Source: a virus. Taken from it: a DNA stretch of 64,000 nucleotides. Numbering within the stretch: the first letter of the stretch is position 1; each line of letters begins with the position of its first letter. Below the pieces are notes generated by a model. That model was given only the letters and a program-made list of their open reading frames with translations. It was not told the DNA's origin and did not search any database. The stretch is taken from the IMG/VR virus record IMGVR_UViG_3300033549_000069, positions 24,828-88,827 of that record; one strand, given 5' to 3'. The translations under genes were made by a program, and so were the position numbers. This document shows positions 1 to 64,000 of this stretch, piece after piece.

Positions 1-7
1 CCTACAA

Positions 8-589
8 TCACGCGCTCTGTACGCCAATCCCAACAATGGCGTTTGCCATGGGGGTTGGGCCGCCGCCTGCCGTATAGGCAAATGACACCGTGATCAAATC
101 GCCCACCACGTACTCGTTGGATGTCGCATCGATCAATCCCTCCACCGGGGTGTTGATGAGCACCGTGCTGTCAATGACGATGGGAGCGGTCAGCGCGGAA
201 ACGCCAGCGATGAGAATGTCGATGGAGAGCGACTCGGCCGCCGCCGCCACGGTCCCGATCTCTGCCGCCACCTCACGGATCGCACCATCGGTCAGCGCCC
301 GAAAAACCCGCTTGGTCGTCGTGGCTGCAACCGCCAAGAGCACCTCCGACAGCGACCGCGCGTCCGACCCTGCCAGCGCGCCAGCCGTCAGGTCCAGCAC
401 CGCCCCCGCTGCATTCCGCAGCTTGGTGTGCCCAGCCGTGTCCGTGTACAGGCGTGTCGTGCTCTTGTCCGGCGCAACTGGAGGGAGCCCGGCCAGGTAC
501 GGCATCTCGAAGAACGTGGCCTCGACGTCCCCGGCAAACTGCGCTTCCTGATCCGTGACCACCGACTGGCTCAGCTTCTCGTAACCCAT
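8..589 (-). CDS. hypothetical protein, probably virion-associated
   Basis: ORF track 8..658; start moved to ATG 589 (MGYEKL), which has GGAGGA just upstream. Confidence 0.7.
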   Translation of the reverse strand: MGYEKLSQSVVTDQEAQFAGDVEATFFEMPYLAGLPPVAPDKSTTRLYTDTAGHTKLRNAAGAVLDLTAGALAGSDARSLSEVLLAVAATTTKRVFRALTDGAIREVAAEIGTVAAAAESLSIDILIAGVSALTAPIVIDSTVLINTPVEGLIDATSNEYVVGDLITVSFAYTAGGGPTPMANAIVGIGVQSA

Positions 590-665
590 AGTGTCCTCCT
601 GTTTGGTGTTGTTCTCTGCGTCTGCAACCTTCAGCGTAGCACCGCCGATGGCTGCCATCTATAAA

Positions 666-977
666 TTAGGCGAAAGGCGGATACACACGAAACGTGCCCA
701 CGTCCCCGCGCCACGACCCGCTCGGGAGCTGCACCCACGCCTGCACCTTGAACTCCCCAGGCACGCTCAAGTCGCCTGCCTGGATCACGTACCGTAGGTA
801 CTGCGTCTGATACACTCCCGCCGCCCACTCCACCGCCAAGGTTGCCCCAGGCTTCATGACGTACAGCTTTGACGCCACCGCCGTCGTGATGTCCACACAC
901 ACATCGACAATCAACTCGGTTCCAACGTCTCCCACATAGTATTTGCTGCTTCCACACCCTGTTTGACACACGCTCAT
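666..977 (-). CDS. small Ig-like (BppU N-terminal-like) structural protein
   Basis: YVGDVGTEL...KPG...W...YLRYVIQAGDL.VPGEFKVQAWVQLP pattern typical of phage BppU_N-like proteins. Confidence 0.55.
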   Translation of the reverse strand: MSVCQTGCGSSKYYVGDVGTELIVDVCVDITTAVASKLYVMKPGATLAVEWAAGVYQTQYLRYVIQAGDLSVPGEFKVQAWVQLPSGSWRGDVGTFRVYPPFA

Positions 978-1153
978 CGAAGCTCCTCCAGTGATAGGGC
1001 AGACGCTACGCGGATCTGAGTCCCAAATGGCGATTGTACATCCAATCGTCTCGTCGAACGAGAAGTCATCGTGATCCGCTGCCCAGGCCGCGAAACGAGT
1101 TCGATGCGAAACCCAGAAAACCGTGAAACAACTGCTATTCGGTCGGCTTCCAT
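974..1153 (-). CDS. 59-aa hypothetical protein (not in ORF track)
   Basis: Hand translation MEADRIAVVSRFSGFRIELVSRPGQRITMTSRSTRRLDVQSPFGTQIRVASALSLEELR*; stop overlaps the next ATG (ATGA). Confidence 0.55.
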   Translation of the reverse strand: MEADRIAVVSRFSGFRIELVSRPGQRITMTSRSTRRLDVQSPFGTQIRVASALSLEELR

Positions 1154-1299
1154 GGCGACCTAATCCAAATCTGCTGCGCTATACAACCACAAAGCCGAAT
1201 GACCTCACGAATACGAGCCCGCAACCTGCCATATCCACGCGTGCAAAGAAGCTGCTGCTCTCGACCCATCCCACGCGTGATGATCCTCTGGCCAATCAT
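1135..1299 (-). CDS. 54-aa hypothetical protein (not in ORF track)
   Basis: Hand translation MIGQRIITRGMGREQQLLCTRGYGRLRARIREVIRLCGCIAQQIWIRSPWKPTE*; ATG overlaps the upstream stop (ATGA). Confidence 0.55.
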   Translation of the reverse strand: MIGQRIITRGMGREQQLLCTRGYGRLRARIREVIRLCGCIAQQIWIRSPWKPTE

Positions 1300-1772
1300 A
1301 CTGGCACCCGCTCGAACACCTCGTCCATCGCCGGAATACCCGACTCGTTCTTCAAGTTGAACGTCAGGATCGGCGTAATTCCATCATCACCAAAGAAAAT
1401 CATCTGGTTGGCTACAATGCGCCAGCGCCCTGTCTCCACCTGCCGCACCAACGCAAGGTCCGCCTGCAACGCCAAATCATGCACCACGACATCCTCTTGA
1501 GCCACGCACTCCTGGCCATAGAGGTCAACTAACCGATACTCCGCGACGTACTGCCCAACTACCAGCGTGGCAGATGTCCACAACAATCTCCATGTGCTCG
1601 TGCCAGCCACGTTCGCCAACGCCGTTACCGGGAAAATCTCCACCTCTCCCGCTCCCGTCACCCGATACACGCGCACCGTGCCACTTACCACGTCCAGTTT
1701 AGGCGCACCGTCCAGGCCAGTCGCAAGGATCTGGAGCGCAACATCAACCGGATCTGGACGCAACAGGATCAT
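1296..1772 (-). CDS. hypothetical phage structural protein
   Basis: 158-aa ORF packed into the operon; C-terminal GRWRIVANQMIFFGDDGITPILTFNL motif. Confidence 0.7.
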   Translation of the reverse strand: MILLRPDPVDVALQILATGLDGAPKLDVVSGTVRVYRVTGAGEVEIFPVTALANVAGTSTWRLLWTSATLVVGQYVAEYRLVDLYGQECVAQEDVVVHDLALQADLALVRQVETGRWRIVANQMIFFGDDGITPILTFNLKNESGIPAMDEVFERVPV

Positions 1773-1773
1773 G

Positions 1774-2229
1774 CTATTTCCCCGCTACAACGACAACCAC
1801 AACGCCACCAAGTACGATAGCCGCTAATCCAAAACTTGCCGCTAACCATCCCCGCCGTTGCGACTTCTTACGCTCCTTTTCCGCCTTCTCCCGCGATGCC
1901 TTCTCTCTCAATACGGCCGCCTGCTGAGACGCCAATGCCACCTTCGCCGTCGCCTCTGCCGTCGATTTGCTAATACTCGCCGTAGCGTACAACACCTCCG
2001 CCTGGCCCGCCCACGCCATCAACAACCGATAGTCCACAACGATGTGCGCCATCTCCTTCCACTCGGGAAGCAAAAAACACTGCGCCTCACCGCCGCTTGT
2101 TTTTTCCTCGAACCCCATCGGTAGGGGCAGCTCCACCGTCGGACGTGGAGGCAGGGACGTCGCTCGACTTGGTGCGGCCATACAGAATATCAGTGACAGC
2201 AGAAATGCTATCAGCAGCGTTAATCGCAT
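1774..2229 (-). CDS. secreted/lipoprotein-like coiled-coil protein with C-terminal TM (spanin-like)
   Basis: Start MRLTLLIAFLLSLIFC with GGAGG RBS; Ala/Glu/Lys-rich coiled coil; C-terminal hydrophobic helix. Confidence 0.55.
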   Translation of the reverse strand: MRLTLLIAFLLSLIFCMAAPSRATSLPPRPTVELPLPMGFEEKTSGGEAQCFLLPEWKEMAHIVVDYRLLMAWAGQAEVLYATASISKSTAEATAKVALASQQAAVLREKASREKAEKERKKSQRRGWLAASFGLAAIVLGGVVVVVVAGK

Positions 2230-2500
2230 CGTGGGCCTCCTTCGTTTCAACGGCATCATGCGCCGCCTCATCCCGCACCACGGCCTCAATCGCTTCCACC
2301 TGCGGGCCGATGTCCGCCAACGGTCCCAACGCCGGGCTAGGATCGACTACCACCTCCGGCACCACGGGCTCTGGATCTTTATGGCTCTTTCGTCGAACCA
2401 CCAATGTCGCCACAAGTGCCGCCCCAGCCCCCAACCCCGCTACAACCCACTGCCAGTAGCGCTCGACCCACGCCTGCGTCTTGTGCAACCATGTCGTCAT
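2087..2500 (-). CDS. N-terminally anchored membrane protein (i-spanin-like)
   Basis: MTTWLHK...WQWVVAGLGAGAALVATLVVRRK TM followed by a helical acidic domain; overlaps the downstream gene by 143 bp. Confidence 0.5.
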   Translation of the reverse strand: MTTWLHKTQAWVERYWQWVVAGLGAGAALVATLVVRRKSHKDPEPVVPEVVVDPSPALGPLADIGPQVEAIEAVVRDEAAHDAVETKEAHDAINAADSISAVTDILYGRTKSSDVPASTSDGGAAPTDGVRGKNKRR

Positions 2501-3063
2501 CGTCGCTCCCGCTGCGCCAAATGGGGCGGCGCTCCCTGAACCCGCTCGAACCATCCAGGCCGAGCCTGACACCAACCTAACATATCCACTAAATCCGTGC
2601 GATCTGGAACGAGACTCGTGGATCGAACATCACATGCCTTGATGAACAATACCGACAACTCAGAACTCTTAATAGCACGCGTGTTCCAACGCCAGTTCTT
2701 CATCTTCAGCCTGAGCCACCTCCATGCCAAACGCATCCACGCGGTTCCAAACCGGCCGCAGTTGTCGTAAGGACGCCCCAATTGATCCATCAACAAGTAG
2801 ATCCCAGGGGTGGTGTCAAAATGACAGCGATACGTGGAAATGACACGCACTCCAAACGGGGCATGTGGCATCAACCGCACGCCATGCCTCATCGTCGCAT
2901 CGCATACCATGCGCCGCCCCCAAACAGGCACCTCAAGATAGACATGGTTTACCGGGCTACTCGCTGCCCATCGCGTTATCGACGCGAAAACCCCCGACGT
3001 ACTCACAAAAACAATGCGCACATCCGGCCAGCGCAGATATGGAACGGGATTCTCAGATCTCAT
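2497..3063 (-). CDS. permuted papain-like NlpC/P60 (YiiX/YaeF-like) paralog, catalytic Cys replaced by Ser
   Basis: Aligns with 3490..4020 (NHVYLEVPVWGRRMV, YDNCG, AIKSSEL versus AIKCSEL); start uncertain (3063 or 3090). Confidence 0.6.
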   Translation of the reverse strand: MRSENPVPYLRWPDVRIVFVSTSGVFASITRWAASSPVNHVYLEVPVWGRRMVCDATMRHGVRLMPHAPFGVRVISTYRCHFDTTPGIYLLMDQLGRPYDNCGRFGTAWMRLAWRWLRLKMKNWRWNTRAIKSSELSVLFIKACDVRSTSLVPDRTDLVDMLGWCQARPGWFERVQGAPPHLAQRERR

Positions 3064-3169
3064 GATCTGGTTCGCGGTATACGTCCACAAAATACCGGCT
3101 CCATGTGGTCTTTCCCGCAGGATCGATCATCGCCATGCCAAAATCGGCGCACTCCCACGAGATGCGCAT
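3053..3169 (-). pseudogene. duplicated 3' fragment of gene 4043..4663
   Basis: Reads ...GKTTWSRYFVDVYREPDHEI* versus QTAWSRYFVDVYRDPDYAV* at the end of 4043..4663. Confidence 0.7.
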
Positions 3170-3230
3170 GGACGCAATCTACCATGGTTTTGATGGTATC
3201 ACGCCAGATCTAGAGCGGCAAGGATGACAC

Positions 3231-3282
3231 CCCACGCTGCCACCAACCAAAACGGGGAGGGTCAAGACGATGGCAGCGTGGG
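3231..3282 (-). other. 14-bp stem hairpin with UUGACCCUCCCC in the loop
   Basis: Arms 3231-3244 and 3269-3282; the single mismatch is a U-G wobble on the minus strand. Confidence 0.65.
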
Positions 3283-3404
3283 CTAATCCCCTTCTATCAC
3301 ACCAGCGATCCCGTGCAAACCGCACGCGTAAGTTATGCACTTTATGACACGCTTTGCGCGGACTTATGATTTCGCATATATATCCAGGCTGTTTTTTTTG
3401 ACCC

Positions 3405-3453
3405 CGAGATTTTGAATAATGCCAGACGAATATCCAATAACTATTCCGTTTTC
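3405..3453 (-). promoter_or_regulatory. conserved intergenic element, copy 1 (TTGGAT-N17-CAAAAT, promoter-like)
   Basis: 26-bp exact match 3428-3453 = 47422-47447; TTGGAT 3437-3432 and CAAAAT 3414-3409 are conserved in both copies. Confidence 0.5.
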
Positions 3454-3470
3454 GAGGCTTCAGCGATACC

Positions 3471-3490
3471 AGGCGAACCCAGGTTCGCGT
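3471..3490. repeat. 20-bp palindromic motif, copy 1
   Basis: aggcgaacccaggttcgcgt at the stop codon of 3490..4020. Confidence 0.9.
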
Positions 3491-4020
3491 CAGGGTATGA
3501 GCCCGGATTTGGCATCGTTCCCCTTGATGACCTCCTCGAAATACGCCTTCTGCTCTTGGCAAAAACTACGGATGTCCTCCGGGGTTGTCATCTCCATGGG
3601 AAGCAGCTCCGCACCCGTCACCCTGGACGCCTGCAAGAAAATGACGACCAGCTCAGAGCACTTGATGGCGCTCGATTTCCAACGCCACCGCTTCACAGAA
3701 ATCCGCAGCCATTTCGCAGCAATGATCGCCCAACCGATCACGAACAACCCGCCGTAGTCGTACTTCTCCCCAGCCTCGTCCGAGATCGCCGCCAGCCCGG
3801 TACGAGAGGGAAAGCGACAGCGATACTCGACCACAACACGACGACGAGCTTTTGTCGAAGGGATGATCCGCACGCCACCAACTTGCGCCTCAGTTACCAT
3901 GCGCCGCCCCCAGACCGGGAACTCCACCATGCAGTGCGAGACCTGGCTCTTGGTAATCCACCGGATGATCGACCCAAATGGCGTCCTTGAAGCCGTCAAA
4001 ATGATTCGCACGTCTTCCAT
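3490..4020 (-). CDS. permuted papain-like amidase/peptidase (YiiX/YaeF, peptidase C92-like)
   Basis: N-terminal His (VSHC), YDYGG, C-terminal KCSELV with catalytic Cys: the permuted NlpC/P60 order. Confidence 0.75.
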   Translation of the reverse strand: MEDVRIILTASRTPFGSIIRWITKSQVSHCMVEFPVWGRRMVTEAQVGGVRIIPSTKARRRVVVEYRCRFPSRTGLAAISDEAGEKYDYGGLFVIGWAIIAAKWLRISVKRWRWKSSAIKCSELVVIFLQASRVTGAELLPMEMTTPEDIRSFCQEQKAYFEEVIKGNDAKSGLIP

Positions 4021-4042
4021 TCAGAGAATTTACCAATCCACC

Positions 4043-4663
4043 TCAGACTGCGTAGTCTGGGTCTCTGTACACGTCCACAAAGTACCGACTCCACGCCGTC
4101 TGCAAGACCGCCGCATTCGGATCCGCGTAGGGCCGGTGGTTGGCGACCTTGGCCGTCATACTCCGCAGCTTCACGTTCCCCAGCCGGTCCACCCGAGGCT
4201 GCCCTGTGCCCGGATCGATCCCCGCCGTGCTCCACAGAAAGATCTTGGCCGCGAACGGGATGACCGTGCGATAGAACGGGCGCGTGACCTCCGACCCCGC
4301 CGTGATCCCGCTCACCGGATAGTAGTTGACCTCCGACGCCCGGTTCAAGAACTCATCCGCGTGGATGAATTGCGTCACAAGAATTGGCGCAATCGGCGTC
4401 TGAATAGTGACATGCACCTGCATCGCATTCGCCGCCGCCACCATCGCGTCCGCCGACATCTGGATCTGGCAGGCCGTGACCACGAACACCTCGCCCGCCA
4501 CCGGCTTCAGCTCCCACGTCGAGTCATAGTCCGTGGGCGGATTCACCCATCCCCCACTCGGCTTCAACTGCCACTCGTCCGGTCGATTCCAGGGGTGCGC
4601 CGATACCGTATCCGTGCGCAACATCTCCACCAGACCCAACTGACTCGCCAGGATCATGCTCAT
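4043..4663 (-). CDS. hypothetical protein
   Basis: ORF track 4043..5017 trimmed to ATG 4663 (MSMILASQ), coupled to the upstream stop. Confidence 0.7.
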   Translation of the reverse strand: MSMILASQLGLVEMLRTDTVSAHPWNRPDEWQLKPSGGWVNPPTDYDSTWELKPVAGEVFVVTACQIQMSADAMVAAANAMQVHVTIQTPIAPILVTQFIHADEFLNRASEVNYYPVSGITAGSEVTRPFYRTVIPFAAKIFLWSTAGIDPGTGQPRVDRLGNVKLRSMTAKVANHRPYADPNAAVLQTAWSRYFVDVYRDPDYAV

Positions 4664-5253
4664 GGGACCACCTTCCAGGAGAACCGCACCACGGTATCCT
4701 CCCACATCGCATTGTTGGTGCCCACCTGGACGGCACAACGCACGCCATCCCGTCGCACCTCCAGTATGACTGGCGGCGAACAGTTCTCCACGGTGATGTC
4801 CGTCAACTCCACGCCCCCCGCAGGCACGACGGCCAGCCGCCGCCCGTAGGACACGAAGAACTCCACCTCTGCCCACCGCTTCATACGGTCGCTGGCCTCG
4901 GACCACACGTACTGTCCATAGGGGTAGTCCACCAGGTAGGGCGATCCGCAGCGCGTGCAGTACACCGGCTGTCCGTCCGAGACCTCCTCGAACCACTGGT
5001 TGCACACCGCACACCACTGCCGGTAGGCCGCATACTGCGACCCCGTCCGCGCCACCAACCGACGCAAGACCACTTCCTGACTCTCCGAAAGCGTCGTGGT
5101 GAACATCACGATAAGGACGCCACTCAACCCCACGTCACAGTTCAACGTTACCCCGATCAGCGTCCCCGCTGTGAACACCGACGAGGCCCGGATCGCTACA
5201 TCCAACGCGCCGACGTCGCACTTGGAGGCCACGCTGTAGCGGTACTCGCCCAT
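4660..5253 (-). CDS. hypothetical protein with CxxC...CxxC zinc ribbon
   Basis: Start MGEYRY at 5253; WCAVCNQW...YCTRCGSP. Confidence 0.7.
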   Translation of the reverse strand: MGEYRYSVASKCDVGALDVAIRASSVFTAGTLIGVTLNCDVGLSGVLIVMFTTTLSESQEVVLRRLVARTGSQYAAYRQWCAVCNQWFEEVSDGQPVYCTRCGSPYLVDYPYGQYVWSEASDRMKRWAEVEFFVSYGRRLAVVPAGGVELTDITVENCSPPVILEVRRDGVRCAVQVGTNNAMWEDTVVRFSWKVVP

Positions 5254-5254
5254 C

Positions 5255-6088
5255 CTAGTTGCTGACCTTCCACAATTCGAGACGCGCTCGCCGGATGTAT
5301 ACCGTGTTGGTCGCCGTCTCGTTGCGGTAGTCCATGTCGATGGTATGCACACCTGCGCTCAGCGTCACATGGGCAAACCCCGCCCCTGACAGGTAGTTCG
5401 TGATGTCCCCGATCTCGTTGTTCACCTCGCACAGATCCGTCGAGTCATCGAGCTGCACCCGGTAGTAGATGTCCGCCGCCACCGAACTGCACCGCGTCTC
5501 GTTGTGCCACCCGATCCGATACACGCCCGCACTCAACGAGGGCGTCGTCAATCGCACCTTCTGCTGGTAGGTGTTCAACGTGTGCGTGGATTCCCCCTCT
5601 GAAGCCGCCTGCGAAAACTCGCTTCCGAACACCGGCAGCATCGCTGCCGCCAACGTCGTCAAGGTCGCCTTCTTCTTGGCTCCCGCTGCCGCGCTGTCCT
5701 CGACCAGGAGGATGTCCGCCATCGCTAGGGGCGTCTTCTCTGTGAACGTCGCGAAGTCCCCCGCCGCCCGCTTCAACTGGGCGTCGTCGGTCACGTTCCC
5801 CAAACTCACCTGCGTCTTGGTCACGACGTGCGGATTGCTCGTCGACCCAATATGCGAATCGATCTGGGCGTGCGTGTTCGTTCCCGCACCATCCAATGAC
5901 TGATGCAATAGCTCATCTGATCCCCCTGACGCATGGGTCGGACTGTGCGCCGTGAGCAGCGACTCCTCGGCTCCATTGTCCTTCTTTGTGTACCAGTACC
6001 CGTCCGTCTTGGGGTAGAGCTTCTGGAATCCCGCACTTGGGGTCGCATGCGTGTCCGACTTGGAAATGTTCAGTTCGCCCACGATCAC
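5255..6088 (-). CDS. hypothetical virion/fibre-like protein
   Basis: 277-aa ORF; fibre-like HASGGSDEL/HVVTKTQVSLGNV motifs and a beta-rich C-terminus. Confidence 0.65.
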   Translation of the reverse strand: MIVGELNISKSDTHATPSAGFQKLYPKTDGYWYTKKDNGAEESLLTAHSPTHASGGSDELLHQSLDGAGTNTHAQIDSHIGSTSNPHVVTKTQVSLGNVTDDAQLKRAAGDFATFTEKTPLAMADILLVEDSAAAGAKKKATLTTLAAAMLPVFGSEFSQAASEGESTHTLNTYQQKVRLTTPSLSAGVYRIGWHNETRCSSVAADIYYRVQLDDSTDLCEVNNEIGDITNYLSGAGFAHVTLSAGVHTIDMDYRNETATNTVYIRRARLELWKVSN

Positions 6089-6091
6089 CTC

Positions 6092-6472
6092 CTACAGAAT
6101 GAACGCCCGACCCTCGATCCTAAACTCGCCTTCTAACGTCAACTGCTCCGCAATGATGAACTGATAGGTGGGATGCACCCAGGCCAGCTCGTCCGCATAG
6201 ATCCACTCGCGCCAGTACGCCAGACCGAGTCCGCCGCTGGCCAATGTCTTCAGCGTCATCGGATCCGTGACGACGGCATCCTTAAAGGTCAGGTTGCCAT
6301 CGACATCCCGCGAAACCAGCACGACCTCATCGTCCGAGGTGTCGTTCTGGATCGAGACGCCCCGACAGTCCAGGAAGTCCTCGTGGACGTCGATCTCCGC
6401 CGGGGTGAGGTCTTCCTCGGTCCCGCCATGCGCCGGAGACTCCCATTTTATTGCCTGCGTGCGGTCGACCAT
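6092..6472 (-). CDS. hypothetical protein
   Basis: 126-aa ORF in operon. Confidence 0.65.
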   Translation of the reverse strand: MVDRTQAIKWESPAHGGTEEDLTPAEIDVHEDFLDCRGVSIQNDTSDDEVVLVSRDVDGNLTFKDAVVTDPMTLKTLASGGLGLAYWREWIYADELAWVHPTYQFIIAEQLTLEGEFRIEGRAFIL

Positions 6473-6511
6473 GGGGACAGGATAGCACTACCCGCCGCCA
6501 ACTGAAGAAGG

Positions 6512-6568
6512 AAAAGCGCCGCCAGCGACCATGACGGGGGGGGAGGGTCAATTGGCCACCGACGACGC
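6512..6568 (-). terminator. 16-bp G-U-rich hairpin with CCUCCCCCCCC loop followed by UUUUCCUUC
   Basis: Arms 6516-6531 and 6553-6568; all 5 mismatches are G-U wobbles on the minus strand; U tract at 6512-6515. Confidence 0.65.
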
Positions 6569-6675
6569 CGCCACTCTTGTACCCGCTCGCCCCCACCGGA
6601 TCAATCCCCGCCATAACCCACGCATAGGTTTTTGCTTTTATGGATCGCTATGCGCGGCGTTATGCACCGAGGCGC

Positions 6676-6695
6676 AGGCGAACCTGGGTTCGCGT
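6676..6695. repeat. 20-bp palindromic motif, copy 2
   Basis: aggcgaacctgggttcgcgt, intergenic. Confidence 0.9.
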
Positions 6696-6765
6696 CACCC
6701 CAGATCCACTATGAGAATGTCAATGCGCAGTTTGTGTTATTATCTAATGATTACGGTGGCTTGGA

Positions 6766-8154
6766 TCACAATTTTTTTCCATAGTCTTGGATGGCTACGT
6801 CAATATCCGTTGCATTGACCGCGTAGCCCATGCGCACGATCTGGCCCGGATTCGGTACGCTCGCCAGCAGGACCAGCGCGCCGTTGGTGCCCAGGAAGTA
6901 GGGGGTGTTCACCGTCGCGCCGCTCAGCACGGCTGTGCAGACGCCGATCTTGACTACCTCTGACGTGCCGGGGTTGGCCGCGCCGCCCGTGCGCGCCACG
7001 CCGATGGCGCGACAGTTGGCCGCAGCCGCGTTGTCCGCGTGGATCACCTCGCTGTCCACGCCACTCCAGCGCACCGCACGCCCCGCCGTGACCGCCGCGT
7101 TGTTCAGATGCGTCGCCTCGACCCGCTGCGCCTCCGCCACCGAGTGCGTATGCAAACTGTCCGCGTTGGAGCTGCTGCCCGCCGTGAGGGTGTTGAGGTT
7201 GCCCGCTGTGACGTTGGCCGACACCGCGCCGTCGTTGATGGTGAATAGCGAGGGCAGACCCGTGACCCCGAGGCCGTCCGCGTCCACCTTCAGGGTGCCC
7301 GGGGTGGCGTCGATCTCGATCTCCACGCCCGTGGCGCCCACGATCACGCCGTGCGCGCCGTCCGCCAGCACCGCCAGCTTCTTGTTCGGGCTGGTGCCGG
7401 TGAGTTGCAAGCCGGGGTTCGACGCGGCGAGGTCGATGGCGATGTCGTCCGATCCCACCGCGATGCCGTCGCCCTTGCCCACGTCCAGCGTGTTGCCGGT
7501 CTTGGTGAGGCCCGCGCCCGCGTTGATCTGGCCAGTGCCGCTGAACTGCACCCAGGCCGACCCGTTGTAGGTCCACGCCGTATCGCTCCACACGCCGCCG
7601 TCCCCGTTCACCAGCGCGGCCCAGCCATCCAGCGGAACCTCAAACGACCACGTGTTCAGCGTGGCGTTGTACGTGCCGATCTTGTTGGCGTGCGTTGCGA
7701 ACGATCCCGCTGCGCCCGTGGCCTTGACCACCACGCGCGTGCCGTTGGCGGGCTCATCCACCGTCGCGGCCTGGATCAAGACCCACGCCGTGCCGCTATA
7801 CTCGACGATGTCGCCGTCCGTGAACCCGCCCGTCAACCATCCGTTCACGACGTAGCAGTCCCCCTTGACCATGCCGGTCGGATCGGCGATCCCGCCCATG
7901 TCGGAGTCGTCGACCATGTTGAGGACCAGCACCGGGGGCTTCCACATGAGCCCGCTGGCGACGTTGTCCACATACGCCTTGGTCGCGGCCTCCTGCGCGT
8001 TCAGGGGGTCCAGCAACCCTGTGATGGTGTGCGACCCCATCCCGATGTTGCCACCCATGGTCAACCCGGCGAGGCTGATCGTGTCACTGGTGGGATCCGA
8101 CTCCTCGTGGTAGCCGTAGTCGGGGTTCATGAACATGAACTTGCGCTCTGTCAT
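6766..8154 (-). CDS. fibre/decoration-like virion protein (paralog of 26718..27872)
   Basis: NAQEAATKAYVD, GLMWKPPV...AGAGLTKTGNTLDV fibre motifs; C-terminal capsid-cement-like domain (RAIGVA...YFLGTNG...RMGYA). Confidence 0.7.
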   Translation of the reverse strand: MTERKFMFMNPDYGYHEESDPTSDTISLAGLTMGGNIGMGSHTITGLLDPLNAQEAATKAYVDNVASGLMWKPPVLVLNMVDDSDMGGIADPTGMVKGDCYVVNGWLTGGFTDGDIVEYSGTAWVLIQAATVDEPANGTRVVVKATGAAGSFATHANKIGTYNATLNTWSFEVPLDGWAALVNGDGGVWSDTAWTYNGSAWVQFSGTGQINAGAGLTKTGNTLDVGKGDGIAVGSDDIAIDLAASNPGLQLTGTSPNKKLAVLADGAHGVIVGATGVEIEIDATPGTLKVDADGLGVTGLPSLFTINDGAVSANVTAGNLNTLTAGSSSNADSLHTHSVAEAQRVEATHLNNAAVTAGRAVRWSGVDSEVIHADNAAAANCRAIGVARTGGAANPGTSEVVKIGVCTAVLSGATVNTPYFLGTNGALVLLASVPNPGQIVRMGYAVNATDIDVAIQDYGKKL

Positions 8155-8206
8155 TAGTCTCCTCCGTGTTCACTGGCCCCGCCGATCCCGTTCGGCGCTG
8201 GGCGTC

Positions 8207-8662
8207 CTAGTTGTCTATCTGCGGGGCCGCCTGGAGCTGCCCCGCCTCGTTCACCGTGTACTGATCCAAATTCACGCCAAGTCGCGTCTGTACTGTCGCT
8301 CGAACCTTATTGTAGTCGTCCTTCGCGCGCTCCATCGACCCAATGCACTCCCGTTGGCGCAGGCGCAGCGTGTCTCGATTCTTAATATACTCCAAGTTCA
8401 GGAGCTGCTCTTGCAACGCGAACTTTTCGCCCTGGACGCGGTTCATCTCCACCCGCTGCTCGTGCAGCATCAACTGCACCATCTCCAACTCCGTCAACGC
8501 CATCGTCCCGTTGTCCGGCTGTGCCGCCTCCGCCATCTTGCCAGTCAAACCATCGAGCGGCGGCGGATAGAACTGCGGCACATCAATCGCTATCACCTCT
8601 TCAACTTTTCGCACTTTTTTCGCCATCTTCCTGATCCTTTCGATGTCAACCATTGTGCCCAC
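8207..8662 (-). CDS. hypothetical coiled-coil protein
   Basis: 151-aa ORF with a helical E/Q/R-rich segment. Confidence 0.65.
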   Translation of the reverse strand: MGTMVDIERIRKMAKKVRKVEEVIAIDVPQFYPPPLDGLTGKMAEAAQPDNGTMALTELEMVQLMLHEQRVEMNRVQGEKFALQEQLLNLEYIKNRDTLRLRQRECIGSMERAKDDYNKVRATVQTRLGVNLDQYTVNEAGQLQAAPQIDN

Positions 8663-8675
8663 AACTTTCCAGCTC

Positions 8676-9098
8676 TTAGCCCAACCGCTTCGTCAGCGGT
8701 CCCACTTCGCCCGTTAAAAATAGCACGTCTGTCGCCACCGGAATACCAAAACGCTGCACGATTATGCCCTCACCGGTATCAGGAACTGGCAGAATGACCG
8801 TTGGTCGCCCGTCTATCCCCACCCAGTAATTCGTCGCAAACAGTAGCCCCGCGTACACCCCGCGCACGCTGCCCGCCCGCTGCATGATCCCCGTCGTCGG
8901 CGTCACCTTGCGCAGGAGCACCCCGATCCCAGGCATCTTGGTCACGTCCGTCGGATCCGCCCGCTGCACACGCCAGCGCCCCGTCACCGTCGCCGTGTCC
9001 CGTAACGCCACCACGTCCCCCACAGCGTCGGTCGAGAGACACGCCACATGAACGGTCTCGGAGCTAGCGCCAAACCCAAAGCGAGCAACTGCAACCAC
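8676..9098 (-). CDS. putative decoration/cement-like protein
   Basis: VGDVV...ADPTD..KMP.IGVL...G...G......YWVG.DG pattern, similar to the C-terminus of 6766..8154. Confidence 0.5.
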   Translation of the reverse strand: MVAVARFGFGASSETVHVACLSTDAVGDVVALRDTATVTGRWRVQRADPTDVTKMPGIGVLLRKVTPTTGIMQRAGSVRGVYAGLLFATNYWVGIDGRPTVILPVPDTGEGIIVQRFGIPVATDVLFLTGEVGPLTKRLG

Positions 9099-9155
9099 GA
9101 GGCCCTCTTCCTGCCCGACCGCGACGCCTGGTCCCGGTCCAGCGGTGCGTCACCA

Positions 9156-9401
9156 TCATCCGTGACCAGTCTCCTCGTCTACACGCGCCCGAAGCAGCTT
9201 GATCGCCGCACCTAACGCCTCGGCCGGCGCGACGTTCAACTCCTTCGCCAACTGCAAAACAGCATCCCACGTCGCCTGCGGGAAGATCACCATGACCAGC
9301 GCGTCATCCATCGTGAGCGCCTGTGCGTCCGGCGATATTGGAGGCGTAGACGAACCTGGGTTCGCGTGCGATGCATGCGTCGGCTGTGCCTTGATGCCCA
9401 T
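9156..9401 (-). CDS. small protein with possible ribbon-helix-helix C-terminus
   Basis: LVMVIFPQATWDAVLQLAKELNVAPAEALGAAIKLL beta-alpha-alpha pattern. Confidence 0.45.
   Translation of the reverse strand: MGIKAQPTHASHANPGSSTPPISPDAQALTMDDALVMVIFPQATWDAVLQLAKELNVAPAEALGAAIKLLRARVDEETGHG
9348..9367. repeat. 20-bp palindromic motif, copy 3 (inside CDS)
   Basis: agacgaacctgggttcgcgt. Confidence 0.85.
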
Positions 9402-10231
9402 CAGGTCGTCCCCTTCGTGTCAATCTTGTTGAGCACTCCTCCAGCGCCCGTCCAGGGCTCCTTGGCACTCTTGGCATTGCCCGCCGTGTAGGCGTTTACA
9501 TTGTAGCCGATGTCCGGTATGCGGTGCTTGTACCCATTGATGGCCGCGTCCTTGCCAATCCCCCTCCACATCACGCCAACATCAGCCTTCTGGACGATCT
9601 GCTTGAACGTGAGCGCCACCGTAGCATTGCGCGGCTTCCCATTTGGAAACAACAGATTATAGGTCACATCACATCCCGTCATCACGGCCATGATGGTGTG
9701 GCTTCCCAACTCGTTCAGACCAACTCCAGGCACGCACAGCATAGCCACCGGAGGTGAATACGAAACCGTGCTACCGGACACATTGTCCACAGCGTAGCTC
9801 GGGTAGCAGAACGCTCGCAGGTAGCGGATTTCAGATTCGATATCCACGTTGTGCGGACGCATGTCCTTCAGATACTGCTGGCCCGGCGTCGTCAGCCCAA
9901 TCGGGTCCATAATCTTCTCAAAGATGGTGCGGTCGTCCACCGGCTTCATGAAGCGGTGCAGCCTAACCTCGAAACTGATCGTGCGACCGTTGTTACTTCC
10001 CCATTGCGCCAGCGCATGCGAGCCGCCCGGAATGTCCTTGAACTGCCACCCGATCTCGATGCTGTCCTGGATGCTCTCCGGCCAGAACTGAAACGTCCGC
10101 TCCGGCAAAATCACCGTGCTGCCCTTTGGGTCAGTCGAATCGATCCCCAAGATCGACATGCTCGCGCTGTCCGCGCCCTCCGGCCCGTTCATGATCGCCT
10201 CAGTGAGCTTGCCGATGAACCCGAACGCCAT
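9401..10231 (-). CDS. contractile injection system tube-like (CIS_tube / tail tube initiator) protein
   Basis: FQFWPESIQDS...W....IPGGSHALAQW....GRTISFEV...NGKPRNATVALTFKQ. Confidence 0.65.
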   Translation of the reverse strand: MAFGFIGKLTEAIMNGPEGADSASMSILGIDSTDPKGSTVILPERTFQFWPESIQDSIEIGWQFKDIPGGSHALAQWGSNNGRTISFEVRLHRFMKPVDDRTIFEKIMDPIGLTTPGQQYLKDMRPHNVDIESEIRYLRAFCYPSYAVDNVSGSTVSYSPPVAMLCVPGVGLNELGSHTIMAVMTGCDVTYNLLFPNGKPRNATVALTFKQIVQKADVGVMWRGIGKDAAINGYKHRIPDIGYNVNAYTAGNAKSAKEPWTGAGGVLNKIDTKGTT

Positions 10232-10246
10232 TCTGACCTCCTGTTT

Positions 10247-12667
10247 CTACCCCAGCGTGCTACGTGTCACTCGGAATGTCCACCGAACGTCACCGTAGGT
10301 TACGCTCCCATCCGCGCTAGCCTTCAACCGCAAATCATGATCCGCAGGCGAGCTAGCCACCGAATCCGTGACATCCACATCTTCCCAGCCTGCCACCGGA
10401 TACCAAGTGTCTGGATCGGCGTACCCACTCTGCACAGAACCAGTATTCACGGCAGGAACCAACGCCACGTCGGCCGGTAACATATGCGCCCAGATCTCCT
10501 GCGTCTTTCCAACCGCCAACAAATCCCCACGCTGCTCCAACGTCACACGCACCACGTCACGAGCAGACATCCCAGCAAACTCGCCAACGATGTCCCACGT
10601 TCTCGTCACACCGCCATGAATTCCACCCATGAACACCGACCACTCAGTGGTGACAACCCACTCGGCCACGCGCACATGGATCGGCAAAAGCTGGTCGAGA
10701 ATCTTTCCCTTGAGACGATCTACAGCCGCCTGCATCGCCGCGTCCGTCTCGTAATGCGCGTAGGCCGGGAACGTCCCGTCTGGTGCTTCCCACGGCTCGA
10801 TTCTCACGCGCACTCGATAGCTCGGGCACCAACAACAACTAATCGACATTCCAGGCGCGTAGCGCACCGCCACGTCACCGCCTACCACGGGACCAGGAAG
10901 CGGATCCCCAGACCCGTCCAGCCCAACGCCGATGATGATCGTCCAAAGGCCGATGTCCTCTTCCGGTGTCGATCCCGCCACGTCAAACGTCCACGGAATC
11001 TCCTCTCGGTCGATCCAAAAAACTGGGTCCGACAACAGCGGTGGCTCAGACTCCGACGCGTCGTACTCCGTAAGCCCAAAGGCCGTCTTGCGAAAGTTGA
11101 AGGCGTCCGCCTGGCAGCGCAACATCCTAACAACCACGCGATGGCCACCTGGCAATCCCATCGCCAACGCCTCGGCCGCCGTCAATGGCGTACTGCTATC
11201 CACCGTGGCCGCGCCACGTAAAGCCGGATTCGTAGACGACACAGGCCCTTCATACCCCTGCGTCACGTCCACCGCATAGGCCAACGCCGGAGACATGCCA
11301 CTCATGAAGGAATCAGACTGATACAGCAACGCGCGGTCCAGCAGTGTCACCCAATCCGCCGCGTCAGGATCGTAGTATTCCTCGTCCGCCACGATGTCGT
11401 CAAAGGTCAGCATGACCGGGGTCAAATCCGAATAAAACAGACCGCCATACTCAAACCTGTGCTCCTCTGGCAGCGCCAGGATCAAGTCGGCATCGCAGAC
11501 GTGCCACAAGGATTGCACCTCGACCTTGAACAGGCTGATTTCTCCACGAATTCGATACGCTTCTTGCGCGCCTTTCACACCGTAATATTGGTGCAAATGC
11601 GCAATCGCCACCCGCTGCCTGTCCTCGGGATCGTTCCTGTCGTTCTCAAAGCCGTAGTCCTTGGCAAGCACGTCCAACACGCGAGGAGGAAGAAACCTCA
11701 AGTAAACCCCTCGCGCCTGCCAGAACGCCCGAATGACACCCTGTATGTGCGACGCCAAAACAAGAGACGACAAATCAATGGCCACAGTGCCGCCGAAGTA
11801 GTCCACCGTACCAAGCGGATTCACAAGATCCAGCGATCCAGGAACCAACGGATCCTCGCGGTACAACACCCCGGTCTCAAGCGTCGCAGGCGCATCAGGC
11901 TTGTCGTACAGCCTCAAAACAGTCGGAGTCGGCACGTCCAGCACTACACACGCGCCAGCCACCGTGCCGTCCCCCTGCTCAAACCGCGTGTGAAGCCCAG
12001 GGATGGCCACAGATGGCGTCCCAGTTCCGTCCCCTAACCCCACAGGCACACCCGGCATCGTTGGGCCATACACGAGCCAGCCAGCGGGCAAGGACATCGG
12101 CAACGTCAGGTCTCCACCCTCCACCCATACCTCGTTCCCAAGGGACCGATCCACGTCGTACAGATCTCCCGCGTCGAAGTTGCGAGCCCGCACCATCGCC
12201 ACCGCGTACTCGGTCGGATCCTCTGTCCCAGTCGCCTCGTCCACAGTCGGAATGATGGACTTCCACCATCTGGCAATCCGCTGTATCGGCTCGTATGGAT
12301 CCCACGGATATCGCTCCAACGGTCCCGGCATGGAAGGATTCTCCGCGCCCGGACTCTCCGACGGATCTCGCTCTCCGATCAAACGCGTCACCGCCCCTCG
12401 TACCGGGTCCGTGTAGCGCTCTGCCGCCGTGACGTAAAACCACTCTTCTTGGTTTTCTTCCGCCCTGGCATCAAATGGATCTCGCTGAAACGGGAGCGCC
12501 GCGATCTGCGCTATGAACGACTCCAATGTGTCCCCATACGCCTGCAAGAGTCGCTGGAGGTATCCGTTCACGTCGAGGTTGCGATGCTGTACCGGGACGT
12601 TCTCCCACAGCACGCGCCGCCCCCAGTACCCCCTGCCGAAGAAGCCGCTGCCGGACTCGTCCGTCAT
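10247..12667 (-). CDS. baseplate wedge protein (P2 gpI / tail protein I-like)
   Basis: LQRLLQAYG..LE, LDVLAKDYGF...PEDRQRVAIAHLHQYYGVKGA and LLPIHV motifs. Confidence 0.7.
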   Translation of the reverse strand: MTDESGSGFFGRGYWGRRVLWENVPVQHRNLDVNGYLQRLLQAYGDTLESFIAQIAALPFQRDPFDARAEENQEEWFYVTAAERYTDPVRGAVTRLIGERDPSESPGAENPSMPGPLERYPWDPYEPIQRIARWWKSIIPTVDEATGTEDPTEYAVAMVRARNFDAGDLYDVDRSLGNEVWVEGGDLTLPMSLPAGWLVYGPTMPGVPVGLGDGTGTPSVAIPGLHTRFEQGDGTVAGACVVLDVPTPTVLRLYDKPDAPATLETGVLYREDPLVPGSLDLVNPLGTVDYFGGTVAIDLSSLVLASHIQGVIRAFWQARGVYLRFLPPRVLDVLAKDYGFENDRNDPEDRQRVAIAHLHQYYGVKGAQEAYRIRGEISLFKVEVQSLWHVCDADLILALPEEHRFEYGGLFYSDLTPVMLTFDDIVADEEYYDPDAADWVTLLDRALLYQSDSFMSGMSPALAYAVDVTQGYEGPVSSTNPALRGAATVDSSTPLTAAEALAMGLPGGHRVVVRMLRCQADAFNFRKTAFGLTEYDASESEPPLLSDPVFWIDREEIPWTFDVAGSTPEEDIGLWTIIIGVGLDGSGDPLPGPVVGGDVAVRYAPGMSISCCWCPSYRVRVRIEPWEAPDGTFPAYAHYETDAAMQAAVDRLKGKILDQLLPIHVRVAEWVVTTEWSVFMGGIHGGVTRTWDIVGEFAGMSARDVVRVTLEQRGDLLAVGKTQEIWAHMLPADVALVPAVNTGSVQSGYADPDTWYPVAGWEDVDVTDSVASSPADHDLRLKASADGSVTYGDVRWTFRVTRSTLG

Positions 12668-12681
12668 GTCACGTCCCTTGC

Positions 12682-12701
12682 ACGCGAACCCAGGTTCGCC
12701 T
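12682..12701. repeat. 20-bp palindromic motif, copy 4 (opposite orientation)
   Basis: acgcgaacccaggttcgcct between a stop codon and the next RBS. Confidence 0.9.
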
Positions 12702-13074
12702 ACTCGTCGCCTTCCAACGCCTGTGATCCCGTCATCGCCTCGACAACCTCGTCACCAACAGGCCATGTGACGGCCCCGTCATACATGCCGCTGGGGATGG
12801 ATTCCAGCGTCACCCCGTCGACTAACTGTCCAGCGGCGACCAGCTTCTGGTGCAAGGCACGGATCCACGACTGCATCTGCCCCGCCCGACCCACCTGTGT
12901 GATCGGACCCGTCGAGAGGTGCCCCTGCAACGTCCCCTTCTGGCACGCCGGACATCGAGGGAAGATCACCATGCGCTGCCCCGCCCGCAGATCCGCCAAA
13001 GCATAACTGTTCGCCGTGCTGCACAGCACACAGGTGGCGATAACGTGTTGCTCCGAAATGCGCTTCAATCCCAT
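12700..13074 (-). CDS. zinc-finger hypothetical protein
   Basis: Start MGLKRI at 13074 with RBS; CVLC...CPAC. Confidence 0.65.
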   Translation of the reverse strand: MGLKRISEQHVIATCVLCSTANSYALADLRAGQRMVIFPRCPACQKGTLQGHLSTGPITQVGRAGQMQSWIRALHQKLVAAGQLVDGVTLESIPSGMYDGAVTWPVGDEVVEAMTGSQALEGDE

Positions 13075-13084
13075 GTTTCCCTCG

Positions 13085-15193
13085 TCAATCGTTGTAGATG
13101 TACAATCTCCCATAGGCTGTACTTGAGAGCGAAGCATCAAACGCAGCCGCCCCTGATATGTACGCCCCAATCTCATCGGCCAGTACGACCATGGGATTGA
13201 CGACCCATGTCCCAGTGGACCCCTCGGGCGGGTCTTCGATCACGGTGAAGTTCGGCGTCGTCGTCAAGTACGCATGATAGTTCACACATATGTACCCGAA
13301 CGCTGACATCAATGGAGGATGCGGTTCCGGATATGGGGGAATGCACACCATCCACCGGCAGATGTCCACGTACTCTCCGACTGCGACCATGGGCACGAAC
13401 GTCCGCGTCGCATAGCCCGGGATCGATGACGGGGGCTGCGCGCCCTGCCGAAAGACCGAATCCCACTCCGCCGTCGTCCACCCCGATCCGAAGTTGGCAT
13501 TGAACTTCTTCCGAATCGCAAACACGGGATTGCTACCCGTGAGGTACACACCCACCGCCAGCGCATCTTTCGTATTGTCGTCTTCGTACCATTTGGAGGG
13601 CGACCCGGACACCCACTCTGCATTGAACGTCAGCCAGAACGAATGGTCGCCGTAGTACAGGCGCATCTTCGCATCCGTGCCAACGGATTCAAACAGGCGG
13701 CAGTAGGCGTCCAGCCCGACAGATCCCGGCTGATTCCCCGCAATGTAGCTCTGATGATTGGTGAGCAACAGGGGCGAGCTGTCCAGGGTGATCCCCAGGG
13801 TCACACTGAGGAGCTGCACCAGCAGCGCAGGCATCGTGAACAGCGGCACCCCAAAGAAATCCGTCGTGTACAGCCCCGCCGTCCAGTCGGTCACGATGTT
13901 CCAAGCGCGCGTGGCCCCCGCCACCGCCGGACTCGACAGCAGCTCCGGCCCCGCCCCCAGGTTCCCGTGCAGGCGCAGCAGGACCATCGTATCCCCCGGG
14001 CTGACCAGCGCTCGTACCGCGTTGCCCCCTGAGATGTACCCGCCCACGATGACCGCAAAGCCCAGGTTGGTGCCCCAGTAGATGCTGATCGTCGTGCCCG
14101 TTACCAGAGCGTCGCTGGCGATGTTGTGCGACCTCCACAGCAACACAGGATTTGCTGGAGCACTCTCGGGTGCCAGCTCACTGATGCGCTCATTGACAGC
14201 CGTCAGCAACGCCTCGATCTGCGACTGCACCGTCCCACTGGTCAATGCCGTCGGTGACCCCGCCTTCGCCCGCGCTGCCACATAGGCCGCATGATCGTGC
14301 GGCATCCAGTCCGCCTTGATCTGGTCGTCCAGTACGAGGTCGCGCATCGTCCCTCGCGTCCAGTACCGCACATAACACATCGGAGGAGTTGGATCCGTCG
14401 TCTGCGAGACGTCCAGCTCGATCCAAGGATCTTCAATAAACCCCTCGGAATCGGACGCGATCCCAACCGATAGGCCGCTGTCCGCCCACACGTTCTTAAC
14501 CCAGATCAGCGCCCCGTCGTCCCCTGCATAGGCCCAACGGGTCAGACCCAATCCGCCCAGCAGATTGATATAGAAATCCCGCGTCGCCCAGTTGGCCGTG
14601 CCAGCAGGCAGATACACCTTGCCCGAGAGTTGGAACTTGTTGGTGGAGACCGACTTCGTCACGGCCTTCGCGATCAATAGCGGCCGATCCACATGCGCCA
14701 CCGTGCGGTACGTGGTGGACCAGTCGATGTAGCTGGTCAGAATACTCATCACCCCGTTCGGCATGTTGATGCGAGCGATCTTCACCGCATTCGCGCTGGT
14801 CGGAGCCGTAGTCGTCACGTAGAACTTGCCAGTGGTCGCCGCCCCCACGCTGTAAGAACAGTCCAGCCAGACGTACCAAGTCTGCGCACTCGGCAACGTT
14901 CCTCCAGGCCCGGAGAACTGCGGTGCCATATCGACCAGCACGTCCGCGCCGTACAGTATCGACAACGCCGTCCCCGTGGCCTTGTCCACCCACAAGAAAG
15001 AATTGTCCTGCTCGCCCTCCGCCGTAATACGGAACGACGTGCTGATCGGGTCCGTCTCCCGTGCGTACCCGCCCCTGTACGCCCCCGGATCCAACACCGC
15101 CAACGCCTTGTTGGTGCCGTCCGTCACATAGGGCTCGCGCCACCGCAGCTTCAGTTGATTCTCGGGAATGGAGATTTCCTTGAGGGTCGTCAT
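13085..15193 (-). CDS. baseplate-proximal tail fibre-like protein
   Basis: 702 aa, downstream of the fibre genes and upstream of the wedge; beta-rich. Confidence 0.55.
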   Translation of the reverse strand: MTTLKEISIPENQLKLRWREPYVTDGTNKALAVLDPGAYRGGYARETDPISTSFRITAEGEQDNSFLWVDKATGTALSILYGADVLVDMAPQFSGPGGTLPSAQTWYVWLDCSYSVGAATTGKFYVTTTAPTSANAVKIARINMPNGVMSILTSYIDWSTTYRTVAHVDRPLLIAKAVTKSVSTNKFQLSGKVYLPAGTANWATRDFYINLLGGLGLTRWAYAGDDGALIWVKNVWADSGLSVGIASDSEGFIEDPWIELDVSQTTDPTPPMCYVRYWTRGTMRDLVLDDQIKADWMPHDHAAYVAARAKAGSPTALTSGTVQSQIEALLTAVNERISELAPESAPANPVLLWRSHNIASDALVTGTTISIYWGTNLGFAVIVGGYISGGNAVRALVSPGDTMVLLRLHGNLGAGPELLSSPAVAGATRAWNIVTDWTAGLYTTDFFGVPLFTMPALLVQLLSVTLGITLDSSPLLLTNHQSYIAGNQPGSVGLDAYCRLFESVGTDAKMRLYYGDHSFWLTFNAEWVSGSPSKWYEDDNTKDALAVGVYLTGSNPVFAIRKKFNANFGSGWTTAEWDSVFRQGAQPPSSIPGYATRTFVPMVAVGEYVDICRWMVCIPPYPEPHPPLMSAFGYICVNYHAYLTTTPNFTVIEDPPEGSTGTWVVNPMVVLADEIGAYISGAAAFDASLSSTAYGRLYIYND

Positions 15194-15235
15194 GTGTCCC
15201 TATTCCTTCCGCGTACAGGGTAATCGACCCCAGGA

Positions 15236-15559
15236 CTACTCCTTGGGTTCGAGCTTATCCACAACAAGACGCTTGAATACAGCGCGCCCCTGCGATGCTA
15301 CCAGCCCCGACCATAGCCCCACAAGGACGTTGGTTCCCCAGCCCTTGGACAACGCCACATCCGCCGGTAACACCCCCGGCAAAAACGCCATCCCAACGCC
15401 CATGGCCAACGGAAAAAGTGGAAGGAGACGACGCCACCAACGAGCATTGACTAACTTGCTACGCCGAAACGGAATCTGGCCAAGGAAATAGATCAACGCT
15501 ACCGTCGCCGCCGCAATGGCCAACACCTGTGGCGTAATCAGAATGCTCACTAAATCCAT
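15236..15559 (-). CDS. putative holin
   Basis: 107 aa, 2-3 hydrophobic helices separated by a basic loop (RRSKLVNARWWRR), charged C-terminus. Confidence 0.6.
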   Translation of the reverse strand: MDLVSILITPQVLAIAAATVALIYFLGQIPFRRSKLVNARWWRRLLPLFPLAMGVGMAFLPGVLPADVALSKGWGTNVLVGLWSGLVASQGRAVFKRLVVDKLEPKE

Positions 15560-15584
15560 GGCGTCGCCTCCTCTTTGGTTTGCG

Positions 15585-16082
15585 CTACTCCTCCAAAATG
15601 CCCATCTTGAACAGCACGCGCATCTGCGCGCCGTCCATGTCGCCGTCCTTCAAACGCTCCACCTTGAGCTTGTACGGCTCGAAGTCGATCTCTTCAGCCA
15701 GTAGTGCCGTCTCTTTTTCCTTCAGTTCCTTCTCGTCCGAGAGGGCCTGCGCATGCTCCTCAGACGCACGCAACACATCCACCGCCGCCGAGTACCCTGC
15801 CGTGTCCGCCAACCGCATCATCACACGGTCGTTGGCAATCTCAGTCTTCGGCTTGCCGTCCGCGTTCTTCTCAGCATGCGCCTCCGCCGCCTTCTGGATA
15901 GCCTCATTCAACGCCTTCATCGCAGGCGTGCTCTCCAGCATCTTGCGCACGTCCGCCAACGGCTTCTCCAGCTTCTCCCTGTTGCGGGCCATGGCCCATG
16001 CCACCGGAACGTTCTTCACCTTCTCGACCTGCGCCATCACCGCGTCACCCTCGAAACACAACTCGTTCTTCAACTTTATCAT
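15585..16082 (-). CDS. hypothetical helical protein
   Basis: 165-aa ORF in operon. Confidence 0.7.
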   Translation of the reverse strand: MIKLKNELCFEGDAVMAQVEKVKNVPVAWAMARNREKLEKPLADVRKMLESTPAMKALNEAIQKAAEAHAEKNADGKPKTEIANDRVMMRLADTAGYSAAVDVLRASEEHAQALSDEKELKEKETALLAEEIDFEPYKLKVERLKDGDMDGAQMRVLFKMGILEE

Positions 16083-16128
16083 CTCATCCTTTCAACGTGC
16101 ATCATGCACCAACGTCCGACCCCCCATT

Positions 16129-16383
16129 TCAAGAGGCCGGTATTTCAGCGATCTCCGACTCCACAACCGCCGCCTGATCATCCAACGCCGTCAAACTTGC
16201 CTGCAACCGAGGCTTTATGGTGCCATGGGCATACGCCGTCGCCACCGCCCTACGGTCTGCCTCATCTGCCCCAAACACCAACGTGTCGATGTCCTGTGAC
16301 GTCACTGGCTGGCTCGACATACCTCCGTAATACCCGCGCAAAATCTCATGCGCCCACTTCTTCTCGTTTGCACTCCACGACAT
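16129..16383 (-). CDS. small protein, paralog of 16443..16691 (possible fibre assembly factor)
   Basis: MSWSANEKKWA...DIDTLVFGADEADRRAVATAYA... Confidence 0.7.
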   Translation of the reverse strand: MSWSANEKKWAHEILRGYYGGMSSQPVTSQDIDTLVFGADEADRRAVATAYAHGTIKPRLQASLTALDDQAAVVESEIAEIPAS

Positions 16384-16442
16384 AGATCACCTCCAACATC
16401 TTGCGCCACGTTAGCACGCTGCCGCGCATCTAGGCCACGTTT

Positions 16443-16691
16443 TCAATCGACCGGAATGTCCGCCACCTCGGCGTCCAGGCCGTCGATTTCGGAATTCAAT
16501 GTCGCCTTTCGCGCCAACCGCTTAACCTTGATAACATCCTTCGCGTACTGTACCGCGACGGCCTGCCGCTCCGCATCCGTATCCCCGAACAAGAGCGTCT
16601 CGATGTCCAACTCGGACACGGACTCTCCTGCATAAAAATGATCCCTTGCCATCTCCTTGGCCCAACGCTTCTGCTTGTCACTCCACGCCAT
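16443..16691 (-). CDS. small protein, paralog of 16129..16383
   Basis: MAWSDKQKRWA...DIETLLFGDTDAERQAVAVQYA...; directly downstream of the S74 fibre. Confidence 0.7.
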   Translation of the reverse strand: MAWSDKQKRWAKEMARDHFYAGESVSELDIETLLFGDTDAERQAVAVQYAKDVIKVKRLARKATLNSEIDGLDAEVADIPVD

Positions 16692-16700
16692 GATCTCCTC

Positions 16701-19700
16701 CTATGGTAACAGCTCGGCCCGTAATCGTTGCACCTCGCCCCGCAGATCCTTGACCGCCTTGAGCAGCACAGGAACGAGCCGGTCGTAATTCACGCTGTCC
16801 GGTAGCCCCTCCCAATCGTATCCGACGATGTCCCGGTTCACGCCCTCGACCTCTTCCGCGATCAAGCCGTACTGCTTCACCCCAGGCGTAGACCGATAGC
16901 AGAAGTTCACCGGATGCAGCCGGTCGATCCACCCCACGTCCTCCATGTCCACGACGTCCTGCTTCGTGCGCAAGGAGGACGAAATCGTTCCGATGAGCCC
17001 CGTACTGTCCACGTAGGCCGCTCGATTCGTGCCGCCCACCGCCTTCGCATAGGCCGTGTTGCTATAGATGTCCCCGCGCAAGTAAATCTTCGTGACGTCT
17101 GTATGGCCAATGGTTGCCGTATTGCTTCCATTTCCAATGGCGTTTGCCCCAATGACAATCTCGTTTGTATTTCCATCTGCACTAGCTCTCGATAACGACC
17201 CAATGAAAATTGACGCGGTTGCCGTTGTAAGACTAGACGTTCCAGAACCATAGTACCGTCCAGTCCTATATCCAATCGCTATATTCTGCGATCCAGTCGT
17301 GAGGTTATACAGCGACATGGCCCCTATTGAAGTGTTTTGATCTCCATACTGCTGTGACATCAACGCAGCCTGTCCAACTGCCACTCCGTTACTGCCAGAA
17401 AGCATATTATGTGCAGACTGATGCCCAATAGCTACGAAAGCGTCGCAATTTACAGAGCTTGACATCGCATAAGCTCCACATGCGACATTATAAGATCCAA
17501 CGACTTGATTTCGCATCGACTGTGAGCCAATCGCCACACTGGATGTTAGTCTTGTGGCTCTAGCCATAGCAGAAGATCCAATCGCAGTGTTTCCATTCCC
17601 AGTTGATAATTCTCCTAACGTGTAATACCCAAATCCACAATTCTCCTGCGTACTGCCAGAAAGATTGTTCATCACATTGTCGCCAATGCCGAAATTCGTC
17701 AGGGCATTGGATCTGAACTGTATCCCTCCACCGTCCGCAGTATCAAACCTTGCTGTCGCTCGTCCCTCAGTAATCTCCATGACAGAGACGTCATCAATAG
17801 TAATCGTACCACTAGACAGCCTATCAATCACCTCAAATACCAAGTTTGACGATCCTGTTACAGTTGAAAGCAAATGCACTGTCCACAAAATGGATGAAGT
17901 CGTAATGTTCATAAAACCAGTGGCCACAGTCGTATTACCACCTAAAGAGATACGCACGCCACCGTTCAATGTTGCAGAGTTCGTCTGTCTCCAAGTGATC
18001 TGGTATCTTCTTCCGTTCGTAACCGTGATCGCCTGATACAAACTGCCTTCGACAGATCCACTCAGAGTACAAATAACATTATTGGTGCCATATGCCCATC
18101 CTGTGCCCAGCGTCCAACCCGTAGCCGATCCCGTAAAGCTACCGTTTGTTACCAACTCGCTACCCATGACAGGATCGTTTGTCTCTGACTGTACATGCAA
18201 CGTAGCCTGTGGAGTTAACGACGTATATCCAACCGCCAATCTCTTATTGGTATTTTCCCACCTGAATCCCAAATGACTAAAGAAGGATATGGCATCGTTG
18301 TACAACTGTACGTATCCGTAACTACCATTTGGAGAAGCTCCAGCAGCAGCCCACGTACATGTTCCACTTCCGTTCGTCTTGAGGAAATACCCGTTCGTGC
18401 CTCCGGTCGTCGGCAACGTCATCGTCCACGTCCCAGCCGCCGCAACCGTCGTCACCGTTACCAGTCCACTCGTCGCCCCGGCCAAACCCAACATTCCGGT
18501 CTTGGTCGAGCCCGACGCTCCCAACGTCAACAATCCTGTCGATGAGTTATAAAGCAAATAAGGATTAACCTTCGCCGCATTGTATCCAGTGTTGGTAGTC
18601 ACGAAAACTGGGAAACACGTCGTGTCCGTCGTCTCCGCTCCGGTAGATACCCCATCCGCGTTGTAGCTCTGCCAGCCCCACGTACACGTTCCACTTCCGT
18701 TCGTTTTCAAAAACTGACCGTTATCACCGTCGTTTGCAGGCAGCGTCAACGTGTAGCTCGTCACCGTCGCTGGTGCCGCAATGTCCACCGTCCCGGACGT
18801 ACTCCCAGCCAACTGCAACTTCGCCGCCTGTCCCACCTTCCCCAAAATCAGCTTGAAGGTACTACCATCCCAACGGAAGGTATCCATGCCTCCAAAGGCA
18901 CTCGAATTGTTGTATTGCACATAGGTATCACTACCCCCAGGCGACCCGCCACCCGCCGCCGCCCAACTTGTCACACCCGTTCCGTCCGTCTTGAGGAAAT
19001 ATCCGTTGGTGCCATTGGTCGCTGGCAACTCGAAAATCGTACCGCTTCCTGCCACCGCTGCCACACGCACCGTACACGTCCCGCTGGTCAAACCAGCGAT
19101 CTTGATCACGCCCGCCGTCGTGCCCGCCGTGCCCAAGGTGAGCAACGTGTCTGGCGCAACGTTGCCAATGCCCACTGCCCCGGTATCTCGCAGGGAGATC
19201 ACGTTGACCGTGGCCGTCTGCGTGTACGAATTGACGGACTTCAACGCGATGTCCATCTGCGTGTATGGCGAGATTCCGCTCGTATTGTACCTGTGGATGT
19301 TGAAATCAACGCCGCCGTTGTACGACGTCCCCGACGCCACGGGACGCTGCAAGCGCAGCACCGTCTCGGACGTATCGGACATGCCGACGTTGCCCCAAAC
19401 CAGGACGGTCGGCGTATTCCCTACGACATTGCTCTCGACCCAGGTGTTGACCTGCAACTTCGCGTCGGGCGTTGTGGCTCCGATCCCCACGTACCCGTTG
19501 TCGATGATCCGCATGCGCTCGGTCAGCGCGGTCGTGCCCGTAGTCGTCGTGTAGAATTGCAGGCAGGCTCCGCGATTCGTGGCCGACCACAACCCGTATG
19601 CCATGGACTGGATCACGGCACCCCAGCTCGAATTGGACGTATCATAGTACCCTGCGAAGACGATGTTCCCCAGCCGATGCCCCGATGACACCGCTGCCGG

Positions 19701-22412
19701 ACTCGCCTGCGTGCCGCCGCTCCGACGCAACCACAAGAACACCCCGTCATCCGAGGCGCTGTGCGAGTCGAACTGGACGTCCCCACGCCCATCTACGGAC
19801 GTGTGCAGGATGTACGAGGGCGCGGCGACGTTGATCCCTAATCGGCCCGTCGTCGTGAGGTACATCTTCGCCGCGTTGTTCACGATGAAGCGCACCTCGT
19901 GGTCGCTCTGTGCGCCCACGGAAACGGCTGTATCCAACGCCTGGATCTTCACCACGCAACTGTTGGTCGTGTCCTGGGCTGAGACGTATGGGTCCGTGGA
20001 CCCCATGGCCCGAATCCACGCCGAGGCCGCCTGCACGTCCAACGTCGCCTGCGGTGCCCCACCGATGCCTAGCCGCACATTCCCGTTGTCCCACACCAGA
20101 TTGGAACTCGCTGCGAACGCGCCACTGCTGTTGTACTGGATCTCGGTGTTGCTACCCGCCGCCCCGCTCACCTTACTGTTGAACGTGGTCCAGTTGGTGC
20201 TCGTCAGATACCCGTTCGTGGACCCTGACGCCGCCTGAAAGCTGATCTCCTGCGTAGACAGGCCAAGCCCGCCCGTGGTCGCTGACGTCGCCAACGTCAC
20301 GGCATCATGCCGCCCTGGCACCGCCCCCCAGGATACGTCGGTCCCGTTCGTCGTGATCACCTGCTCGTTCGTCCCCACAGGAAACCGCGCCGTCACGTTG
20401 CTCGCGTTGCGGTAGAGCAGATCCCCTCGCGTACTCAACGGCAACGTCGGCTCCGCCCCCACGTTCGCCGCCGTCAACGCGGTCCCATTGATCTTATAGC
20501 TCTGCCCACTAGGAATGTTGACCGACCCGCTCCCGTCAATCGTGACCAGCGAGTTCTTGATCAACTTCCCCGTCGTCGAATCGAACAGCGCGACCGCCGA
20601 ATCCGTCGCGCTCGTCGGGCCGATCACCGCCCCGTCCAAATTGATCTGGAGGATGTCCCAGTTGGCCCCCACGACAGCGTGGGTGCCCGCTGCGGACCCA
20701 TCCACATGGCAGACCAGCATGTCGCCCGCCTCGACGTTCGGCCCGCTGGCCCCGCCGATCTTGCCCGCCACGCTGATGCGGTAGGTGAACCCCGCGTCCG
20801 CTGCCGGATAGTTGGGGTTCCCCGAGCAGTCGATGGCACCCTTGTACAGCAACGGATCGGTCAGCTCGATGCCCGCACTCTTCCAAGTCGACCCGTCGTA
20901 CCAGCGCAGCGCCGACCCCGTCCACTCCACGGTGCCCGCGATGGCCGTGCCGTTCTGGTGCGCCCCGAGCACGACCGCGCCGTTGCCCGACCCGTCCTTG
21001 AGGTGCAGGCGCTCGCCCGGCGTGGCCTGGCCCACCCCGAGATACCCGTTGCCCTTGGTGTAGTAGACGTCCGCTGCGGCCCACGCCCCGCCGTCGTTGT
21101 AGATCACCTTGGTATCGCCCGTGGGCGGCGCATGCGTGTGCGTGTCCAACGTCGCAAACGCCGTCTGCGCACTGGTCGTCCCGGTCAGGAACCCCGTGAA
21201 CGCTCCCACATCCACCGTGATCGCGCTCGCCGGATGCGACCCCAGCACGGTGCGATTCGTGAGGCTGTTGTGGTCTGTCGCCACATACGTCCCCGAGGAC
21301 ACCACCGCCAGGCTGCGCAGATCCTGCGCCTCCTCGTAGGGACTCGCGTCGTCCCGCAGGAGGACGCGATACAGCACCTTGAACTCCTTGGCCGGGAGAT
21401 TGGTCAGGCTCAACTGGTCGTAGGTGTTGTTGTTGCGCGCATCGGCGATGTTACCGTCCTTGCGCTGCCCCATGATCACGTAGATCGGCGTCTCGGGATC
21501 GTTCGTCACGAAGAACCAGACCGCCACGTAGTCGTTGCTGTTCGTCTCGGTCAGCGTGCCGCCGTTGTCGTAGGTCAGGTGCGTGTTCTGAACCACGTAG
21601 TACAGCGTGCCCTTGCTACCCCAGGTCCAGTTCCCACTCCCATCGCGCCGAAACACCCGACACTGCGTCTGCTCACCGGGCACATGACGGATGTCCTCGT
21701 CTCGATACACGCCGTCCGTGATCGTGAACGTGGTGTTCGTGAAACTACCGCCGAGCCCGTTCACATAGCGAGACCCCAGCGTCTCGTGCATGTAGTCATG
21801 GGTGGCCCAGTCCATGACCAAGCCGTGCCGCTCCTCGCCGATACGCCCCTGGTCCAGATCGGTATTCCAGTACACCGTCGCCACTGGCGAGATCCCCGCG
21901 CTGAGATCCCACGCCGAGGTCGCCTTCTGAAGCACGCCGCTCGCGTCGAAGTAGACATAGTGCAGCCCTGTCACGTCAGTCAGCGTCACCGTCTGGGCGC
22001 TACTCTTGGTGTACTTGGTGCCCTTCGAATAGACGTCGAAACTCGTCACCGCTGGAGCAATCGTGAACTCCCGCGTGGTGTTGTTGAACGACAGCGTCGA
22101 GTCCGTGCGATTCGGCAAGCCCGTGGGCTCGCCTTGCAACGTCGAGAACGTCTGCGACTGCGTCAACGAGACCGCCACACCGCTGCTATTCAGCCAGTAC
22201 ACGTCGCTCGCCCCGGCCCCACCTGCGAACAGTCGCCCGAGCCCCGATCCGGGCGTAGTCGGCGTGCTGATCGCCGCGAACAACGCGTGGTCGGATGCCA
22301 CCAGGCCCGTGCTGGCGTTGCCCAACCGGATCGCGCCCGCCGCCTCCCGCTTCACATAGGCATCCCCGCTGAAGACCACCTGATTGTTCGCGCTATCGTA
22401 CTGGATTGCCAT
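16701..22412 (-). CDS. long tail fibre with C-terminal peptidase S74 intramolecular chaperone
   Basis: 1903 aa; ERMRI..G.VGIG fibre repeats, N-T-A-I-G beta repeats, C-terminal SSLRTKQDV...L.PV.F.Y...QYGLIAEEV...VNYDRLVPVLLKAVKDL coiled coil. Confidence 0.9.
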   Translation of the reverse strand: MAIQYDSANNQVVFSGDAYVKREAAGAIRLGNASTGLVASDHALFAAISTPTTPGSGLGRLFAGGAGASDVYWLNSSGVAVSLTQSQTFSTLQGEPTGLPNRTDSTLSFNNTTREFTIAPAVTSFDVYSKGTKYTKSSAQTVTLTDVTGLHYVYFDASGVLQKATSAWDLSAGISPVATVYWNTDLDQGRIGEERHGLVMDWATHDYMHETLGSRYVNGLGGSFTNTTFTITDGVYRDEDIRHVPGEQTQCRVFRRDGSGNWTWGSKGTLYYVVQNTHLTYDNGGTLTETNSNDYVAVWFFVTNDPETPIYVIMGQRKDGNIADARNNNTYDQLSLTNLPAKEFKVLYRVLLRDDASPYEEAQDLRSLAVVSSGTYVATDHNSLTNRTVLGSHPASAITVDVGAFTGFLTGTTSAQTAFATLDTHTHAPPTGDTKVIYNDGGAWAAADVYYTKGNGYLGVGQATPGERLHLKDGSGNGAVVLGAHQNGTAIAGTVEWTGSALRWYDGSTWKSAGIELTDPLLYKGAIDCSGNPNYPAADAGFTYRISVAGKIGGASGPNVEAGDMLVCHVDGSAAGTHAVVGANWDILQINLDGAVIGPTSATDSAVALFDSTTGKLIKNSLVTIDGSGSVNIPSGQSYKINGTALTAANVGAEPTLPLSTRGDLLYRNASNVTARFPVGTNEQVITTNGTDVSWGAVPGRHDAVTLATSATTGGLGLSTQEISFQAASGSTNGYLTSTNWTTFNSKVSGAAGSNTEIQYNSSGAFAASSNLVWDNGNVRLGIGGAPQATLDVQAASAWIRAMGSTDPYVSAQDTTNSCVVKIQALDTAVSVGAQSDHEVRFIVNNAAKMYLTTTGRLGINVAAPSYILHTSVDGRGDVQFDSHSASDDGVFLWLRRSGGTQASPAAVSSGHRLGNIVFAGYYDTSNSSWGAVIQSMAYGLWSATNRGACLQFYTTTTGTTALTERMRIIDNGYVGIGATTPDAKLQVNTWVESNVVGNTPTVLVWGNVGMSDTSETVLRLQRPVASGTSYNGGVDFNIHRYNTSGISPYTQMDIALKSVNSYTQTATVNVISLRDTGAVGIGNVAPDTLLTLGTAGTTAGVIKIAGLTSGTCTVRVAAVAGSGTIFELPATNGTNGYFLKTDGTGVTSWAAAGGGSPGGSDTYVQYNNSSAFGGMDTFRWDGSTFKLILGKVGQAAKLQLAGSTSGTVDIAAPATVTSYTLTLPANDGDNGQFLKTNGSGTCTWGWQSYNADGVSTGAETTDTTCFPVFVTTNTGYNAAKVNPYLLYNSSTGLLTLGASGSTKTGMLGLAGATSGLVTVTTVAAAGTWTMTLPTTGGTNGYFLKTNGSGTCTWAAAGASPNGSYGYVQLYNDAISFFSHLGFRWENTNKRLAVGYTSLTPQATLHVQSETNDPVMGSELVTNGSFTGSATGWTLGTGWAYGTNNVICTLSGSVEGSLYQAITVTNGRRYQITWRQTNSATLNGGVRISLGGNTTVATGFMNITTSSILWTVHLLSTVTGSSNLVFEVIDRLSSGTITIDDVSVMEITEGRATARFDTADGGGIQFRSNALTNFGIGDNVMNNLSGSTQENCGFGYYTLGELSTGNGNTAIGSSAMARATRLTSSVAIGSQSMRNQVVGSYNVACGAYAMSSSVNCDAFVAIGHQSAHNMLSGSNGVAVGQAALMSQQYGDQNTSIGAMSLYNLTTGSQNIAIGYRTGRYYGSGTSSLTTATASIFIGSLSRASADGNTNEIVIGANAIGNGSNTATIGHTDVTKIYLRGDIYSNTAYAKAVGGTNRAAYVDSTGLIGTISSSLRTKQDVVDMEDVGWIDRLHPVNFCYRSTPGVKQYGLIAEEVEGVNRDIVGYDWEGLPDSVNYDRLVPVLLKAVKDLRGEVQRLRAELLP

Positions 22413-22426
22413 GCCATCTCCATCCC

Positions 22427-22446
22427 AGGCGAACCTGGGTTCGCGT
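22427..22446. repeat. 20-bp palindromic motif, copy 5
   Basis: aggcgaacctgggttcgcgt between the two fibre genes. Confidence 0.9.
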
Positions 22447-22448
22447 CC

Positions 22449-25400
22449 TCACGAGAACGTGTGCTTCGTATTCCAGGTGCCGCTATCCCGCTTCTGCACC
22501 ACCAGATCCGCACTCACCCGCCCCGTGCGCCACGACCCGTCCGTGCTCGGATCTCCGTAGTAGTGCCAGCCGTTGCTGGCGATCTCCACGTCCCCGCCCA
22601 CGTCCAGGCGCGAGCTAGGGGCTGCCTCGTTGATGCCCACCCGCTTGTTGGTGTCGTCCCACACCAGTTCGCTTGTCTCGGTGTAGGTCCACTTGGAACT
22701 ACCACTGTTCCAATACAAGACCTGGCCTGCCGCTGTGCCAGCATCAACCGCTGTGCTGCTACCAGCCGCAACCCAACTACACACACCCGCCGTCGTGGCG
22801 CTCAACACGTACCCCGTCACTCCAGGTGCCGCTGCTGGCAACGTCATCGTCCATGACCCGGCTACATCGGCTACTTTGAGGGAAACAGTCCCAGAAGTCG
22901 TTCCAAGAAGATTTATTTGCCCAGTCGCACCGCCTACACGACCTATCTGAACGATTCCAGCATCTGTGATTCTCATTCGTTCTATGGTAGATGTTGTTGT
23001 ATTTGCAGTTGTATAAAAAACAATATACGAACCGCGAGCTGTATTGCTCCAAAGTTCTGAAGCATATCCATACATTGACGCATTACTTGATCTGTTTGCT
23101 AGTGCAGTGTTGTATTGTCCAAAAAATAAAAATCCACCAAGAGTATCGTTTGCTTGAACTACCGCTGGAGAAGAACGAGTTCCACGAGCATGATGCACTC
23201 CCCAAATTCCATGAGAATCAGTGCTGAATGTACTTGCCAATCCAATGTTGTTTCCAGAATCCAAACTTGACTCAATTATGCAAGAAGGATCTGCACAACC
23301 AATCCCAATATTACCAGCACTCGTAATCCGCATGCGCTCAGTAGGCGTAGTCGACCCTGACGCTGACGTTCTAAAAACCATGTAAGTAGGAGCTGACGAA
23401 TCTGTCCATGTACCATCTGCGTAGCCAACGAAATCAGCTCCAGTGCGATTTGCAGTAGCTCCAAAACCTTGAAAAGCTATCTGCCCAAGAGCATCCTCAC
23501 TCTGAACTGCGGACGGAGAAGCGATTGTATTTCTATATCTTCTAAGTATGATAAATGAAAACTTATTTGTTGTTGCCGCTGATGTAATGTGTATGCCAGA
23601 ATACACATCATTTCCTGGAAGAAGAATTTGTTTATTTGTGTTATCCCAAGTGAATGCACTGTCTGCACCGAAAGAACCACTGTTATTGAATTGAACTTGT
23701 GTATTGCTGCCCGCTGGCGCACCGGCACCGAAGTTGACCCAGGCTGACCCATTGTAGCCGCTGAACGTGTTGCTCGTGTACTTGATGGTGCCCGCGTTGC
23801 TGTTGGCGGTATTGCCCACCCGGATCGCCCCATTGGCCGACCCGTCCTGGATGTCCAAGCGCTCCGTCGCCGTCGTGTGCGTACCAATGGCCACCACCCC
23901 TGACGCCAACGTCATGATTCTGACATCATCCGTGCCATTATTGCGCAGGGTGAAATGAAAATAACTTGGCGTCGTACCAGAAGACCAAGTTCCGCTCGCA
24001 ACCGCCGCAACACGCCAACCAATGGCATGCTGTGATGAGCTGTACGAACCGTGGAACAGCAGCTCTCCGAGAATATTCCCGGACACAACTGCCGTTGGAG
24101 AAGCTTGCGTGTTGTTGTATCGGTAGAAGCCATAGTACGGAGAGATATTCCCACCAGAAGCGTACACGAACGAACTACATCCAGCCCAGGTCTGATCGGC
24201 AGTCATCGTAAACCTTGACGTGCCGTCCCAAGCCATGTTGGCACTAGCGCCAAAGGCCCCGCCATTGTTGTACTGGATCTGGTTGCTACTGCCCGCTGGC
24301 GTGGCCGAGACCGCCGCCCAACTCGTCACCCCAGTGCCATCCGTCTTGAGGAAATGACCGTTCGTTCCGTTTGTCGCTGGCAACTGGAAGATCGTGCTCG
24401 TGCCTGCTACAGATGCCACACGAACCGTGCATGTGCCGCTGGTTAGCCCTTCCAGACTCAGCGAGCCCGCCGTCGTTCCGGCTGTCCCCAACGTGAGCAA
24501 GGAACTTGGAGACACATTTGCGATGCCAACAAATCCCGCGCTCGTGATCCGCATGCGCTCGGCTAACGTTCCTGTTGAATTCCTTGTATTAAAAGCAATT
24601 CTTCCAGGTACGATCCCTGCCGAAACAGTTCCGTCAACAACACCCTGTACGTTTGTAGCTGTTATATAAGTTGGGGAGGCTCCACCATCCCAACCTACAG
24701 AATTCAAAGAACAAAGCACATCTCCACTTGCAACTGCTGTCTTTACGGAAAATGTTCCATTATGCCTAAAGCCTTGAAATCTTGATGTATTCGCGCTGCT
24801 TTCATTTGAAATACTGCTAAATTGCGGGTTGGAATCAGTACCATAAACAATCAAAGAATGTACTTGAGTAGCTCCATTTATACTGACTCCGGCTGTCGTT
24901 CCTATGAACACATTGCCGGAATTCGTGATTCTCATACGCTCAGCGTACGTTCCAGACGTGTTCCTGATATTGAACACCATCCGCCCTGGAACGATGTCTT
25001 CGGAAACGGTTCCATCGACCTCAATCCTTATCTGTGCTGCATCAACATATGTCGGACTACTAACTCCACCATCCCAACCTAAACCCGAAAATGACGCAAT
25101 AACATCGCCACTTGCCACTGCTGTTTTGCCAGACAAAGATCCATTATGTCTAATGCCAACAAAGCGACCAGCAGACGCGCTCCCTTCTGAAATAATCCCG
25201 TTGATTTGGGTCGAAGCATCAGCCCCGGCGACTATCATTGAATATGTATAAACAGTTCCATTGATACTATTTCCACTTGTCGTGCCGATGAACACGTTGC
25301 CCGCACTCGTCAGCCGCATCCGCTCGACCACCGTCGCCGTCGTCGCTGCCGTCAACTCAAACCGCAGATCCGACCCTCGCGCCCCGGCCCCCCAGTTCTC

Positions 25401-26618
25401 CGTGGCATAGGCCGCGACGAACGAGCACCCGTAGTTGTTGGACGTATCGTAATATCCGGCGAAGCCAAGCTGCCCCAGTCGGTCGCCCGATTGCACTGCC
25501 GATTTTGACGCTCTCGTCCCCCTGCCGCGCTGCACATAGACGCTGGCACAGTTCGTTGAACTGCTGAACACGCTCGCGAACATCGACGCGTTCGCCGTGT
25601 CCTTGCTGATCTCAATCGCCCCTATGGGATTTGTGCAGCCGATGCCCAACCGCTTGTTGGTGTTGTCCCAGAAGAACGCCGCATCCGCGCCGAACGCGCC
25701 CGCATTGTTGAACTGCACGTAGCCGGTGCTGCCCGCTGGTGTGGCAGACACCACTGACCACGAGGTCACGCCTAACCCGTTGGTCTTCAAAAAATAGCCA
25801 TCGGTGCCATTGGTCGCGGGTAGCTGGAAGACCGTACTCGTGCCCGCTGCCGCTGCGACCTGCACCGTACAGGTGCCGCTCGTGGCCCCCGCCAGGCTCA
25901 ACGAGCCCGCTGTCGTTCCCGCCGTACCTAACGCGAGCAACGCCACTGGAGACGCATTGGCGATGCCCACCTTGCCTGCGGCGGTGATGAGCACCCGCAT
26001 ATCAAACGCGGTGCCATTGTGCGTCTGCAACTCCAACTTGGTCGGGATGTTGTTCCCGGACACCGTGCCACTGACCGTGGCCTTGATCGCGGCCACCGTC
26101 GTGAACGCTGACCCATACCCGCGAAACGAAACCCCACCGATGGGATCGCCATCGGCCACGGTCGTCTCCGACCCCTGCGAGCCCCGCGCCTTACGGATCG
26201 ACACGAAGCAACCATAGGACTGATTGCTGCCGTGCATCGTCGCCTGGTACGGGTACGTCCCCTCGACCGTCACCACATCGAACCGCGACCCGTCCACCGT
26301 GGTCTTGCCGTAGGCCAAGCCCGCGTTCCCGCTGTCCCAGTACAACTGCGATGCGCCGCCCAGAGTCGAACTGTTGTTGTACTGAATCTGTCCCGACGAC
26401 CCACCGGGCGTGGCCGATCCCAGCGCCACCCACGCGCTGCCGTCATGCACCTTGAGCTTGGTCGCCCCCGTATCGAAGAACGCCATGCCCGCCTGCGGAT
26501 TGCCCGTGCCGTCCCCCACGCTGTCCCACTTGTTGTCGCGAATCCACACCAGCGCCGCCGACTCGGTGGCGCACTCGCCCATGTAGTGGTTCTGCCCGTA
26601 GGGCATGGTCAAACTCAT
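22449..26618 (-). CDS. long tail fibre protein
   Basis: 1389 aa; repeated ERMRITSAGNV.IG and LGTAGTTAGSLSL.G.TSGTCTV modules shared with 16701..22412. Confidence 0.85.
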   Translation of the reverse strand: MSLTMPYGQNHYMGECATESAALVWIRDNKWDSVGDGTGNPQAGMAFFDTGATKLKVHDGSAWVALGSATPGGSSGQIQYNNSSTLGGASQLYWDSGNAGLAYGKTTVDGSRFDVVTVEGTYPYQATMHGSNQSYGCFVSIRKARGSQGSETTVADGDPIGGVSFRGYGSAFTTVAAIKATVSGTVSGNNIPTKLELQTHNGTAFDMRVLITAAGKVGIANASPVALLALGTAGTTAGSLSLAGATSGTCTVQVAAAAGTSTVFQLPATNGTDGYFLKTNGLGVTSWSVVSATPAGSTGYVQFNNAGAFGADAAFFWDNTNKRLGIGCTNPIGAIEISKDTANASMFASVFSSSTNCASVYVQRGRGTRASKSAVQSGDRLGQLGFAGYYDTSNNYGCSFVAAYATENWGAGARGSDLRFELTAATTATVVERMRLTSAGNVFIGTTSGNSINGTVYTYSMIVAGADASTQINGIISEGSASAGRFVGIRHNGSLSGKTAVASGDVIASFSGLGWDGGVSSPTYVDAAQIRIEVDGTVSEDIVPGRMVFNIRNTSGTYAERMRITNSGNVFIGTTAGVSINGATQVHSLIVYGTDSNPQFSSISNESSANTSRFQGFRHNGTFSVKTAVASGDVLCSLNSVGWDGGASPTYITATNVQGVVDGTVSAGIVPGRIAFNTRNSTGTLAERMRITSAGFVGIANVSPSSLLTLGTAGTTAGSLSLEGLTSGTCTVRVASVAGTSTIFQLPATNGTNGHFLKTDGTGVTSWAAVSATPAGSSNQIQYNNGGAFGASANMAWDGTSRFTMTADQTWAGCSSFVYASGGNISPYYGFYRYNNTQASPTAVVSGNILGELLFHGSYSSSQHAIGWRVAAVASGTWSSGTTPSYFHFTLRNNGTDDVRIMTLASGVVAIGTHTTATERLDIQDGSANGAIRVGNTANSNAGTIKYTSNTFSGYNGSAWVNFGAGAPAGSNTQVQFNNSGSFGADSAFTWDNTNKQILLPGNDVYSGIHITSAATTNKFSFIILRRYRNTIASPSAVQSEDALGQIAFQGFGATANRTGADFVGYADGTWTDSSAPTYMVFRTSASGSTTPTERMRITSAGNIGIGCADPSCIIESSLDSGNNIGLASTFSTDSHGIWGVHHARGTRSSPAVVQANDTLGGFLFFGQYNTALANRSSNASMYGYASELWSNTARGSYIVFYTTANTTTSTIERMRITDAGIVQIGRVGGATGQINLLGTTSGTVSLKVADVAGSWTMTLPAAAPGVTGYVLSATTAGVCSWVAAGSSTAVDAGTAAGQVLYWNSGSSKWTYTETSELVWDDTNKRVGINEAAPSSRLDVGGDVEIASNGWHYYGDPSTDGSWRTGRVSADLVVQKRDSGTWNTKHTFS

Positions 26619-26640
26619 GCAGGCACCTCATCGCGCAGCG

Positions 26641-26702
26641 CAAAAAGGTGGGGCCGGGTAGCCCGAGGAGAAAAGCAGAAGAGACAGCCTACCCGACCCC
26701 AC
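26641..26702 (-). terminator. Rho-independent terminator-like hairpin with a long loop
   Basis: 14-bp stem (26648-26661 / 26689-26702, one G-U) followed by CUUUUUG on the minus strand. Confidence 0.6.
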
Positions 26703-26717
26703 AAGCTCCCGAACTCG

Positions 26718-27872
26718 TCAGACCACGTTCCAGTTCGCGCTGCCCGCCGTCGTGCAGACGTAGAGCACCTTGCTGGTGGTATCCAGGCAGAACTCGCCCA
26801 GCACGCCGGTCACGACGCTGTTGGGGTTGCCCACGTTGAACTGCATCGAGCGCACGCCATCGGAGTCGACGACCAGGCCGCCCTTGGCCGCCGTGGCCGC
26901 CAGCTCGATCTCGACGCCGGACGCACCGCGCACGATACCGTGGGCGCCGTCCGCCTGGACTTGCAGGGTCTTGCTGCCCGAGGTGCCGGTCAGCTCCAAG
27001 CCGGGGTTGCTGGCGGTCAGGTCGACGTTCACGGTGTCGTTGCCCACCGAGATACCGTCGCCGCGCCCGACGTCCAGGGTGTTGCCGGTCTTGGTGAGAC
27101 CGGATCCCGCGTTGATCTGCCCCGCGCCCGTGAACTGCACCCAGTCGGTGCCGTTGTAGGTCCAGCCGGTGTCGCTCCAGATGCCGCCGTCGCCGGTGAC
27201 GAGCGCCGCCCAGCCGTCTGCCGGGGCCTCGACCGCCCAGGTGTCCGTGGTGGCGTTGTAGGTCGCGATCTTCTTGCCGTGGGTCGCAAACGATCCGGCC
27301 CCGCCGGTCGCCTTCACGATCACGCGGGTGCCATCGGCTGGCTCGCCCGCTGTATCCGCCTGGATCAGCACCCATGCCGTCCCGCTGTACTCCACGATGT
27401 CGCCATCGGTGAATCCGCCGGTCAGCCAGCCCTTTACGACGTAGCAATCCCCTGCCACCATTCCGGTCGGATCGGTGGTCCCGCCGTAGTCGAAGTCGCT
27501 CACCATGTTGATCACGAGGACCGGGGGCTTCCACATGAGGCCCGTGGCCACGCTGTCCACGTAGCTCTTGGTCGCCGCGTCGGTTGCCGCAGACGGCGCT
27601 CCGAGGTTCGTGATGGTGGTCGCGCCTGCGTCCGCGCCCGCGGTGAGCACTTCGCTCAGGGTCGGGGTCGCGGCCTCCATGGCGGACCAGGCCGATCCGT
27701 CCCAGACCTTGAGCAGCGCGGCGGTGTCGTCCCAGTAGGTGACGCCGAGGCCGACCGATGCTCCCAGCGTGCCCCAGCCCAGGGTGGTCTGGAAGAACGT
27801 GGTGGCTGCCGCTGCGTCTGCGTGATTGCCAATGAAGTTGTGGTAGCGATACGGACTTGTGAACCCTGCCAT
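26718..27872 (-). CDS. fibre/appendage protein (paralog of 6766..8154)
   Basis: Shares a ~220-aa GLMWKPPVLV...GVEIE block with 6766..8154. Confidence 0.75.
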   Translation of the reverse strand: MAGFTSPYRYHNFIGNHADAAAATTFFQTTLGWGTLGASVGLGVTYWDDTAALLKVWDGSAWSAMEAATPTLSEVLTAGADAGATTITNLGAPSAATDAATKSYVDSVATGLMWKPPVLVINMVSDFDYGGTTDPTGMVAGDCYVVKGWLTGGFTDGDIVEYSGTAWVLIQADTAGEPADGTRVIVKATGGAGSFATHGKKIATYNATTDTWAVEAPADGWAALVTGDGGIWSDTGWTYNGTDWVQFTGAGQINAGSGLTKTGNTLDVGRGDGISVGNDTVNVDLTASNPGLELTGTSGSKTLQVQADGAHGIVRGASGVEIELAATAAKGGLVVDSDGVRSMQFNVGNPNSVVTGVLGEFCLDTTSKVLYVCTTAGSANWNVV

Positions 27873-27925
27873 TGGTGAACTCCTTTGTGATCCGGCGATA
27901 TTGCCGAGAACCGTGTAACTTTACG

Positions 27926-29482
27926 CTACTGTACGATCCATTCCGTGCTGCCGTCTATATTGATCCAAAATACGCCCACCCCGGTCTGATAGTACGACTG
28001 CCCAAGAACCCCGGTCACGATCCCATTGGGATTCGCAGCCCCGTCCAGCGCGCCCAAACTATCGAAAACATGCACGCCTCCAAGATTGTCCGTCCATGTG
28101 CCAGACCCCGCTATGACTTGAAACCGGCCACGAGATCCAAACGGATTTCCAGTATGCCGCAGGATGATACTCGCCCCGAGCTGCGAGCAGGTAATGCTGT
28201 GGACAAATGGCGCGTCTCCAATGGAAATCTCGGTCACCACGCCCTCGTTCTGCACAACGATTGGAACCGCTGCACCCGACGTGTTCGCTCCGACCTTGAA
28301 CGTGGCCACCCACCCGTCGTCTGCCACCGCTGCAAACCCCGTGGTGTTTACCGTAAACACTACCGGGACCACCGAGGTAGACCCGTGGTAGCTCTCCAGT
28401 AAGGCACGAACCTGGGTTCGCGTCACCGTCATGTCCACGCTGCGCAAATGGGTGTCCGACTCGCACTTCAGCCGGAACGGTGTCACCGCCGCTGCGTCAC
28501 TTACCAACGCAGGCGCACCCGCCACCGACTTTGTCCCAACCAAAGGATCGTCGATGAGCAACCCGCTACTCACCGTCACCGGGAAATTGAAGTCAAACGC
28601 CTTGCCACTCACCGCGTCTGTCCACAACCCCGTCGCCGACGTCGCTATCCACGCGATCTCCGAGATTCCAAACGCCGTGAGATCCTTCGCCGTGACCGTC
28701 AATCGAACAGGTGCCAACGTCGTCGGAGCCGCCCGCAAATCAGGCACCAGGGGCACGCTCACCGTGGACTGCGGCCAGAGTATGCCGTTCGTCCCACCTG
28801 CCTCCACGACGGTCGTAGTGCCCTTCCCAGCAACCACCGTGTACTGCATGCCGTCCGTCGGGTCGGTCGGAAGCGTCACTGTTACCGTGCCACCAACATT
28901 GTTCGTCTCGAAATACTGGCCGTTTTGAGATTCGGTCAGCACCGTGTTCGCCGAAAGCGTCAGGAACGGCGCTGGATCTAATCCACCGCCCGGACTACTC
29001 CCGCCCGGAAATTCGAACAACACCATCGCCGTGCCAAGCGGCAACCGAGCCCCGTTGTACCAGCGGATCGCATAGTCGTCCGCCACCACGCCAAACACAA
29101 CCAATGCCGGATCGACCGGAGTGCTTCCATCCCGCAACTCCCAATCCACAACCTGTGGACCAACCGCTCCCGGCTGAAGAGACGCGCACACAAGCGCCCC
29201 CGGAATCAACGTCAACGGGGTCGGCCCAACGCTGATCTGAGTCTGAAGCGTCCGCGATACAAATACCGCCGCCGCGTTCTGAGAAAACACGTGCGTCCCC
29301 GGGTCGATGATCACCACGCTCGGGAGCGCCTTGGCGAGCACCGTGATGTGCTCCAGGATGCCAAAGACGCAGGCGTCCACCCCGTGGGCAAACGTCCCGA
29401 ACATCTGCTGCCACTTCTGCCAGTCGGCGTTCCAATTCGGAATCGGCCACTGAAAATGTCCGGTATTACTCGCCTGCGCCAT
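27926..29482 (-). CDS. virion protein, paralog of 34037..35182
   Basis: N-terminal PIPNWNADWQKWQQ.F.TFA.GVD shared with 34037..35182. Confidence 0.75.
   Translation of the reverse strand: MAQASNTGHFQWPIPNWNADWQKWQQMFGTFAHGVDACVFGILEHITVLAKALPSVVIIDPGTHVFSQNAAAVFVSRTLQTQISVGPTPLTLIPGALVCASLQPGAVGPQVVDWELRDGSTPVDPALVVFGVVADDYAIRWYNGARLPLGTAMVLFEFPGGSSPGGGLDPAPFLTLSANTVLTESQNGQYFETNNVGGTVTVTLPTDPTDGMQYTVVAGKGTTTVVEAGGTNGILWPQSTVSVPLVPDLRAAPTTLAPVRLTVTAKDLTAFGISEIAWIATSATGLWTDAVSGKAFDFNFPVTVSSGLLIDDPLVGTKSVAGAPALVSDAAAVTPFRLKCESDTHLRSVDMTVTRTQVRALLESYHGSTSVVPVVFTVNTTGFAAVADDGWVATFKVGANTSGAAVPIVVQNEGVVTEISIGDAPFVHSITCSQLGASIILRHTGNPFGSRGRFQVIAGSGTWTDNLGGVHVFDSLGALDGAANPNGIVTGVLGQSYYQTGVGVFWINIDGSTEWIVQ
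28404..28423. repeat. 20-bp palindromic motif, copy 6 (inside CDS)
   Basis: gcacgaacctgggttcgcgt. Confidence 0.85.
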
Positions 29483-29514
29483 GCCGTGCTCCTGTCTTCA
29501 AAAACCGTAACAAA

Positions 29515-29739
29515 TCATGGATCGATCCGCACCAACTTCGGCATCGCCCGCCCCACATCACCGTAACTCGGCGGGCATCCGCCCTCCCACTTCGAGAGAT
29601 CTACGCCGCCTCCAGCCACCACGCCCTCTAACTCCGCGTCTGCCGCGTCCACGCCGCTACCTGCCAAATACCCATCAAGGCGGGAATCGCCGCCATCCAA
29701 TACGCCTCCACCGGCCACGCTTCCGTCCAGGTTGGCCAC
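29515..29739 (-). CDS. small protein C1 (paralog of 31760..31987)
   Basis: GTG overlaps the upstream TAG; VDLSKWEGGCPPSYGDVGRAMPKLVR versus VDLVKWEGSCPEDYGEIVRAVPRLVR. Confidence 0.65.
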   Translation of the reverse strand: MANLDGSVAGGGVLDGGDSRLDGYLAGSGVDAADAELEGVVAGGGVDLSKWEGGCPPSYGDVGRAMPKLVRIDP

Positions 29740-30722
29740 TACGGCACGATCAGCGTCGTACCCACCCAAGGCTGTACGATACCGCCCACGTTGACGAACT
29801 CGAAATCGCCCCCACTGCCCGCCAGATACTCATAATTGGGCAGCGTCTCCGGCGCGGCCCACAGGTCGAAGAAGTCGCCAATCTTGCCCTTAAACAACCC
29901 TGTGTCCACATAAAATCCACAAGGGTAAACCGGCCAAGCCCCGCCGTAATCCGGGCGTAACATGCCCGACACGCTAAGCGCATTTGAAAGCTGATAGTTG
30001 TAAGTGCCATCACATGACATGCGCCCCGCATGCGAGCTGCCCTGCTGCGTGAAGATGTGCGAACTCCCCGCTAACCCACTAATCGACATGGCGCACACGC
30101 CCACCACGCAATCGCTGGGCCAGTACGTCTCCACCTGGTTGAGTTGCTCCATGAACCAGTACACACGAGATGTAGAAAAGATCCCGTCGACTGACCGCAT
30201 CAACCGCGTAACCTTGCCGTCCGTACTCTTGAGGCAGTTGATGCCGCAACTCCCCACCGCTGCCGTCGTAGGCCACAGAGCGGTAGCCTCGGCGATGACG
30301 ACCTGGTCCGTGGCCGTGGGACGCGCACTAATCGACCCACCAGTGAACCCAGCCGCCCGCGAAAAGACGACGCTGAGCGTCCCGTTTGTCGCTGAGTTGA
30401 AGTCAATGCAGACCTGCAAGTAGCCCGGCGCAGATCCGAGCGCAGGTTGCTTCACGACGATCCACGAATGGTTCCCCGCTGCCATCACGACCTTCGTTCG
30501 ATTCGTCCAGCGGTCTACAGCGTCCATCCCAGATGCAGGATCGACCCCATCACCGCTACCAGCAACAGACCACGCGGCAGGCCCGCCCTTGAGACCGTCA
30601 GTGCCGTACAATAACGACTCCTTGAGCAGATACCCCAGCTCCTTCGACGTGTCCGCCGCCGTCAGCACCCCCACCGTGTACAGCAACTTGTTCGCGTAGG
30701 TCTTGATCGTAGTCAGGCCCAT
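29739..30722 (-). CDS. virion protein A1 of a four-member paralog family
   Basis: Paralog of 31988..32968 (GIKGGP.AW.V.GS.D, NHSWIV..QP, PDYGGAWPV.PCG). Confidence 0.75.
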   Translation of the reverse strand: MGLTTIKTYANKLLYTVGVLTAADTSKELGYLLKESLLYGTDGLKGGPAAWSVAGSGDGVDPASGMDAVDRWTNRTKVVMAAGNHSWIVVKQPALGSAPGYLQVCIDFNSATNGTLSVVFSRAAGFTGGSISARPTATDQVVIAEATALWPTTAAVGSCGINCLKSTDGKVTRLMRSVDGIFSTSRVYWFMEQLNQVETYWPSDCVVGVCAMSISGLAGSSHIFTQQGSSHAGRMSCDGTYNYQLSNALSVSGMLRPDYGGAWPVYPCGFYVDTGLFKGKIGDFFDLWAAPETLPNYEYLAGSGGDFEFVNVGGIVQPWVGTTLIVP

Positions 30723-30730
30723 TCTTCACC

Positions 30731-31750
30731 TCACGGCAACATGACGGCTGTACCGTCGTTCCCCAACAAGAGATCGTTCATCACGACAAACTTCTTACTG
30801 CCGTCCCCCGGCATGTAATCCCCAAACGCCAACGCTGTTGGAACCACCCACATATCTGCCAGCTTCCCGACGTAACCGTTCACCAGGGGAGAACGGCTGA
30901 TCACGGACACCGGGAATACTGGCCACCTTCCGCCTGGATCTGGCACCTGGAACTGCGCTTGCCTGGACAAGATCCCAGAGGCGTTTGCCTCCGCCGATAA
31001 TAGAACATCGCACTTTATAAATTCATCACAACAGAAATAAAATCGACGCGAACTATCCGCGAATAAATCCATCGCCTCCCAGCGCGTGCTTCCAGCCACA
31101 ACGGGCTTGTCCATCCAGCTCGGCGCGTCAACCAACCGCTCGAACAGCCACGGCGGGTTAATGTCCAAAGTCATATTGGCAAGCCCTTTACCCCACCACA
31201 GCCGAAACGACGTTCCGTCGCTTGTATACCAAATGTTCATCGCGTTGTTTTCAAACGAAGCCAATGAATACCCAGTCAACTGCTCATTATTGAACACCAC
31301 CACTTCATCCGTCGCCGTGGGCCGCGCCGTCTCGCTCCCGCCCGTGAACCCGCCCTCGCACGAAAACGCCATGGTCCCCGTCTGAGTCGAGTTGACCGTC
31401 CCTGTCAGCGCAATGCACACCTGGAACCCCGCACCTCCCGCGTGCAAGTTCGTGTTCCTGAGCACGATCCACCCGAACTTGTTGTCCGCTTCCTTCCATC
31501 TGACGGCCACCGCATTGGGCCAGTGGTCCGTCGCCCCGTAATGCCACGCCTCCCCGCCCCCATCGTCGTATTTTCCGCAGCTCGACACCACCGTCCACCC
31601 CGCCGCAAGGAACGTCGCCTTCAGCCGGTAGAAAACCTCTCGTGATGCGCTCTCGCCAGCATCCTGACCAGGCTGTGGCGGCGGCCCATCTGCGGTGGCC
31701 ACATACGTCGAATACTTCGTCCAGGTCTTCGTCCTCACTGGTGCCGCCAT
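30731..31750 (-). CDS. virion protein B1 of a four-member paralog family
   Basis: Paralog of 32977..34035 (RTKTWTKYS, WKEADNKFGW.VL.NTNLH). Confidence 0.75.
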   Translation of the reverse strand: MAAPVRTKTWTKYSTYVATADGPPPQPGQDAGESASREVFYRLKATFLAAGWTVVSSCGKYDDGGGEAWHYGATDHWPNAVAVRWKEADNKFGWIVLRNTNLHAGGAGFQVCIALTGTVNSTQTGTMAFSCEGGFTGGSETARPTATDEVVVFNNEQLTGYSLASFENNAMNIWYTSDGTSFRLWWGKGLANMTLDINPPWLFERLVDAPSWMDKPVVAGSTRWEAMDLFADSSRRFYFCCDEFIKCDVLLSAEANASGILSRQAQFQVPDPGGRWPVFPVSVISRSPLVNGYVGKLADMWVVPTALAFGDYMPGDGSKKFVVMNDLLLGNDGTAVMLP

Positions 31751-31759
31751 GTCCGCTCC

Positions 31760-31987
31760 TTACCCGTGCCACGCCCGCACTAGACGCGGAACCGCCCGCA
31801 CGATCTCCCCGTAGTCCTCGGGGCAACTGCCTTCCCACTTGACCAGATCCACCGTGCCGTCCCCCACCGTGCTCTCCAACATGGGATCGGTTCGCACCAC
31901 CGGCTCAATGATACCATCTACGCCGTCCGCCTGCGTGTCCGCCCGCGACACCGCTCCACCACCTACCGTGCCCGTCCGGTTGGCCAT
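31760..31987 (-). CDS. small protein C2 (paralog of 29515..29739)
   Basis: 75-aa ORF coupled to the upstream stop. Confidence 0.7.
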   Translation of the reverse strand: MANRTGTVGGGAVSRADTQADGVDGIIEPVVRTDPMLESTVGDGTVDLVKWEGSCPEDYGEIVRAVPRLVRAWHG

Positions 31988-32968
31988 CTACGGCAACACC
32001 AGGGGCTCGCCGTTCAACGGGAACACGATGCCTCCAATGTTCACAAACTGGAAGTCCCCGCCTCCCGCCGCAGCGTAATACTCCCCCGTGGGGACATTGT
32101 ACGAGGTCGCATACAGATCCGCGCAATTCCCAAGCTTGCCACGGCTGGCCCCCAAATCATTGAACACACCACATGGGAAGACCGGCCAGGCTCCGCCGTA
32201 ATCCGGGCGGTGCATCATCGAAACAGCATTCACATCTGACAACGCATAGCCAATGGTACTCGCCCACGACATGCGCCCGGAGTGACCGCCTCCCTGATAA
32301 TTAAACAGATTTGATGTCCCGTTCAAACCCACATGCGTCAACGGCGCGACCGTAACAATGGTCTTGCTCGTCCAGTATGACTCAACGTCCAACAGCTCCT
32401 CAAAGGCCCAATACGCCCTCGTCTGCAACACCCCGTCAACCGTAAAGATCAACCGCATGACCTTGCCATCCGTGCTCTTGATACAGTTCACCCCGCAACT
32501 GCCAACCATTCCTGTGGCTGTCACTGTTGCAGTGTTCGCCATCACCAGATCGGTTGCGTTCGGTCTCGCATTGAGCGCCCCGCCCGTGTACCCAGCCGCA
32601 ACAGAAAACGACACATAACATGCTGATGGAGCAGACGACGTATACGGCCAATCAAGGCACACCTGGAGATACCCCGGCGCGGCCCCCTGTAAAGGTTGCC
32701 TCATAACAATCCACGAATGGTTACCCGTCGAATTAACGAACTTCGATGGGCCGGTTAGCAAGTCCGTACCTGACATATTGAAATTGATGCTATCGCAGCT
32801 TCCGACGACCTCCCACGCGGTAGGCCCCCCTTTGATCCCATCCGTACCGTAGAGGAATGCCTCCTTGATCAGCCACATCTTCATGCCGAACTGATCGCCA
32901 ACCCAGATTGGTGCATAGGCAAAATGCCGATTGACCACATACATCTTGATCTTGGTTAACCCTGCCAT
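31988..32968 (-). CDS. virion protein A2
   Basis: Paralog of 29739..30722. Confidence 0.75.
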   Translation of the reverse strand: MAGLTKIKMYVVNRHFAYAPIWVGDQFGMKMWLIKEAFLYGTDGIKGGPTAWEVVGSCDSINFNMSGTDLLTGPSKFVNSTGNHSWIVMRQPLQGAAPGYLQVCLDWPYTSSAPSACYVSFSVAAGYTGGALNARPNATDLVMANTATVTATGMVGSCGVNCIKSTDGKVMRLIFTVDGVLQTRAYWAFEELLDVESYWTSKTIVTVAPLTHVGLNGTSNLFNYQGGGHSGRMSWASTIGYALSDVNAVSMMHRPDYGGAWPVFPCGVFNDLGASRGKLGNCADLYATSYNVPTGEYYAAAGGGDFQFVNIGGIVFPLNGEPLVLP

Positions 32969-32976
32969 CGCTCACC

Positions 32977-34035
32977 TCACGGTATCGAGACGGCGGTGCC
33001 GTCGTTGCCCTGCAAGACGCTCTGGATGACCGCCAACTCCCGCGACCCATCGCCGGGGAAGTAGTCCCCTGTGACCAGCGCGGCGGGCACCATCCAGAAG
33101 TCAGCCAGGGTGCCCACTACGCCCGGCACCATGCCATTCATGCTGATGACGCTCACCGGATAGACCGCCCACCGCCCGCCCATGTCCGGGATCTGCGAGG
33201 CCGCATGATTGATCAACAGCCCGTTGCTGATCCCCTCCGCGACCATCAACACCGCGCACTTCACCACGCCCTCGCACCCGAAGTACAGACGACGCTCATA
33301 GCTGGCGGTCGATCCCGGCGTGGCCATCGAGGCCCGACGCCACCGCATGACCCCCGCCAAGACCGGCTTGTCCAGCCACGAGGGCGCGTTCACCAGCCGC
33401 TCGAACATCATCGGATGCAACGAGCGATACACCTCTGTTCCTTGTTCCAAGATTATCTGACCTGCGCCCCATACGCGGAACGATTGCCCATCGCTGCTGT
33501 ACCAAATGTTCAGCGCCATCGGGCACTGAGGGAACCCAGCACTAATCGTCGAGTACCACGCATCGCTCGCATCGTCGTAGATGACTATCGCGTCCGTTGC
33601 CGTGGGATACGCCGTCTCGCTGCCACCCGAAAACCCCGCCTCGATGGACGTGTGCATGGTCATCCGGTAGGTCAGCGTCACCCCGGCATCCAACGCGAAC
33701 ATCACCTGGAATCCGTTGCCATCGGCGTGCAAGTTCGTGTTCTTGAGCACCATCCAGCCGAACTTGTTGTCCGCTTCCTTCCACCGGACTGCCTCCGCAC
33801 TGGGCCAGTGATCCGCCGCCCCGTAATGCCAGGCAGCTCCGCCACCGGCATCGTAATATCCGCAGCTCCGCACCACCGTCCATCCGGCTGCGAGCATCTG
33901 CGTCTTGATGAGGTACAGGATCAACCGCGCCGCACTGCGATCCGATGTCTGCCCAGCTTGGGGCGTCGGGCCATCCCCATCCTGTATCCACGCCGAATAC
34001 TTCGTCCACGTCTTCGTTCGTGTGGGTTCCGTCAT
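32977..34035 (-). CDS. virion protein B2
   Basis: Paralog of 30731..31750; start moved to ATG 34035 (MTEPTRTK). Confidence 0.75.
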   Translation of the reverse strand: MTEPTRTKTWTKYSAWIQDGDGPTPQAGQTSDRSAARLILYLIKTQMLAAGWTVVRSCGYYDAGGGAAWHYGAADHWPSAEAVRWKEADNKFGWMVLKNTNLHADGNGFQVMFALDAGVTLTYRMTMHTSIEAGFSGGSETAYPTATDAIVIYDDASDAWYSTISAGFPQCPMALNIWYSSDGQSFRVWGAGQIILEQGTEVYRSLHPMMFERLVNAPSWLDKPVLAGVMRWRRASMATPGSTASYERRLYFGCEGVVKCAVLMVAEGISNGLLINHAASQIPDMGGRWAVYPVSVISMNGMVPGVVGTLADFWMVPAALVTGDYFPGDGSRELAVIQSVLQGNDGTAVSIP

Positions 34036-34036
34036 G

Positions 34037-35182
34037 TCAACTACTCCATCCCATGCCACGCAACGTCACACGGAACGTCGCTGACGCGCTGCCCATGTTG
34101 TTCAGTCGCCAATGCAGAATACCCGCGCTCAACCCCTCGATCCCAAACGGCGTGCGGTCCTTCCACGTCGGATTCACGCTCGGCTGCCAGCGCGGATCGA
34201 CCCCAGCCATGCCGATCTGGTACAGCAACTCATGCGACCCAGAGAGCACCGCGTCGGCTAATTCGATGTCCGCTCCGGTCGGAGCTGTACCCCCCACAAT
34301 CTCGATCTTCATGCTGTACACAATGCCGTGGGCAACCCCCACGTCAACCACGCCGACCTCGGTAGTTCCCGCCGCCACCGCCTGGTCCCACGTCTCTAAA
34401 AACTTCAACTCGCCGACAGACGCATACGCCTTGTTGATCGCGTCCACAAGCGATGCACAGGCAAACGTAAAGTCTCGTGCCCCAACGCTCGTCAGCGGTA
34501 TCGCATCTGCCGGGCCAATCTCTCCATAATAGTTGCCATCCGACAATTCTAGATCGTCGTCCGCCGACAACCTCTGTGGCCCCGCTCCACCCAAAACTAT
34601 GGCTGGAGCCCCCGTGACGCCATTGTTTACCCGTACCGGATCTCCCCCTACGGGAATCGCAATGCTCGCTCCGCCATTGTAGGCTTCTTGAAGCGAACTG
34701 GCCCCTCCACCTCCACCAGCAAACGCAAACAGCGCCATCGGCGTGCCAGGCACGAGCCGCGCCCCGTTGTACCAAGTGATCGCGTAGTCGTCCCCCACCA
34801 CGCCAAACACCACAAGGTCCGCGTCTGCCTCAGTGCTCGTGATCCGCAACTCCCACTCGATGGCCTGCGGACCCACAGCTCCAGCTAGCAAATGCGCGCA
34901 CACGAGCGATCCCGGGACCAACGTCAACGAGTTTGGACCGACCTCTATCGCCACCTGCAACGTGCGCGAGATGAACTGAGCCGGACCGGATTGCGAAAAC
35001 ACGTCCCCCGTAATCGACACGGTCGGAAGCACGCGAGGAAGGAGCGTCGTGTGCTCCAACAACGAGAACATGGTTGAGTCCACACCAGTGGCAAAGGTCT
35101 CAAATACCTGCTGCCACTTTTGCCAATCGGCGTTCCAGGTCGGGATGGGCAGCGAGAAGCGCGGGGTATGCGAAGTCGTCAT
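34037..35182 (-). CDS. virion protein, paralog of 27926..29482
   Basis: Start MTTSHTP at 35182 with GGAG RBS; directly follows baseplate J. Confidence 0.75.
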   Translation of the reverse strand: MTTSHTPRFSLPIPTWNADWQKWQQVFETFATGVDSTMFSLLEHTTLLPRVLPTVSITGDVFSQSGPAQFISRTLQVAIEVGPNSLTLVPGSLVCAHLLAGAVGPQAIEWELRITSTEADADLVVFGVVGDDYAITWYNGARLVPGTPMALFAFAGGGGGASSLQEAYNGGASIAIPVGGDPVRVNNGVTGAPAIVLGGAGPQRLSADDDLELSDGNYYGEIGPADAIPLTSVGARDFTFACASLVDAINKAYASVGELKFLETWDQAVAAGTTEVGVVDVGVAHGIVYSMKIEIVGGTAPTGADIELADAVLSGSHELLYQIGMAGVDPRWQPSVNPTWKDRTPFGIEGLSAGILHWRLNNMGSASATFRVTLRGMGWSS

Positions 35183-35190
35183 CTGCACTC

Positions 35191-37395
35191 CTACGAGTAG
35201 AGCTGCGTAATGGTGAGGCTACCCAACGTGATGATCCGGTTTTCAGGCGGAACCAAGTTGCCGCCCGCGTCCAAGAACTCCACCGGACCCGCGATCTGAA
35301 TGTTCACATGCGAGAATCCAATGCTCGCCTTCTTCGCCGTATCGTAAAGCTGAGATAGGTACAACGGCGTGTTGAAATCCCTCGCCTTGAGTAACTCAAT
35401 CACCGCAGATCTCACCTTAGCGATCTCCTCGTCGTAGATGTAGGCCGAACCGACTAGCGCCTGGATCGCAATCTGCGCCGGCACCAGAATTGGAGACCCG
35501 TCGATGACCTCCACCTGCTGCGTGACCTCTTTTACCCCGTCCAAATACGTCTGGAGACTCGCCATGAGCCCGGCCGAAGGAGCGATGTAGTTTCCATCCG
35601 CGTCCTGCGCCAGAATCGGCACCTGTACGTAGTTGCTCAAGCAGTCGTCCGAGAACAACTCTCCAATCCGTACCTGCATGCTCGCCAAATGAGCGTCGAT
35701 GTCCGTCTTCAACGCCTGCGAAGCACCTACCATGGCCGTCGCGTCCGCTGTCATCCCAGGCAAGAGCGCGTCAATGCCCGCTGTGTCCGCCGTCATCGCT
35801 GCGATGATCTGCGGTAACGACGTGTCAGGCGAGGTTGGAGACAAATCCGTAATCGTCTCCAACAGCGGATTGATCGCGTTCGAAATCGCGTTGCCCATGG
35901 CGTTCTGCGCCGTCTGGACATCTCCGGTGGCCTGCGTGGACTTCTGTACAATCGTCGTCGCTTGCGCTATCGCCGCGTTCAGCTCCGCCTCGATATGATC
36001 CCGCGTCGCCCCGGCAGTCACATTCATCAGCACATAATCGACCAGATCTTGCAACGCCGCCTTCTGGTCTTCCGCCGTGGTCTTGATTCCGACCAGCGTG
36101 GACTCGGCCGTCGTGCAGTTCGCCTGCGCCCCACCAATGATCGACTTCGCCGACCCAGCAAACCCCTCCTGATCGACGCGCAACTCCTCTAAATTTACAA
36201 GGTCGGCGTTGATGGACGCCAGCAATGGCGTGATGGCTGCCACGTCAGCCGAGATACTCGTCTCCAATAACGAGACGGCATCCACATACACGATGAGCGC
36301 ACCGACAATCTCCACCACCAGCGTGTCAAACGTGATGTCTGAATACGTGCCGCGAGGGTTGAAGGCATACGCCTTGGCCACCGACCCATAGAGCGCGTCC
36401 ACAAAGCTGTTGGACAGCGCGTTGTAGTCGTTCTCGGTAATCGCCACACCTCGCGCCGCAAAGGACAACGGTGCCAGCTTCTTGGCGTGCTCCACCGTCT
36501 CGGGGTCCGCACCGCCGCTCGGAGATACCGGATTCGACACCGTCATCGTGACCAGCGTGCCGCCCACCACCAACGTGTCGATGCTGGATCGAATGCTCCC
36601 CGACTTCGGATTGTTTCCCTTCACACCGTCGATAATCACAAACCGAAACTTTACCTCTGCACCCAATGGCGGGATCGCCCCTGCAATTCCATCTCCAAAC
36701 CGCACCTTCGGTGGCTCGGTCAGATATTCCACCTCGAACTGCTCGTCTGCAACGTAGGTTAGAAAAGACCGCTCTTCCCACTCCAATCCGTCCACCCAAC
36801 ACTCAACGCTCAGGTCTGCGAGATAGCGAGATTCCGGGATTCCCGAAAGATTATAAACCTGGTTCGCCTGGCCGTTTCCAGTGAACGTCAGAATCCGAGA
36901 ATCCCCCTGCCGAACCATGATCGTGCGCGTGGTTCCAGGTGGCAACGCTGCCGTTTCCGTGAGCGGAGCATACGACTCGTACACAAGCCCGTTTGGCCCC
37001 TGGAAACGCCAGCGAGCCGGCATCACAAACGGTCCAGGCGTGCCGTCAGGGAAGGTCAAGGTCAACGTTGTCGAAGCCGCACTCGCCGGCCTCAACTTGT
37101 ACCCAAGTTGCCGCACAATACGCCCCACCGCCGTATGCGTGCGCGCCGTGTCCAGGAAGCAATCGGACGCGATGCGGTCCATGTACCACTGAATCTGCGC
37201 CGTGGCGTAGGCCATCATCTCGATCAGCATGATGCCCTGCGTCGTCGTCGCGTAGTCGTTGTATGTTTCCTGATACAACAGCTTCAGCCGCCGCAACAGG
37301 TCGTCGAAGATGCTCGGATAGTCCCGGGCCGCCCACTTCACAGAGTTCAGCGGGGCGCGATCCGCCACCAATGGAGCATGGGTATCGTTAGCCAT
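35191..37395 (-). CDS. baseplate wedge protein (baseplate J / T4 gp6-like) with a coiled-coil insertion
   Basis: ARDYPSIFDDL...GIMLIEMMAYA...W..D....D.FLDTA; V.FGDG..GAIPP; GGADPETVEHAK..AP.SF.AR..AIT..DY. Confidence 0.85.
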   Translation of the reverse strand: MANDTHAPLVADRAPLNSVKWAARDYPSIFDDLLRRLKLLYQETYNDYATTTQGIMLIEMMAYATAQIQWYMDRIASDCFLDTARTHTAVGRIVRQLGYKLRPASAASTTLTLTFPDGTPGPFVMPARWRFQGPNGLVYESYAPLTETAALPPGTTRTIMVRQGDSRILTFTGNGQANQVYNLSGIPESRYLADLSVECWVDGLEWEERSFLTYVADEQFEVEYLTEPPKVRFGDGIAGAIPPLGAEVKFRFVIIDGVKGNNPKSGSIRSSIDTLVVGGTLVTMTVSNPVSPSGGADPETVEHAKKLAPLSFAARGVAITENDYNALSNSFVDALYGSVAKAYAFNPRGTYSDITFDTLVVEIVGALIVYVDAVSLLETSISADVAAITPLLASINADLVNLEELRVDQEGFAGSAKSIIGGAQANCTTAESTLVGIKTTAEDQKAALQDLVDYVLMNVTAGATRDHIEAELNAAIAQATTIVQKSTQATGDVQTAQNAMGNAISNAINPLLETITDLSPTSPDTSLPQIIAAMTADTAGIDALLPGMTADATAMVGASQALKTDIDAHLASMQVRIGELFSDDCLSNYVQVPILAQDADGNYIAPSAGLMASLQTYLDGVKEVTQQVEVIDGSPILVPAQIAIQALVGSAYIYDEEIAKVRSAVIELLKARDFNTPLYLSQLYDTAKKASIGFSHVNIQIAGPVEFLDAGGNLVPPENRIITLGSLTITQLYS

Positions 37396-37819
37396 TTGGG
37401 CTCCCGACCAGCGGGATCTGCACCTGCTGGCTCTGAGGCTGCCCCGCCACGCGGTACAGCACGTCCACAATGATCGCCGTCGTCACACCGTCCGACTTGT
37501 CGCCCATGCGAGAATCTACACCCATCACCTCGGCACGCGGCTCCCAGGTCTCAATGGCACGCGTCACCTCGGTCGCAATGCGCGCCTGCAATAACGGCGT
37601 CATGTTGTCGAATACCAACCTGTGCAAATTCACTCCCAAATCCACATGCATCAACCTCTCGTTTGTACCAGTCATCATCAACGAAAGTATCGACTGGTAA
37701 ATCGCCCGCTCCGATCCGCTCATGGCTGGAAATCCAGACAAACCCATCTGAAATGGAAACGCCAACGTCCTCATGATGTCAGCGTCCAACAGAGGCGGGA
37801 GTTGGTTCACATTCGGCAT
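37388..37819 (-). CDS. baseplate gp25/GPW-like protein
   Basis: LAFPF...I.QSI..L.MT...ER.M..D.G..L..LVFD...ITRAIETWEPRAEV. Confidence 0.85.
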   Translation of the reverse strand: MPNVNQLPPLLDADIMRTLAFPFQMGLSGFPAMSGSERAIYQSILSLMMTGTNERLMHVDLGVNLHRLVFDNMTPLLQARIATEVTRAIETWEPRAEVMGVDSRMGDKSDGVTTAIIVDVLYRVAGQPQSQQVQIPLVGSPNG

Positions 37820-37841
37820 GAACGCATCCTATCACAGTTTG

Positions 37842-37861
37842 AGGCGAACCCAGGTTCGCGT
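37842..37861. repeat. 20-bp palindromic motif, copy 7
   Basis: aggcgaacccaggttcgcgt immediately after the stop of 37863..38213. Confidence 0.9.
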
Positions 37862-37862
37862 G

Positions 37863-38213
37863 TCAGCCCAACGGACAACTTGGAAGTCCGGGCATCGCTG
37901 GCAAGCTCGGCAGCGCGGGCAGTGCAAACGGCAATCCAGGGATCGGAATGGCCAGCGCCAACGTCGGCATGCTCGGCGGATTCGGGATCGATGGCAAACT
38001 CGGCATGCTTGGCAACGTCGGAATCGCAGGCAATGCAAACGGCGGGCTCGGGATCGGGATCGCCAGTGCCAACGTCGGCATAGTCAATCCAGGGATCGCA
38101 GGCATCGCCGGTATCGCGGGCAAAGTCGGGATCGCAGGCATCGCAAACGGGATGCCTGGGATCGGAATGGCCAGCGCCAAGGTAGGCGGAGTTGGAATCT
38201 TGCACTTGGACAT
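37863..38213 (-). CDS. Pro-rich hydrophobic triple-repeat protein
   Basis: Three PTLALAIPIP..PFA.PA.P.LP units; tightly packed between spike and gp25. Confidence 0.7.
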   Translation of the reverse strand: MSKCKIPTPPTLALAIPIPGIPFAMPAIPTLPAIPAMPAIPGLTMPTLALAIPIPSPPFALPAIPTLPSMPSLPSIPNPPSMPTLALAIPIPGLPFALPALPSLPAMPGLPSCPLG

Positions 38214-38231
38214 TTGGCCTCATCCTCACCT

Positions 38232-39197
38232 CTACTTGAGAAAAACGACCTCAGAAAGCTCTTTATACAGCATCGGCGGAGGCAGCGGTCCAGGCCCCGT
38301 CGGCGCTCCGGGAGCCGCGCTCACATGTTGGTGCGCCAGAGCCCACGTCATCAACTTCATCCCGCGTACCGCCGGTTCCGCTGCCCCCTTGCCCAACATG
38401 ACCGTCCCCGCGTTCGCTACAAACTGCTTGCTCGCATCAGCGATCACGTTGTCCCCCGTCAAGGTGATATTCTTGCCGTCGATTCCAATGGCTCCCCCGC
38501 TCTTGGTGGCCAGCGTGATCTTGTCGTCCCCCAGCATCAGCATCGCCGTGACCTCGCCCTTGTCGTTGGCCGTCATCAAGCTTGTCTCCGGGGTCGTGGC
38601 GTTCATGAACAGCATGCTGCCCATCTCGTTGGTGAGCAGTGTCGAACCGTCCTTGTCCACCGTCAGGAACGCGGGGCTCGGCCCGCCCGCTCCATCACCC
38701 TTGCCAATGATGAGGTGCAGATCCTCCGGGTCGTCCGACATGCGCAGGTAGTGCCCCGTGCGCGTGCGAAATCCCTTCCTCAATGCGGTCTCCGCGTCGA
38801 ACGTATCGCTCGCCTTGTCCGCCGCCATGTACCCGCCCATGTAGACCGGGAACTCTGGATCTCCATGCTGAAACATCAACCACACCTGGGCGTTCGCGTC
38901 CGGCGGATGGAAGATCCCGCTCGCCTGCTTGGTGTCTGGGTCCACAGATAAACCAGGCATGCACGGCAACGCCCACCAGCTCGGCCCCAACTGGTCCGCC
39001 GTATTGAGTCCCACAGCAGGGCACAGCGCTTGAATCCTGCCTCGATTGTCTGGGTCCGCGTTGCTCACCACCACCCCTGGGTAAAGGCCGTAGAATCGTC
39101 GCGCAAAGCCCTCTAGGCCGATCCGCGCAAGGGTGTCACGCAGCCACCCAATCGGGTCGGTTGCCAGGCGTAGTGAATCGCTCCTGTTGCCAAACAT
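38232..39197 (-). CDS. baseplate central spike (gp5/VgrG/gpV-like)
   Basis: OB-fold YPGVVVSNADPDNRGRIQ...W...FHPP.....VW..F..GDP..PV..G; C-terminal HxH (HQH) apex motif. Confidence 0.85.
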   Translation of the reverse strand: MFGNRSDSLRLATDPIGWLRDTLARIGLEGFARRFYGLYPGVVVSNADPDNRGRIQALCPAVGLNTADQLGPSWWALPCMPGLSVDPDTKQASGIFHPPDANAQVWLMFQHGDPEFPVYMGGYMAADKASDTFDAETALRKGFRTRTGHYLRMSDDPEDLHLIIGKGDGAGGPSPAFLTVDKDGSTLLTNEMGSMLFMNATTPETSLMTANDKGEVTAMLMLGDDKITLATKSGGAIGIDGKNITLTGDNVIADASKQFVANAGTVMLGKGAAEPAVRGMKLMTWALAHQHVSAAPGAPTGPGPLPPPMLYKELSEVVFLK

Positions 39198-39200
39198 GAC

Positions 39201-40619
39201 TTATTTCTCCGGCATCGTGCCCACGGGCGTCTGGACCTTCTCGCCAGCCTTCATCGCCGTGCCGTCACCCTGGCGGCGGCACGTCAGCGTCATCTCATAG
39301 GTTCCAGGCCCCCACTTGTGCGTCGCCTTGTCCACAAGGTACGGCCCGTCGTAGATCATCCCGCACCCACGCAAGAAACACAGCTCAGACGGCACCACCC
39401 ACGGCAATCCCAAGGACGTGATCACCCCCACCTGCGAAGGGCTCCCCGCATCACGCTCTTTCTCCGCCGCCAACTGCGCCCGCGCCTTGCCCGCCTCTCC
39501 CCCAGGCACCGGCGAACTCGTAATGACCGCCTCCTTGCCGTCCGCCTTCTTCTCATCTCCAGTCAAACTCTTCCCCGTGGCGTCCGTCGTCTTGATGTCC
39601 TCTGGCCCAGGCGTGGCCACCGCGCCTACCGTAGCCACCTTGCGATCTACCGCCTTCGCATTCACAGACTCGATCAAGCCCGTTTTTGTATTTACAAATA
39701 CCTTCTCAACGCCCTTGCCCGTCTGGACCATGTTCGTCGGAAGCCACGACGCAAACCCAGATCCCTCTGGTGCCCACGACAAACACGGGAACGTAGACGT
39801 GTTTAAATCAACCACCCCACGCAACCTAAACGTCGGCCGCACGCCAACTCCTCCGGCCGTCCCAGCTTCCTTGAGATGGCTCAGAACGCCAGTCGATAGC
39901 TCCTCTTCAGTGCCAAGATACAGAATATGCACTCCCCCACCAGGACTTGCCGGATTCGGGCCTATCCACATCCTCAAATTCGCCATCTTGGCAAGGGCAT
40001 CTGCCGCCTCCCACACCGTCATCCCAGCAAACGCCTCCGGCTTCCAACCCGCCTCGGCATCTGTTGGCTTTCCCTTTTCCAAATCAGAATTTAAACCATT
40101 CATCAACGTTGCCGACCCAGGCGACGGTTTGAACTCAACACCCAACGCCTTCGCGCACTGCACAAACATATCGTTCGGGTTGGTCACCTTCAGAGCCTCG
40201 CCAGACACCGTGTATCCCGAACCCTCCGAAATCACCTGCACCGTGATCGTTCCCGTCATGCCGTTTGCATCCAAGGTCAGACCGTCCCCACCCGCCGCCA
40301 AAAACCCCTCGAACCACTCCGTCCACCATGTCGGATGCTTCGCATATCCAATCCGAGCCCGCACGTTGTTCCCCATGGTGAACGGCGAATCCAGGCCCAG
40401 CAGCTTATCAACCGCCACGTCGTATGGCGCGTCAAATGTGACCTGCAAAGCAGCCTTGCGCGCGAACTCAAACGCTAGGCTCACCCCGGTCACAAACGGG
40501 TAATCTGGCGCGTTGAAATACCAAACATTCCCGCTCGTCGGGTTCGTGATAACGATCTGCGCTACTGGGTCGGTAAACATCCCTATCTCCCCTGCCGCAA
40601 CAACACGCGCTCTACCCAC
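39201..40619 (-). CDS. baseplate hub / late control D-like protein
   Basis: RARIGY, G.PW..P.....LRGCG..YDGPYLV.K.TH...GTYEM.L.C.R; lies between LysM-like and spike genes. Confidence 0.7.
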   Translation of the reverse strand: MGRARVVAAGEIGMFTDPVAQIVITNPTSGNVWYFNAPDYPFVTGVSLAFEFARKAALQVTFDAPYDVAVDKLLGLDSPFTMGNNVRARIGYAKHPTWWTEWFEGFLAAGGDGLTLDANGMTGTITVQVISEGSGYTVSGEALKVTNPNDMFVQCAKALGVEFKPSPGSATLMNGLNSDLEKGKPTDAEAGWKPEAFAGMTVWEAADALAKMANLRMWIGPNPASPGGGVHILYLGTEEELSTGVLSHLKEAGTAGGVGVRPTFRLRGVVDLNTSTFPCLSWAPEGSGFASWLPTNMVQTGKGVEKVFVNTKTGLIESVNAKAVDRKVATVGAVATPGPEDIKTTDATGKSLTGDEKKADGKEAVITSSPVPGGEAGKARAQLAAEKERDAGSPSQVGVITSLGLPWVVPSELCFLRGCGMIYDGPYLVDKATHKWGPGTYEMTLTCRRQGDGTAMKAGEKVQTPVGTMPEK

Positions 40620-40948
40620 GCCCGCATAGGAATCTTCAAGCGCCGGCCTGGGTACAACTCAACATCTGGAAGGTCCAAATTGTTGCGCGCTGAAATGATC
40701 CACCCCATCTCCTCGTTTCCGTAAAAACTCTTGGCTAAGATGTCGATCCGCATCCACGGATCTTCAATGACGTACTCCACCTCGTTGTCCGTCACGCCCT
40801 CCCAACTCGGCATCTCAAACGGCCTTCTAAACCGCACCGAAGACGACATCTCTAGATCCCAGATGACCTCCTCGTCCATGAACCTCATGGGCGATCCCAT
40901 GGTCGCGTTCAGCACCCGTTTGGGTATGGTCGGGGTCGGTGCAGGCAT
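40583..40948 (-). CDS. LysM/tail-X-like baseplate wedge protein
   Basis: RIDILAKSFYGNEEMGWII..RNNL......LYPGRRLKIP. Confidence 0.75.
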   Translation of the reverse strand: MPAPTPTIPKRVLNATMGSPMRFMDEEVIWDLEMSSSVRFRRPFEMPSWEGVTDNEVEYVIEDPWMRIDILAKSFYGNEEMGWIISARNNLDLPDVELYPGRRLKIPMRAWVERVLLRQGR

Positions 40949-40960
40949 CTCGGCCTCCTG

Positions 40961-43900
40961 TTATCCAAGCACTACTGGCTTCGCCGTTGGTGAACCGCCA
41001 TTTTTGATCAACTCGCTCTCCGCGATGACCTGCGTGAACCCACGGATCTTGTCCAAAATCGCCCGCTGCTTCGCGCCCTCATTCATAATCGCCATCGTCA
41101 CGCCGGCCAGGCCCGGGACGTTCAACATGGCCTTCATGTTAGACCGCACGTCTTCGGTCTTGTCATCCACCGTGATCGTGTTGACGATGCTGCCCTCTCT
41201 CCCGAAGTCGCGCATCATCATGTCCGCCACGTCGTTTAAGAGGCTCTTCTTCTTGGCTAACTCCGCCATCTTGATCTTGTAGGCGTCGAAAGTAGCAAAC
41301 ACAGACTCGTCCAAAGCCCGCGCCACGGCCTCCGACACCACCGTCGTACCGCTCTCGATACCGAGCGCCATGGACTCCATGAGCGTGCGGCCCGCAATCC
41401 ATGCAGGATCCGACTCTCCACCTCCGCCAACACCCATCAACGGTCCCTCAAGGATCGGAGAGTGCGTCGTCATCGACTTGCTCACCATGTCCGATGCTCC
41501 AAAGACCGAATCCTGCAAGAGCTTGTTGGCATCGGGGTTGTTGATGCCCCGCGCGAAGTCGTCCACCACCGCGATGCCCGCGTCACTAGCCCCCATCGCC
41601 GCCTGCCCCAGCGCGTCCGTGATCGTCGCCGCGTTGGCCTGCGTGAACGCCTGCACCTTGGCCTGCGCCTCCGCCAACCGCTGCTCCTGCGCCAGCGCCA
41701 GCGCCTCGTACTTCGCCGTGTCCGCCTGCTGCTTCACCAGGATGTCCATGGCCCCGGCGACGCCCGTCAGGCCCTTGTCCCCGAGTCCCGCCCCCTTGGC
41801 CTGGGACAGCCCCGTCTTCTTGGCCGCCTCCATGGCCTTGGTCGCGTCGTCCAGGTTCTTCTGCGCCGTCGCCACCTCGACCCCGCCCAGATCGACGCCC
41901 TCCGACTGCATCAACTGGTCCAGGGACGCCTTCGCCTTGCCATACGTCCGCGCGGCACTGGTCACCTCGGACGCCGTCTGGCTCCACTGGGTCGCCTTCC
42001 ACGCCTGCTCCTTGGCGAGCTGCTTCTCACTCTTGCCCGCCTCGGCCACGCCGATGCCCCCCATGGAGCGCTCGATCAGCGGCTGCCACTTCGCCCGCTG
42101 CTTCTCAATGATCGCCCGCTGCTCCTTGACCCCCGCGATCTCGGTCGCCACGCGCGCCTGCAAGTCCTTCCGCTGGGCCACCAAGCTCTCCGCCTGGAGC
42201 TGCTTCATCTTCTCCGCGTGCGCCTCGGGATGCGTGAGCTGCCAAATGAACTCGGCCGTCCCGGCCCCCAGCTTCTGCGTCAGGGTGCCCATTTTATACA
42301 CGAGCCCGTAGATGAACTGCTTGGCCGCATCCCATAGGTTCGCAAAGTAGTCCGCCATGTTCGACAAGGATTGCGCCGGGTTGAAGATGCCCTTGACGAA
42401 GCCGCCCAGCGCATTGCGAATCCCCTCAAACATGCCCTTGTATTTCAACACAAACTCCGCCGCGTAGGTCGCCCAGCGCGTGTCCACGCTGGACAGATCC
42501 ACGTTGGACAGCTCCACGATGGATTCATTGGCAAAGTTGTTGGCCGCATTCTTGGCAAAGGACGAGGCCGAGAGGTACGCCCCCTGGACCGTACTGCGGA
42601 TCTTGTCGCCCAGGAGCAGCCCGGCCCCATCCTCGTTGAGCGCCGCAATCCCATCCCCGAGCCCCACCCACGCCTTCTCCGCCAGCTTGCGCCCGCCGTC
42701 CTTGACGCTATTGAAGGCGTCCCCAAAGAACTGCCCCGCGTCCAGCTTGAACTGCCGGAACTCCGCGTCTGCCGTCAGATTCGACCACCAATCCTTGATG
42801 TTGTCCCCCACCCGCTCGAAGGCCGGTTGCACGTCGTCCCACGTCCACGAGTCCCACCACTGCGTCGTCGCCTCGACGGCCTTCTTGCCGATCTCCCGGG
42901 CCGCCACGAACAGCCCCTTCGCCGCCGCCCACAGCGCGCGCCCCATGTTCTGCATGAGCGTCGAGGCCGCATTGGCCAGCGCCGAGTTGGACTCCGCCCC
43001 GCTCGCCCAGGTCGCAATGGCCTTCGGGATGAACGTCACCGCCTCCACCGCGAAGTCGCCCAGCTTCTTCCCAAGCGTCTCCCAGTCCATATTACCGAGC
43101 CAGTCCGCCAGGTTCCCCGCAGCGCCGCCCACCCACTTCACCACCTTGGCCAGCACGTCCGACAGCTTCACCCCAGACTTCGCCAGCCAGTCGAACCCCA
43201 GAGCCAACCCGGCAATCGCGCCACCCCACAGCCCCAACTTGCCCAGCGGGCTCGACAGTATTTTCCCGAACACCTTGAGCAGCGGCCCGGCCACGATCAC
43301 AAGCTCAGAGAAGATGCTGACCACAGGCCCCATGGACTTCGCCACCGAATCGAAAGCCCCGCCCACCGCATCGATCATGGCTGATGACCGCGCCATCTCC
43401 TTGTTCGACCCGCCGTCCATCTTGATGAACAGCCCCTTGGCACCCATCTGCTGCATGGCCGAAAGGCGCTTCACAATAGGCCCCCAGTTTTTGTCCCCTG
43501 CCAGCGCTATCGTCTCGTCTCCAACCTGCTTGTACGCCTTTCCCAGGTCGCCCACGAAGTTGGATACGTCCTTGCGCGCGATGCTGCGTAGCCGCGTCTC
43601 GAAAGAACTCTTCATGAGGTCCAAGGATTCCTGCATGGTGCGCCCGCTACTGAACGCCTGGTCCCCGTACTTCTTCAGAGTGTCCTTGCCCGTCACCGTG
43701 ATGTCCGACATGGCCTTGAGGGACGCCGCCGCTTTATCACCGCCCGCCGCTAGGAATCCAAGTCCTACTGTGCCCTCTCCAAGCGACTCGCTCAGCCCAG
43801 ACAGCATGGCCTGCTGTTGCGCACCGCTGACATTGTACTTGGTAAACGCCTCCTGTATCCGCTGGACGCCTGCTACGGTGTCCCGCGACCCAACATCGAC

Positions 43901-44839
43901 GATGTCCTTTGCCTCCTCAAACCCAATGCCAAGCCCTGTCAGGTACTTGATCAATGGTGACGCGGCAGCAAGATCCTTATCCCCCATCCCCATCTTCATC
44001 AAACGCTCGACCTCAACGGATTGCTCGGCAAACATCTTCGCCGTCGCAGCACCCGCCTTTGTTGCGTCCTCTTGGCTCGATCCATTCGCCGCAAAAGCTC
44101 CCGCCAACCGAACAGAACTTTCCACCAGTCCTGTGATCTCATCCCCAGTACGCTGGAGCCCAGGAGGCATCTTCTCGAAGATGTCGTCCAGGGATTGAAG
44201 GTTGTCCTTCAGCCCGGCGATAGGCGTCATGCCAACGCCAGTCTTCTTGCCAAGCTCCGTCACCGAGTTCAAGAACTTGGCCACGCTCTCGGGAGCCATG
44301 TTCCACGAACCAGTCAGGTTGGATATCGAGTCGTTCAGATCCGCCGCCGAGACCCCGGTCGTCTCGCTGAACTTCACAAAGTCCTTCTCGGTCATTCCCA
44401 GAGCCTTGGACGTCGCCTTGGCCGCTGGCGTCATGCGGTTGAACTCCGTGAACACCTTGGCCACGCTCTCCGCACCAACGTTCATGCCAATTGCCATGCC
44501 AGAAATCCGACCAACCATCTTGCGGGCCGCGTCCGCGCTCAGGTTCATGGCAGCAACAAACGGCTTGGCCGTCTTCGCGTTGGCTACCCCCATGGCCTCC
44601 AATGAGTTTGTGAGGTTTCCGGTGTCGCCGGCCATCTCCCGCACCGACTGCGCAATGGACCCAAGGTTGAAGTGCTTCAGACCCTCAAGGAATCCCGGAA
44701 TCTTCGACTTGGACGCGATCTTGGACTGCTTCTCAAGACCCTCATTTAGGCTGTCAATACCCTTTTGCGCCGAGTCCACAGCGGCCTTCATGCCGACGTC
44801 CCTCGCACCCATGCCCCAGGATATCCCCAGCAGATTCAT
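40961..44839 (-). CDS. tape measure protein
   Basis: 1292 aa, helical Ala-rich, hydrophobic central patch, W/F-spaced repeats; follows the chaperone genes. Confidence 0.85.
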   Translation of the reverse strand: MNLLGISWGMGARDVGMKAAVDSAQKGIDSLNEGLEKQSKIASKSKIPGFLEGLKHFNLGSIAQSVREMAGDTGNLTNSLEAMGVANAKTAKPFVAAMNLSADAARKMVGRISGMAIGMNVGAESVAKVFTEFNRMTPAAKATSKALGMTEKDFVKFSETTGVSAADLNDSISNLTGSWNMAPESVAKFLNSVTELGKKTGVGMTPIAGLKDNLQSLDDIFEKMPPGLQRTGDEITGLVESSVRLAGAFAANGSSQEDATKAGAATAKMFAEQSVEVERLMKMGMGDKDLAAASPLIKYLTGLGIGFEEAKDIVDVGSRDTVAGVQRIQEAFTKYNVSGAQQQAMLSGLSESLGEGTVGLGFLAAGGDKAAASLKAMSDITVTGKDTLKKYGDQAFSSGRTMQESLDLMKSSFETRLRSIARKDVSNFVGDLGKAYKQVGDETIALAGDKNWGPIVKRLSAMQQMGAKGLFIKMDGGSNKEMARSSAMIDAVGGAFDSVAKSMGPVVSIFSELVIVAGPLLKVFGKILSSPLGKLGLWGGAIAGLALGFDWLAKSGVKLSDVLAKVVKWVGGAAGNLADWLGNMDWETLGKKLGDFAVEAVTFIPKAIATWASGAESNSALANAASTLMQNMGRALWAAAKGLFVAAREIGKKAVEATTQWWDSWTWDDVQPAFERVGDNIKDWWSNLTADAEFRQFKLDAGQFFGDAFNSVKDGGRKLAEKAWVGLGDGIAALNEDGAGLLLGDKIRSTVQGAYLSASSFAKNAANNFANESIVELSNVDLSSVDTRWATYAAEFVLKYKGMFEGIRNALGGFVKGIFNPAQSLSNMADYFANLWDAAKQFIYGLVYKMGTLTQKLGAGTAEFIWQLTHPEAHAEKMKQLQAESLVAQRKDLQARVATEIAGVKEQRAIIEKQRAKWQPLIERSMGGIGVAEAGKSEKQLAKEQAWKATQWSQTASEVTSAARTYGKAKASLDQLMQSEGVDLGGVEVATAQKNLDDATKAMEAAKKTGLSQAKGAGLGDKGLTGVAGAMDILVKQQADTAKYEALALAQEQRLAEAQAKVQAFTQANAATITDALGQAAMGASDAGIAVVDDFARGINNPDANKLLQDSVFGASDMVSKSMTTHSPILEGPLMGVGGGGESDPAWIAGRTLMESMALGIESGTTVVSEAVARALDESVFATFDAYKIKMAELAKKKSLLNDVADMMMRDFGREGSIVNTITVDDKTEDVRSNMKAMLNVPGLAGVTMAIMNEGAKQRAILDKIRGFTQVIAESELIKNGGSPTAKPVVLG

Positions 44840-44848
44840 GATGCCTCC

Positions 44849-44868
44849 ACGCGAACCCGGGTTCGCGT
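44849..44868. repeat. 20-bp palindromic motif, copy 8 (perfect palindrome)
   Basis: acgcgaacccgggttcgcgt directly upstream of the tape measure RBS. Confidence 0.9.
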
Positions 44869-44869
44869 C

Positions 44870-45088
44870 CTACCGTCTGCCTCGCGTGCGAGCCCGCATA
44901 CGCGCTTTGGACGCTGCCTGCTCCTCGTTGGACCGACGGCTCGTCTCCAGGTTCTGTTTCTGCTCCACAAACCGCTTGCGGCGGCTGAAGGGCATCGCCA
45001 TCACACTGTCATACGTGCCGCCCTGTAGCTCCATTAGGAAGAAGACCTCCGCCTCCAAGTGCTCTACGAGGCCGATGGGAAGAAAAAA
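44870..45088 (-). CDS. frameshift extension of the tail assembly chaperone (gpGT-like)
   Basis: Lies in the -1 frame relative to 45064..45876; LEAEVFFLMELQGGTYDSVMAMPFSRRKRFVE; no clear RBS of its own. Confidence 0.7.
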   Translation of the reverse strand, partial: FFLPIGLVEHLEAEVFFLMELQGGTYDSVMAMPFSRRKRFVEQKQNLETSRRSNEEQAASKARMRARTRGRR

Positions 45089-45876
45089 CTGGGCTGCCCC
45101 AGATTCAATTCCGCTTTCCACTCATGCTCACATGAAGGACATGAAAAATCTACATTCGTATCGACGTGTCCCTCATGTTTCTCAAACAGAGAACGTATGT
45201 CGTTTCTATCTCGCGTGGGTAACGCCTTGAGCAACGCCATGGCCCCAACAATGTCCTTCTCCCGGTTGATCGGCACACCATTGATTTCGTCCACGCGAGC
45301 CATGATGCCCAACGTCAACACGTCATCCTTGGACTTCTTCGTCTTGGTGGTCAGCCACTCTTCGTCCGTGCTCGACATGATGTGCCAACTCACCACCCTT
45401 CCCGACTTCAGCGTATGCACAAACACCCGCTGCGTAGGATCTTCCATGGCATGAATCTCCACGTCCGCAAGATTCAGAGCATATCGAACCTCTTCTCGAC
45501 AGTCTGGGTTCGGACACTGCACCTTCACGTCGTAGAAATCCCCGAGCGATACCCGCCGGATAGCCAGGAACGCCACCATGCGATCACTCGCGGTCAGACC
45601 ATTTACAGCCGCACCAATCTGAGATCGGTCCTCAAATCCACCAATGCGACGCGTGCAATTCATGATGATCTGATTCAGACGTGGCAGGATAGGCCCCTTC
45701 CCAGCCAACAAGTCCTCCTCGTAACCAGTCATCTCCCCAACCACGAGATCACGATGCACCATGCCAGAAGAATCCAGATATCCACACGGCAACTCCACAG
45801 CGAGCATGCCCGCTGACACATCCATGAGATGCCCCTTCGTCTTCGCCAGAGTCGTTGTCTCCTCAGTCATCTCCAT
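45064..45876 (-). CDS. tail assembly chaperone / T4 baseplate-hub-assembly-like protein
   Basis: VELPCGY..S.G.VHR...GEMTG.EED.L, CPNPDC and CPSC; upstream of tape measure; alternative start 45870. Confidence 0.75.
   Translation of the reverse strand: MEMTEETTTLAKTKGHLMDVSAGMLAVELPCGYLDSSGMVHRDLVVGEMTGYEEDLLAGKGPILPRLNQIIMNCTRRIGGFEDRSQIGAAVNGLTASDRMVAFLAIRRVSLGDFYDVKVQCPNPDCREEVRYALNLADVEIHAMEDPTQRVFVHTLKSGRVVSWHIMSSTDEEWLTTKTKKSKDDVLTLGIMARVDEINGVPINREKDIVGAMALLKALPTRDRNDIRSLFEKHEGHVDTNVDFSCPSCEHEWKAELNLGQPSFFFPSAS
45082..45088 (-). other. -1 slippery heptamer T TTT TTC
   Basis: In-frame AGT TTT TTC near the 3' end of the chaperone gene. Confidence 0.75.
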
Positions 45877-46057
45877 CCCTCCATCTTTGTTTTAGCTGTG
45901 CATCCAGTGACAGCCGTTCTGCTTCAGCACGACGCTCCGAACGAACCCACCCAACAATCAACTCGCGGATCACGTCCGACACGGATCGCCCAATGCCGTC
46001 TGCCCGCTTGCGAAACTCTTCCAACACATCATCCTGGCACTCTACATTCAGACGCAT
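45863..46057 (-). CDS. ribbon-helix-helix (CopG/Arc-like) DNA-binding protein
   Basis: MRLNVECQDDVLEEFRKRADGIGRSVSDVIRELIVGWV; AAGGGG RBS before ATG 46057. Confidence 0.7.
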   Translation of the reverse strand: MRLNVECQDDVLEEFRKRADGIGRSVSDVIRELIVGWVRSERRAEAERLSLDAQLKQRWRDGDD

Positions 46058-46067
46058 GCGCACCCCT

Positions 46068-46115
46068 TGCTCATATCATGCTCAAACCTTACTCATCATG
46101 TGCTCATCCTGTCAA
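46068..46115 (-). promoter_or_regulatory. RHH gene promoter (TTGACA 46115-46110) overlapped by four T(G/A)CTCA repeats at 11-bp period
   Basis: Repeats start at 46068, 46079, 46090 and 46101. Confidence 0.6.
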
Positions 46116-46151
46116 TCTGCAACGCCGAGCATACTCAGCTTGCAAATTCGG

Positions 46152-46179
46152 TTGACAAACGCTATTGCAGCCTTAAATT
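46152..46179 (+). promoter_or_regulatory. sigma70-type promoter P1
   Basis: TTGACA-N16-TAAATT; matches the promoter at 47486. Confidence 0.7.
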
Positions 46180-46222
46180 CTAGGGCAGATGGCGGTCAAC
46201 GATGGCCGCCGGGAGGTTCCAA

Positions 46223-46453
46223 ATGCTCGTAGAAAAAACCATCATCGCCAGCATCTACGACCGCGACGAGTCCGACATCTCCTGGGCCATTCCCGAAGGA
46301 ATGATCCTGTACGACATGTGCCTCGCCCCCCGCGACGATGGCGAATACGACCGGAAAGACCAGCCAATGGTCATCCGGTATGGCACGCTGGCCGACATCG
46401 TGGCCACAGTCCCAGGATGCCGGTTCATCCCGGCCCCCAAGGAGGACGCATGA
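46223..46453 (+). CDS. hypothetical early protein
   Basis: GGGAGG RBS, start MLVEKT at 46223. Confidence 0.65.
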   Translation: MLVEKTIIASIYDRDESDISWAIPEGMILYDMCLAPRDDGEYDRKDQPMVIRYGTLADIVATVPGCRFIPAPKEDA

Positions 46454-46818
46454 GCGTCACATTCAAACCCCGCGAGTGCCCCGAGATCGAGGGCCCATAC
46501 GGTCCCGAGCCCCAGGCGTGGATCAACTTCTCCAACGGCAACGCATCCCGCATGATGGACGTAGCCGGGCTCCCCAACGATTCCACGGGCGAAGTCCCGG
46601 TCGCCGACCTCTACGCCGTGACCCGGAACCTGCTCCGCGCCCTCAACCAACGCGAGGTGTACTCCTGCGAAGCCACCGTCCTCCAGCGCCCCGGTCCCGA
46701 ACGCTGCGGAGTCGTCGACTGCGGGACCACCGAGGAGCGCGAGCGCGAGCGCATCCACGGCCTCCTCAAGGTCGTCTCGACGTGCATCCTCCTCAACACC
46801 GCCCTGGTCTGGAGTTGA
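46450..46818 (+). CDS. hypothetical early protein
   Basis: GGAGG RBS, ATGA overlap, start MSVTFKP. Confidence 0.7.
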   Translation: MSVTFKPRECPEIEGPYGPEPQAWINFSNGNASRMMDVAGLPNDSTGEVPVADLYAVTRNLLRALNQREVYSCEATVLQRPGPERCGVVDCGTTEERERERIHGLLKVVSTCILLNTALVWS

Positions 46819-46820
46819 CC

Positions 46821-47045
46821 ATGGGACCAGAGTTTCCACTTCCACGTTGGATGTTCGTGGGCCTGTTCGTCCTGCTTGTCTTCGTCCTGGGCGGATCACT
46901 GGCCGCGCTGGTCGCGTCACCGGCACACGCCGAGACGACCTACCAGCAACGTCAGGCCGACGCCCTGCTCGAACGCCTCGTGCGCACGCAAGAAGAACAA
47001 ACTAGGGCGCTCCAAGAAATCGCCCGCCACCTCGGGAGGAAATAA
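46821..47045 (+). CDS. small membrane protein with coiled-coil C-terminus
   Basis: MGPEFPLPRWMFVGLFVLLVFVLGGSLAALVASPAHA TM/signal segment. Confidence 0.65.
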   Translation: MGPEFPLPRWMFVGLFVLLVFVLGGSLAALVASPAHAETTYQQRQADALLERLVRTQEEQTRALQEIARHLGRK

Positions 47046-47339
47046 ATGGCACGACTCATCCCCGTGACCGGCGAAGCCACATGGATCACCCCAAACAAAG
47101 GTGCCTCGTTCGACCTGGACGAGCTGCAATCATTGGTGGGCGGCTACATCGAATTCGTCACGCTGGATCAAGAGGGACTCATCCTCTGCATCAACGAGGA
47201 AGGCAAGCTGCACGGATTGCCACCCAACCTGCTGGCCACCGCCTACGTCGCCCCCTACCTGCGGGAAGGCGACTACATCGCCGGGCCGGCGATCCTGCTC
47301 ACGCGAAAGGAATCCGGTGACGATGACGACGACGCCTGA
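47046..47339 (+). CDS. DUF3846-like protein
   Basis: LDELQSLVGGYIE......LCINEEGKL.GLPPN..AT.....IAGPAIL. Confidence 0.75.
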   Translation: MARLIPVTGEATWITPNKGASFDLDELQSLVGGYIEFVTLDQEGLILCINEEGKLHGLPPNLLATAYVAPYLREGDYIAGPAILLTRKESGDDDDDA

Positions 47340-47340
47340 T

Positions 47341-47356
47341 ACGAACCTGGGTTCGT
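47341..47356. repeat. palindromic motif, copy 9 (16-bp core)
   Basis: acgaacctgggttcgt after the stop of the + strand operon. Confidence 0.8.
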
Positions 47357-47396
47357 CCCCTTTTCCAGCATATTTATCCGGTCGGTTCTGGACGAC

Positions 47397-47447
47397 CTCG
47401 GGATTTTGCATATCGCCCAAGGAATATCCAATAACTATTCCGTTTTC
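47397..47447 (-). promoter_or_regulatory. conserved intergenic element, copy 2
   Basis: 26-bp exact match to 3428-3453; TTGGAT 47431-47426, N17, CAAAAT 47408-47403. Confidence 0.5.
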
Positions 47448-47485
47448 ATGGGAGTCTTTTCTCCAAAAAAGCGCAAACGCAGTTG

Positions 47486-47514
47486 TTGACAAACAAAATG
47501 TGAGCGGTTAAATT
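47486..47514 (+). promoter_or_regulatory. sigma70-type promoter P2
   Basis: TTGACA-N17-TAAATT; shares gTTGACAAAC and TAAATT with P1. Confidence 0.75.
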
Positions 47515-47567
47515 GAGAGACAGGCAAGATGCCGAGCGCGGATGCTCGGTCGCACAAGGAGGCTCAT

Positions 47568-48029
47568 ATGGACAACGCCAGTATCATCGCCATCAGTAAG
47601 GCCGTCAAAGACAAGGACGCCAAAGACGCCCGCTCCGCCCTCACCCCGGGCGAACATCTCGTGGACGTCACCGTCCACATCTCCGGCTCCCTTGAGATCG
47701 GTCCTGACACCGAGAAGACCTCCACTTCGAGCCTTCTCTCCGAAGAGTTCCTCATCATCGCGCTCAAGATGAGCGGATGCACCCGCGAACGCGCCTGCGA
47801 GATCATCTCCGACCTCGCCAAGCAGTCCGTCAACGGCGACGCCAAGGTCAACAAGACCAATCGCCAGGCGCTCGTCGAAGAGTACGACCCTCAAGGTCGC
47901 ATCTCTGCCATCTTCGCGGATGTCAAGAACAGCCTGCCCAAGACGAAAGTCTCTGGCGCTGCCAAGTTCAAAGGGGAAGTGGTCGAAGTCACCGCCGCCG
48001 CCGCCGACGCTGCCCTCCAGACCGCCTAG
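47568..48029 (+). CDS. hypothetical early protein
   Basis: AAGGAGG RBS, start MDNASII at 47568. Confidence 0.75.
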   Translation: MDNASIIAISKAVKDKDAKDARSALTPGEHLVDVTVHISGSLEIGPDTEKTSTSSLLSEEFLIIALKMSGCTRERACEIISDLAKQSVNGDAKVNKTNRQALVEEYDPQGRISAIFADVKNSLPKTKVSGAAKFKGEVVEVTAAAADAALQTA

Positions 48030-48041
48030 TCGCCTAGTCGC

Positions 48042-48371
48042 CTACAGCTCCACGGCGGGCCTCGGGGGGTGCTCGCGCTCCTCCCGGGCCAGGCCGCGCA
48101 AGGCAGCCTTCACGTTGCTCGACCCGCTCACCTTACCGCCGAGCTTTTGCAGGGTGTGTACGACGATGGGGTACAGCGCTAGGCGCAGCTCTGCCACAAG
48201 CGCGTTCACGTCGCCGTCCTTGCCGATGACCGCCTGTGCCTTTGGCGACACCTGCGACCCCGACAGCATGGCGTCGATCAAGCGCTCCACTTCAGCGCGC
48301 CCGGATCGAAACTCCGGCGCTGCCTCTTCCAAAGCACGCCGCACTTCATGAGCCAACCTGCGTAACGTCAT
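48042..48371 (-). CDS. leader-family protein (candidate internal head protein)
   Basis: Start MTLRRLAHEVRRALEEA with GGAGG RBS. Confidence 0.7.
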   Translation of the reverse strand: MTLRRLAHEVRRALEEAAPEFRSGRAEVERLIDAMLSGSQVSPKAQAVIGKDGDVNALVAELRLALYPIVVHTLQKLGGKVSGSSNVKAALRGLAREEREHPPRPAVEL

Positions 48372-48387
48372 GCTTGCCTCCAGGCGT

Positions 48388-48723
48388 CTACTCAACGCCG
48401 ATGTCGCCCCGTGCTGCGCTCTTCATTTCCCTGCCTGCCTTGGCCAACACGCCACCGGAAACCTCCACGCCGGCGACGTCCAGGGCCTTCGCAATCAGAG
48501 CCCGCAAGGGCTCCAACATCAACCCATGGAACATCTCCAACTGGTCCGTGTCGAAGATGCGCCCCGTCAGCGGGTCCAGCTTCGGGCTGTTCAACATGGC
48601 CTTCGCCATGCGGTCTATCAGCCCCGCGTTCACTGCCTCGCCCATCGGTTCGCCGCCGCTCGACAGCTCAACCTCGCGCATGATCTTCCGCATGGTGTTC
48701 ATCTTGGAAATTTTCGCGTTCAT
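48388..48723 (-). CDS. leader-family-like protein
   Basis: MNAKISKMNTMRKIMREVE. Confidence 0.7.
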   Translation of the reverse strand: MNAKISKMNTMRKIMREVELSSGGEPMGEAVNAGLIDRMAKAMLNSPKLDPLTGRIFDTDQLEMFHGLMLEPLRALIAKALDVAGVEVSGGVLAKAGREMKSAARGDIGVE

Positions 48724-48732
48724 CAGATTCTC

Positions 48733-48888
48733 CTATGGCCCGCCTGTGGCTGGGACCGCCGGCAACGGCGCATTGGTGCTCATGGATATCGGCAACGGCA
48801 CAATACCCGACGTGCGAGACCGCCGCAAATCAACCGAAGATTTTCGACCCTTCCTCGTGCTCTGGATCTTCTTTACCTCGACAATCAT
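48733..48888 (-). CDS. 51-aa basic hypothetical protein (not in ORF track)
   Basis: MIVEVKKIQSTRKGRKSSVDLRRSRTSG...; ATGA overlap with the upstream stop. Confidence 0.55.
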   Translation of the reverse strand: MIVEVKKIQSTRKGRKSSVDLRRSRTSGIVPLPISMSTNAPLPAVPATGGP

Positions 48889-49220
48889 CGCGTCTCCCGT
48901 GGCCGCAGCTCCAACACGGCCCCCCGCTCGGTGCGGGTCACCTCGGCATTCCCAATATCTTCCGCCATGCCAAACCGCTTGGCAAGCTGCTGCGCCACAG
49001 ACATCGCATGCCGCCCCTCGATCCGCATAACCAACGAAATCCCACGCGGCCTCTCCACCGCCTCAAACCGATAGCGCGTCACAAGCCGACCTCGTACCGC
49101 ACGCTCCCCCTGAGTCCGCAACGACCGCATTATCCGCTCGTCAGCCTCAGACAGCACAACCCTTCGGGGAGCCGGAGGCAAATCGTCGAGCAAAGCACGC
49201 AATCGGTCGCTTGAATTCAT
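48885..49220 (-). CDS. hypothetical protein
   Basis: 111-aa ORF in operon. Confidence 0.65.
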   Translation of the reverse strand: MNSSDRLRALLDDLPPAPRRVVLSEADERIMRSLRTQGERAVRGRLVTRYRFEAVERPRGISLVMRIEGRHAMSVAQQLAKRFGMAEDIGNAEVTRTERGAVLELRPRETR

Positions 49221-49235
49221 CCTCCACGCATCCCT

Positions 49236-49580
49236 TCAGAGATCGTATGTGGCCACCAACGATGGCTTCCCGTAACGCTCCTTCAACTCCCAGGCGCTCT
49301 TCGTGTGCTGCTTCAACCAGGTCATGGCCTGCCGCAACGTCTCATCCTTCTCGCGCTCCCCAGGCGCGTCCAGATTCACATAGATCTCCACCGTATCAAG
49401 CGCGGTTCTCGACACTCCAACACCGCCCAAGAAGCGCACCTTCCCGCCGATCTCCCGGTTCAAGGCCCGCCCCAACTGGCTCGCCCACTCCTCCATCTCA
49501 CCCCATGACTTCCGAAAATCCGCAACCACTGGCTCCCCGGCATTGGCCCTCGCCTCAAACAGCTTCAGCATGGTTTCCAT
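49236..49580 (-). CDS. leader-family protein, paralog of 51270..51674
   Basis: METMLKLFEA leader; C-terminal LVATYDL. Confidence 0.7.
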   Translation of the reverse strand: METMLKLFEARANAGEPVVADFRKSWGEMEEWASQLGRALNREIGGKVRFLGGVGVSRTALDTVEIYVNLDAPGEREKDETLRQAMTWLKQHTKSAWELKERYGKPSLVATYDL

Positions 49581-49591
49581 GTGCGACCCTT

Positions 49592-50260
49592 TCATACGAT
49601 CAACTGCTCTAGTAGGTAGCGGCCGTCTGCATGGCTGGCGAAATCAGAATGCGCCACAACGCCCGGTCCCGGCTTCGCGTACCACCCCAATGGAGGAGCC
49701 TTCCAGCCAGAGATCTTGGGTGTCTTCGCGTTAAAGTTCTTCGTCGGAAACACATATGGAATCTTCATCAATTCGCACAGCCAAGGAACCAGCGCTTGAA
49801 TGCACGCCACCTGGATTCCAAGCGGTGCCTGGTAGGTCCGCGCATGACCAGGCGGAACCCACGTCCACCAATTCGCCGGCAACACAGGACCGCACGGCTT
49901 CCTTGCGAATTCCGGTCTGTAGGCGTTCACAACCTCGATCCCAACAGAGGTGGAGTTGAGCTGGTTTCCGTGAAAACAAATGTCCAACGCCAAGTCCGCG
50001 TGACACGACAGCAGACCGTCCTTGCCCAAGATCAGATGCACGCCGAGCTTCTTCTCACGCAACGTGTCCTTGCACCCCGTCGCGCTGTTCCCAGCCGTCT
50101 CGTGAAGCACAAGATGCGAAACCTTCGCCGTGCGCGGCTTGTTGCGCAAGCAGGGCTCCTCATCGTCGATGTAGTTGGTGCCACGCACGCCCAGGTCCAA
50201 CACCGCTTTGGGCAGCGACACCTTCTCACCATTCACGATCAAGCTGTTCGAGGGCTGCAT
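49592..50260 (-). CDS. N-acetylmuramoyl-L-alanine amidase (type 2), probable endolysin
   Basis: LVLHETA...GVHL.LG.DG...H......FHG...NS.SVGIE...VVAHSD Zn-amidase motifs; start MQPSNS with GGAGG. Confidence 0.85.
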   Translation of the reverse strand: MQPSNSLIVNGEKVSLPKAVLDLGVRGTNYIDDEEPCLRNKPRTAKVSHLVLHETAGNSATGCKDTLREKKLGVHLILGKDGLLSCHADLALDICFHGNQLNSTSVGIEVVNAYRPEFARKPCGPVLPANWWTWVPPGHARTYQAPLGIQVACIQALVPWLCELMKIPYVFPTKNFNAKTPKISGWKAPPLGWYAKPGPGVVAHSDFASHADGRYLLEQLIV

Positions 50261-50302
50261 GGGGCCTCCTGTCTGCCTACCGTCGTTCACCGCCATCCAT
50301 CA

Positions 50303-50332
50303 TCACCGTCCGTGCGCCGCCGCCGCGTTTTT
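50303..50332 (-). repeat. cassette repeat R4 (KNAAAAHGR*)
   Basis: Degenerate copy of the 3' end of 51684..52298. Confidence 0.7.
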
Positions 50333-50359
50333 ATCCAATTTCATGACATATTCAAAAGT

Positions 50360-50695
50360 TCACTTCTTTGCTCTTTTTCTTGATCCCTTCTTTGCATCAT
50401 TTATAAGAGTCTGCAAAACCATTATAGACAAATATGTTGCAATCTGCTCATCAACATCGGAATCACTCAACCCGTGCTGTTCTGCCTTTTCCTTCACTTG
50501 ATCTATAAGTCGAGCAGCTTCTTTCTCCCATGTGCCTCTTTCGTCGCGCAGTAACCAATCTTTTCCTTCAATGCTTTGCATCTGTTCCGCTGCCATCTTC
50601 ACAATTCTTCTTGGTCGGCCATGATCTCCTCCGAGAGATTGGGCCTCCATTATCTTCTGCATTCCCTCAATCAGACTCTTCATGCTCCGTGCCAT
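50360..50695 (-). CDS. AT-rich leader-family protein
   Basis: MARSMKSLIEGMQKIMEA; flanked by R3 and R4. Confidence 0.75.
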   Translation of the reverse strand: MARSMKSLIEGMQKIMEAQSLGGDHGRPRRIVKMAAEQMQSIEGKDWLLRDERGTWEKEAARLIDQVKEKAEQHGLSDSDVDEQIATYLSIMVLQTLINDAKKGSRKRAKK

Positions 50696-50707
50696 CGCTT
50701 ACCTCTT

Positions 50708-50737
50708 TTACTTGTGCGCAGCCGAAGCCGCGTTCTT
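50708..50737 (-). repeat. cassette repeat R3 (KNAASAAHK*)
   Basis: 23/24 identity to R1 over 50714-50737. Confidence 0.85.
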
Positions 50738-51188
50738 AAATTTCCTTACCCTGAAAACGGAACTTCTGCTCCCATGCTACTTTCCCTGAAGCATCCATAA
50801 TTCTATTGATTCCGAGCTTTTTCAGCTTCTCCATATCTCCGATGTACCATTTCCCATCAAAGACACTCATGCCGTAAAATGCCTGTTTCTCTTTTGCGAA
50901 TTCCTTCGCCATTTCTTCATTGCCAACCTTGACCATGGACTCCATCTGGAGTCTCTCAAACAACTGGCGCATCCCATTCGATGCCAGTTGTTCGGACTGC
51001 TCAACTGGGCTCACTTCCACATGCCAACCAATGGTGGCGCCATGCACGCCCCACTTTTTCATCGCTTTCCCGATGGCGTGCTTCTTCGCATCTTTCCCAG
51101 GATTCGTCTTCACGACACCCAAAAGCTTCTTAACCCCTTCATCCGGGATCACCTGATACGCATTCCAGGACTGTAGCTCTATTCCCAT
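50736..51188 (-). CDS. AT-rich protein with an internal leader-like motif
   Basis: Internal MRQLFERLQMES at about residue 73; flanked by R2 and R3. Confidence 0.75.
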   Translation of the reverse strand: MGIELQSWNAYQVIPDEGVKKLLGVVKTNPGKDAKKHAIGKAMKKWGVHGATIGWHVEVSPVEQSEQLASNGMRQLFERLQMESMVKVGNEEMAKEFAKEKQAFYGMSVFDGKWYIGDMEKLKKLGINRIMDASGKVAWEQKFRFQGKEI

Positions 51189-51208
51189 GACGCTCTCCTT
51201 TTCATCTA

Positions 51209-51256
51209 CCGTGAGCAGCCGAAGCCGCGTTCTTGCCCGCCGTTGTCAGACTCAAC
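51209..51256 (-). repeat. cassette repeat R2 (LSLTTAGKNAASAAHGR*)
   Basis: 45/48 identity to R1 (51694-51741). Confidence 0.9.
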
Positions 51257-51269
51257 AGCATCTAAAGCT

Positions 51270-51674
51270 TCAGAAATCATAGGTGGCAACAAGCGCAAAC
51301 TTTCGGTTCCGCTTTGCCTTCACCCATGTGCTATTCGTTAAATTCTGTAACCTGACCAACGCCATATCAAATACATCTTCTTCATCCAGCGTGCCAAGCA
51401 TATGAAAACTCAATACCACCTCCACAGCATCACCCACTCCCTTGGCTACACCAATACTTCCCACGATCTTGACGCCATCTCCAATACTCTTAGTCAACCG
51501 CTTCCCGATGTCATCCGCCCACACGGACAACCCACTCCAAGCGTTCCGTATCGACGTTGCATACGGTTCATTCGGATTCGTCATAGACTCTCCCAATAAT
51601 CTAATCGTTCCAATGCCTGCAACGTCATCGGATGCTGCCTTCAACTGCTCAGCCAGCTTGCGCATCGTGGACAT
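51270..51674 (-). CDS. AT-rich leader-family protein, paralog of 49236..49580
   Basis: MSTMRKLAE...LLGES; flanked by R1 and R2. Confidence 0.75.
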   Translation of the reverse strand: MSTMRKLAEQLKAASDDVAGIGTIRLLGESMTNPNEPYATSIRNAWSGLSVWADDIGKRLTKSIGDGVKIVGSIGVAKGVGDAVEVVLSFHMLGTLDEEDVFDMALVRLQNLTNSTWVKAKRNRKFALVATYDF

Positions 51675-51683
51675 TCGTCTCTC

Positions 51684-52298
51684 CTAACGTCGTCCGTGAG
51701 CAGCCGAAGCCGCGTTCTTGCCCGCCGTCGTCAAGCTCAACGCCCCTGCCTTGTTCCGTGCAATCCATCCACGCTCGACCAGCGCGTCCACCTCGCCCGG
51801 CTGCACCTTCATGTCCGCGAACAGCTCCTTGCGATAGCTCGACGTCATCGCCATGCTCCGCAGGATGCCCGCCTCACGATCCGTCATCTCCACGGCCCCC
51901 GGCAGCAACGGCACCACGCTGTCGGGATGCACGTAGATCGTCGCGTAGGTGCCCCGCCCGCCACTCGACCCCACGATGGCCACGCCGTCCCGAGGCAGCG
52001 GATGCTCGCCACGATCCTGGTCGATAGAGGGCTTCCCCACCGGGCTGTACCCGCCCCAGTCGCCCTGCACCGTCTTGGTCGCGCCCGTGGCCAGGTTCAC
52101 CAGCACCGCGAAGCCCCGCTCCCCGTCCCCCGCGTAGGGGTTCAGGCTGACCAGCGCCTGCGGCACCACCGCGATGTCCCGGCTCCGGTAGCCCACGTCC
52201 TTCAACGCCTTGCGCAGCACGTCCGGCAGCTCCTTCACGAGCACCTCCGTGCCACGGGCCTCCATGATCCGCTCCACTCGCTCGATCAAGTGCCTCAT
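51684..52298 (-). CDS. leader-family protein whose 3' end is repeat R1
   Basis: MRHLIERVERIMEA; ends ALSLTTAGKNAASAAHGRR. Confidence 0.8.
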   Translation of the reverse strand: MRHLIERVERIMEARGTEVLVKELPDVLRKALKDVGYRSRDIAVVPQALVSLNPYAGDGERGFAVLVNLATGATKTVQGDWGGYSPVGKPSIDQDRGEHPLPRDGVAIVGSSGGRGTYATIYVHPDSVVPLLPGAVEMTDREAGILRSMAMTSSYRKELFADMKVQPGEVDALVERGWIARNKAGALSLTTAGKNAASAAHGRR

Positions 52299-52711
52299 CC
52301 GATCCTCCCAATGGCTTTCTTCAAACGATCCACCTGCCCCCGTAGACGCTCATAACTCTCCACCACAGCAGATGGATCCGATGCCGTGGTTCCAGCCTTT
52401 CGCACCCTCATCCACGCCGACTCGAACGCCTTGTAAGCGGCATCCATGTCGGTAGCTATGTCCTCAATTTCGTGGGCAAGCTCGTCGTTCCCAACGTCCA
52501 GGAGACCGGAAAAGACTCGGTCGGCGATCCGCCGGGCATTGCGATAGACGTCCTCCGCCGTGTTCCTGTCCTCAAGCGCAATCTCGTTGGATCGAACACG
52601 CGGGATCGCACGAATTTCCATAGAAAACTCCGCTATCTGCCTGATGGCGACATTCGCACTGCGGGCCTCCATGATCCGTTCAAACCGCTCGATCAAGGTT
52701 CTCATCGTCAT
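52295..52711 (-). CDS. leader-family helical protein
   Basis: MTMRTLIERFERIMEA; leader DNA 37/44 identical to that of 51684..52298. Confidence 0.8.
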   Translation of the reverse strand: MTMRTLIERFERIMEARSANVAIRQIAEFSMEIRAIPRVRSNEIALEDRNTAEDVYRNARRIADRVFSGLLDVGNDELAHEIEDIATDMDAAYKAFESAWMRVRKAGTTASDPSAVVESYERLRGQVDRLKKAIGRIG

Positions 52712-52726
52712 GGCTCTCTCCTATCC

Positions 52727-53305
52727 CTACTTGCCATGCAGGTCATTGTAGCTCTTCCAGTTCAACTGCGGCGACTTCTCCGACATCGTGACCTTCATCG
52801 GCCCGAACTTGCCCGTCACCATCACGGACTTCTGCGAGACTTTGGTCACCGTCTGGTAGCTGCCCGAGAGCACCACCCACACGACATCGCCCACCTTCAC
52901 CTGGTCGGCCCGCGTAATGGCGTTCTCCCGGCCGCGCTCCTTGGCCTGCGCCGCTGCCGCATCCTTCTCCGCTGCCTGCTGCGCCAGGAAGATCGCCATG
53001 TCGGCGTCAGGATGCACGTCCGCGTCCTTGCGCTGGAACTTCCCCTCGGCAAACGCCTTCAACACCGCCTGCCGCCACTTATCCTTCGCCGCCGCCGACG
53101 CCTCCCACTCCCCCGCCCGCTTCTTGTCGTACTGCGCCTTGGCACTCTTGCTCATGTGCGCGTACTGCATCGGGCTGATCTCAGCGACCCAGGGCTCATG
53201 GACGTTCAAGGCCGCCTGATACGCCGACGCCCCCACCGTCCAGGGACGATCCAAGATCCACTCCCTCCCCTCGACCGCCTCGAACAGGGATCGCATGGTC
53301 GTCAT
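52727..53305 (-). CDS. leader-family protein with a C-terminal SH3/KOW-like barrel
   Basis: MTTMRSLFEA; ADQVKVGDVVWV......VTKVSQKSV. Confidence 0.75.
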   Translation of the reverse strand: MTTMRSLFEAVEGREWILDRPWTVGASAYQAALNVHEPWVAEISPMQYAHMSKSAKAQYDKKRAGEWEASAAAKDKWRQAVLKAFAEGKFQRKDADVHPDADMAIFLAQQAAEKDAAAAQAKERGRENAITRADQVKVGDVVWVVLSGSYQTVTKVSQKSVMVTGKFGPMKVTMSEKSPQLNWKSYNDLHGK

Positions 53306-54102
53306 CTGCCAAATGCCTCGGCGAAGAGATTCACGACATTCTGTGCCGTAACCATCCCTGCCCGCATCCGAACATCGCGTTCCACGCGCTGTAGGCCATC
53401 AGCCGCTTTCCAGCTCGCGTTGATCAGAACCTCGTGACCATCCCCTGTTCCCGTAACTAAACTCCCCTGCCACTCCAGATCGAAATCACTGCGATTCTGC
53501 CCCTTGTACTCCACCCAGACAGTGTTGCGCGAGCGCTCCACATTGACGGACTCGGCATGGCCACCCGCCAATTTCTTGATGCCCGCCGCCACCTCTTTAC
53601 AGAACATCTCCAAGGCATCGCCCTCGAAGTCGGCCCAGGTACGTCCCGATCCGCTGGCCTCGTCGATCCGTGCTTCGGACAGGCCCCTGTGGCCACAGAC
53701 CACTCGAACGTCCTCGTAAATAGATACCGCTTTTTTAGGAAATTCTATTTGGTAGTAAACATAGTTATCAACATCGTCATGTCGCCACACCCATATTTTA
53801 TTTTCACTTCCAATCGTCCTGACTAAAACAGCTTCGATGTCATCCTCAAGATCATACGCCTCTCCAGGATATTTTTTCCATGGAACACCAAAGACAAAAC
53901 GCACGTTCATTGGAGGAGAATGTATTCCAACCTTCCAGTCATGCAGCCCGCGTCCCATCTTTTTCAAAACAAACTTGTTCAACGCCGACTTGACATCATC
54001 TACACTAACGCCTTCGGACAGGCTCCTGTGGCCACGTCCCGCTGCCACGTCGCCCTCGACCAGCGCCCTCATGTCCTTCACCAATGTTCGCATCGTTGCC
54101 AT
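53302..54102 (-). CDS. leader-family two-domain polyprotein-like protein
   Basis: MATMRTLVKDMRALVEG; GHRSLSE...GHRGLSE direct repeats flank an AT-rich 113-codon module. Confidence 0.8.
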   Translation of the reverse strand: MATMRTLVKDMRALVEGDVAAGRGHRSLSEGVSVDDVKSALNKFVLKKMGRGLHDWKVGIHSPPMNVRFVFGVPWKKYPGEAYDLEDDIEAVLVRTIGSENKIWVWRHDDVDNYVYYQIEFPKKAVSIYEDVRVVCGHRGLSEARIDEASGSGRTWADFEGDALEMFCKEVAAGIKKLAGGHAESVNVERSRNTVWVEYKGQNRSDFDLEWQGSLVTGTGDGHEVLINASWKAADGLQRVERDVRMRAGMVTAQNVVNLFAEAFGR

Positions 54103-54112
54103 GGCTCACTCC

Positions 54113-54550
54113 TTATCGCGCTACGTCGCTCACGCTCCGGCGCACCTTGGGAAACATCATGTTCATCGACCGCAACGGGACCGATCCCGCTGCCGTCCAG
54201 CCCACCGCCGTCAGGATCATCTCTACCGCTGCGAGGTCCGCGTCCTCGGCCTCCACCACCACCCCCACGTCCGCCGTCTTCACGTACCAGAACCCAAAGC
54301 CCATCCGCGACCACCGCACATGCACGTCCGCCGCCTCCGCCGGATCGTTCGGCACGATGACCACCACGCGCACCTCCCCCACCGGGCGCTTGTTCGCCCC
54401 CAGGAGCGGCGCCCACAGGCGAGCCGTAGCACGAGCAGCCCCCTGGCTCGGGCGCGGCTGTGGGGCCTCACGGGCCGTCAGGCGACGCTCCAGCAGCATC
54501 GCCCGCACGCGATCCAGGATGCCCGCCGCGACCTGTGCCCGTTCATCCAT
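54113..54550 (-). CDS. hypothetical protein (leader-like RAMLLE)
   Basis: 145-aa ORF with AGG RBS in operon. Confidence 0.65.
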   Translation of the reverse strand: MDERAQVAAGILDRVRAMLLERRLTAREAPQPRPSQGAARATARLWAPLLGANKRPVGEVRVVVIVPNDPAEAADVHVRWSRMGFGFWYVKTADVGVVVEAEDADLAAVEMILTAVGWTAAGSVPLRSMNMMFPKVRRSVSDVAR

Positions 54551-54558
54551 CAGTGACC

Positions 54559-55152
54559 CTACCTCCGCTGGGCCATCCAGGCCCGCGACGTCGTGAGCAA
54601 CTGGTCAGCCGCCTTCTGCAAGCTGTGCAAAGCCGCATCCCGCTGTTTCCAGTTCTTCTTCTTCTCCTGGTCCTGTGCCAGCTCGAAATCATCGACAACA
54701 GCGATCACCCACCGGCCAATGTCCGACATCGTCCCGCTGGTGGAGGCTTCCTGGTCCTTGGCATACGCCTCGACGTGCTTCCGCACCCAGGCGTTTTTGC
54801 CAAACACGGACGCCACGACGCGCTTCACGTCCGCCATCTTGGGATTGAACACCCGGCCATACGCAGCCGTATCCGGGGTCGGCAACGTGTCCTTCAATTC
54901 CGCCGCCACCAGATCGCCAAAGTTCATCCCGCTCTTCGAGTCCAGGTAGTTACGGATCGCCGCCGACGATACGTCTGGCATCTCGGACATGATCAGGCGA
55001 AATGTCTCCGCCCAGATCGCGTCCGCGTTTTCAAACCGGAACTCGATCCGTCCGAAGTACCCGTAGTCCCGCTGCTCGGTCGGCAAGATCTGGCCCTGCC
55101 GCTTCATGGTCGCCTCGGTCAACAGGCCGGATAGTCGTCGCATCGTCGTCAT
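54559..55152 (-). CDS. leader-family protein
   Basis: MTTMRRLSGLLTEA. Confidence 0.8.
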   Translation of the reverse strand: MTTMRRLSGLLTEATMKRQGQILPTEQRDYGYFGRIEFRFENADAIWAETFRLIMSEMPDVSSAAIRNYLDSKSGMNFGDLVAAELKDTLPTPDTAAYGRVFNPKMADVKRVVASVFGKNAWVRKHVEAYAKDQEASTSGTMSDIGRWVIAVVDDFELAQDQEKKKNWKQRDAALHSLQKAADQLLTTSRAWMAQRR

Positions 55153-55187
55153 GGCATCCTCCAGGCGAACCCAGGTTCGCGTCTATG
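55140..55187 (-). repeat. cassette repeat P1, containing palindrome copy 10 (55163-55182), RBS and ATGACGACGATG
   Basis: 44/48 identity to 55735-55782. Confidence 0.9.
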
Positions 55188-55291
55188 TTCCTTACTGGTC
55201 AGAAGCGATCCTAGTCATGCTTATATCCTTTGAGGAATTGATATTCCATGTCATGGCTTTCCTCCAAGTGATTACAGATCGTTTCAACAAA

Positions 55292-55747
55292 TCACCTGAC
55301 TGAAAAATCAGATAATTTCATCGCAAACAAATCACTATCTTCAGTACGGTCCAAGACTCCTTTCACCTCATCAACCACGCGTCCAATGATCACTTTCCCA
55401 CGCGCATTCCGCTTTTCATGTTTCTTGCCCTGTTCAGAATAAGTCTTCCCGGTGTCATCAAGTAACTGCGCAAGCAATTCGATCCTGTCATCATTAATCG
55501 TAAAACTGATTTCTGCCCACCGCCCATCGACAATATCCGTCGAGAACTGCACATCCCACTGGTTTGATGATGCGTCATATCCAGCAAGGTTGAGTGTCTT
55601 GGAGAAGTCCAATGCCACACTGGGTAATTTCCACTTCCGCGCCAGATCCGTTGCCAATCGCAGCAGAACACCACTGACAAGAGATTTTTTAGTATTTCCT
55701 TTGCCCAGCAAAACCAACCCCTCGATCAGTGTCCGCATCGTTGTCAT
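55292..55747 (-). CDS. AT-rich leader-family protein
   Basis: MTTMRTLIEG; flanked by P1 and P2. Confidence 0.75.
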   Translation of the reverse strand: MTTMRTLIEGLVLLGKGNTKKSLVSGVLLRLATDLARKWKLPSVALDFSKTLNLAGYDASSNQWDVQFSTDIVDGRWAEISFTINDDRIELLAQLLDDTGKTYSEQGKKHEKRNARGKVIIGRVVDEVKGVLDRTEDSDLFAMKLSDFSVR

Positions 55748-55782
55748 GTCATCCTCCGGGCGAACTCAGGTTCGCGTCTATG
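55735..55782 (-). repeat. cassette repeat P2, containing palindrome copy 11 (55758-55777)
   Basis: 44/48 identity to 55140-55187. Confidence 0.9.
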
Positions 55783-56506
55783 CTTCAGCCTGCACATAGG
55801 CAAACACGTCTTCCATCTTCGGCTTGCGCTTCCGCGTCTTCTTCACCGGCTCCGCTCCCTGTGGAGGCGGCGCAACCGACTTCTTGCCCTTGCCCGCCTT
55901 CGGCTTGGCCTTCGCCTTCTCCCCGCCGGATCGCGCCCCCGCCTTCTGCGCCTGCGCCGTGGCATAGGCGTGGCTCTCGCCGCCCTTGACGTGCTTCTTG
56001 TAGGTGTCCTGGGACGCCTTCCACGCCGCGTCCCCCGCCTTGCGGCCCTTGGTGTCCGCCACCTTCTTCGCCGCCGCATGGGCCTTCTTGCCCGCGTCCG
56101 TGAACCGATACGCCGCGCCCTGCACCGCCCGCTTGGCCGCCACGCCCTTCTGGACCGCCTTCTGCGCCCCCGCCACGGCCTTCTTGGCCGCGCCCCCCAC
56201 CACCTTGCCGCCCTTCACGATCTTGCCGAATACCATCTTCGCGCCCGGCGGCAACTTGCTCGCAATCTGCGTCTTCTTCTTGGCCATCCAGCTCCGAAAC
56301 CCCTCCAGCATATCGTCCTGGTCTTCGGATAGCGCCCCCGCCTCCGCCGCACCAATGAGCTGGGCCATGATCGCCAGACGCTCCACATCTTCCTCGTCGA
56401 ACACCTCGTCCAGAAGATCGTCGTCTGCTGCCAGGATCGCCTCGAAGAACTCCGCCTCATCCTGGGCAGTCTCCATGCTCTCAAACAGATCGTTCATGGT
56501 CGTCAT
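55778..56506 (-). CDS. leader-family protein with an acidic pro-region and a Lys/Ala-rich histone H1-like body
   Basis: MTTMNDLFES, ~65 aa D/E-rich segment, then AKKAVAGAQKAVQKG...KAKAKPKAGKGKK. Confidence 0.8.
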   Translation of the reverse strand: MTTMNDLFESMETAQDEAEFFEAILAADDDLLDEVFDEEDVERLAIMAQLIGAAEAGALSEDQDDMLEGFRSWMAKKKTQIASKLPPGAKMVFGKIVKGGKVVGGAAKKAVAGAQKAVQKGVAAKRAVQGAAYRFTDAGKKAHAAAKKVADTKGRKAGDAAWKASQDTYKKHVKGGESHAYATAQAQKAGARSGGEKAKAKPKAGKGKKSVAPPPQGAEPVKKTRKRKPKMEDVFAYVQAEA

Positions 56507-56518
56507 GGCAGTGCTCCT

Positions 56519-58051
56519 TCAGTCCAACATGCTGTAGGCGTGATAGTCCAGATCCGCTGCCGACATCGCCCGCAACAGCTCCCGGAACGTCATGCCCTTG
56601 ATCTCCGCTTGGTGCGACCCCACCCACGCATAGAACCGCGCAATCGCAGTCTTCTTCGCGCCGCCTACCGGCGGAATCACCGCCGTCACGTCCTGGCCGT
56701 CCGTCCCCGGCCGGGGCTTCTCCATCACGTCGAATTCCGTGCGCGACGCCTTCAGCGTGAACGTCGGCGTCTCGACCTGGATCGCGGACCCCGCCGCCGG
56801 TGCCATCGGCTCCACATCGACCCCGCGAAGATCGCGCTCCTCAATGCTCGCAAACGACATCCCGCGCTGTGAATCCTTCGCCGCTACCCCACGGGCAATG
56901 GCCACCGCCTGCGCATAGGTCTTCGCCTTCACGATGGCCTTCAACGCCTCGTTGATCTTCGCCACGTCCTTGGGATCGCGCTGGCCGTAGTCCAGGTTGA
57001 ACAGGGCGAACTCGGGGCACTTCTTGCCGCGCTTCCCCGCATTGGTGACGTCCGTCACGCGCAGGCTGGAATTGAAGCGGTGCATGCGCAGGTTGTCCCG
57101 CTCGATGGTCTGCCCCACTGCCAACCCCGCCTGCTGGTCAACGTAGAGCATCTCCTCGGCCTCGGGCAGCGCCGCTCGCCCCTCCCGCGCCACGTCCTCT
57201 TCCCGCACCTTGGACAGCGCCTTGAAGGCTGCCTCGTGCGCTCTGTACCCATCCTTGGTCAGCCGCTCGAATGCCGCCTCGACCTGCTTCCACCAACCGG
57301 CTACAGCCTGCCCCGCCGCTGCCGCCGACTTGAACTCCTTGCCGTCGAACATCGCCTCCCAGGTGGGCAGTCCCTTGCGGTCTACGCGCCACGCCTTCCC
57401 CGCATCGTCCTCCTGAATGATGCGCAGCGGCACGTCAACTGACCCCAACTTGAAGGTCCGCCCGTAGGCCGTCCGCTTGCCATTCGGGCTCGGGTGCTCG
57501 TCCCAGCCCTTGAGGTACAGCGCCTGGGCCTGCTTGTGCATGTCAAACGCCATCTCTTCGCCCATCGCCGCTGCCCCGCCCGGATCCACCATGTCCTTGC
57601 GTGCCCGTATCGCCGTCGAAAACTTGGGCGCGAAGTCCTTGGTCAGCGTCCCCTCCCGCGTCTTGTCCATGACCTTTTCCGCTATCGCGGTCGCGGCCCG
57701 CAACGCCTCCCGGTTCTCCTTGCGCTTCGGATCGCGGAGCAAGTCGACCTTGTGCGCATACGGCTTCGTGCTCAGCTTGGCCATCTCCGGCACGCCGCTG
57801 ATCAACTGCCAGTCGCCCTTGGGATTCTTCCACAGCGTCACAGCACCGCCGGTCTTCCCATCGACCCACACCACCCACTCGTCGGCCTTCGACGAATACT
57901 CAATCTCGTACCCAGCCTGCTCCATCATGACGGAAAGGAGATTGACGATGCGCCTGGCTTCTTCCGCCGCCGCCTTCTCGCCCTTGCCCTCGTATTGAAT
58001 CTCTCTCGCGGAAGCCATCAGATGGTTGAGTCTCTTAATCAGTCGTCTCAT
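56519..58051 (-). CDS. large multi-domain leader-like protein
   Basis: MRRLIKRL start with GAGGAGG RBS; C-terminal LRVTDVTNAGKRGK domain; function not recognised. Confidence 0.75.
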   Translation of the reverse strand: MRRLIKRLNHLMASAREIQYEGKGEKAAAEEARRIVNLLSVMMEQAGYEIEYSSKADEWVVWVDGKTGGAVTLWKNPKGDWQLISGVPEMAKLSTKPYAHKVDLLRDPKRKENREALRAATAIAEKVMDKTREGTLTKDFAPKFSTAIRARKDMVDPGGAAAMGEEMAFDMHKQAQALYLKGWDEHPSPNGKRTAYGRTFKLGSVDVPLRIIQEDDAGKAWRVDRKGLPTWEAMFDGKEFKSAAAAGQAVAGWWKQVEAAFERLTKDGYRAHEAAFKALSKVREEDVAREGRAALPEAEEMLYVDQQAGLAVGQTIERDNLRMHRFNSSLRVTDVTNAGKRGKKCPEFALFNLDYGQRDPKDVAKINEALKAIVKAKTYAQAVAIARGVAAKDSQRGMSFASIEERDLRGVDVEPMAPAAGSAIQVETPTFTLKASRTEFDVMEKPRPGTDGQDVTAVIPPVGGAKKTAIARFYAWVGSHQAEIKGMTFRELLRAMSAADLDYHAYSMLD

Positions 58052-58053
58052 CA

Positions 58054-58094
58054 CGTCCTCCTCATGTCACGCTCAGCAGGGCGAATTCCGTCAC
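58054..58094 (-). repeat. T3: orphan copy of the tail tube 3' end (TEFALLSVT*) plus RBS
   Basis: 29/32 identity to 58566-58597. Confidence 0.85.
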
Positions 58095-58134
58095 GGACGA
58101 ACACTCAGTCCTGCGGATAATCAGCGTCCTTGCT

Positions 58135-58563
58135 TTACTTCCTCTGAGTTGAGACAATCCGAACGCCATGAATCAAGAGATTACCACTTCCTTTTATGTC
58201 TATCGCTGCGTTCCAAGGGAACGCCCGTTTTGTCCAATTACTTAATTTCTCAAAATACTCGTCATATGCGCCAGTATTAGGTTTCAGTGCCTCGGGTGGC
58301 GCGACCACCTCGATTTCCATACTAAGCATATTCCCATTCGGAGAAATATCGACATTCACATCCAACCCCCGTAGTCCCATGATGGCATCCAACTCCAGCA
58401 AGATCTCGTGCTCTACTTTGCGTATGAGACCATTCAGTTCTGAATGATTCTTCTCAATCTGCTTGAACATGTCAGGAACCTTGGACTTACCCATGGCACC
58501 ACTGGCCTCATCCATCTCTATCGACCCAATAACGTCCTGAATCTGTTCGATCAACTTCCTCAT
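58135..58563 (-). CDS. AT-rich leader-family protein
   Basis: MRKLIEQIQ...MDEA; flanked by T2 and T3. Confidence 0.75.
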   Translation of the reverse strand: MRKLIEQIQDVIGSIEMDEASGAMGKSKVPDMFKQIEKNHSELNGLIRKVEHEILLELDAIMGLRGLDVNVDISPNGNMLSMEIEVVAPPEALKPNTGAYDEYFEKLSNWTKRAFPWNAAIDIKGSGNLLIHGVRIVSTQRK

Positions 58564-58573
58564 CGCGTCCTCC

Positions 58574-59587
58574 TCACGTCACGCTCAGGAGCGCGAATAG
58601 CCCATGCTTACGCTCACTGCGCATTGTCTCGATACTATCACCCCACAACCACTGGCCCCACAAGCGAGCACGATCTCCATACAGAACAACGGTGTGTCTA
58701 TCCGCATGCGTTTTCTTACGTGCCTTGCCATGCTGAACCTTCGGCCGCCGACCAGCGATCTGCGCCATCCGATCTGCAATGGACTCAATGATCGATTTCG
58801 CTGCAAGCCCAATCCCGATGACAGGCTTCATCGGATCACGCCCCACCCATCCATCCGCATCGAACAGACCGCGCAAAAAATGTGTCTCCAATTCGACTGG
58901 CAGAGACCTCGGCCACACCAGCGTGCGCGCCTTAGCAGGCGTCACCCCCCACCGTGCGATGTTCCGTGCCAACCGCATGCTTCCGATCTCTGCAATGAAA
59001 CATCCGCCTTTTTTATTGACCGGATGCTCACTGCCAAGAATCGCCAACACCTTGCACACGACATCCTCATCCCCACACACACCTACGCCATGCTCCACAC
59101 CATTGGCCCGAGCAATCCACCCGTTTCCGTAAATGACCCCCAGCGCCCATGCCCGTGGAACGTCTAGCTCCCCATCGAAGGCCGCCTCGTTGACCGCGTA
59201 CTGGCGCATACGCTGCGAAGTCGCATCCGCTGCCAATATCGCCGCCTCTTTCCGAGTACGTAGGATGCCCGCACGCTCTATGACGCCCATCACAAAGCCA
59301 ACCGGAACACCCATTTCTTTGGCAATAGCCGTCGTCCCCATCCCGTCGCAATACAGCGCCTCGGCCTGCTCACATACCGCTCTCCCACGGAATCGTCCAA
59401 GCCCTCGCTCCACCGCCAACGCATGCGATGCCGCATGACTCCTCATGCGCATCCCAGAAGCAGTTACCCAGTTGCTAACGGACTGCACCGAGGCACTCAT
59501 ACGAGTTGCCACCGCTCCCAAGGATTCCCCGCCAACGTATGCGGCTACCGCTTCCATCCGTTCCTGCTCACTAAATCTCTTTCCCAT
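58574..59587 (-). mobile_element. free-standing double-motif LAGLIDADG homing endonuclease with N-terminal HTH repeats
   Basis: Start MGKRFS at 59587 (GGAGG); VNEAAFD...WALGVIYGNG and HFLRGLFDADGWV; ends FALLSVT like the tail tube. Confidence 0.85.
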
Positions 59588-59622
59588 GGCACACCTCCGA
59601 TTTGGAGATTGTACCGTTTTCT

Positions 59623-60186
59623 TTACGTAACAGACAAGAGACAAAACTCGGTCATCGCGTGAGCTTGCACATCGAGTTCCATGATGCTCACATCCCCCGT
59701 CATCGCGTCCAGGTCCGTGCCCGCCTTGTAGCGGATCGGTATTGCGTCCCACAACAACCAAGCTCGGCCCGGCAGGAACTGCGCGACCTCCCACGCCTCG
59801 ATGGCCACGGGCAGGTCCACGCTCACCCCCAGGGCGTTCGCCACGTTGATGTTCGTGTACTGCAACAGCAGCAGGTTGCGCGGCACCATGTCGTACCCAC
59901 GAATCGCCCGCTCTACCCACATCATGAACGTGTCGTCATACGCCCTCGCACCGCGCGTCAGCGTGATCTGCCCAACACTCCCGCCGCTGTAGGCGTACCG
60001 CTTGTACATTGAGTTGACCTGCTTGATCTCGTCCACCTCAAGCGTCACCTCCGGCATCGTGATCGACTGGAATCCCATGATAGGGGCTCCCATCACGTAG
60101 AACGGAAACGTCGAGGAAGGGATCATGTCTACCAGCCAAAAGCGGTAGGACTGAAGCAGATCTTCCAATGGATGGCGACTCGGCAT
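59623..60186 (-). CDS. tail tube protein 2 (T4 gp19-like)
   Basis: GFQSITMPEVTLEVDEIKQ...VGQITLTRG...F..W...P..YK.GTDLDA..GDV.I.EL. Confidence 0.85.
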   Translation of the reverse strand: MPSRHPLEDLLQSYRFWLVDMIPSSTFPFYVMGAPIMGFQSITMPEVTLEVDEIKQVNSMYKRYAYSGGSVGQITLTRGARAYDDTFMMWVERAIRGYDMVPRNLLLLQYTNINVANALGVSVDLPVAIEAWEVAQFLPGRAWLLWDAIPIRYKAGTDLDAMTGDVSIMELDVQAHAMTEFCLLSVT

Positions 60187-60225
60187 GTGGGTATCACGCG
60201 GCCTCCTCGCCCGCCGCCTCGTGTA

Positions 60226-60765
60226 CTATTTGGTCAGCAGTTCGAAGCTCTCCAACGCGAAGTCCACCTCGGCCAGCGATACCTCGCCGGACATCGAATC
60301 GAAATCCGCCGCCGGCTTGGCTCTGGTCGGAGCGCAGTTGTGGCAAAGCACCCGCCGCATGTCGGTACTGGTCGCCGACTTCGATGCGCTGCCCATCTCC
60401 GCCCTCTGGTAATGCCAGATCGTGACGTCCATGCGGTACTCGACGCCCGTCACTGCCCCGTAAACCCAGTCGAAGAACGCGGTGTCCTTCTTGGCGATGC
60501 CGCGCATCAGCGTGCAGTCGCTCACGGTCGGGGGGCCAGGGTACTTCTGCGTCCAGGTGAAGGTGCCCTCGCGGTACTCCACCGGCTCCAACGACAGCTC
60601 GGGCAAGGTCACGCTCTGGAACCCTGCCTCTGCCCCGCCCTCGAACGGCTCGCCGCCTTCCGCGCCACGGATGAACCCAGGCTGGAGAAGATCCTTGCCA
60701 TCGCGGTTCTTGCCACGGACGTGGAATCGGAATCCCTGCATCAGATCGTCTACTGCTGCGCGCAT
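60226..60765 (-). CDS. tail tube protein 1 (T4 gp19-like)
   Basis: AGFQSVTLPELSLEPVEYREG...KYPG.....TLMRG....FFDW...DFDSMSGEV...EV. Confidence 0.9.
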   Translation of the reverse strand: MRAAVDDLMQGFRFHVRGKNRDGKDLLQPGFIRGAEGGEPFEGGAEAGFQSVTLPELSLEPVEYREGTFTWTQKYPGPPTVSDCTLMRGIAKKDTAFFDWVYGAVTGVEYRMDVTIWHYQRAEMGSASKSATSTDMRRVLCHNCAPTRAKPAADFDSMSGEVSLAEVDFALESFELLTK

Positions 60766-60783
60766 CGTATTCTCCTCGCCGCC

Positions 60784-61275
60784 CTACGGCTGCTTAGGCG
60801 GAGGGAGCAAGCCCTCGCCCAACACTTTGACTTCAAATGCGTCCGTTCGCCAACCCGACGACGCGAACGCGACAAGCCGGCCCGCGCTCGACAGCGCGTT
60901 CGTGCCGACCACCTGAATCGCCCACCCCGGAAGCACGAGCAACCCGCCGTTCTCCTCCGGGGTGTACTGGCCCGCCACCGCCGTGATCGCGGCCAGCTCG
61001 TAGGACACGGCATCATCATCGATCAGGTTGACCTTGATCCCGCCTACGCCCGGCAGGTTCCACACCAATCGCTCCAGCCTCCAGCCGTACCGCAATACGG
61101 CAGGCAGTCGAAACAACCCAGCCGCCGTACAGACAGTCCACTTACGATACTGCCCACTGAACAGAGTCTCGCCGCTGTCCACCATTGCCACGCCAGAAGG
61201 CTCAACTCCACTGACGCTGCCGCCATTGTTCACAGCCTGCAACAGGACTTGGGGGATTCGACGAATCTCGCTCAT
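60784..61275 (-). CDS. hypothetical protein between sheath and tube
   Basis: 163-aa ORF with GGAG RBS. Confidence 0.65.
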   Translation of the reverse strand: MSEIRRIPQVLLQAVNNGGSVSGVEPSGVAMVDSGETLFSGQYRKWTVCTAAGLFRLPAVLRYGWRLERLVWNLPGVGGIKVNLIDDDAVSYELAAITAVAGQYTPEENGGLLVLPGWAIQVVGTNALSSAGRLVAFASSGWRTDAFEVKVLGEGLLPPPKQP

Positions 61276-61298
61276 GTTTTCGCTCCTAACCTATTGAT

Positions 61299-64000
61299 TT
61301 ACTTCAAGCTTTTTTGTGAGAATCTGAACACGATGAACTCGGCGGGCTTGTTCGCTGCGATGCCAACGTCGCAGTACACGATGCCCTGATCGACCGTGTT
61401 CTGCGGGTTGTTGGTGCGATTGCACACCACGAAGAACGACTCCTCCGGTGTGTTCCCCGCGAAATATCCGCCCTGCTGGAGGCCAGCCAGGAACGTCACC
61501 AACTGCGTGCTGATGTCGTTCCAAAGCTGCGGACCGTTGTTCTTGAAGACGTGGATGTGTGTCGATTTGAAGACCGACTTCTCCACGAACATGAACAGTC
61601 TCCGCATCTGGAGGTACGGCCACTCGCCGCCGGAAGCGTCCAGCGACCTCGCGCCCCAAACCACACGTCCCGTCTGCGGCCACTGCACAAGGCAATTGAT
61701 CTTGTTCTCTGTCAACACGCCCACCTGTGCAGGAGTCAACGTGTACTCAAGACCAGTGGCCCACGCCAGAACGCCGTCTTCCATGCCCGCCGGAGCCTTG
61801 CCCACGTTCTTCGCCGCATCGGTACGCGCATAGACGCCAGCAACGTGACCGCCCGGAGGCACGTCCACATTGGTGCCCGTGAGCGGGTCGCGGATCTTGA
61901 TGTGGGGGTAGTACATCGCGCCGAAGCTGGAATAGCGATTCAGCGTGAAGCGCTTCCATGTCACCGCCGTCTGGTACTCCATGCCAAATGGCACCGTCGC
62001 AATGACGAACTTGTCCTTCATCAGCTCTGCGTAGGTGAGCAAGGTGTCGATGACGTAGGTGTCCGTCTGGAAATCCGCAGCCACAAGCTGCATCAACTCG
62101 TCCACCTGGCCAAAGCTGTACAGGGCTCGCATGTCCGCCGCGAGTAGCGGGCTCACGATGTCGTCCGAATCCGTGGCGCTTCCGTCCGAGCCGCCATCAA
62201 ACAGGCCCAAGATGCTGCTCTGTGGAACGGTGTAGTAGTCCGCCGTCTGTCCGCCACCGAAGCCGTCCGTGCCGTTGATGGTCTCTACAGTGATGCCCAA
62301 CGCCGTCAGGCCCACCGTGAAGTCCAGCTCGGAAAGAACACCTGTGGTCGGAGACGTGATCGTGAACGACCCGTCGATGTTGGCCGTCACGTCCGCCGTG
62401 GTCGCCAGCTCCACCGCCGCCTTCACCTCTGTGTTCAACACCGCGTCGATGTTGGCCACGTTGCCCGTGCCCGCCGTGGTGCCAGCCGTATGCCCGATGA
62501 GCGTCGCCAGGTTCGGAGACCCCGCGATGATCTGCACCGACGATCCCGTGCCCGCGCTGTCGGACTTGATGTCCACGCCCGTGCCGCCGCCGGTCTCCAC
62601 CGCGCTACCGCCGGAGATCACGCCGTTGATGAGGTTGGCGATCTCCAGGGCAAGCGTGAGGCCCGCGCCCGCCGTGACTACGTAGGAGTTGCCGTCGATC
62701 ACGATGGTGCAGTTCTCGCCGCCCGTCGTGGCGACAATCGGGAACACCGCACCGCCAACCCGAGTCGCCTTCGTGCCCGTGAAGGCCACCGCCACCGCGC
62801 CCGCCCCGTTCACCTTGACCGAGAAAGAGTCACCCGTGTTCAGATTGTATGGGCCAACTGCGCCGACCTTGGCCGCTGCCGTGGGCGAGGTCGCCACGCC
62901 GCAAGGACCAGCGCCGGGATTCCCGGAAATCTTCCAGGTGAGAGTCAGCTCTCCAGAAGCATAGTCGATGGTGTTCGTGCCAGAGGCGTTGAGTTGGAAC
63001 TTCCCGGGGACGCCTACGAGCGGCGGGGTCAACGAGGCCGGATCGACGATGTACGCATTGCCCTGTCCGTCGTCTCCCACCGTCACAGGCTGCGCATAGA
63101 CGCAATCCAGAAGCAGCGGGCTGTTCGCCACGAAGGTGTCCGCCATGGGCGTGATGTCGAGAACGATGGCTCCGGTCGTGTAGTTCACCGTTCCGACCTG
63201 GGTCGCGCCGGACATGATGTGCGAAGCACCGTCGTCGGTCAACGTGGTGGCTCCCGCTCCCGTCAGCGTGCAGGTGATTTGGACGCTGTTCGCATCCACC
63301 GCCGCCTGCTGCCAGGTGAGGATCGGAACCGCCGAAGCCGGGCTCGCGCCAATTCCGATGGACAGCGCCAGCGGGCCTCCAGGGCTCGAAGGATTGCCCT
63401 CGACGAATTGGAACTCCGCCTTCAACGTGGTCGGAGATACCTCGTTGGCGAGGATGTACTTCCAGCCCTTCCAAACACCGTCGTAAGCGGCCGGCACGGT
63501 GCCAGACCCATCGCTGTGCTGCTGCATCGACGAGAGATCCTCGCCCGTGATGGCATCGCCTGCCAGCTCCGGCGGATTGATCTGATTGCCGTAGTCCGTG
63601 ACGCGAACGTACTGCGACCCGTTGATCGCATCGTTCATGACGAGCACGATGTAGTTCTTGCTGGTCGGATCGTCGAGCACCACGTCCGCGAATGTCTCCA
63701 ACGTGGACCAAGATCGATTCAGCGGATCTCCGTTTAGGTCTTCCTGCACAACTGCGGTATGCCGCGTCCACCTGGCCTGTGCGGAGACCATGTAGTCGTC
63801 GCTGCCGTTCTGGAGCTGCACGCGGAAGTTGTCGCCGACCACGCCCGGCCACTTCATCTCGAAGCGCAAGACGCGATACGTGTAAGCCGCCGTGATCGAG
63901 TTCGGCGCTCCGGTGAACTCACCGGGAACCGCCAACTGGATCGACACCTCGCCGGTCACGTAGTCGATGGACCCAGAGCCACCAGATCCCGCGCCAACCG
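61299..64000 (-). CDS. tail sheath protein (5'-truncated by the window edge)
   Basis: YYPHIKIRDP, VPPGGHVAGVYARTD..KNVGKAPAG, VVWGARSL...YLQMRRLF.FVE, KPAEFIVFRFSQ; frame open to 64000. Confidence 0.95.
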   Translation of the reverse strand, partial: VGAGSGGSGSIDYVTGEVSIQLAVPGEFTGAPNSITAAYTYRVLRFEMKWPGVVGDNFRVQLQNGSDDYMVSAQARWTRHTAVVQEDLNGDPLNRSWSTLETFADVVLDDPTSKNYIVLVMNDAINGSQYVRVTDYGNQINPPELAGDAITGEDLSSMQQHSDGSGTVPAAYDGVWKGWKYILANEVSPTTLKAEFQFVEGNPSSPGGPLALSIGIGASPASAVPILTWQQAAVDANSVQITCTLTGAGATTLTDDGASHIMSGATQVGTVNYTTGAIVLDITPMADTFVANSPLLLDCVYAQPVTVGDDGQGNAYIVDPASLTPPLVGVPGKFQLNASGTNTIDYASGELTLTWKISGNPGAGPCGVATSPTAAAKVGAVGPYNLNTGDSFSVKVNGAGAVAVAFTGTKATRVGGAVFPIVATTGGENCTIVIDGNSYVVTAGAGLTLALEIANLINGVISGGSAVETGGGTGVDIKSDSAGTGSSVQIIAGSPNLATLIGHTAGTTAGTGNVANIDAVLNTEVKAAVELATTADVTANIDGSFTITSPTTGVLSELDFTVGLTALGITVETINGTDGFGGGQTADYYTVPQSSILGLFDGGSDGSATDSDDIVSPLLAADMRALYSFGQVDELMQLVAADFQTDTYVIDTLLTYAELMKDKFVIATVPFGMEYQTAVTWKRFTLNRYSSFGAMYYPHIKIRDPLTGTNVDVPPGGHVAGVYARTDAAKNVGKAPAGMEDGVLAWATGLEYTLTPAQVGVLTENKINCLVQWPQTGRVVWGARSLDASGGEWPYLQMRRLFMFVEKSVFKSTHIHVFKNNGPQLWNDISTQLVTFLAGLQQGGYFAGNTPEESFFVVCNRTNNPQNTVDQGIVYCDVGIAANKPAEFIVFRFSQKSLK

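Follow-up and report, generated by a model that had tools for sequence, protein, structure and literature searches.

The N-terminus shared by an array of otherwise unrelated proteins in this phage is probably a T4-type capsid-targeting propeptide carried by a hypervariable set of cargo proteins. By analogy with the internal proteins of T4, the tagged proteins are most likely loaded into the capsid and delivered with the DNA. The sequence is IMG/VR record IMGVR_UViG_3300033549_000069, from an uncultivated wetland phage represented by a 106-kb fragment with ~135 genes. The window is the whole 64,000-nt stretch analysed, positions 24,828–88,827 of the record, and feature coordinates are window positions unless marked "genome". 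Five related uncultivated genomes (157–195 kb) were included for comparison, giving six in all. Leader scores, in bits, come from a position matrix derived from the leaders themselves, cut-site counts were taken over 81 leaders, and body families are BLAST families formed after removal of the leader. Shuffled N-termini reach at least 12 bits in 0.03% of cases, corresponding to ~0.4 expected per 1386 genes.

The first-pass annotation had described about 14 ORFs with a common leader. All 14 are present on the minus strand, with coordinates and N-termini correctly assigned. Eleven of the leaders are robust (13–29 bits), while three are degenerate: METMLKLFEA at 49236 (3.5 bits), MNTMRKIMRE at 48388 (10.0 bits) and MTLRRLAHEVRRALEEA at 48042 (-2.6 bits). 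The array is thus real, but its extent had been underestimated, since ~24 of the ~135 genes are tagged (18 N-terminal copies and ~6 internal ones) in two islands, the leader occurs clade-wide, and an internal copy in the ORF at 50736–51188 had been overlooked. The genes of island A, which lies inside the window, and of its boundaries are as follows, with a slash marking the cut site, predicted in the case of this phage.

59623–60186 and 60226–60765, minus strand: two T4 gp19-like tail-tube genes, upstream island boundary
58135..58563, minus strand: leader gene, 142 aa, MRKLIEQIQDVIGSIEMDE/A, 23.4 bits; GC 0.46; missing from the near-identical phage G006
56519..58051, minus strand: leader gene, 510 aa, MRRLIKRLNHLMAS, 21.2 bits
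55778..56506, minus strand: leader gene, 242 aa, MTTMNDLFE/S, 19.2 bits
55292..55747, minus strand: leader gene, 151 aa, MTTMRTLIE/G, 18.2 bits; GC 0.47; missing from G006
54559..55152, minus strand: leader gene, 197 aa, MTTMRRLSGLLTE/A, 15.1 bits
54113..54550, minus strand: leader-free island gene, 145 aa, -11.8 bits; kept in G006
53302..54102, minus strand: leader gene, 266 aa, MATMRTLVKDMRALVE/G, 13.1 bits
52727..53305, minus strand: leader gene, 192 aa, MTTMRSLFE/A, 19.7 bits; weak, sub-threshold ProQ-C-like match
52295..52711, minus strand: leader gene, 138 aa, MTMRTLIERFERIME/A, 27.5 bits
51684..52298, minus strand: leader gene, 204 aa, MRHLIERVERIME/AR, 29.0 bits
51270..51674, minus strand: leader gene, 134 aa, MSTMRKLAEQLKAAS, 21.9 bits; GC 0.49; represented in G006 by no more than a distant paralog
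50736..51188, minus strand: 150-aa ORF with internal leader MRQLFERLQME/S at residue 73, 23.3 bits (internal); GC 0.48; missing from G006
50360..50695, minus strand: leader gene, 111 aa, MARSMKSLIEGMQKIME/A, 19.6 bits; GC 0.44
49592..50260, minus strand: N-acetylmuramoyl-L-alanine amidase (Amidase_2), without leader, outside the tagged set
49236..49580, minus strand: possible degenerate leader, 114 aa, METMLKLFE/A, 3.5 bits
48388..48723, minus strand: possible degenerate leader, 111 aa, MNAKISKMNTMRKIMRE/V, 10.0 bits
48042..48371, minus strand: possible degenerate leader, 109 aa, MTLRRLAHEVRRALEE/A, -2.6 bits
45064..45870, minus strand: T4_baseplate family protein, downstream island boundary
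40961–44839: tape-measure-like gene, 1292 aa, after the T4_baseplate gene

The leader has the core M-R-x-L-I-E-x-L; in most copies a hydrophobic-x-Glu site comes next, with Ala, Gly or Ser behind it, giving a tag of 6–19 residues. A hydrophobic-x-Glu site lies within the first 19 residues in 79 of the 81 leaders, with Ala as the following residue in 34, and [LIMFV]xE[AGS] is present in 64% of leaders vs 8% of other proteins. A simple regular expression found 17–18 N-terminal matches among 137 genes, against 0.3–0.5 expected from the internal rate, an enrichment of ~60-fold (Poisson P ~1e-21 to 1e-24). The leader is restricted to two islands, both within the structural gene block. The second (genome 12.4–24.4 kb, outside the window) contains ~12 more leaders, mostly MRSLIRRLEE[AGS]. 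Genome-wide search with both the regular expression and the matrix detected no leader on sheath, tube, baseplate, fibre, portal or capsid genes, confirming the earlier observation for the first four classes. Each of the five relatives has 5–20 leader genes, and in 6/6 genomes an island lies between the tail-tube and tape-measure genes. In the lower-GC relatives G002–G004, what follows L-I-E is in most cases not a small residue but Lys, Arg or Gln, an observation that counts against the capsid-targeting reading, as does the lack of such a leader in the genome fragments examined from more distant relatives (~40% capsid-protein identity).

The leader is conserved as a peptide, not as DNA. Identity between copies is 31% in the upstream DNA and 52% in the leader DNA, where the second codon position varies least; Arg2 is encoded by all six codons and Leu4 by four. 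The genes behind the leader turn over rapidly: G006 and this phage have structural proteins that are 98–100% identical, yet whole genes have been gained or lost, and strain-specific cassettes have a high AT content. Certain junctions recur as DNA repeats, over 68 nt (81%; palindrome, RBS and start), 40 nt (90%) and 48 nt (94%). The 68-nt repeats lie on both sides of the gene at 55292..55747 and contain the palindrome, RBS and leader start, while the gene at 53302..54102 differs from its G006 counterpart (151 aa) by an in-frame 113-codon insertion between the 40-nt repeats.

Such junctions would also be expected if the common start were a functionless by-product of cassette movement, with recombination at hairpin, RBS and first codons copying the beginning of the gene, and T4-type phages do shuffle genes in their hyperplastic regions through short regulatory promoter-stem-loop cassettes (PMC2839356). 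We consider this very improbable, given that the upstream DNA is not common to most copies, conserved residues are encoded by freely varying synonymous codons, and the peptide persists in genomes with a GC content of 51–66% and at capsid-protein identities as low as 63%. The junction repeats more likely explain the exchange of cargo than the retention of the tag. The islands resemble the promoter-stem-loop cassettes in their strain-specific insertions and replacements of single genes between short repeated hairpin junctions, but here the RBS and the first tag codons are part of the junction, and the location is a late structural block rather than early regions.

The head genes of the phage are arranged in T4 order: gp20 portal (Portal_T4), a gp21-type Peptidase_S77 fused to scaffold, and the gp23 capsid protein. 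The protease gene encodes 541 aa, including a ~350-aa scaffold-like extension; it matches PF03420 (E=2e-18), phrog_207 (E=7e-48) and the solved T4 gp21 structure (PDB 5JBL), and its catalytic His (ELDHP) and Ser (GVSSRG) align with those of T4 gp21. Its N-terminus, MPQLLIE/T, is nearly identical to that of T4 gp21 (MNEPQLLIE/T). The capsid propeptide sites [IL][ML]E/N and [LF]xE/D are conserved in the six genomes, and the protease-scaffold protein contains 8 [LIM]xE[AGS] sites vs 1.7 expected (~5-fold enriched). The proposal that capsid and scaffold share the leader's cut site is thus upheld at the sequence level, with hydrophobic-x-Glu found at the start of the protease as well as in its scaffold part and in the capsid propeptide. 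The description of the system as "non-T4", on the other hand, has to be withdrawn, because the head machinery is homologous to that of T4 and shares its gene order, the leader consensus alone being different. All predictions of the capsid-targeting reading that were tested at the sequence level held.

Cargo of contractile injection systems is loaded via N-terminal signals, and island A sits inside the tail block, with the tube genes on one side and the baseplate-hub/tape-measure genes on the other. The helix could accordingly be an address or interaction tag for a target other than the head, serving tail or baseplate loading, a common chaperone or a common host target. This appears unlikely, since the site grammar at the end of the tag recurs in the capsid propeptide and where the protease itself begins, the lumen of a phage tube is normally occupied by the tape measure, and a separate loading factor is not apparent.

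In T4, IPI, IPII, IPIII and Alt carry tags that direct them to the core and that gp21 cleaves off (Mullaney & Black 1996, as cited in PMC5694885 and PMC3012670). If the leader is a lineage-specific T4 capsid-targeting sequence in the form of a short amphipathic helix, the T4 analogy suggests the following pathway. The helix would dock the new protein onto the prohead core, formed by the gp21-type protease fused to a coiled-coil scaffold, and the shell would close round it. Cleavage by the protease after Glu would then remove the tag and degrade the scaffold, leaving the mature cargo to be retained with the DNA and to exit with it at infection.

Several features besides the head module fit T4. 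Here too a short N-terminal tag is common to unrelated proteins and finishes with hydrophobic-x-Glu, where the next residue is mostly Ala; the T4 tags in NC_000866 are MEGLIE/A for gp67, MAKINELLRE/S for gp24, MELITELFDE/D for Alt and MKTYQEFIAE/A for IPII and IPIII. The tagged genes occupy hypervariable loci like the Ip genes of T-even phages, whose internal proteins share only the leader, are encoded at a hotspot and inhibit GmrSD (PMC12373910); T4 has three of them, and the GmrSD nuclease that is blocked differs from one to the next (PMC12373910). In contrast to T4, which has 3 internal proteins and Alt, with ~10 known across the T-evens, there are ~24 tagged genes in 106 kb here, in two islands within the structural block; the protease is fused to the scaffold, some tags lie inside ORFs, and the cargo has no homology to Ip1–3 or Alt. 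The consensus MRxLIExLEE also differs from MKTYQEFIAE or MELITELFDE, with M1 and the terminal hydrophobic-x-Glu alone in common. This lack of homology to the T4 tag, with agreement in shape and ending only, counts against the capsid-targeting reading.

The giant phages phiKZ, 201phi2-1 and SPN3US contain many head-internal ejection proteins that are cut after Glu by a gp21-related protease, and their propeptides are thought to direct these proteins to the prohead (PMC5694885, PMC7411985). Those propeptides are mostly 80–160 residues long, not shared, and cut at A/S/G-x-E, whereas the tags here have 6–19 residues, are shared and end in hydrophobic-x-Glu; none is a long (>80-residue) propeptide with an A/S/G-x-E site.

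The cargo is a fast-changing accessory set. As had been noted for the bodies of the original array, most are unrelated: without the leader, the 24 leader genes of this phage fall into 22 BLAST families, and the 95 tagged genes of the six genomes into 69. A Pfam search gave no match for 87 of 93 tagged proteins, and no Pfam or PHROG family of Ip1, Ip2, Ip3 or Alt was found among the 93. Function is recognisable in one cargo family only, a pair of proteins with the HExxH zinc metallopeptidase motif.

Alternatively, the tagged proteins might enter the prohead as core- or scaffold-like assembly parts that are degraded or expelled at maturation. T4 gp67, gp68 and gp22 have similar N-termini and are cut into small pieces, and several tagged proteins are helical, charged and of low complexity, such as the 242-aa protein at 55778..56506, with an acidic N-terminal third and a basic, Lys/Ala-rich remainder. 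The test for depletion of cut sites in the bodies did not reveal protection from cutting (observed/expected 0.83 for cargo bodies and 1.12 for other proteins, with the reversed-motif control behaving alike). However, essential parts would not come and go between phages with 98–100% identical structural proteins, 69 unrelated families are not expected of assembly parts, and the set includes proteins of 437–510 aa, one with an intact HExxH peptidase motif. A role in assembly in place of an effector role is thus quite unlikely.

One tag on many unrelated bodies also bears a formal likeness to RiPP-like systems, in which case it would be the recognition sequence of a modifying enzyme with many substrates. 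Such an enzyme has an extremely small chance of accounting for the leader: the islands have no accompanying conserved enzyme gene, no radical-SAM/SPASM enzyme is encoded with the tagged genes in the five relatives, a radical-SAM (PF04055) gene is missing in four of the five (three of those being complete genomes), and the sole PF04055 match is far from the islands.

Proteins injected with phage DNA act ahead of any phage gene expression and are therefore prime candidates for disarming host defences. The likeliest use of the putatively capsid-loaded cargo is early in infection, for example in counter-defence or host takeover, although this is the weakest step of the interpretation. Should the tag function as it does in T4, it would mark ~24 injected proteins here and ~95 in the six genomes, from 69 families; since almost all of the cargo is dark matter, screens for anti-defence activity could start directly from this list. 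The T4 loading system would then be old and expandable to roughly a tenth to a fifth of phage genes, and a second, unrelated tag sequence could serve foreign-protein packaging.

More tentatively, with somewhat less than an even chance, this deep-branching T4-like clade may use one tag of 6–19 residues as a general loading address, by which each phage packs at least 20 different, rapidly exchanged proteins into its head, zinc metallopeptidases and multi-module proteins among them, with internal copies marking precursors cut into two products. The tag by itself would then amount to a catalogue of injected effectors, predictable from sequence, for an entire group of environmental phages. Five or six near-perfect internal copies lie 73–188 residues into ORFs, after conserved N-terminal domains; T4 tags are not so placed, which counts against the capsid-targeting reading, and these copies are only loosely like the long propeptides of the giant phages. 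The 510-aa gene at 56519..58051 is a mosaic of three modules that recur elsewhere in other combinations, and its product has no match in Pfam, PDB folds or Atlas. In the G001 ortholog of the gene at 51684..52298, the leader is shorter and the E/AR junction is identical.

The record is 106,219 bp long, with the window at genome positions 24828–88827, and its minus strand carries nearly all genes. All 14 ORFs listed in the first-pass annotation as sharing an N-terminal leader, or tag (core M-R-x-L-I-E-x-L), are present with the N-termini described there. Scoring was performed with a position matrix made from the leaders and then refined across six related genomes, with a hit threshold of ≥12 bits. 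By this measure 11 of the 14 leaders score 13–29 bits, while three proved degenerate:

49236, degenerate leader, 3.5 bits
48388, degenerate leader, 10.0 bits
48042, degenerate leader, −2.6 bits

The matrix gave 18 N-terminal hits at ≥12 bits in the present record, and shuffled N-termini reached this score in 8 of 27,720 trials, or ~0.4 expected per 1386 genes. A simple regular expression gave 17–18 N-terminal matches among 137 genes, compared with 0.3–0.5 expected from the internal rate. The array in the window (island A) is therefore real, but the annotation had missed copies inside ORFs and a second array, island B, at 12.4–24.4 kb of the genome, in which leaders most often read MRSLIRRLEE with Ala, Gly or Ser as the next residue. 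The tagged genes number ~24 of ~135 and every one falls within the two islands; the motif is absent from the sheath, tube, baseplate and fibre genes, as had been noted, and likewise from the portal and capsid genes. The description of the bodies as mostly unrelated also held, the 24 genes falling into 22 BLAST families once the leader was stripped. A near-perfect in-ORF copy of the leader lies at residue 73 of 50736–51188, and three larger proteins outside the window carry such copies at residues 88, 105 and 169, their N-terminal domains ahead of the copy being conserved in relatives. Internal copies are without precedent in T4, and are reminiscent of the long giant-phage propeptides.

Leader conservation lies in the peptide. 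Among 25 copies, all six codons are used for Arg at position 2 and four for Leu at position 4, and mean pairwise identity is 0.31 over the 33 nt upstream and 0.52 over the 33 nt of the leader, where codon position 2 is conserved most (0.64, compared with 0.45 for positions 1 and 3). On the codon evidence we rejected repeated DNA as the source of the shared start; the same evidence speaks against its origin as a recombination by-product, which we regard as very improbable. Repeats do occur at junctions between some neighbouring genes, one of 68 nt at 81% identity spanning palindrome, RBS and start, and others of 40 nt at 90% and 48 nt at 94%. Such repeats resemble traces left by cassettes being duplicated and exchanged, and leave the retention of the tag unexplained. 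The first tagged gene is bracketed by 40-nt repeats (58047–58086 and 58559–58598, 90% identical). The palindrome CGAAC-N4-GTTCG, probably a regulatory or terminator hairpin, has 11 copies in the window, where 0.08 are expected (3474, 6679, 9351, 12685, 22430, 28407, 37845, 44852, 47342, 55166 and 55761); in two cases the palindrome immediately precedes the RBS and leader start of an island gene.

In T4, all internal head proteins enter the prohead core via a capsid-targeting sequence of 10–20 residues, which is cut by gp21 after Glu and is enough to package foreign proteins (PMC5694885, PMC3012670). The T-even internal proteins have only this leader in common, occupy a genomic hotspot, and each block a specific GmrSD nuclease (PMC12373910, PMC9391042). 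The T4 tags (NC_000866) have the same shape as the leaders here: MEGLIE/A in gp67, MAKINELLRE/S in gp24, MELITELFDE/D in Alt and MKTYQEFIAE/A in IPII/III (slash, T4-type cut site, putative in the present clade). The record also contains the T4 head module in T4 gene order, encoding the Gp23 capsid protein and, where T4 has genes 67 and 68, two unassigned proteins, one with a long acidic run like that of T4 gp67. The module, on a stretch of the record termed L003, includes a portal gene with an intein:

L003:14816–17626, minus strand, T4-type portal gene with intein (Intein_splicing and HNH_3, an HNH endonuclease), outside the window

In G006, a near-identical relative, the prohead protease gene at 61–62 kb carries an in-frame interruption of ~390 codons following residue 76, which is probably a further intein. 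The protease of the present record (Peptidase_S77, 541 aa, L003:11212–12837, protease domain at residues 1 to about 200) matches the solved structure of T4 gp21 with the catalytic His and Ser kept, and starts MPQLLIE/T, compared with MNEPQLLIE/T in gp21; its last ~350 residues form a charged, helical, scaffold-like extension. The system had been called non-T4, which is wrong because the head machinery is homologous to that of T4, and only the tag sequence is new.

At the level of sequence, sites matching those of the leaders are present in both the capsid propeptide and the protease-scaffold protein. The capsid propeptide keeps the sites [IL][ML]E/N and [LF]xE/D in all six of six genomes, 20–31 residues ahead of a conserved RRxFPNLIA block, and the protease-scaffold protein has eight [LIM]xE[AGS] sites (1.7 expected). 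Hydrophobic-x-Glu occurs within 19 residues in 79 of 81 N-terminal leaders, the next residue being Ala in 34, Ser in 8 and Gly in 7, and [LIMFV]xE[AGS] is found in 64% of leaders versus 8% of other proteins. Depletion of cut sites in the cargo bodies gave a suggestive signal, but a reversed-motif control gave the same. Complex prediction for the protease domain and a 40-residue leader, with a score 0.12 below the mark, bears neither way.

Since these features fit the T4 system point by point, the tag is probably a capsid-targeting propeptide specific to this lineage, and the islands probably hold a cargo set that has expanded greatly and evolves fast. We infer that the tag would lead to packaging, cleavage, ejection and counter-defence. 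The principle of tag-based head loading is textbook for T4, and the searchable literature yielded no account of a large array of tagged genes in phages other than the T-evens. Weak points of the capsid-targeting reading are the internal leader copies and, in the lower-GC relatives, a residue following L-I-E that is often basic, the tag there being M[RK]xLIE[KRQ]. A tag for another destination or binding partner, for example the tail, would fit the position of the island that sits, in every genome, between the genes for tail tube and tape measure, but does not fit the site grammar in common with head proteins, and seems unlikely. A tag serving a modifying enzyme such as a radical-SAM protein was rejected as extremely improbable, the radical-SAM gene being missing in four of five relatives.

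No close relative was found among sequenced phages (no Megablast match; capsid-protein identity to the collection ≤31%). IMG/VR contains a clade of relatives, and the habitat is wetland and sediment.

Relatives in IMG/VR: length, capsid-protein identity, tagged N-termini
G006, 169 kb, 99%, 20
G001, 161 kb, 75%, 9
G002, 195 kb, 63–66%, 12
G003, 176 kb, 63–66%, 17
G004, 157 kb, 63–66%, 5

Terminal repeats are present in G002, G003 and G004, all three classed as complete, so the full genome probably measures roughly 170 kb, with about two thirds of it in the present record. Fragments of G005 and G010, which are more distantly related (capsid protein ~40% identical), showed no such leader. An exact degenerate-DNA scan of IMG/VR for MRxLI[ER]RLEEA found two other contigs only, with a pattern too strict for measuring spread. 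Structural proteins of the present record and G006 are 98–100% identical, yet in both islands there are whole tagged genes that one of the two has and the other lacks. Cassettes specific to the present record have 46–49% GC in a 59% GC genome, which points to recent import from lower-GC relatives. Such turnover, and the diversity of the cargo, tell against the proposal that the tagged proteins are degraded core components, which we consider distinctly unlikely.

Across six genomes, 95 tagged genes fall into 69 BLAST families. A scan of 93 tagged proteins left 87 without a Pfam hit, and only five matched a PHROG, in each case one of unknown function. The exception is a tagged paralog pair in island B, part of which lies on the stretch L004:

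L004:2052–3365 and 3358–4701 (genome 14052–16701), minus strand, tagged paralogs of 437 and 447 aa with intact HExxH

Hits to Peptidase_Mx are weak, and the neighbours in the Atlas belong to the Peptidase_Mx1/ATLF/M90 type; the pair are candidate packaged zinc metallopeptidases. A 510-aa tagged protein in the window is a three-module mosaic, the modules of which recur elsewhere in other combinations, the third in one case directly following another tag copy. A homolog search returned five proteins only, revealing module shuffling and indicating no function; the ESM Atlas gave no usable hit, and Foldseek analysis of the predicted fold (8 sequences, pLDDT 58, confident in the C-terminal module alone) found nothing in the PDB at E ≤ 0.001. 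The fold of a 204-aa cargo protein, predicted without an alignment, was unusable (pLDDT 50). Another tagged gene differs in length from its counterpart in G006:

53302–54102, minus strand, tagged gene with probable insertion, 266 aa here versus 151 aa in G006

Direct repeats of 40 nt (53673–53712 and 54012–54051), each encoding an L-S-E site, flank the 113 additional codons, which look like an in-frame domain insertion.

Further genes were identified in and around the islands and beside the capsid gene:

58574–59587, minus strand, LAGLIDADG-type homing endonuclease with N-terminal HTH, flanked by the second gp19-like tube gene and the first tagged gene
49592–50260, minus strand, untagged Amidase_2 peptidoglycan hydrolase within island A
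47046–48029, plus strand, two genes, one DUF3846, conserved in G006
L004:6053–6649 (genome 18053–18649), minus strand, untagged S-adenosylmethionine decarboxylase-like gene (AdoMet_dc, E=5e-19), mid island B
L003:7820–9457, minus strand, 545-aa ORF beside the capsid gene, with a Mom-like/GNAT domain and an HNH/endonuclease VII-like C-terminus

The LAGLIDADG-type gene is missing from G006, and the Amidase_2 gene probably encodes the endolysin. Near island A, no plus-strand genes other than the pair at 47046–48029 are convincingly coding.

Follow-up and report, generated by a model that had tools for sequence, protein, structure and literature searches.

In the genome of an uncultivated phage, complete single genes lie as cassettes between the anchor gene g204 and the gene for the lysis amidase, bounded by short direct repeats (R) that match the 3' end of g204. 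The cassettes present are polymorphic among relatives, breakpoints fall inside R, and R-to-R junctions occur in natural populations. It is very likely that cassettes in this hyperplastic region are gained, lost and reordered by short-repeat recombination at R. The stretch of viral DNA that was analysed, 64,000 nt in length, is referred to below as the window.

This window belongs to a viral contig of 106 kb with 59% GC, which was estimated to be 58% complete. It codes for tail sheath and tube proteins, a gp6-like baseplate wedge and a LAGLIDADG endonuclease, and a T4 Gp23-type major capsid protein (190 bits) is encoded elsewhere on the contig, which also carries a gene for a gp21-type prohead protease (Peptidase_S77, 69 bits). 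A search of GenBank phages with the locus gave no match. The source phage is an uncultivated, high-GC, T4-superfamily-like myovirus from sediment and wetland samples, and a close relative is represented by a 168.7 kb contig estimated to be 91% complete. All genes of the region lie on the minus strand, and its features, in the order in which they are read, are as follows.

51684–52298, minus strand: g204, the anchor gene, with an N-terminal MRHLIERVERIMEA leader; its last 16 codons are R1.
51694–51741, minus strand: R1, the coding copy of the repeat (LSLTTAGKNAASAAHG), with the core at 51694–51719.
51270–51674, minus strand: g134, cassette gene, 49% GC, with the leader MSTMRKLAE; a diverged paralogue of g119.
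51209–51256, minus strand: R2, a non-coding 48 nt copy with a 19-codon remnant ORF.
50736–51188, minus strand: g150, cassette gene, 48% GC, without an N-terminal leader but with an internal leader-like MRQLFERLQME at residues 73–83.
50708–50737, minus strand: R3, a core copy (50712–50737) in a frame other than that of g150, whose stop codon it overlaps.
50360–50695, minus strand: g111, cassette gene, 44% GC, with the leader MARSMKSLIEGMQKIMEA.
50303–50332, minus strand: R4, a degenerate copy that has 3 substitutions and is one codon shorter.
49592–50296, minus strand: N-acetylmuramoyl-L-alanine amidase gene (Pfam Amidase_2, E 9.8e-9), the conserved downstream anchor.
49236–49595, minus strand: g119, the GC-rich resident paralogue of g134.

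Comparison with relatives suggests that the true start of the amidase gene is probably the ATG at 50260, which follows GGAGG.

An earlier note on this DNA had described the tail of g204 as recurring in R1 to R4, and this was confirmed at the positions listed, as were the 45 of 48 identical bases in R1 and R2 and the 19-codon remnant in R2. R1 and R2 differ at three synonymous positions only, and the left half of R2 is identical to the g204 tail allele of the related contigs L001 and L022. R3 matches R1 and R2 at 24 of 30 positions in register, with an exact 21 nt core, and the orthologue of R4 in L001 (Rb) is intact. On the gene strand all copies spell K-N-A-A-(S)-A-A-H-x-stop; the translation of R2 is MLLSLTTAGKNAASAAHGR, that of R3 KNAASAAHK and that of R4 KNAAAAHGR, each followed by a stop codon. 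The 17-mer AACGCGGCTTCGGCTGC occurs 3 times, against 0.23 occurrences expected even with 3 mismatches allowed, and a count of 3 was reached in none of 100 shuffles. No further copies of R were found elsewhere in the 106 kb contig, the repeat being confined to this locus. As R2, R3 and R4 do not share the reading frame of the gene that precedes each of them, they are remnants of a coding tail and not tags. Programmed frameshifting, by which the cassette genes would be read on into the KNAAS frame, was also considered and was rejected, as the frame offsets differ from junction to junction and a stop codon precedes R2.

Exactly one ORF (51270–51674, 50736–51188 and 50360–50695) lies between each pair of successive repeats, and each is complete and has its own RBS. 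The cassette genes have a GC content of 44–49% versus 58–68% for g204 and the amidase gene, and the cassette block as a whole has 47.8% versus 60–61% in the flanks. The observation of one AT-rich gene per repeat pair in the earlier note was therefore correct, and its hand counts of 20 of 60 G or C at 50341–50400 and 41 of 60 at 52021–52080 were exact. The g134, g150 and g111 genes have no relationship to one another, their composition is unlike that of g204, and g134 shares 31% identity with g119 (BLASTP, E 1e-21). No function for the cassette proteins was obtained from Pfam, PHROGs or the ESM Atlas, and the AF2 model of g150 (pLDDT 54) was too poor for a structure search.

Relatives were found by scans with g204 and the amidase and by look-ups of cassette homologues, which yielded nine related loci. 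At least eight different gene sets are present between g204 and the amidase gene in the nine related contigs and eight metagenome runs. In the closest relatives the flanking DNA is 93–97% identical to that of the window, and the cassette sets are different. The genes found between the anchors include the following.

Window: g134, g150, g111.
L001: g111, g474, g149.
L007: g149.
L002: g460.
L022: g111, g150.
L029: g124, g446.
L005: g447, without g204.
L020: a remnant of the 48 nt form of R (R48), g133 and g454, without g204.

The g111 gene is near-identical and has R on both sides in L001, where it is located after g204 and before g474, and in L022, where it is located after g204 and before g150, and three neighbour pairs were thus recorded for it (g150/amidase, g204/g474 and g204/g150). 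The g149 gene follows g474 in L001 and g204 in L007, and g150 and g111 were found in both orders. A homologue of g150 with 95% identity is placed after g111 in L022, and one with 65% identity is carried in an array of an unrelated phage with 62% GC (L018). A 63% homologue of g134 is present in L020, preceded by the R48 remnant, and g134 itself is absent from all close relatives and from all 8 metagenome runs examined. Scans of viral contigs with g134 and g150 found no relative. An identical, fixed gene set without junction variants, which the earlier note had named as the finding that would speak against its interpretation, was not what was seen, as the sets differ among relatives and breakpoints are located inside R.

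When the window was compared with L001 using blastn, collinearity was found to end at 51696, inside R1, to resume exactly for R3, g111 and R4 (50737–50296), and then to resume again at the amidase gene. In an alignment of 13 copies of R, the part common to all is the core alone, ~24–26 nt in length (AAGAACGCGGC..GC.CAC). The left flank travels with the upstream gene, and the right flank, including the stop codon and the RBS, travels with the downstream gene. At the apparent exchange point of g111 few identical bases are left on one side, and a core this short with so few identical bases is a poor substrate for classical homologous recombination. In the more distant relatives L002 and L029–L031, cassettes vary with the native R only, without downstream copies, indicating that R is not needed for every exchange.

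Logan contigs from eight public sediment, wetland and mat metagenomes were also compared with the locus. Precise R-to-R deletion junctions, for which the earlier note had proposed a search, were present: an exact junction of R2 to R1 (51250 to 51736), which skips 485 nt and lacks g134, was found in one contig each from the wetland runs X4 and X6, which belong to two studies. Runs X5 and X8 contain the R2-side piece and further joints of this variant, in partial form only. In the sediment run X1, the order g204–g111–g150 and a g204–g149–amidase form were both found, representing two variants in one run. Further cassettes are carried by other Logan contigs, and a mat metagenome includes two fragments that are 100% identical to g111 and g150. 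The variants seen come from different samples or strains. Gain and loss of genes at short homologies, as the earlier note had inferred, is supported by these R-to-R junctions together with the different cassette sets of the relatives and the breaks in collinearity in the R core. A contig from X1 that 'goes back 902' was considered as a circular intermediate and was rejected, as the JGI contig L022 has the same sequence in a linear g204–g111–g150 arrangement, and no circular form was found among the assembled contigs of the public runs beyond what this linear arrangement explains.

The g204 orthologues in L001, L002 and L007 share 85–96% aa identity, and the g204 family includes 31 clusters with identities down to 35%. 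The best-conserved block of the family is the C-terminal NKAGALSLTTAGKNA (LSLTTAGKNA), which is encoded by R. In an AF2 model of g204 (pLDDT 66) the C-terminal part is a predicted winged helix, in which this block is predicted to form the wing strand and the last helix of the domain; Foldseek matches to the model were weak and MarR-like. Because R encodes the best-conserved block of a widespread family, it is a homology island at the edge of the hyperplastic region. R is thus a coding segment under strong constraint, in which phages that have otherwise diverged remain similar in DNA sequence.

In the mechanism proposed, the locus between g204 and the amidase gene would be one site in a hyperplastic array of ~10 kb made up of small leader-bearing genes, at which whole single-gene cassettes may be inserted, deleted and reordered via recombination between short direct repeats. 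The copies of R would be carried along with the cassettes from the 3' coding tail of g204, which would stay alike between otherwise diverged co-infecting phages because no other block of this widespread protein family is as well conserved. An exchange in the ~24–26 nt core could join any upstream unit to any downstream unit, and recombination of two R copies in one genome would delete the intervening gene, which might in principle be released as a circle and could then re-enter at another R. The first duplication of R would have required one illegitimate join. The enzyme involved is most likely to be the general recombination and replication machinery of the phage (UvsX/RecA type) rather than a site-specific integrase. 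The recombinase that the earlier note had suggested searching for was found in part, as the 91%-complete relative has a gene for a RecA/UvsX-family protein (110 bits) and no such gene was found on the contig of the window itself (58% complete).

Two other repeat-gene-repeat units are located in the window.

55139–55801, minus strand: second unit, with 68 nt direct repeats (81% identical) at 55139–55206 and 55734–55801 and a low-GC gene at 55292–55747.
58047–58598, minus strand: third unit, with 40 nt direct repeats (90% identical) at 58047–58086 and 58559–58598 and a low-GC gene at 58135–58563.
58574–59920: LAGLIDADG gene, which adjoins a repeated tube-gene tail.

The repeats of both units are built from local junction sequence. 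In L001 other DNA replaces the cassette at 55292–55747, and the whole stretch at 58095–59644, including the LAGLIDADG gene, is absent. In total, L001 differs from the window at no fewer than six places in the 10 kb array.

A dedicated site-specific platform resembling an integron, with R as the attachment site and a recombinase or nuclease of a kind unrecognised by current profiles, would account for the sharp boundaries of the cassettes, the very short identity at some apparent exchange points and the 48 nt form of R, whose left end is shared by two unrelated contexts and is left without an explanation under short-repeat recombination. The array genes are mostly ORFans in Pfam, PHROGs and the ESM Atlas, which could also be expected of such a system, and the heptamer AACGCGG is invariant in 13 of the 13 R copies aligned. 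However, conservation of this heptamer is accounted for by the conserved peptide KNAA, and neither a tyrosine recombinase (PF00589; 14 of 14 control genomes positive) nor a serine recombinase (PF00239) was found in the contig of the window or in the 91%-complete relative. R also has no attC-like inverted repeat and folds no better than shuffles, its copies are present at one locus only, and the repeats at the other two cassettes in the window are quite unlike R, a better fit to general recombination than to one dedicated site. Such a platform is thus improbable, and equally so in the form in which R, with its AACGCGG core and defined left end, would be the recognition site of a phage cassette-capture system that loads genes for capsid-targeted injected proteins, as a functional analogue of the integron. 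Retention of R for a role in expression, as a hairpin (GCGGC-UUCG-GCUGC), a processing site or a means of translational coupling, with ordinary block replacement as the source of the cassette polymorphism, is quite improbable too. Every R ends in a stop codon and lies 10–25 nt upstream of the RBS of the next gene, and the three best copies in the window can, as read from the sequence, form a 5 bp stem with a UUCG loop. However, this hairpin is broken in 5 of the 13 copies (Ra of L001, Ra of L002, L020, R4 and Rc), the folding energies of 8 copies are those of shuffles (z −1.8 to +1.7), the stem is missing from most minimum-energy folds, and the cassettes assort singly and not as a block. The UUCG hairpin was rejected as a structured RNA, given z values near 0, the broken stems and the lack of an Rfam match. 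Neither a promoter-like nor a terminator-like site is present in R1–R4 on the gene-sense (minus) strand; the one consensus match that reaches into a repeat is a 5 bp terminator-like stem on the opposite strand inside R4 (50312–50328), and such sites are as frequent as in shuffles.

Repair of breaks made by homing endonucleases typically leaves a recoded functional end and a remnant of the old end. It is very unlikely that the cassettes were placed by double-strand-break repair following a homing endonuclease cut in the g204 tail, although duplicated 3' ends are found beside endonuclease-like genes, as where the LAGLIDADG gene meets the repeated tube-gene tail, and in L029 the amidase C-terminus is repeated at the end of a Cys-rich 313 aa ORF. 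The distance to the nearest endonuclease gene is about 7 kb, g134, g150 and g111 have no Pfam or PHROG nuclease match, and free reassortment of cassettes at R would be left unexplained. The three synonymous differences of R1 and R2, which might be read as recoding, match the ordinary allelic variation among relatives. That the array is an artefact of assembly, or the product of tandem duplication followed by divergence, is scarcely credible. The window does come from a metagenome assembly, and the R-to-R units are similar in length (485, 497 and about 405 nt), but reads extend far beyond the length of the repeats, the g134 protein has been recorded from two contigs, JGI and Logan assemblies independently agree on related arrangements, and the three cassette genes lack any mutual relationship and do not have the composition of g204. 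Recombination of short repeats at R therefore remains the preferred explanation for the locus.

Integron attC sites are imperfect inverted repeats of 55–140 nt that fold as single strands, and CRISPR arrays consist of many near-identical repeats with short non-coding spacers of uniform length, accompanied by cas genes. Like an integron array, the R locus holds single promoterless genes in one orientation that are bounded by repeats and vary in number and order, but IntI, attC structure and attI/Pc are all lacking here and the repeats are degenerate coding remnants. An integron was rejected on the basis that there is no IntI-type recombinase and that R, at 24–48 nt, has no extended inverted repeat and folds like shuffles. 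A CRISPR array was likewise rejected, as the array has four repeats, of which two are degenerate, complete genes of 336–453 nt with an RBS fill the intervals, and no neighbouring gene gave a cas-like match. The likeness to either system is therefore one of layout only, with no integrase or attC, as the earlier note had stated.

The closest known system is the modular shuffling mediated by promoter-early stem-loop (PeSL) cassettes in T4-type phages (Arbiol et al. 2010, PMC2839356; Comeau et al. 2014, PMC4122927), which provides the precedent for short-repeat shuffling in T4-type hyperplastic regions. The PeSL is a regulatory unit, composed of a sigma-70-like promoter and a terminator stem-loop, that is scattered over the genome; its excised mini-circles, which inverse PCR can detect, have been demonstrated, and the authors liken the layout to that of integrons (PMC2839356, PMC4122927). 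In both systems short direct repeats bracket single ORFans in hyperplastic regions, close relatives differ by gene insertion, deletion and replacement with junctions in the repeats, and there is no integrase, with the general recombination of the phage alone at work in PeSL shuffling and most likely at R too. However, R works in a similar way without the promoter and terminator that define the PeSL, being instead the conserved coding tail of the upstream gene, at this locus only. It also differs in belonging to a high-GC uncultivated phage lineage from sediment and wetland, and is known from assembled contigs, whereas mini-circles have been shown for PeSLs. Metagenomic islands, or flexible gene modules, of environmental phages are a community-scale pattern without defined junction repeats (Bellas et al. 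2020, PMC7468147). They resemble the R locus in having a near-identical core across samples, interchangeable genes at fixed positions and variants that co-occur in one sample, but at the R locus the points of exchange are resolved to the nucleotide.

The locus thus offers a clean natural example of the known reshuffling of phage accessory genes, in which a lytic phage keeps its core stable and swaps single accessory genes, seen at nucleotide resolution in natural populations. The exchange point is the most conserved coding block edging the variable region, and not a regulatory cassette, which would widen the PeSL idea such that any short conserved island beside a hyperplastic region could act as a portable recombination site. 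The boundaries of the locus are defined well enough for metagenomes to be mined for new candidates, anchored on g204 and the amidase gene.

The array in which the locus lies is flanked by tail-tube genes and baseplate genes. It comprises no fewer than 12 small genes in succession (48042 to 58563) that share only an N-terminal leader of the M-R-x-L-I-E type, and 11 ORFs begin with the strict motif MR.[LI][LIVFM]E, versus 0 in 20 shuffles. The leader is present in g134 and g111 but not in g150. The polymorphic internal-protein loci of T-even phages (Repoila et al. 1994, in the form in which PMC3012670 cites that work; the capsid-targeting sequence is treated in PMC5694885) are similar in that unrelated small proteins have only a short N-terminal leader in common, ending in hydrophobic-x-Glu, that a gp21-type prohead protease and a Gp23-type capsid protein are present, and that gene content varies among close relatives. 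In T4, diverse internal proteins share only the capsid-targeting sequence (PMC3012670, PMC5694885). However, the leader found here differs from the T4 capsid-targeting sequence and is known from genes alone, the array is much larger and located between tail-tube and baseplate genes, and g150 lacks the leader. Taken with the precedent of T4, the leader and the gp21-type protease tip the balance slightly towards the products of the cassettes being packaged cargo, as the earlier note had supposed. If the leader genes do encode injected head proteins, the array would represent a natural catalogue of interchangeable early-acting effectors, possibly with a role in counter-defence. The same kind of leader-gene array was also found in the more distant relatives.

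The gene g204 (window 51684–52298, minus strand), the 3' tail of which forms repeat R, was found to belong with P0005–P0035 to a widespread phage protein family of 31 clusters, across which the C-terminal motif NKAGxxS(L/I)TTAGKNA is conserved. A MarR-like winged helix is predicted for the C-terminal domain of g204, so that g204 may bind DNA as a packaged protein. In its 48-nt form, R starts at one and the same nucleotide (TTGAGTCTGAC) in two unrelated contexts, at window position 51256 and in the viral contig locus L020 (533–608).

The low-GC cassette gene g150 (window 50736–51188, minus strand) lacks the N-terminal leader, and a leader-like sequence, MRQLFERLQME, was located internally at residues 73–83. 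A homologue of g150 (65%) was found at 6001–6477 in L018, an unrelated phage of 62% GC, where it is also low in GC and is surrounded by an array in which the genes start with MRxLIRQLEEA.

The low-GC middle (window 53306–54010) of the gene at 53302–54102 has been replaced by other DNA in the contig locus L001 (5881–6286), and therefore the exchange covers part of a gene as well as whole genes. Two further genes in the window are bracketed by direct repeats:

Repeat-bracketed genes and adjoining gene in the window
55139–55206 and 55734–55801: 68-nt direct repeats, 81% identical
55292–55747: low-GC gene enclosed by the 68-nt repeats
58047–58598: 40-nt direct repeats, 90% identical, enclosing the gene at 58135–58563
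58574–59920: LAGLIDADG endonuclease gene adjoining the gene at 58135–58563

Each 68-nt repeat contains the palindrome GCGAAC-N4-GTTCGC, an RBS and the MTTM leader start, and other DNA occupies the place of the enclosed gene in L001. The entire stretch 58095–59644 is exactly absent from L001, in which the tube gene is uninterrupted.

A leader-bearing protein of 447–474 aa with a HELxHG (HExxH-like) motif, which had no match in Pfam and is missing from the window, is encoded directly before the amidase in most relatives.

Genes next to the amidase in other contigs
L001 9020–10378: HELxHG protein
L002 8602–9984: HELxHG protein
L005 1476–2819: HELxHG protein
L020 1005–2369: HELxHG protein
L029 8016–8957: Cys-rich 313-aa ORF, after the amidase

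The amidase C-terminus (DGRYLLEQVMGGTLG) is present a second time at the end of the Cys-rich ORF, and the arrangement resembles an insertion of the endonuclease type in which a gene end was duplicated.

Elsewhere in the whole contig record, a gp21-type protease domain (G000:C1:100354–100758) was found within a 577-aa open frame, the long C-terminal part of which is helical with a high content of Glu and Ala. This frame looks like a protease-scaffold fusion.

Follow-up and report, generated by a model that had tools for sequence, protein, structure and literature searches.

Why does a virus carry the end of one structural gene three times? An earlier note on this DNA had placed three copies of a tail-tube C-terminus in a 64,000-nt stretch of the IMG/VR virus record IMGVR_UViG_3300033549_000069 (positions 24,828 to 88,827; hereafter the window), and we found them where it had placed them. 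The note also proposed that a LAGLIDADG element had entered the 3' end of the tube gene, supplied a recoded tail and fused to the old one. This proposal holds, as judged from a relative with an empty site (L002) and from an intermediate (L035). In the best explanation of the locus, to which we assign a probability of about three in four, a 1047-nt homing-endonuclease cassette (59644-58598, minus strand), consisting of the first copy of the tube end (T1), a spacer and the endonuclease ORF, was inserted, as we propose by homing, at the Phe codon that opens the last seven codons of the tube gene. As part of the same explanation, the third copy (T3) would be a scar unrelated to the endonuclease, namely a duplicated tube end of 11-12 codons that flanks a swapped-in leader-gene cassette. 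The sequences analysed, those of the window and of its relatives, are metagenome contigs throughout.

Three copies of the tube end

All genes of the locus are carried on the minus strand (Table 1). The homologues of the second tail-tube gene, which are 48-97% identical, sit in the same sheath-x-tube-tube context. In the window, this gene ends in MTEFCLLSVT; the last seven codons (59626-59646) have 38% G+C and are followed by TAA at 59623-59625. T1 thus completes the tube protein with one conservative change, Ala to Cys. The 337-aa endonuclease ORF ends in GLFALLSVT, and the seven codons of this second copy (T2; 58574-58597 with the stop) have 67% G+C. The coding part of T3 (58062-58097) encodes SVTEFALLSVT with its stop, and is followed by the RBS and the start of the 511-aa gene, the first 130 nt of which are 100% identical to L002. 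T2 and T3, each taken with its RBS and the next start codon, are identical at 36 of 40 positions and lie 512 nt apart. A 20-nt probe consisting of tube end and RBS occurred at exactly two places in the 64 kb, T2 and T3 (0.02 expected).

Table 1. Features of the locus in window coordinates
Feature	Position	Strand	Description
Second tail-tube gene	59623..60186	-	187 aa, T4 gp19-like; Pfam PF06841 at 1.5e-7; completed by T1
T1, replacement tube end	59623..59646	-	FCLLSVT + TAA; 5' edge of inserted cassette
Spacer and hairpin	59588..59622	-	Hairpin 59588-59615 pairs the GGAGG RBS (59594-59598) and abuts ATG
LAGLIDADG homing-endonuclease ORF	58574..59587	-	337 aa, free-standing; assigned from Pfam, phrog_4645, AF2 and Foldseek
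T2, displaced native tube end	58564..58597	-	FALLSVT + TGA as endonuclease C-terminus, then native RBS of next gene
142-aa gene	58135..58563	-	MRKLIE leader; separately acquired cassette, absent from L002 and L035
3' flank of 142-aa cassette	58104..58128	-	Common to L004 (alignment)
T3	58052..58097	-	Uninterrupted last 11 tube codons + stop + RBS, directly 5' of 511-aa gene
511-aa leader-family gene	56519..58051	-	Directly after tube in L002, directly after T2 in L035

Empty and occupied sites in related phages

The tube gene of L002 is 97% identical to that of the window and provides a precise empty site. Homology between the two stops at 59645 and resumes at 58094, so that 59644-58095 is extra DNA in the window. 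L035 has the endonuclease only (96% identical), with T1 and the spacer as in the window, and the window has both the endonuclease and the 142-aa gene cassette. The element occupies the same codon in the window, L035, L036 and L003, and is absent from L002, L004, L049, L050 and L051. Such presence/absence polymorphism at one precise site among close relatives is expected of a homing endonuclease. Both forms also occurred together in two of the four metagenome runs examined: contigs with the uninterrupted tube and with the endonuclease had word depths of 65 and 6.6, respectively, in run X1, and of 105 and 6.5 in run X2. The empty junction of the L002 type was present in run X9.

All endonuclease homologues that were recovered with their context (L003, L028/L030, L032, L035, L036, and L039; 35-96% identity) directly follow the second tube gene; in L033/L034, only the end of the endonuclease and the downstream gene are visible. 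Except in L039, the most distant of them, the tube end stops at TAA, the spacer and its RBS-hiding hairpin are conserved, and the ORF, lacking a stop of its own, continues in frame into the displaced local tube end. The endonuclease is fused to an old end of the type found locally: L003 has FALLSVQ, L032 has FTLLSPL, and L028 has a nested end in LLSALDPI. In these three, the equivalent of T2 matches the local clade.

It could be argued that the cassette was present in the common ancestor of the phage clades and was lost repeatedly and precisely, never having been gained by homing. The quartet of endonuclease identities agrees with the tube quartet, and the G+C content of the endonuclease has been ameliorated to that of each host phage (0.58, 0.51, and 0.38), as such purely vertical descent predicts. 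Between the window and L035, synonymous divergence is 0.10 in the endonuclease (24 changes) and 0.17 in the tube (15 changes), values that look too close to call, and we therefore dropped the suggestion that the endonuclease is younger than the tube. Recent horizontal spread is thus not evident from them, and the patchy distribution could reflect losses. However, the tube end of L002 is neither T1, nor T2, nor a chimera of them, and thus is not the product of a T1 x T2 deletion. The match of T2 to the local endonuclease-free alleles in each clade would moreover require continuing exchange with those alleles, and the nested old end of L028 suggests re-insertion. We therefore consider exclusively vertical descent improbable.

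The enzyme and its substitute gene end

The 337-aa ORF comprises two N-terminal HTH domains and a nuclease core with two motifs, and the old tube end forms its disordered tail. It matched Pfam LAGLIDADG_3 (23.2 bits against a cut-off of 22.5; 25.7 bits in a second search) and HTH_23, as well as phrog_4645 at 3.8e-16. The LAGLIDADG motifs, at residues ~147-157 and ~236-247, are conserved in the alignment of all seven homologues. Sequence searches of the PDB gave weak matches only (I-Tsp061I and PI-PfuI); thus, a fold search was needed. The AF2 model (pLDDT 80; below 50 at residues 318-337) contains the alpha-beta-beta-alpha-beta-beta-alpha fold twice. With this model, Foldseek found the TliVMA intein endonuclease at 1e-7 together with I-Tsp061I, PI-PfuI, and I-DmoI; matches with a probability of 1.00 were the endonuclease domains of TliVMA, PI-PfuI, and PI-SceI, and I-Tsp061I, I-DmoI, I-OnuI, and I-AniI. 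On its predicted fold, the ORF is a two-motif LAGLIDADG homing endonuclease. Elsewhere in the 106-kb record, we found neither another LAGLIDADG gene nor a further perfect copy of the hairpin arm.

As the nearest structural matches include intein-borne LAGLIDADG enzymes, and as an intein-like insert seems to be present at another place in the tube gene of L036, the element might be taken for a degenerate intein or group I intron that was once spliced from the tube protein or gene. A TAA stop, a 35-nt spacer and a separate RBS nevertheless lie between the tube and the ORF, and T2 continues after the junction with Ala, where an intein would require Cys, Ser or Thr. Pfam and NCBIfam searches gave no Hint domain. 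In the case of an intron ribozyme, there was no Rfam match at E <= 1 in 57900-60300, and the 35 nt of non-coding DNA leave no room for one. The intein or group I intron reading is effectively refuted.

The motif 2 Asp is present in all seven homologues. In motif 1, the first catalytic Asp is found in P0003-P0006, and is replaced by Asn (GNG, not GDG) in the enzymes of the window, L035, and L036 (Asn in P0001 and P0002 as in the window). In work on PI-SceI, I-CreI, and I-DmoI, a change of this type usually abolishes cleavage of at least one strand. Judged from this residue, the window enzyme may be a nickase or inactive. An account with the same origin can therefore be given in which the enzyme of the window's sub-lineage makes no double-strand breaks and is a nickase, a DNA-binding regulator, or a passenger, the copies of the tube end being historical scars and homing having ceased. 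This account would also explain why T3, a near-intact copy of the target, is tolerated in the same genome, and why the endonuclease shows no significant excess of similarity over its flanks. However, three diverged copies of the ORF are intact and bear the mark of purifying selection (dN/dS 0.14-0.20), the regulatory hairpin has been conserved, both forms co-occur in samples, and nicking enzymes such as MobA can still home (bioRxiv 10.1101/2022.08.31.505936). We regard this account as rather unlikely.

The spelling of T1 sets it apart from the other two copies. The earlier note had treated T1 as recoded, a reading that would fail if endonuclease-free relatives had the same codons. None of the five that we compared (L002, L004, L049, L050, and L051) has the window's TGT or TCT; their tube ends are GC-rich, with Ala as GCN and Ser as AGY. 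T1 differs from these alleles at 9-11 of 21 positions and thus lies outside their own spread (1-8), inside which T2 and T3 fall (2-7 of 21). Against L002, the 11 differences in 21 positions give a binomial P of ~4e-8, the tube flank being 94% identical. Among the 18 closer tube homologues in a large database (72-97% identical), the only one with Cys after Phe bears the endonuclease.

T1 is identical in L035 and differently spelled in L036. Although the endonuclease and spacer of L036 are 90% identical to those of the window, its T1 differs at 10 of 21 positions; thus, T1 and the enzyme are not inherited together in every case, and at least two different respellings of T1 accompany enzymes that are nearly identical. 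These observations are also expected if any divergence serves, as it would if T1 had been respelled to block the deletion of the endonuclease by recombination between T1 and T2, direct repeats 1 kb apart, and not to escape cleavage; only cassettes with diverged repeats would then survive. On the other hand, in four of the five distinct T1 spellings, the changes start at the codon right after the junction (Cys or Ser in place of Ala or Thr; Ala is retained in L036), which fits escape of a recognition site as well. The insertion already splits the target, so that either pressure could act, and the two are not exclusive. We hold a purely anti-recombination origin of the spelling to be possible, if somewhat doubtful.

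L005, in which the tube ends in EFC followed by a 19-aa extension, was considered as a deletion scar and rejected, since it showed no nucleotide or protein similarity to any endonuclease cassette.

The spacer hairpin has a folding energy of -15.3 kcal/mol (z = -4.05), and the equivalent hairpins in L036, L003, L028, and L032 range from -15.6 to -19.5 kcal/mol (z -3.2 to -5.7); the hairpins are thus significantly more stable than shuffled sequences in five lineages. With a double change in just 1 of the 13 pairs, the sequence varies too little for covariation, and the support comes from the comparison with shuffles. Homing endonucleases of T4 are regulated by RBS-sequestering hairpins (PMC2988022). 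As the RBS is hidden here, the heavily transcribed tube mRNA should yield little enzyme. The hairpin also contains a -10-like hexamer, TACAAT, as part of TTGTCT-18-TACAAT, which overlaps T1. We rejected this as a sigma-70-type promoter because three matches in the region, against 1.7 expected, are not above chance.

Proposed homing, known systems and the third copy

In a mixed infection, the enzyme would cut or nick the uninterrupted tube end of cassette-free phages, and repair would then copy the cassette into the cut phage. The carrier would be protected in two ways: its site is interrupted, and of the 12 bases on the right of the junction, 7 are changed in T1, which may make T1 resistant to cleavage. 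As the ORF uses the native stop of the tube through T2, the native stop-RBS-start junction to the next gene remains intact. Downstream of the tube lies a hypervariable gene array, so that T2, the RBS and the conserved leader codons may be the only dependable right-hand homology; this would explain why T2 is retained and why it matches the local clade. T3 counts against the homing reading: in the same genome, it preserves the presumed target nearly intact and without interruption, differing from endonuclease-free alleles at 2-7 of 21 positions, and an active, tolerant enzyme should cut it.

A bolder extension, which we think quite unlikely, is that T2 with the RBS and leader codons is a portable right-hand homology arm at the border of the array, that breaks at the tube end drive gain, loss and hitch-hiking of the first cassettes of the array, and that T1 possibly serves as a non-cleavable operator. 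The I-TevI operator is a precedent for autorepression through a non-cleavable operator. If the extension is true, the T2 arm lets a homing endonuclease spread despite the lack of any other homology downstream. For the earlier note's suggestion that endonuclease-driven breaks could be one engine of the island's growth, we saw evidence neither in favour nor to the contrary.

Layouts of this order have been described from fungal mitochondria, and the published examples that we found are all mitochondrial; in the open-access literature, we found no phage for which this end-replacing layout had been described. Mitochondrial mORFs form 'gene hybrids' in atp6, atp9, cox2, and nad3 of Glomus sp. (Beaudet et al. 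2013, PMC3630166) and, as cited there, in atp6 of Allomyces macrogynus. The order is the same, namely the gene core, a substitute C-terminus, a LAGLIDADG (or GIY-YIG) ORF, and the displaced native C-terminus; the native copy likewise resembles element-free relatives, and the inserted copy has diverged mostly at the DNA level. In contrast, here it is a structural gene of a bacteriophage that hosts the element, the duplication spans just seven codons, and the RBS of the next gene is also retained in the displaced end. Whereas some mORFs are in phase with the host gene (e.g., Glomus atp6 and nad3), the present ORF is not: it starts from a separate RBS, masked by the hairpin, and downstream it joins the displaced native end in frame, the stop of which serves it.

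MobA and gene 60 of T4-like phages, in the summary of Bonocora et al. 2011 given in bioRxiv 10.1101/2022.08.31.505936, also combine a free-standing endonuclease with extra sequence, by which an interrupted essential gene remains functional and the carrier is shielded from the enzyme. However, that summary describes an HNH nickase (MobA), a gene divided into two parts, and a carrier protected by a 50-nt insert which is bypassed by ribosomes; the present locus has no translational recoding, only a substitute gene end. The Seg and Mob endonucleases of T4, known for intronless homing (Edgell, Gibb and Belfort 2010, PMC2988022), are likewise free-standing, adjoin a conserved target-bearing gene, and have an RBS-sequestering hairpin with a promoter-like element in its 5' arm. 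They are intergenic, without a duplicated gene end. The promoter in the present locus is only a weak consensus match. A possible counterpart at the sheath gene was rejected: in L052, a 303-aa protein with HTH and PD-(D/E)XK-like regions follows the sheath, without a copy of the sheath end.

As the arrangement shows, a homing endonuclease needs neither intron nor intein to settle within the coding part of an essential structural gene: it carries a substitute gene end along and borrows the old end as its own terminus. The locus offers a series of natural alleles (empty site, endonuclease alone, and endonuclease with an extra cassette) across three diverged phage clades, in which the substitute end was respelled independently at least twice and the translational hairpin is conserved; thus, synthetic substrates could reveal how the target is recognised, how self-immunity arises, and whether a right-hand homology arm is needed. 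In annotation, such cassettes can be recognised by their signatures, namely short orphan copies of the end of a gene and an unusual disordered tail on an endonuclease ORF.

The earlier note had further proposed that a leader-family gene was inserted separately at the same site. Separate arrival is borne out by L035, in which T2 runs straight into the 511-aa gene. The site is the same only approximately: some 11-12 tube codons are retained in T3, which places its breakpoint upstream of the endonuclease junction by about five codons. T3 and its upstream flank are common to the endonuclease-free L004, where the counterpart is T'. In L004, the shared flank (58104-58128) encodes the end, DADYPQD and a stop, of a different gene of 201 aa, and in the window it is out of frame. 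The 142-aa gene gave no Pfam or PHROG match and no homologue besides itself. The segment 58079-58563 of the window was uncovered in the four metagenome runs examined.

Short repeats of the T3 type would let cassettes move by recombination. PeSL cassettes of T4-type phages are alike in that single accessory genes are gained and lost between short repeats that bear expression signals, and recombination between these repeats gives circles (mini-circles) able to reintegrate (Arbiol et al. 2010, PMC2839356). The PeSL repeat is an early promoter with a terminator stem-loop, whereas the repeat at this locus consists of the tube coding end, the RBS and leader codons.

Tube ends and the inserted gene

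The window comes from a 106-kb IMG/VR virus record, and every gene of the region lies on the minus strand. The earlier note described the tail-tube C-terminus as present in three copies, and this description is correct. We located T1 (the replacement end within the endonuclease cassette), T2 (the displaced native end), and T3 (a third copy). T2 and T3, each taken with the following ribosome-binding site (RBS) and start codon, are identical at 36 of 40 positions and spaced 512 nt apart. A 20-nt probe matched the window only at the places of T2 and T3 (0.02 matches expected by chance).

Features of the tail-tube region, in transcription order, followed by the three tube ends
Feature	Position	Strand	Remarks
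Tail sheath gene	61299-63998	-	first in transcription order
163-aa gene		-	between sheath and tube genes
Tube gene 1	60226-60765	-	T4 gp19-like
Tube gene 2	59623-60186	-	T4 gp19-like; just before endonuclease ORF
337-aa ORF (endonuclease)	58574-59587	-	ends ...GLFALLSVT + TGA
Small-gene array		-	3' of endonuclease ORF; members share MRxLIE-type N-terminal leader
T1	59623-59646	-	end of tube gene 2, ...TEFCLLSVT + TAA; last seven codons 38% G+C
T2	58574-58597	-	end of 337-aa ORF; last seven codons 67% G+C
T3	58062-58097	-	SVTEFALLSVT + TGA

The 337-aa ORF is predicted to be a LAGLIDADG homing endonuclease from its sequence, alignment, and fold. It matched Pfam HTH_23 and LAGLIDADG_3 barely over the threshold, and PHROG 4645 (endonuclease) at 3.8e-16. 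In an AF2 model based on seven homologues (pLDDT 80), two helix-turn-helix domains at the N-terminus precede a core made of two copies of the alpha-beta-beta-alpha-beta-beta-alpha fold; the final 20 residues, including the tube-derived tail, are disordered. Foldseek matched the model to LAGLIDADG enzymes of inteins and introns with a probability of 1.00. Both LAGLIDADG motifs are seen in the alignment with six homologues (P0001 to P0006), where motif 1 reads GNG in the window, P0001, and P0002 and GDG in the other four, the first catalytic Asp being replaced by Asn in the window's clade. Neither a ribozyme at the locus nor a Hint domain in the ORF was found.

In the window (48042-58563) and at related loci, an MRxLIE-type leader opens all of the post-tube genes, even where the tubes are only 57-62% identical. 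We take the L-x-E ending of this leader to resemble T4 prohead-protease sites and capsid-targeting sequences.

Empty and occupied alleles

In L002, a related phage contig (tube 97% identical, flanks 94%), the tube ends in NEFALLSVT in GC-rich codons and the 511-aa leader-family gene follows immediately; relative to this empty site, window positions 59644-58095 are inserted DNA. In the contig L035, T1 and the spacer are the same as in the window letter for letter, and T2 leads straight to the 511-aa gene, the 142-aa gene and T3 being absent. L004, which has an 88% identical tube and lacks the endonuclease, carries, behind its first leader gene, a second tube-end copy (T') together with an RBS and a leader, and the 25 nt 5' of T' are common to the stretch 5' of T3. 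By this series, the cassettes of the endonuclease and of the 142-aa gene were inserted independently, and T3 is part of the latter. The earlier note had a leader-family gene inserted separately at the same site. L035 and L004 bear out the separate insertion; the site is the same only roughly, since T3 keeps 11-12 tube codons, which puts its breakpoint some five codons 5' of the endonuclease junction.

In L004, a perfect 51-nt direct repeat (6551-6601 and 7213-7263; tube end, stop, RBS, and first nine leader codons) flanks a 201-aa leader gene in this endonuclease-free phage, which points to a cassette insertion or gene conversion of recent date. At window 58104-58134, past the stop of the 142-aa gene at 58135, the 25 nt that come next code, in a different frame, for the C-terminus DADYPQD and stop of the unrelated 201-aa gene of L004; the body of the cassette was swapped and its 3' flank retained.

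The earlier note took T1 to be recoded. In all five endonuclease-free relatives with DNA sequence (L002, L004, L049, L050, and L051), Phe is followed by Ala GCN and Ser is AGY; among 18 tube homologues (72-97% identity), Cys follows Phe only in the endonuclease-bearing one. T1 copies differ from the endonuclease-free alleles at 7-12 of 21 positions, and T2 and T3 at 2-8, inside the alleles' own spread of 1-8. The empty site of L002 and the divergence of T1 from the endonuclease-free alleles thus support the proposed insertion of a LAGLIDADG element into the tube 3' end, with a recoded end and fusion to the old one. In L036, T1 is spelled otherwise, although the enzyme and spacer are 90% identical.

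In two relatives, the tube genes (204 aa in L005 and 194 aa in L006) end in unrelated extensions (L005:6540-6615 and L006:6540-6585). L005 retains EFC, as in endonuclease-bearing alleles, and shows no trace of the endonuclease cassette.

Homologues and natural polymorphism

The second tube gene lies directly upstream of every endonuclease homologue recovered with context. Identities to the window's enzyme are 96% (L035), 90% (L036), 55% (L003), 47% (L032), 46% (L028/L030), and 35% (L039); L033/L034 (69%) cover just the end of the endonuclease gene and the gene after it. In all context-bearing homologues except L039, the tube gene closes with TAA and is followed by a conserved spacer, and the ORF, without a stop of its own, reads on in frame through an old tube end of the type found in the local clade. 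This end is FALLSVQ (L003), FTLLSPL (L032), or ...LLSALDPI (L028). Relatives of L032 and L028 that lack the endonuclease end in EFTLLSPL and EFTLLDPI, respectively; in L028, the old end resembles an older remnant to which the local end has been joined. In L039, the endonuclease follows the tube gene and no recognisable old tube end was found; it may represent the ancestral free-standing state. An N6-adenine methylase-like gene, instead of leader genes, lies downstream there (L039:1-4226).

Further elements occur in the tail module of relatives. The L036 contig begins within a large in-frame insert in the same tube gene (L036:1-697), which ends ...AILGN just before the Cys of a conserved D-C-IPTRYK, an intein-like position; the matching window residue is Ala. 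This partial insert gave no Pfam or NCBIfam match, and a loose end at window 59733 in the metagenome run X6 is the same feature. L052 (1-4424) has a LAGLIDADG_1 protein ahead of the sheath gene and, between the sheath and 163-aa genes, a protein of 303 aa that carries three HTH domains plus a PD-(D/E)XK-like motif; neither nuclease holds a copy of the adjacent gene's end.

Purifying selection acts on the endonuclease (dN/dS 0.14-0.20), the G+C of the gene tracks the G+C of its host phage (0.58, 0.51, and 0.38), and its quartet of identities agrees with those of both tube genes. Together, these signals suggest that the endonuclease has long accompanied each clade. Between the window and L035, synonymous divergence is 0.10 for the endonuclease (24 changes) and 0.17 for the tube (15 changes), which looks too close to call; therefore, the endonuclease is not shown to be younger than its flanks.

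Both alleles occur within the same samples. We mapped contigs of four public metagenome runs onto the region. In X1 (sediment), an insert-free contig from the tube to the 511-aa gene had a word depth of 65 and a contig with endonuclease and T1 one of 6.6; in X2 (soil), a 20.8-kb contig whose EFALLSVT end is uninterrupted and whose downstream gene differs had a depth of 105 and endonuclease contigs 6.5, these depths not being copy numbers. The L002-type empty junction is present in X9 and an L036-like form in X6.

Proposed homing and known systems

What is observed is the insertion, the substitute end, an ORF fused in frame with the displaced end, an architecture conserved among homologues, and polymorphism, and the central interpretation of the earlier note is supported. 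The enzyme would cut the uninterrupted tube end, and repair of the cut would copy the cassette across; carriers would be protected by the divergence of T1 and the split site. Because all sequence further downstream is hypervariable, right-hand homology would come from T2, the RBS, and the leader codons. Weak points of this reading are T3, as a close and unsplit copy of the presumed target within the same genome, the Asn at the first catalytic Asp in the window's clade, and the otherwise spelled T1 of L036. Alternatively, T1 may have been respelled to block deletion between T1 and T2, which could act alongside immunity.

The spacer forms a hairpin in which GGAGG is paired and which extends to the AUG (-15.3 to -19.5 kcal/mol in five lineages; z -3.2 to -5.7); covariation is uninformative because the sequence hardly varies. 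A TACAAT hexamer lies in the 5' arm, and four of the five lineages have TG just ahead of it. Such an arrangement recalls I-TevI, SegB, and MobE, where an RBS-sequestering hairpin embeds a late promoter (PMC2988022). The candidate promoter of the spacer fits the consensus only weakly.

In the mORF 'gene hybrids' of fungal mitochondria, the endonuclease ORF often shares its reading frame with the gene upstream (PMC3630166). The layout is the same, but here the ORF is a separate cistron fused to a downstream remnant. The nearest published phage analogue is the MobA / gene 60 cassette (bioRxiv 10.1101/2022.08.31.505936, citing Bonocora 2011), followed by the free-standing Seg and Mob genes (PMC2988022). 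No phage case of an end-replacing endonuclease cassette was found in the open-access literature. The T3-type repeats recall PeSL-mediated cassette shuffling (PMC2839356).
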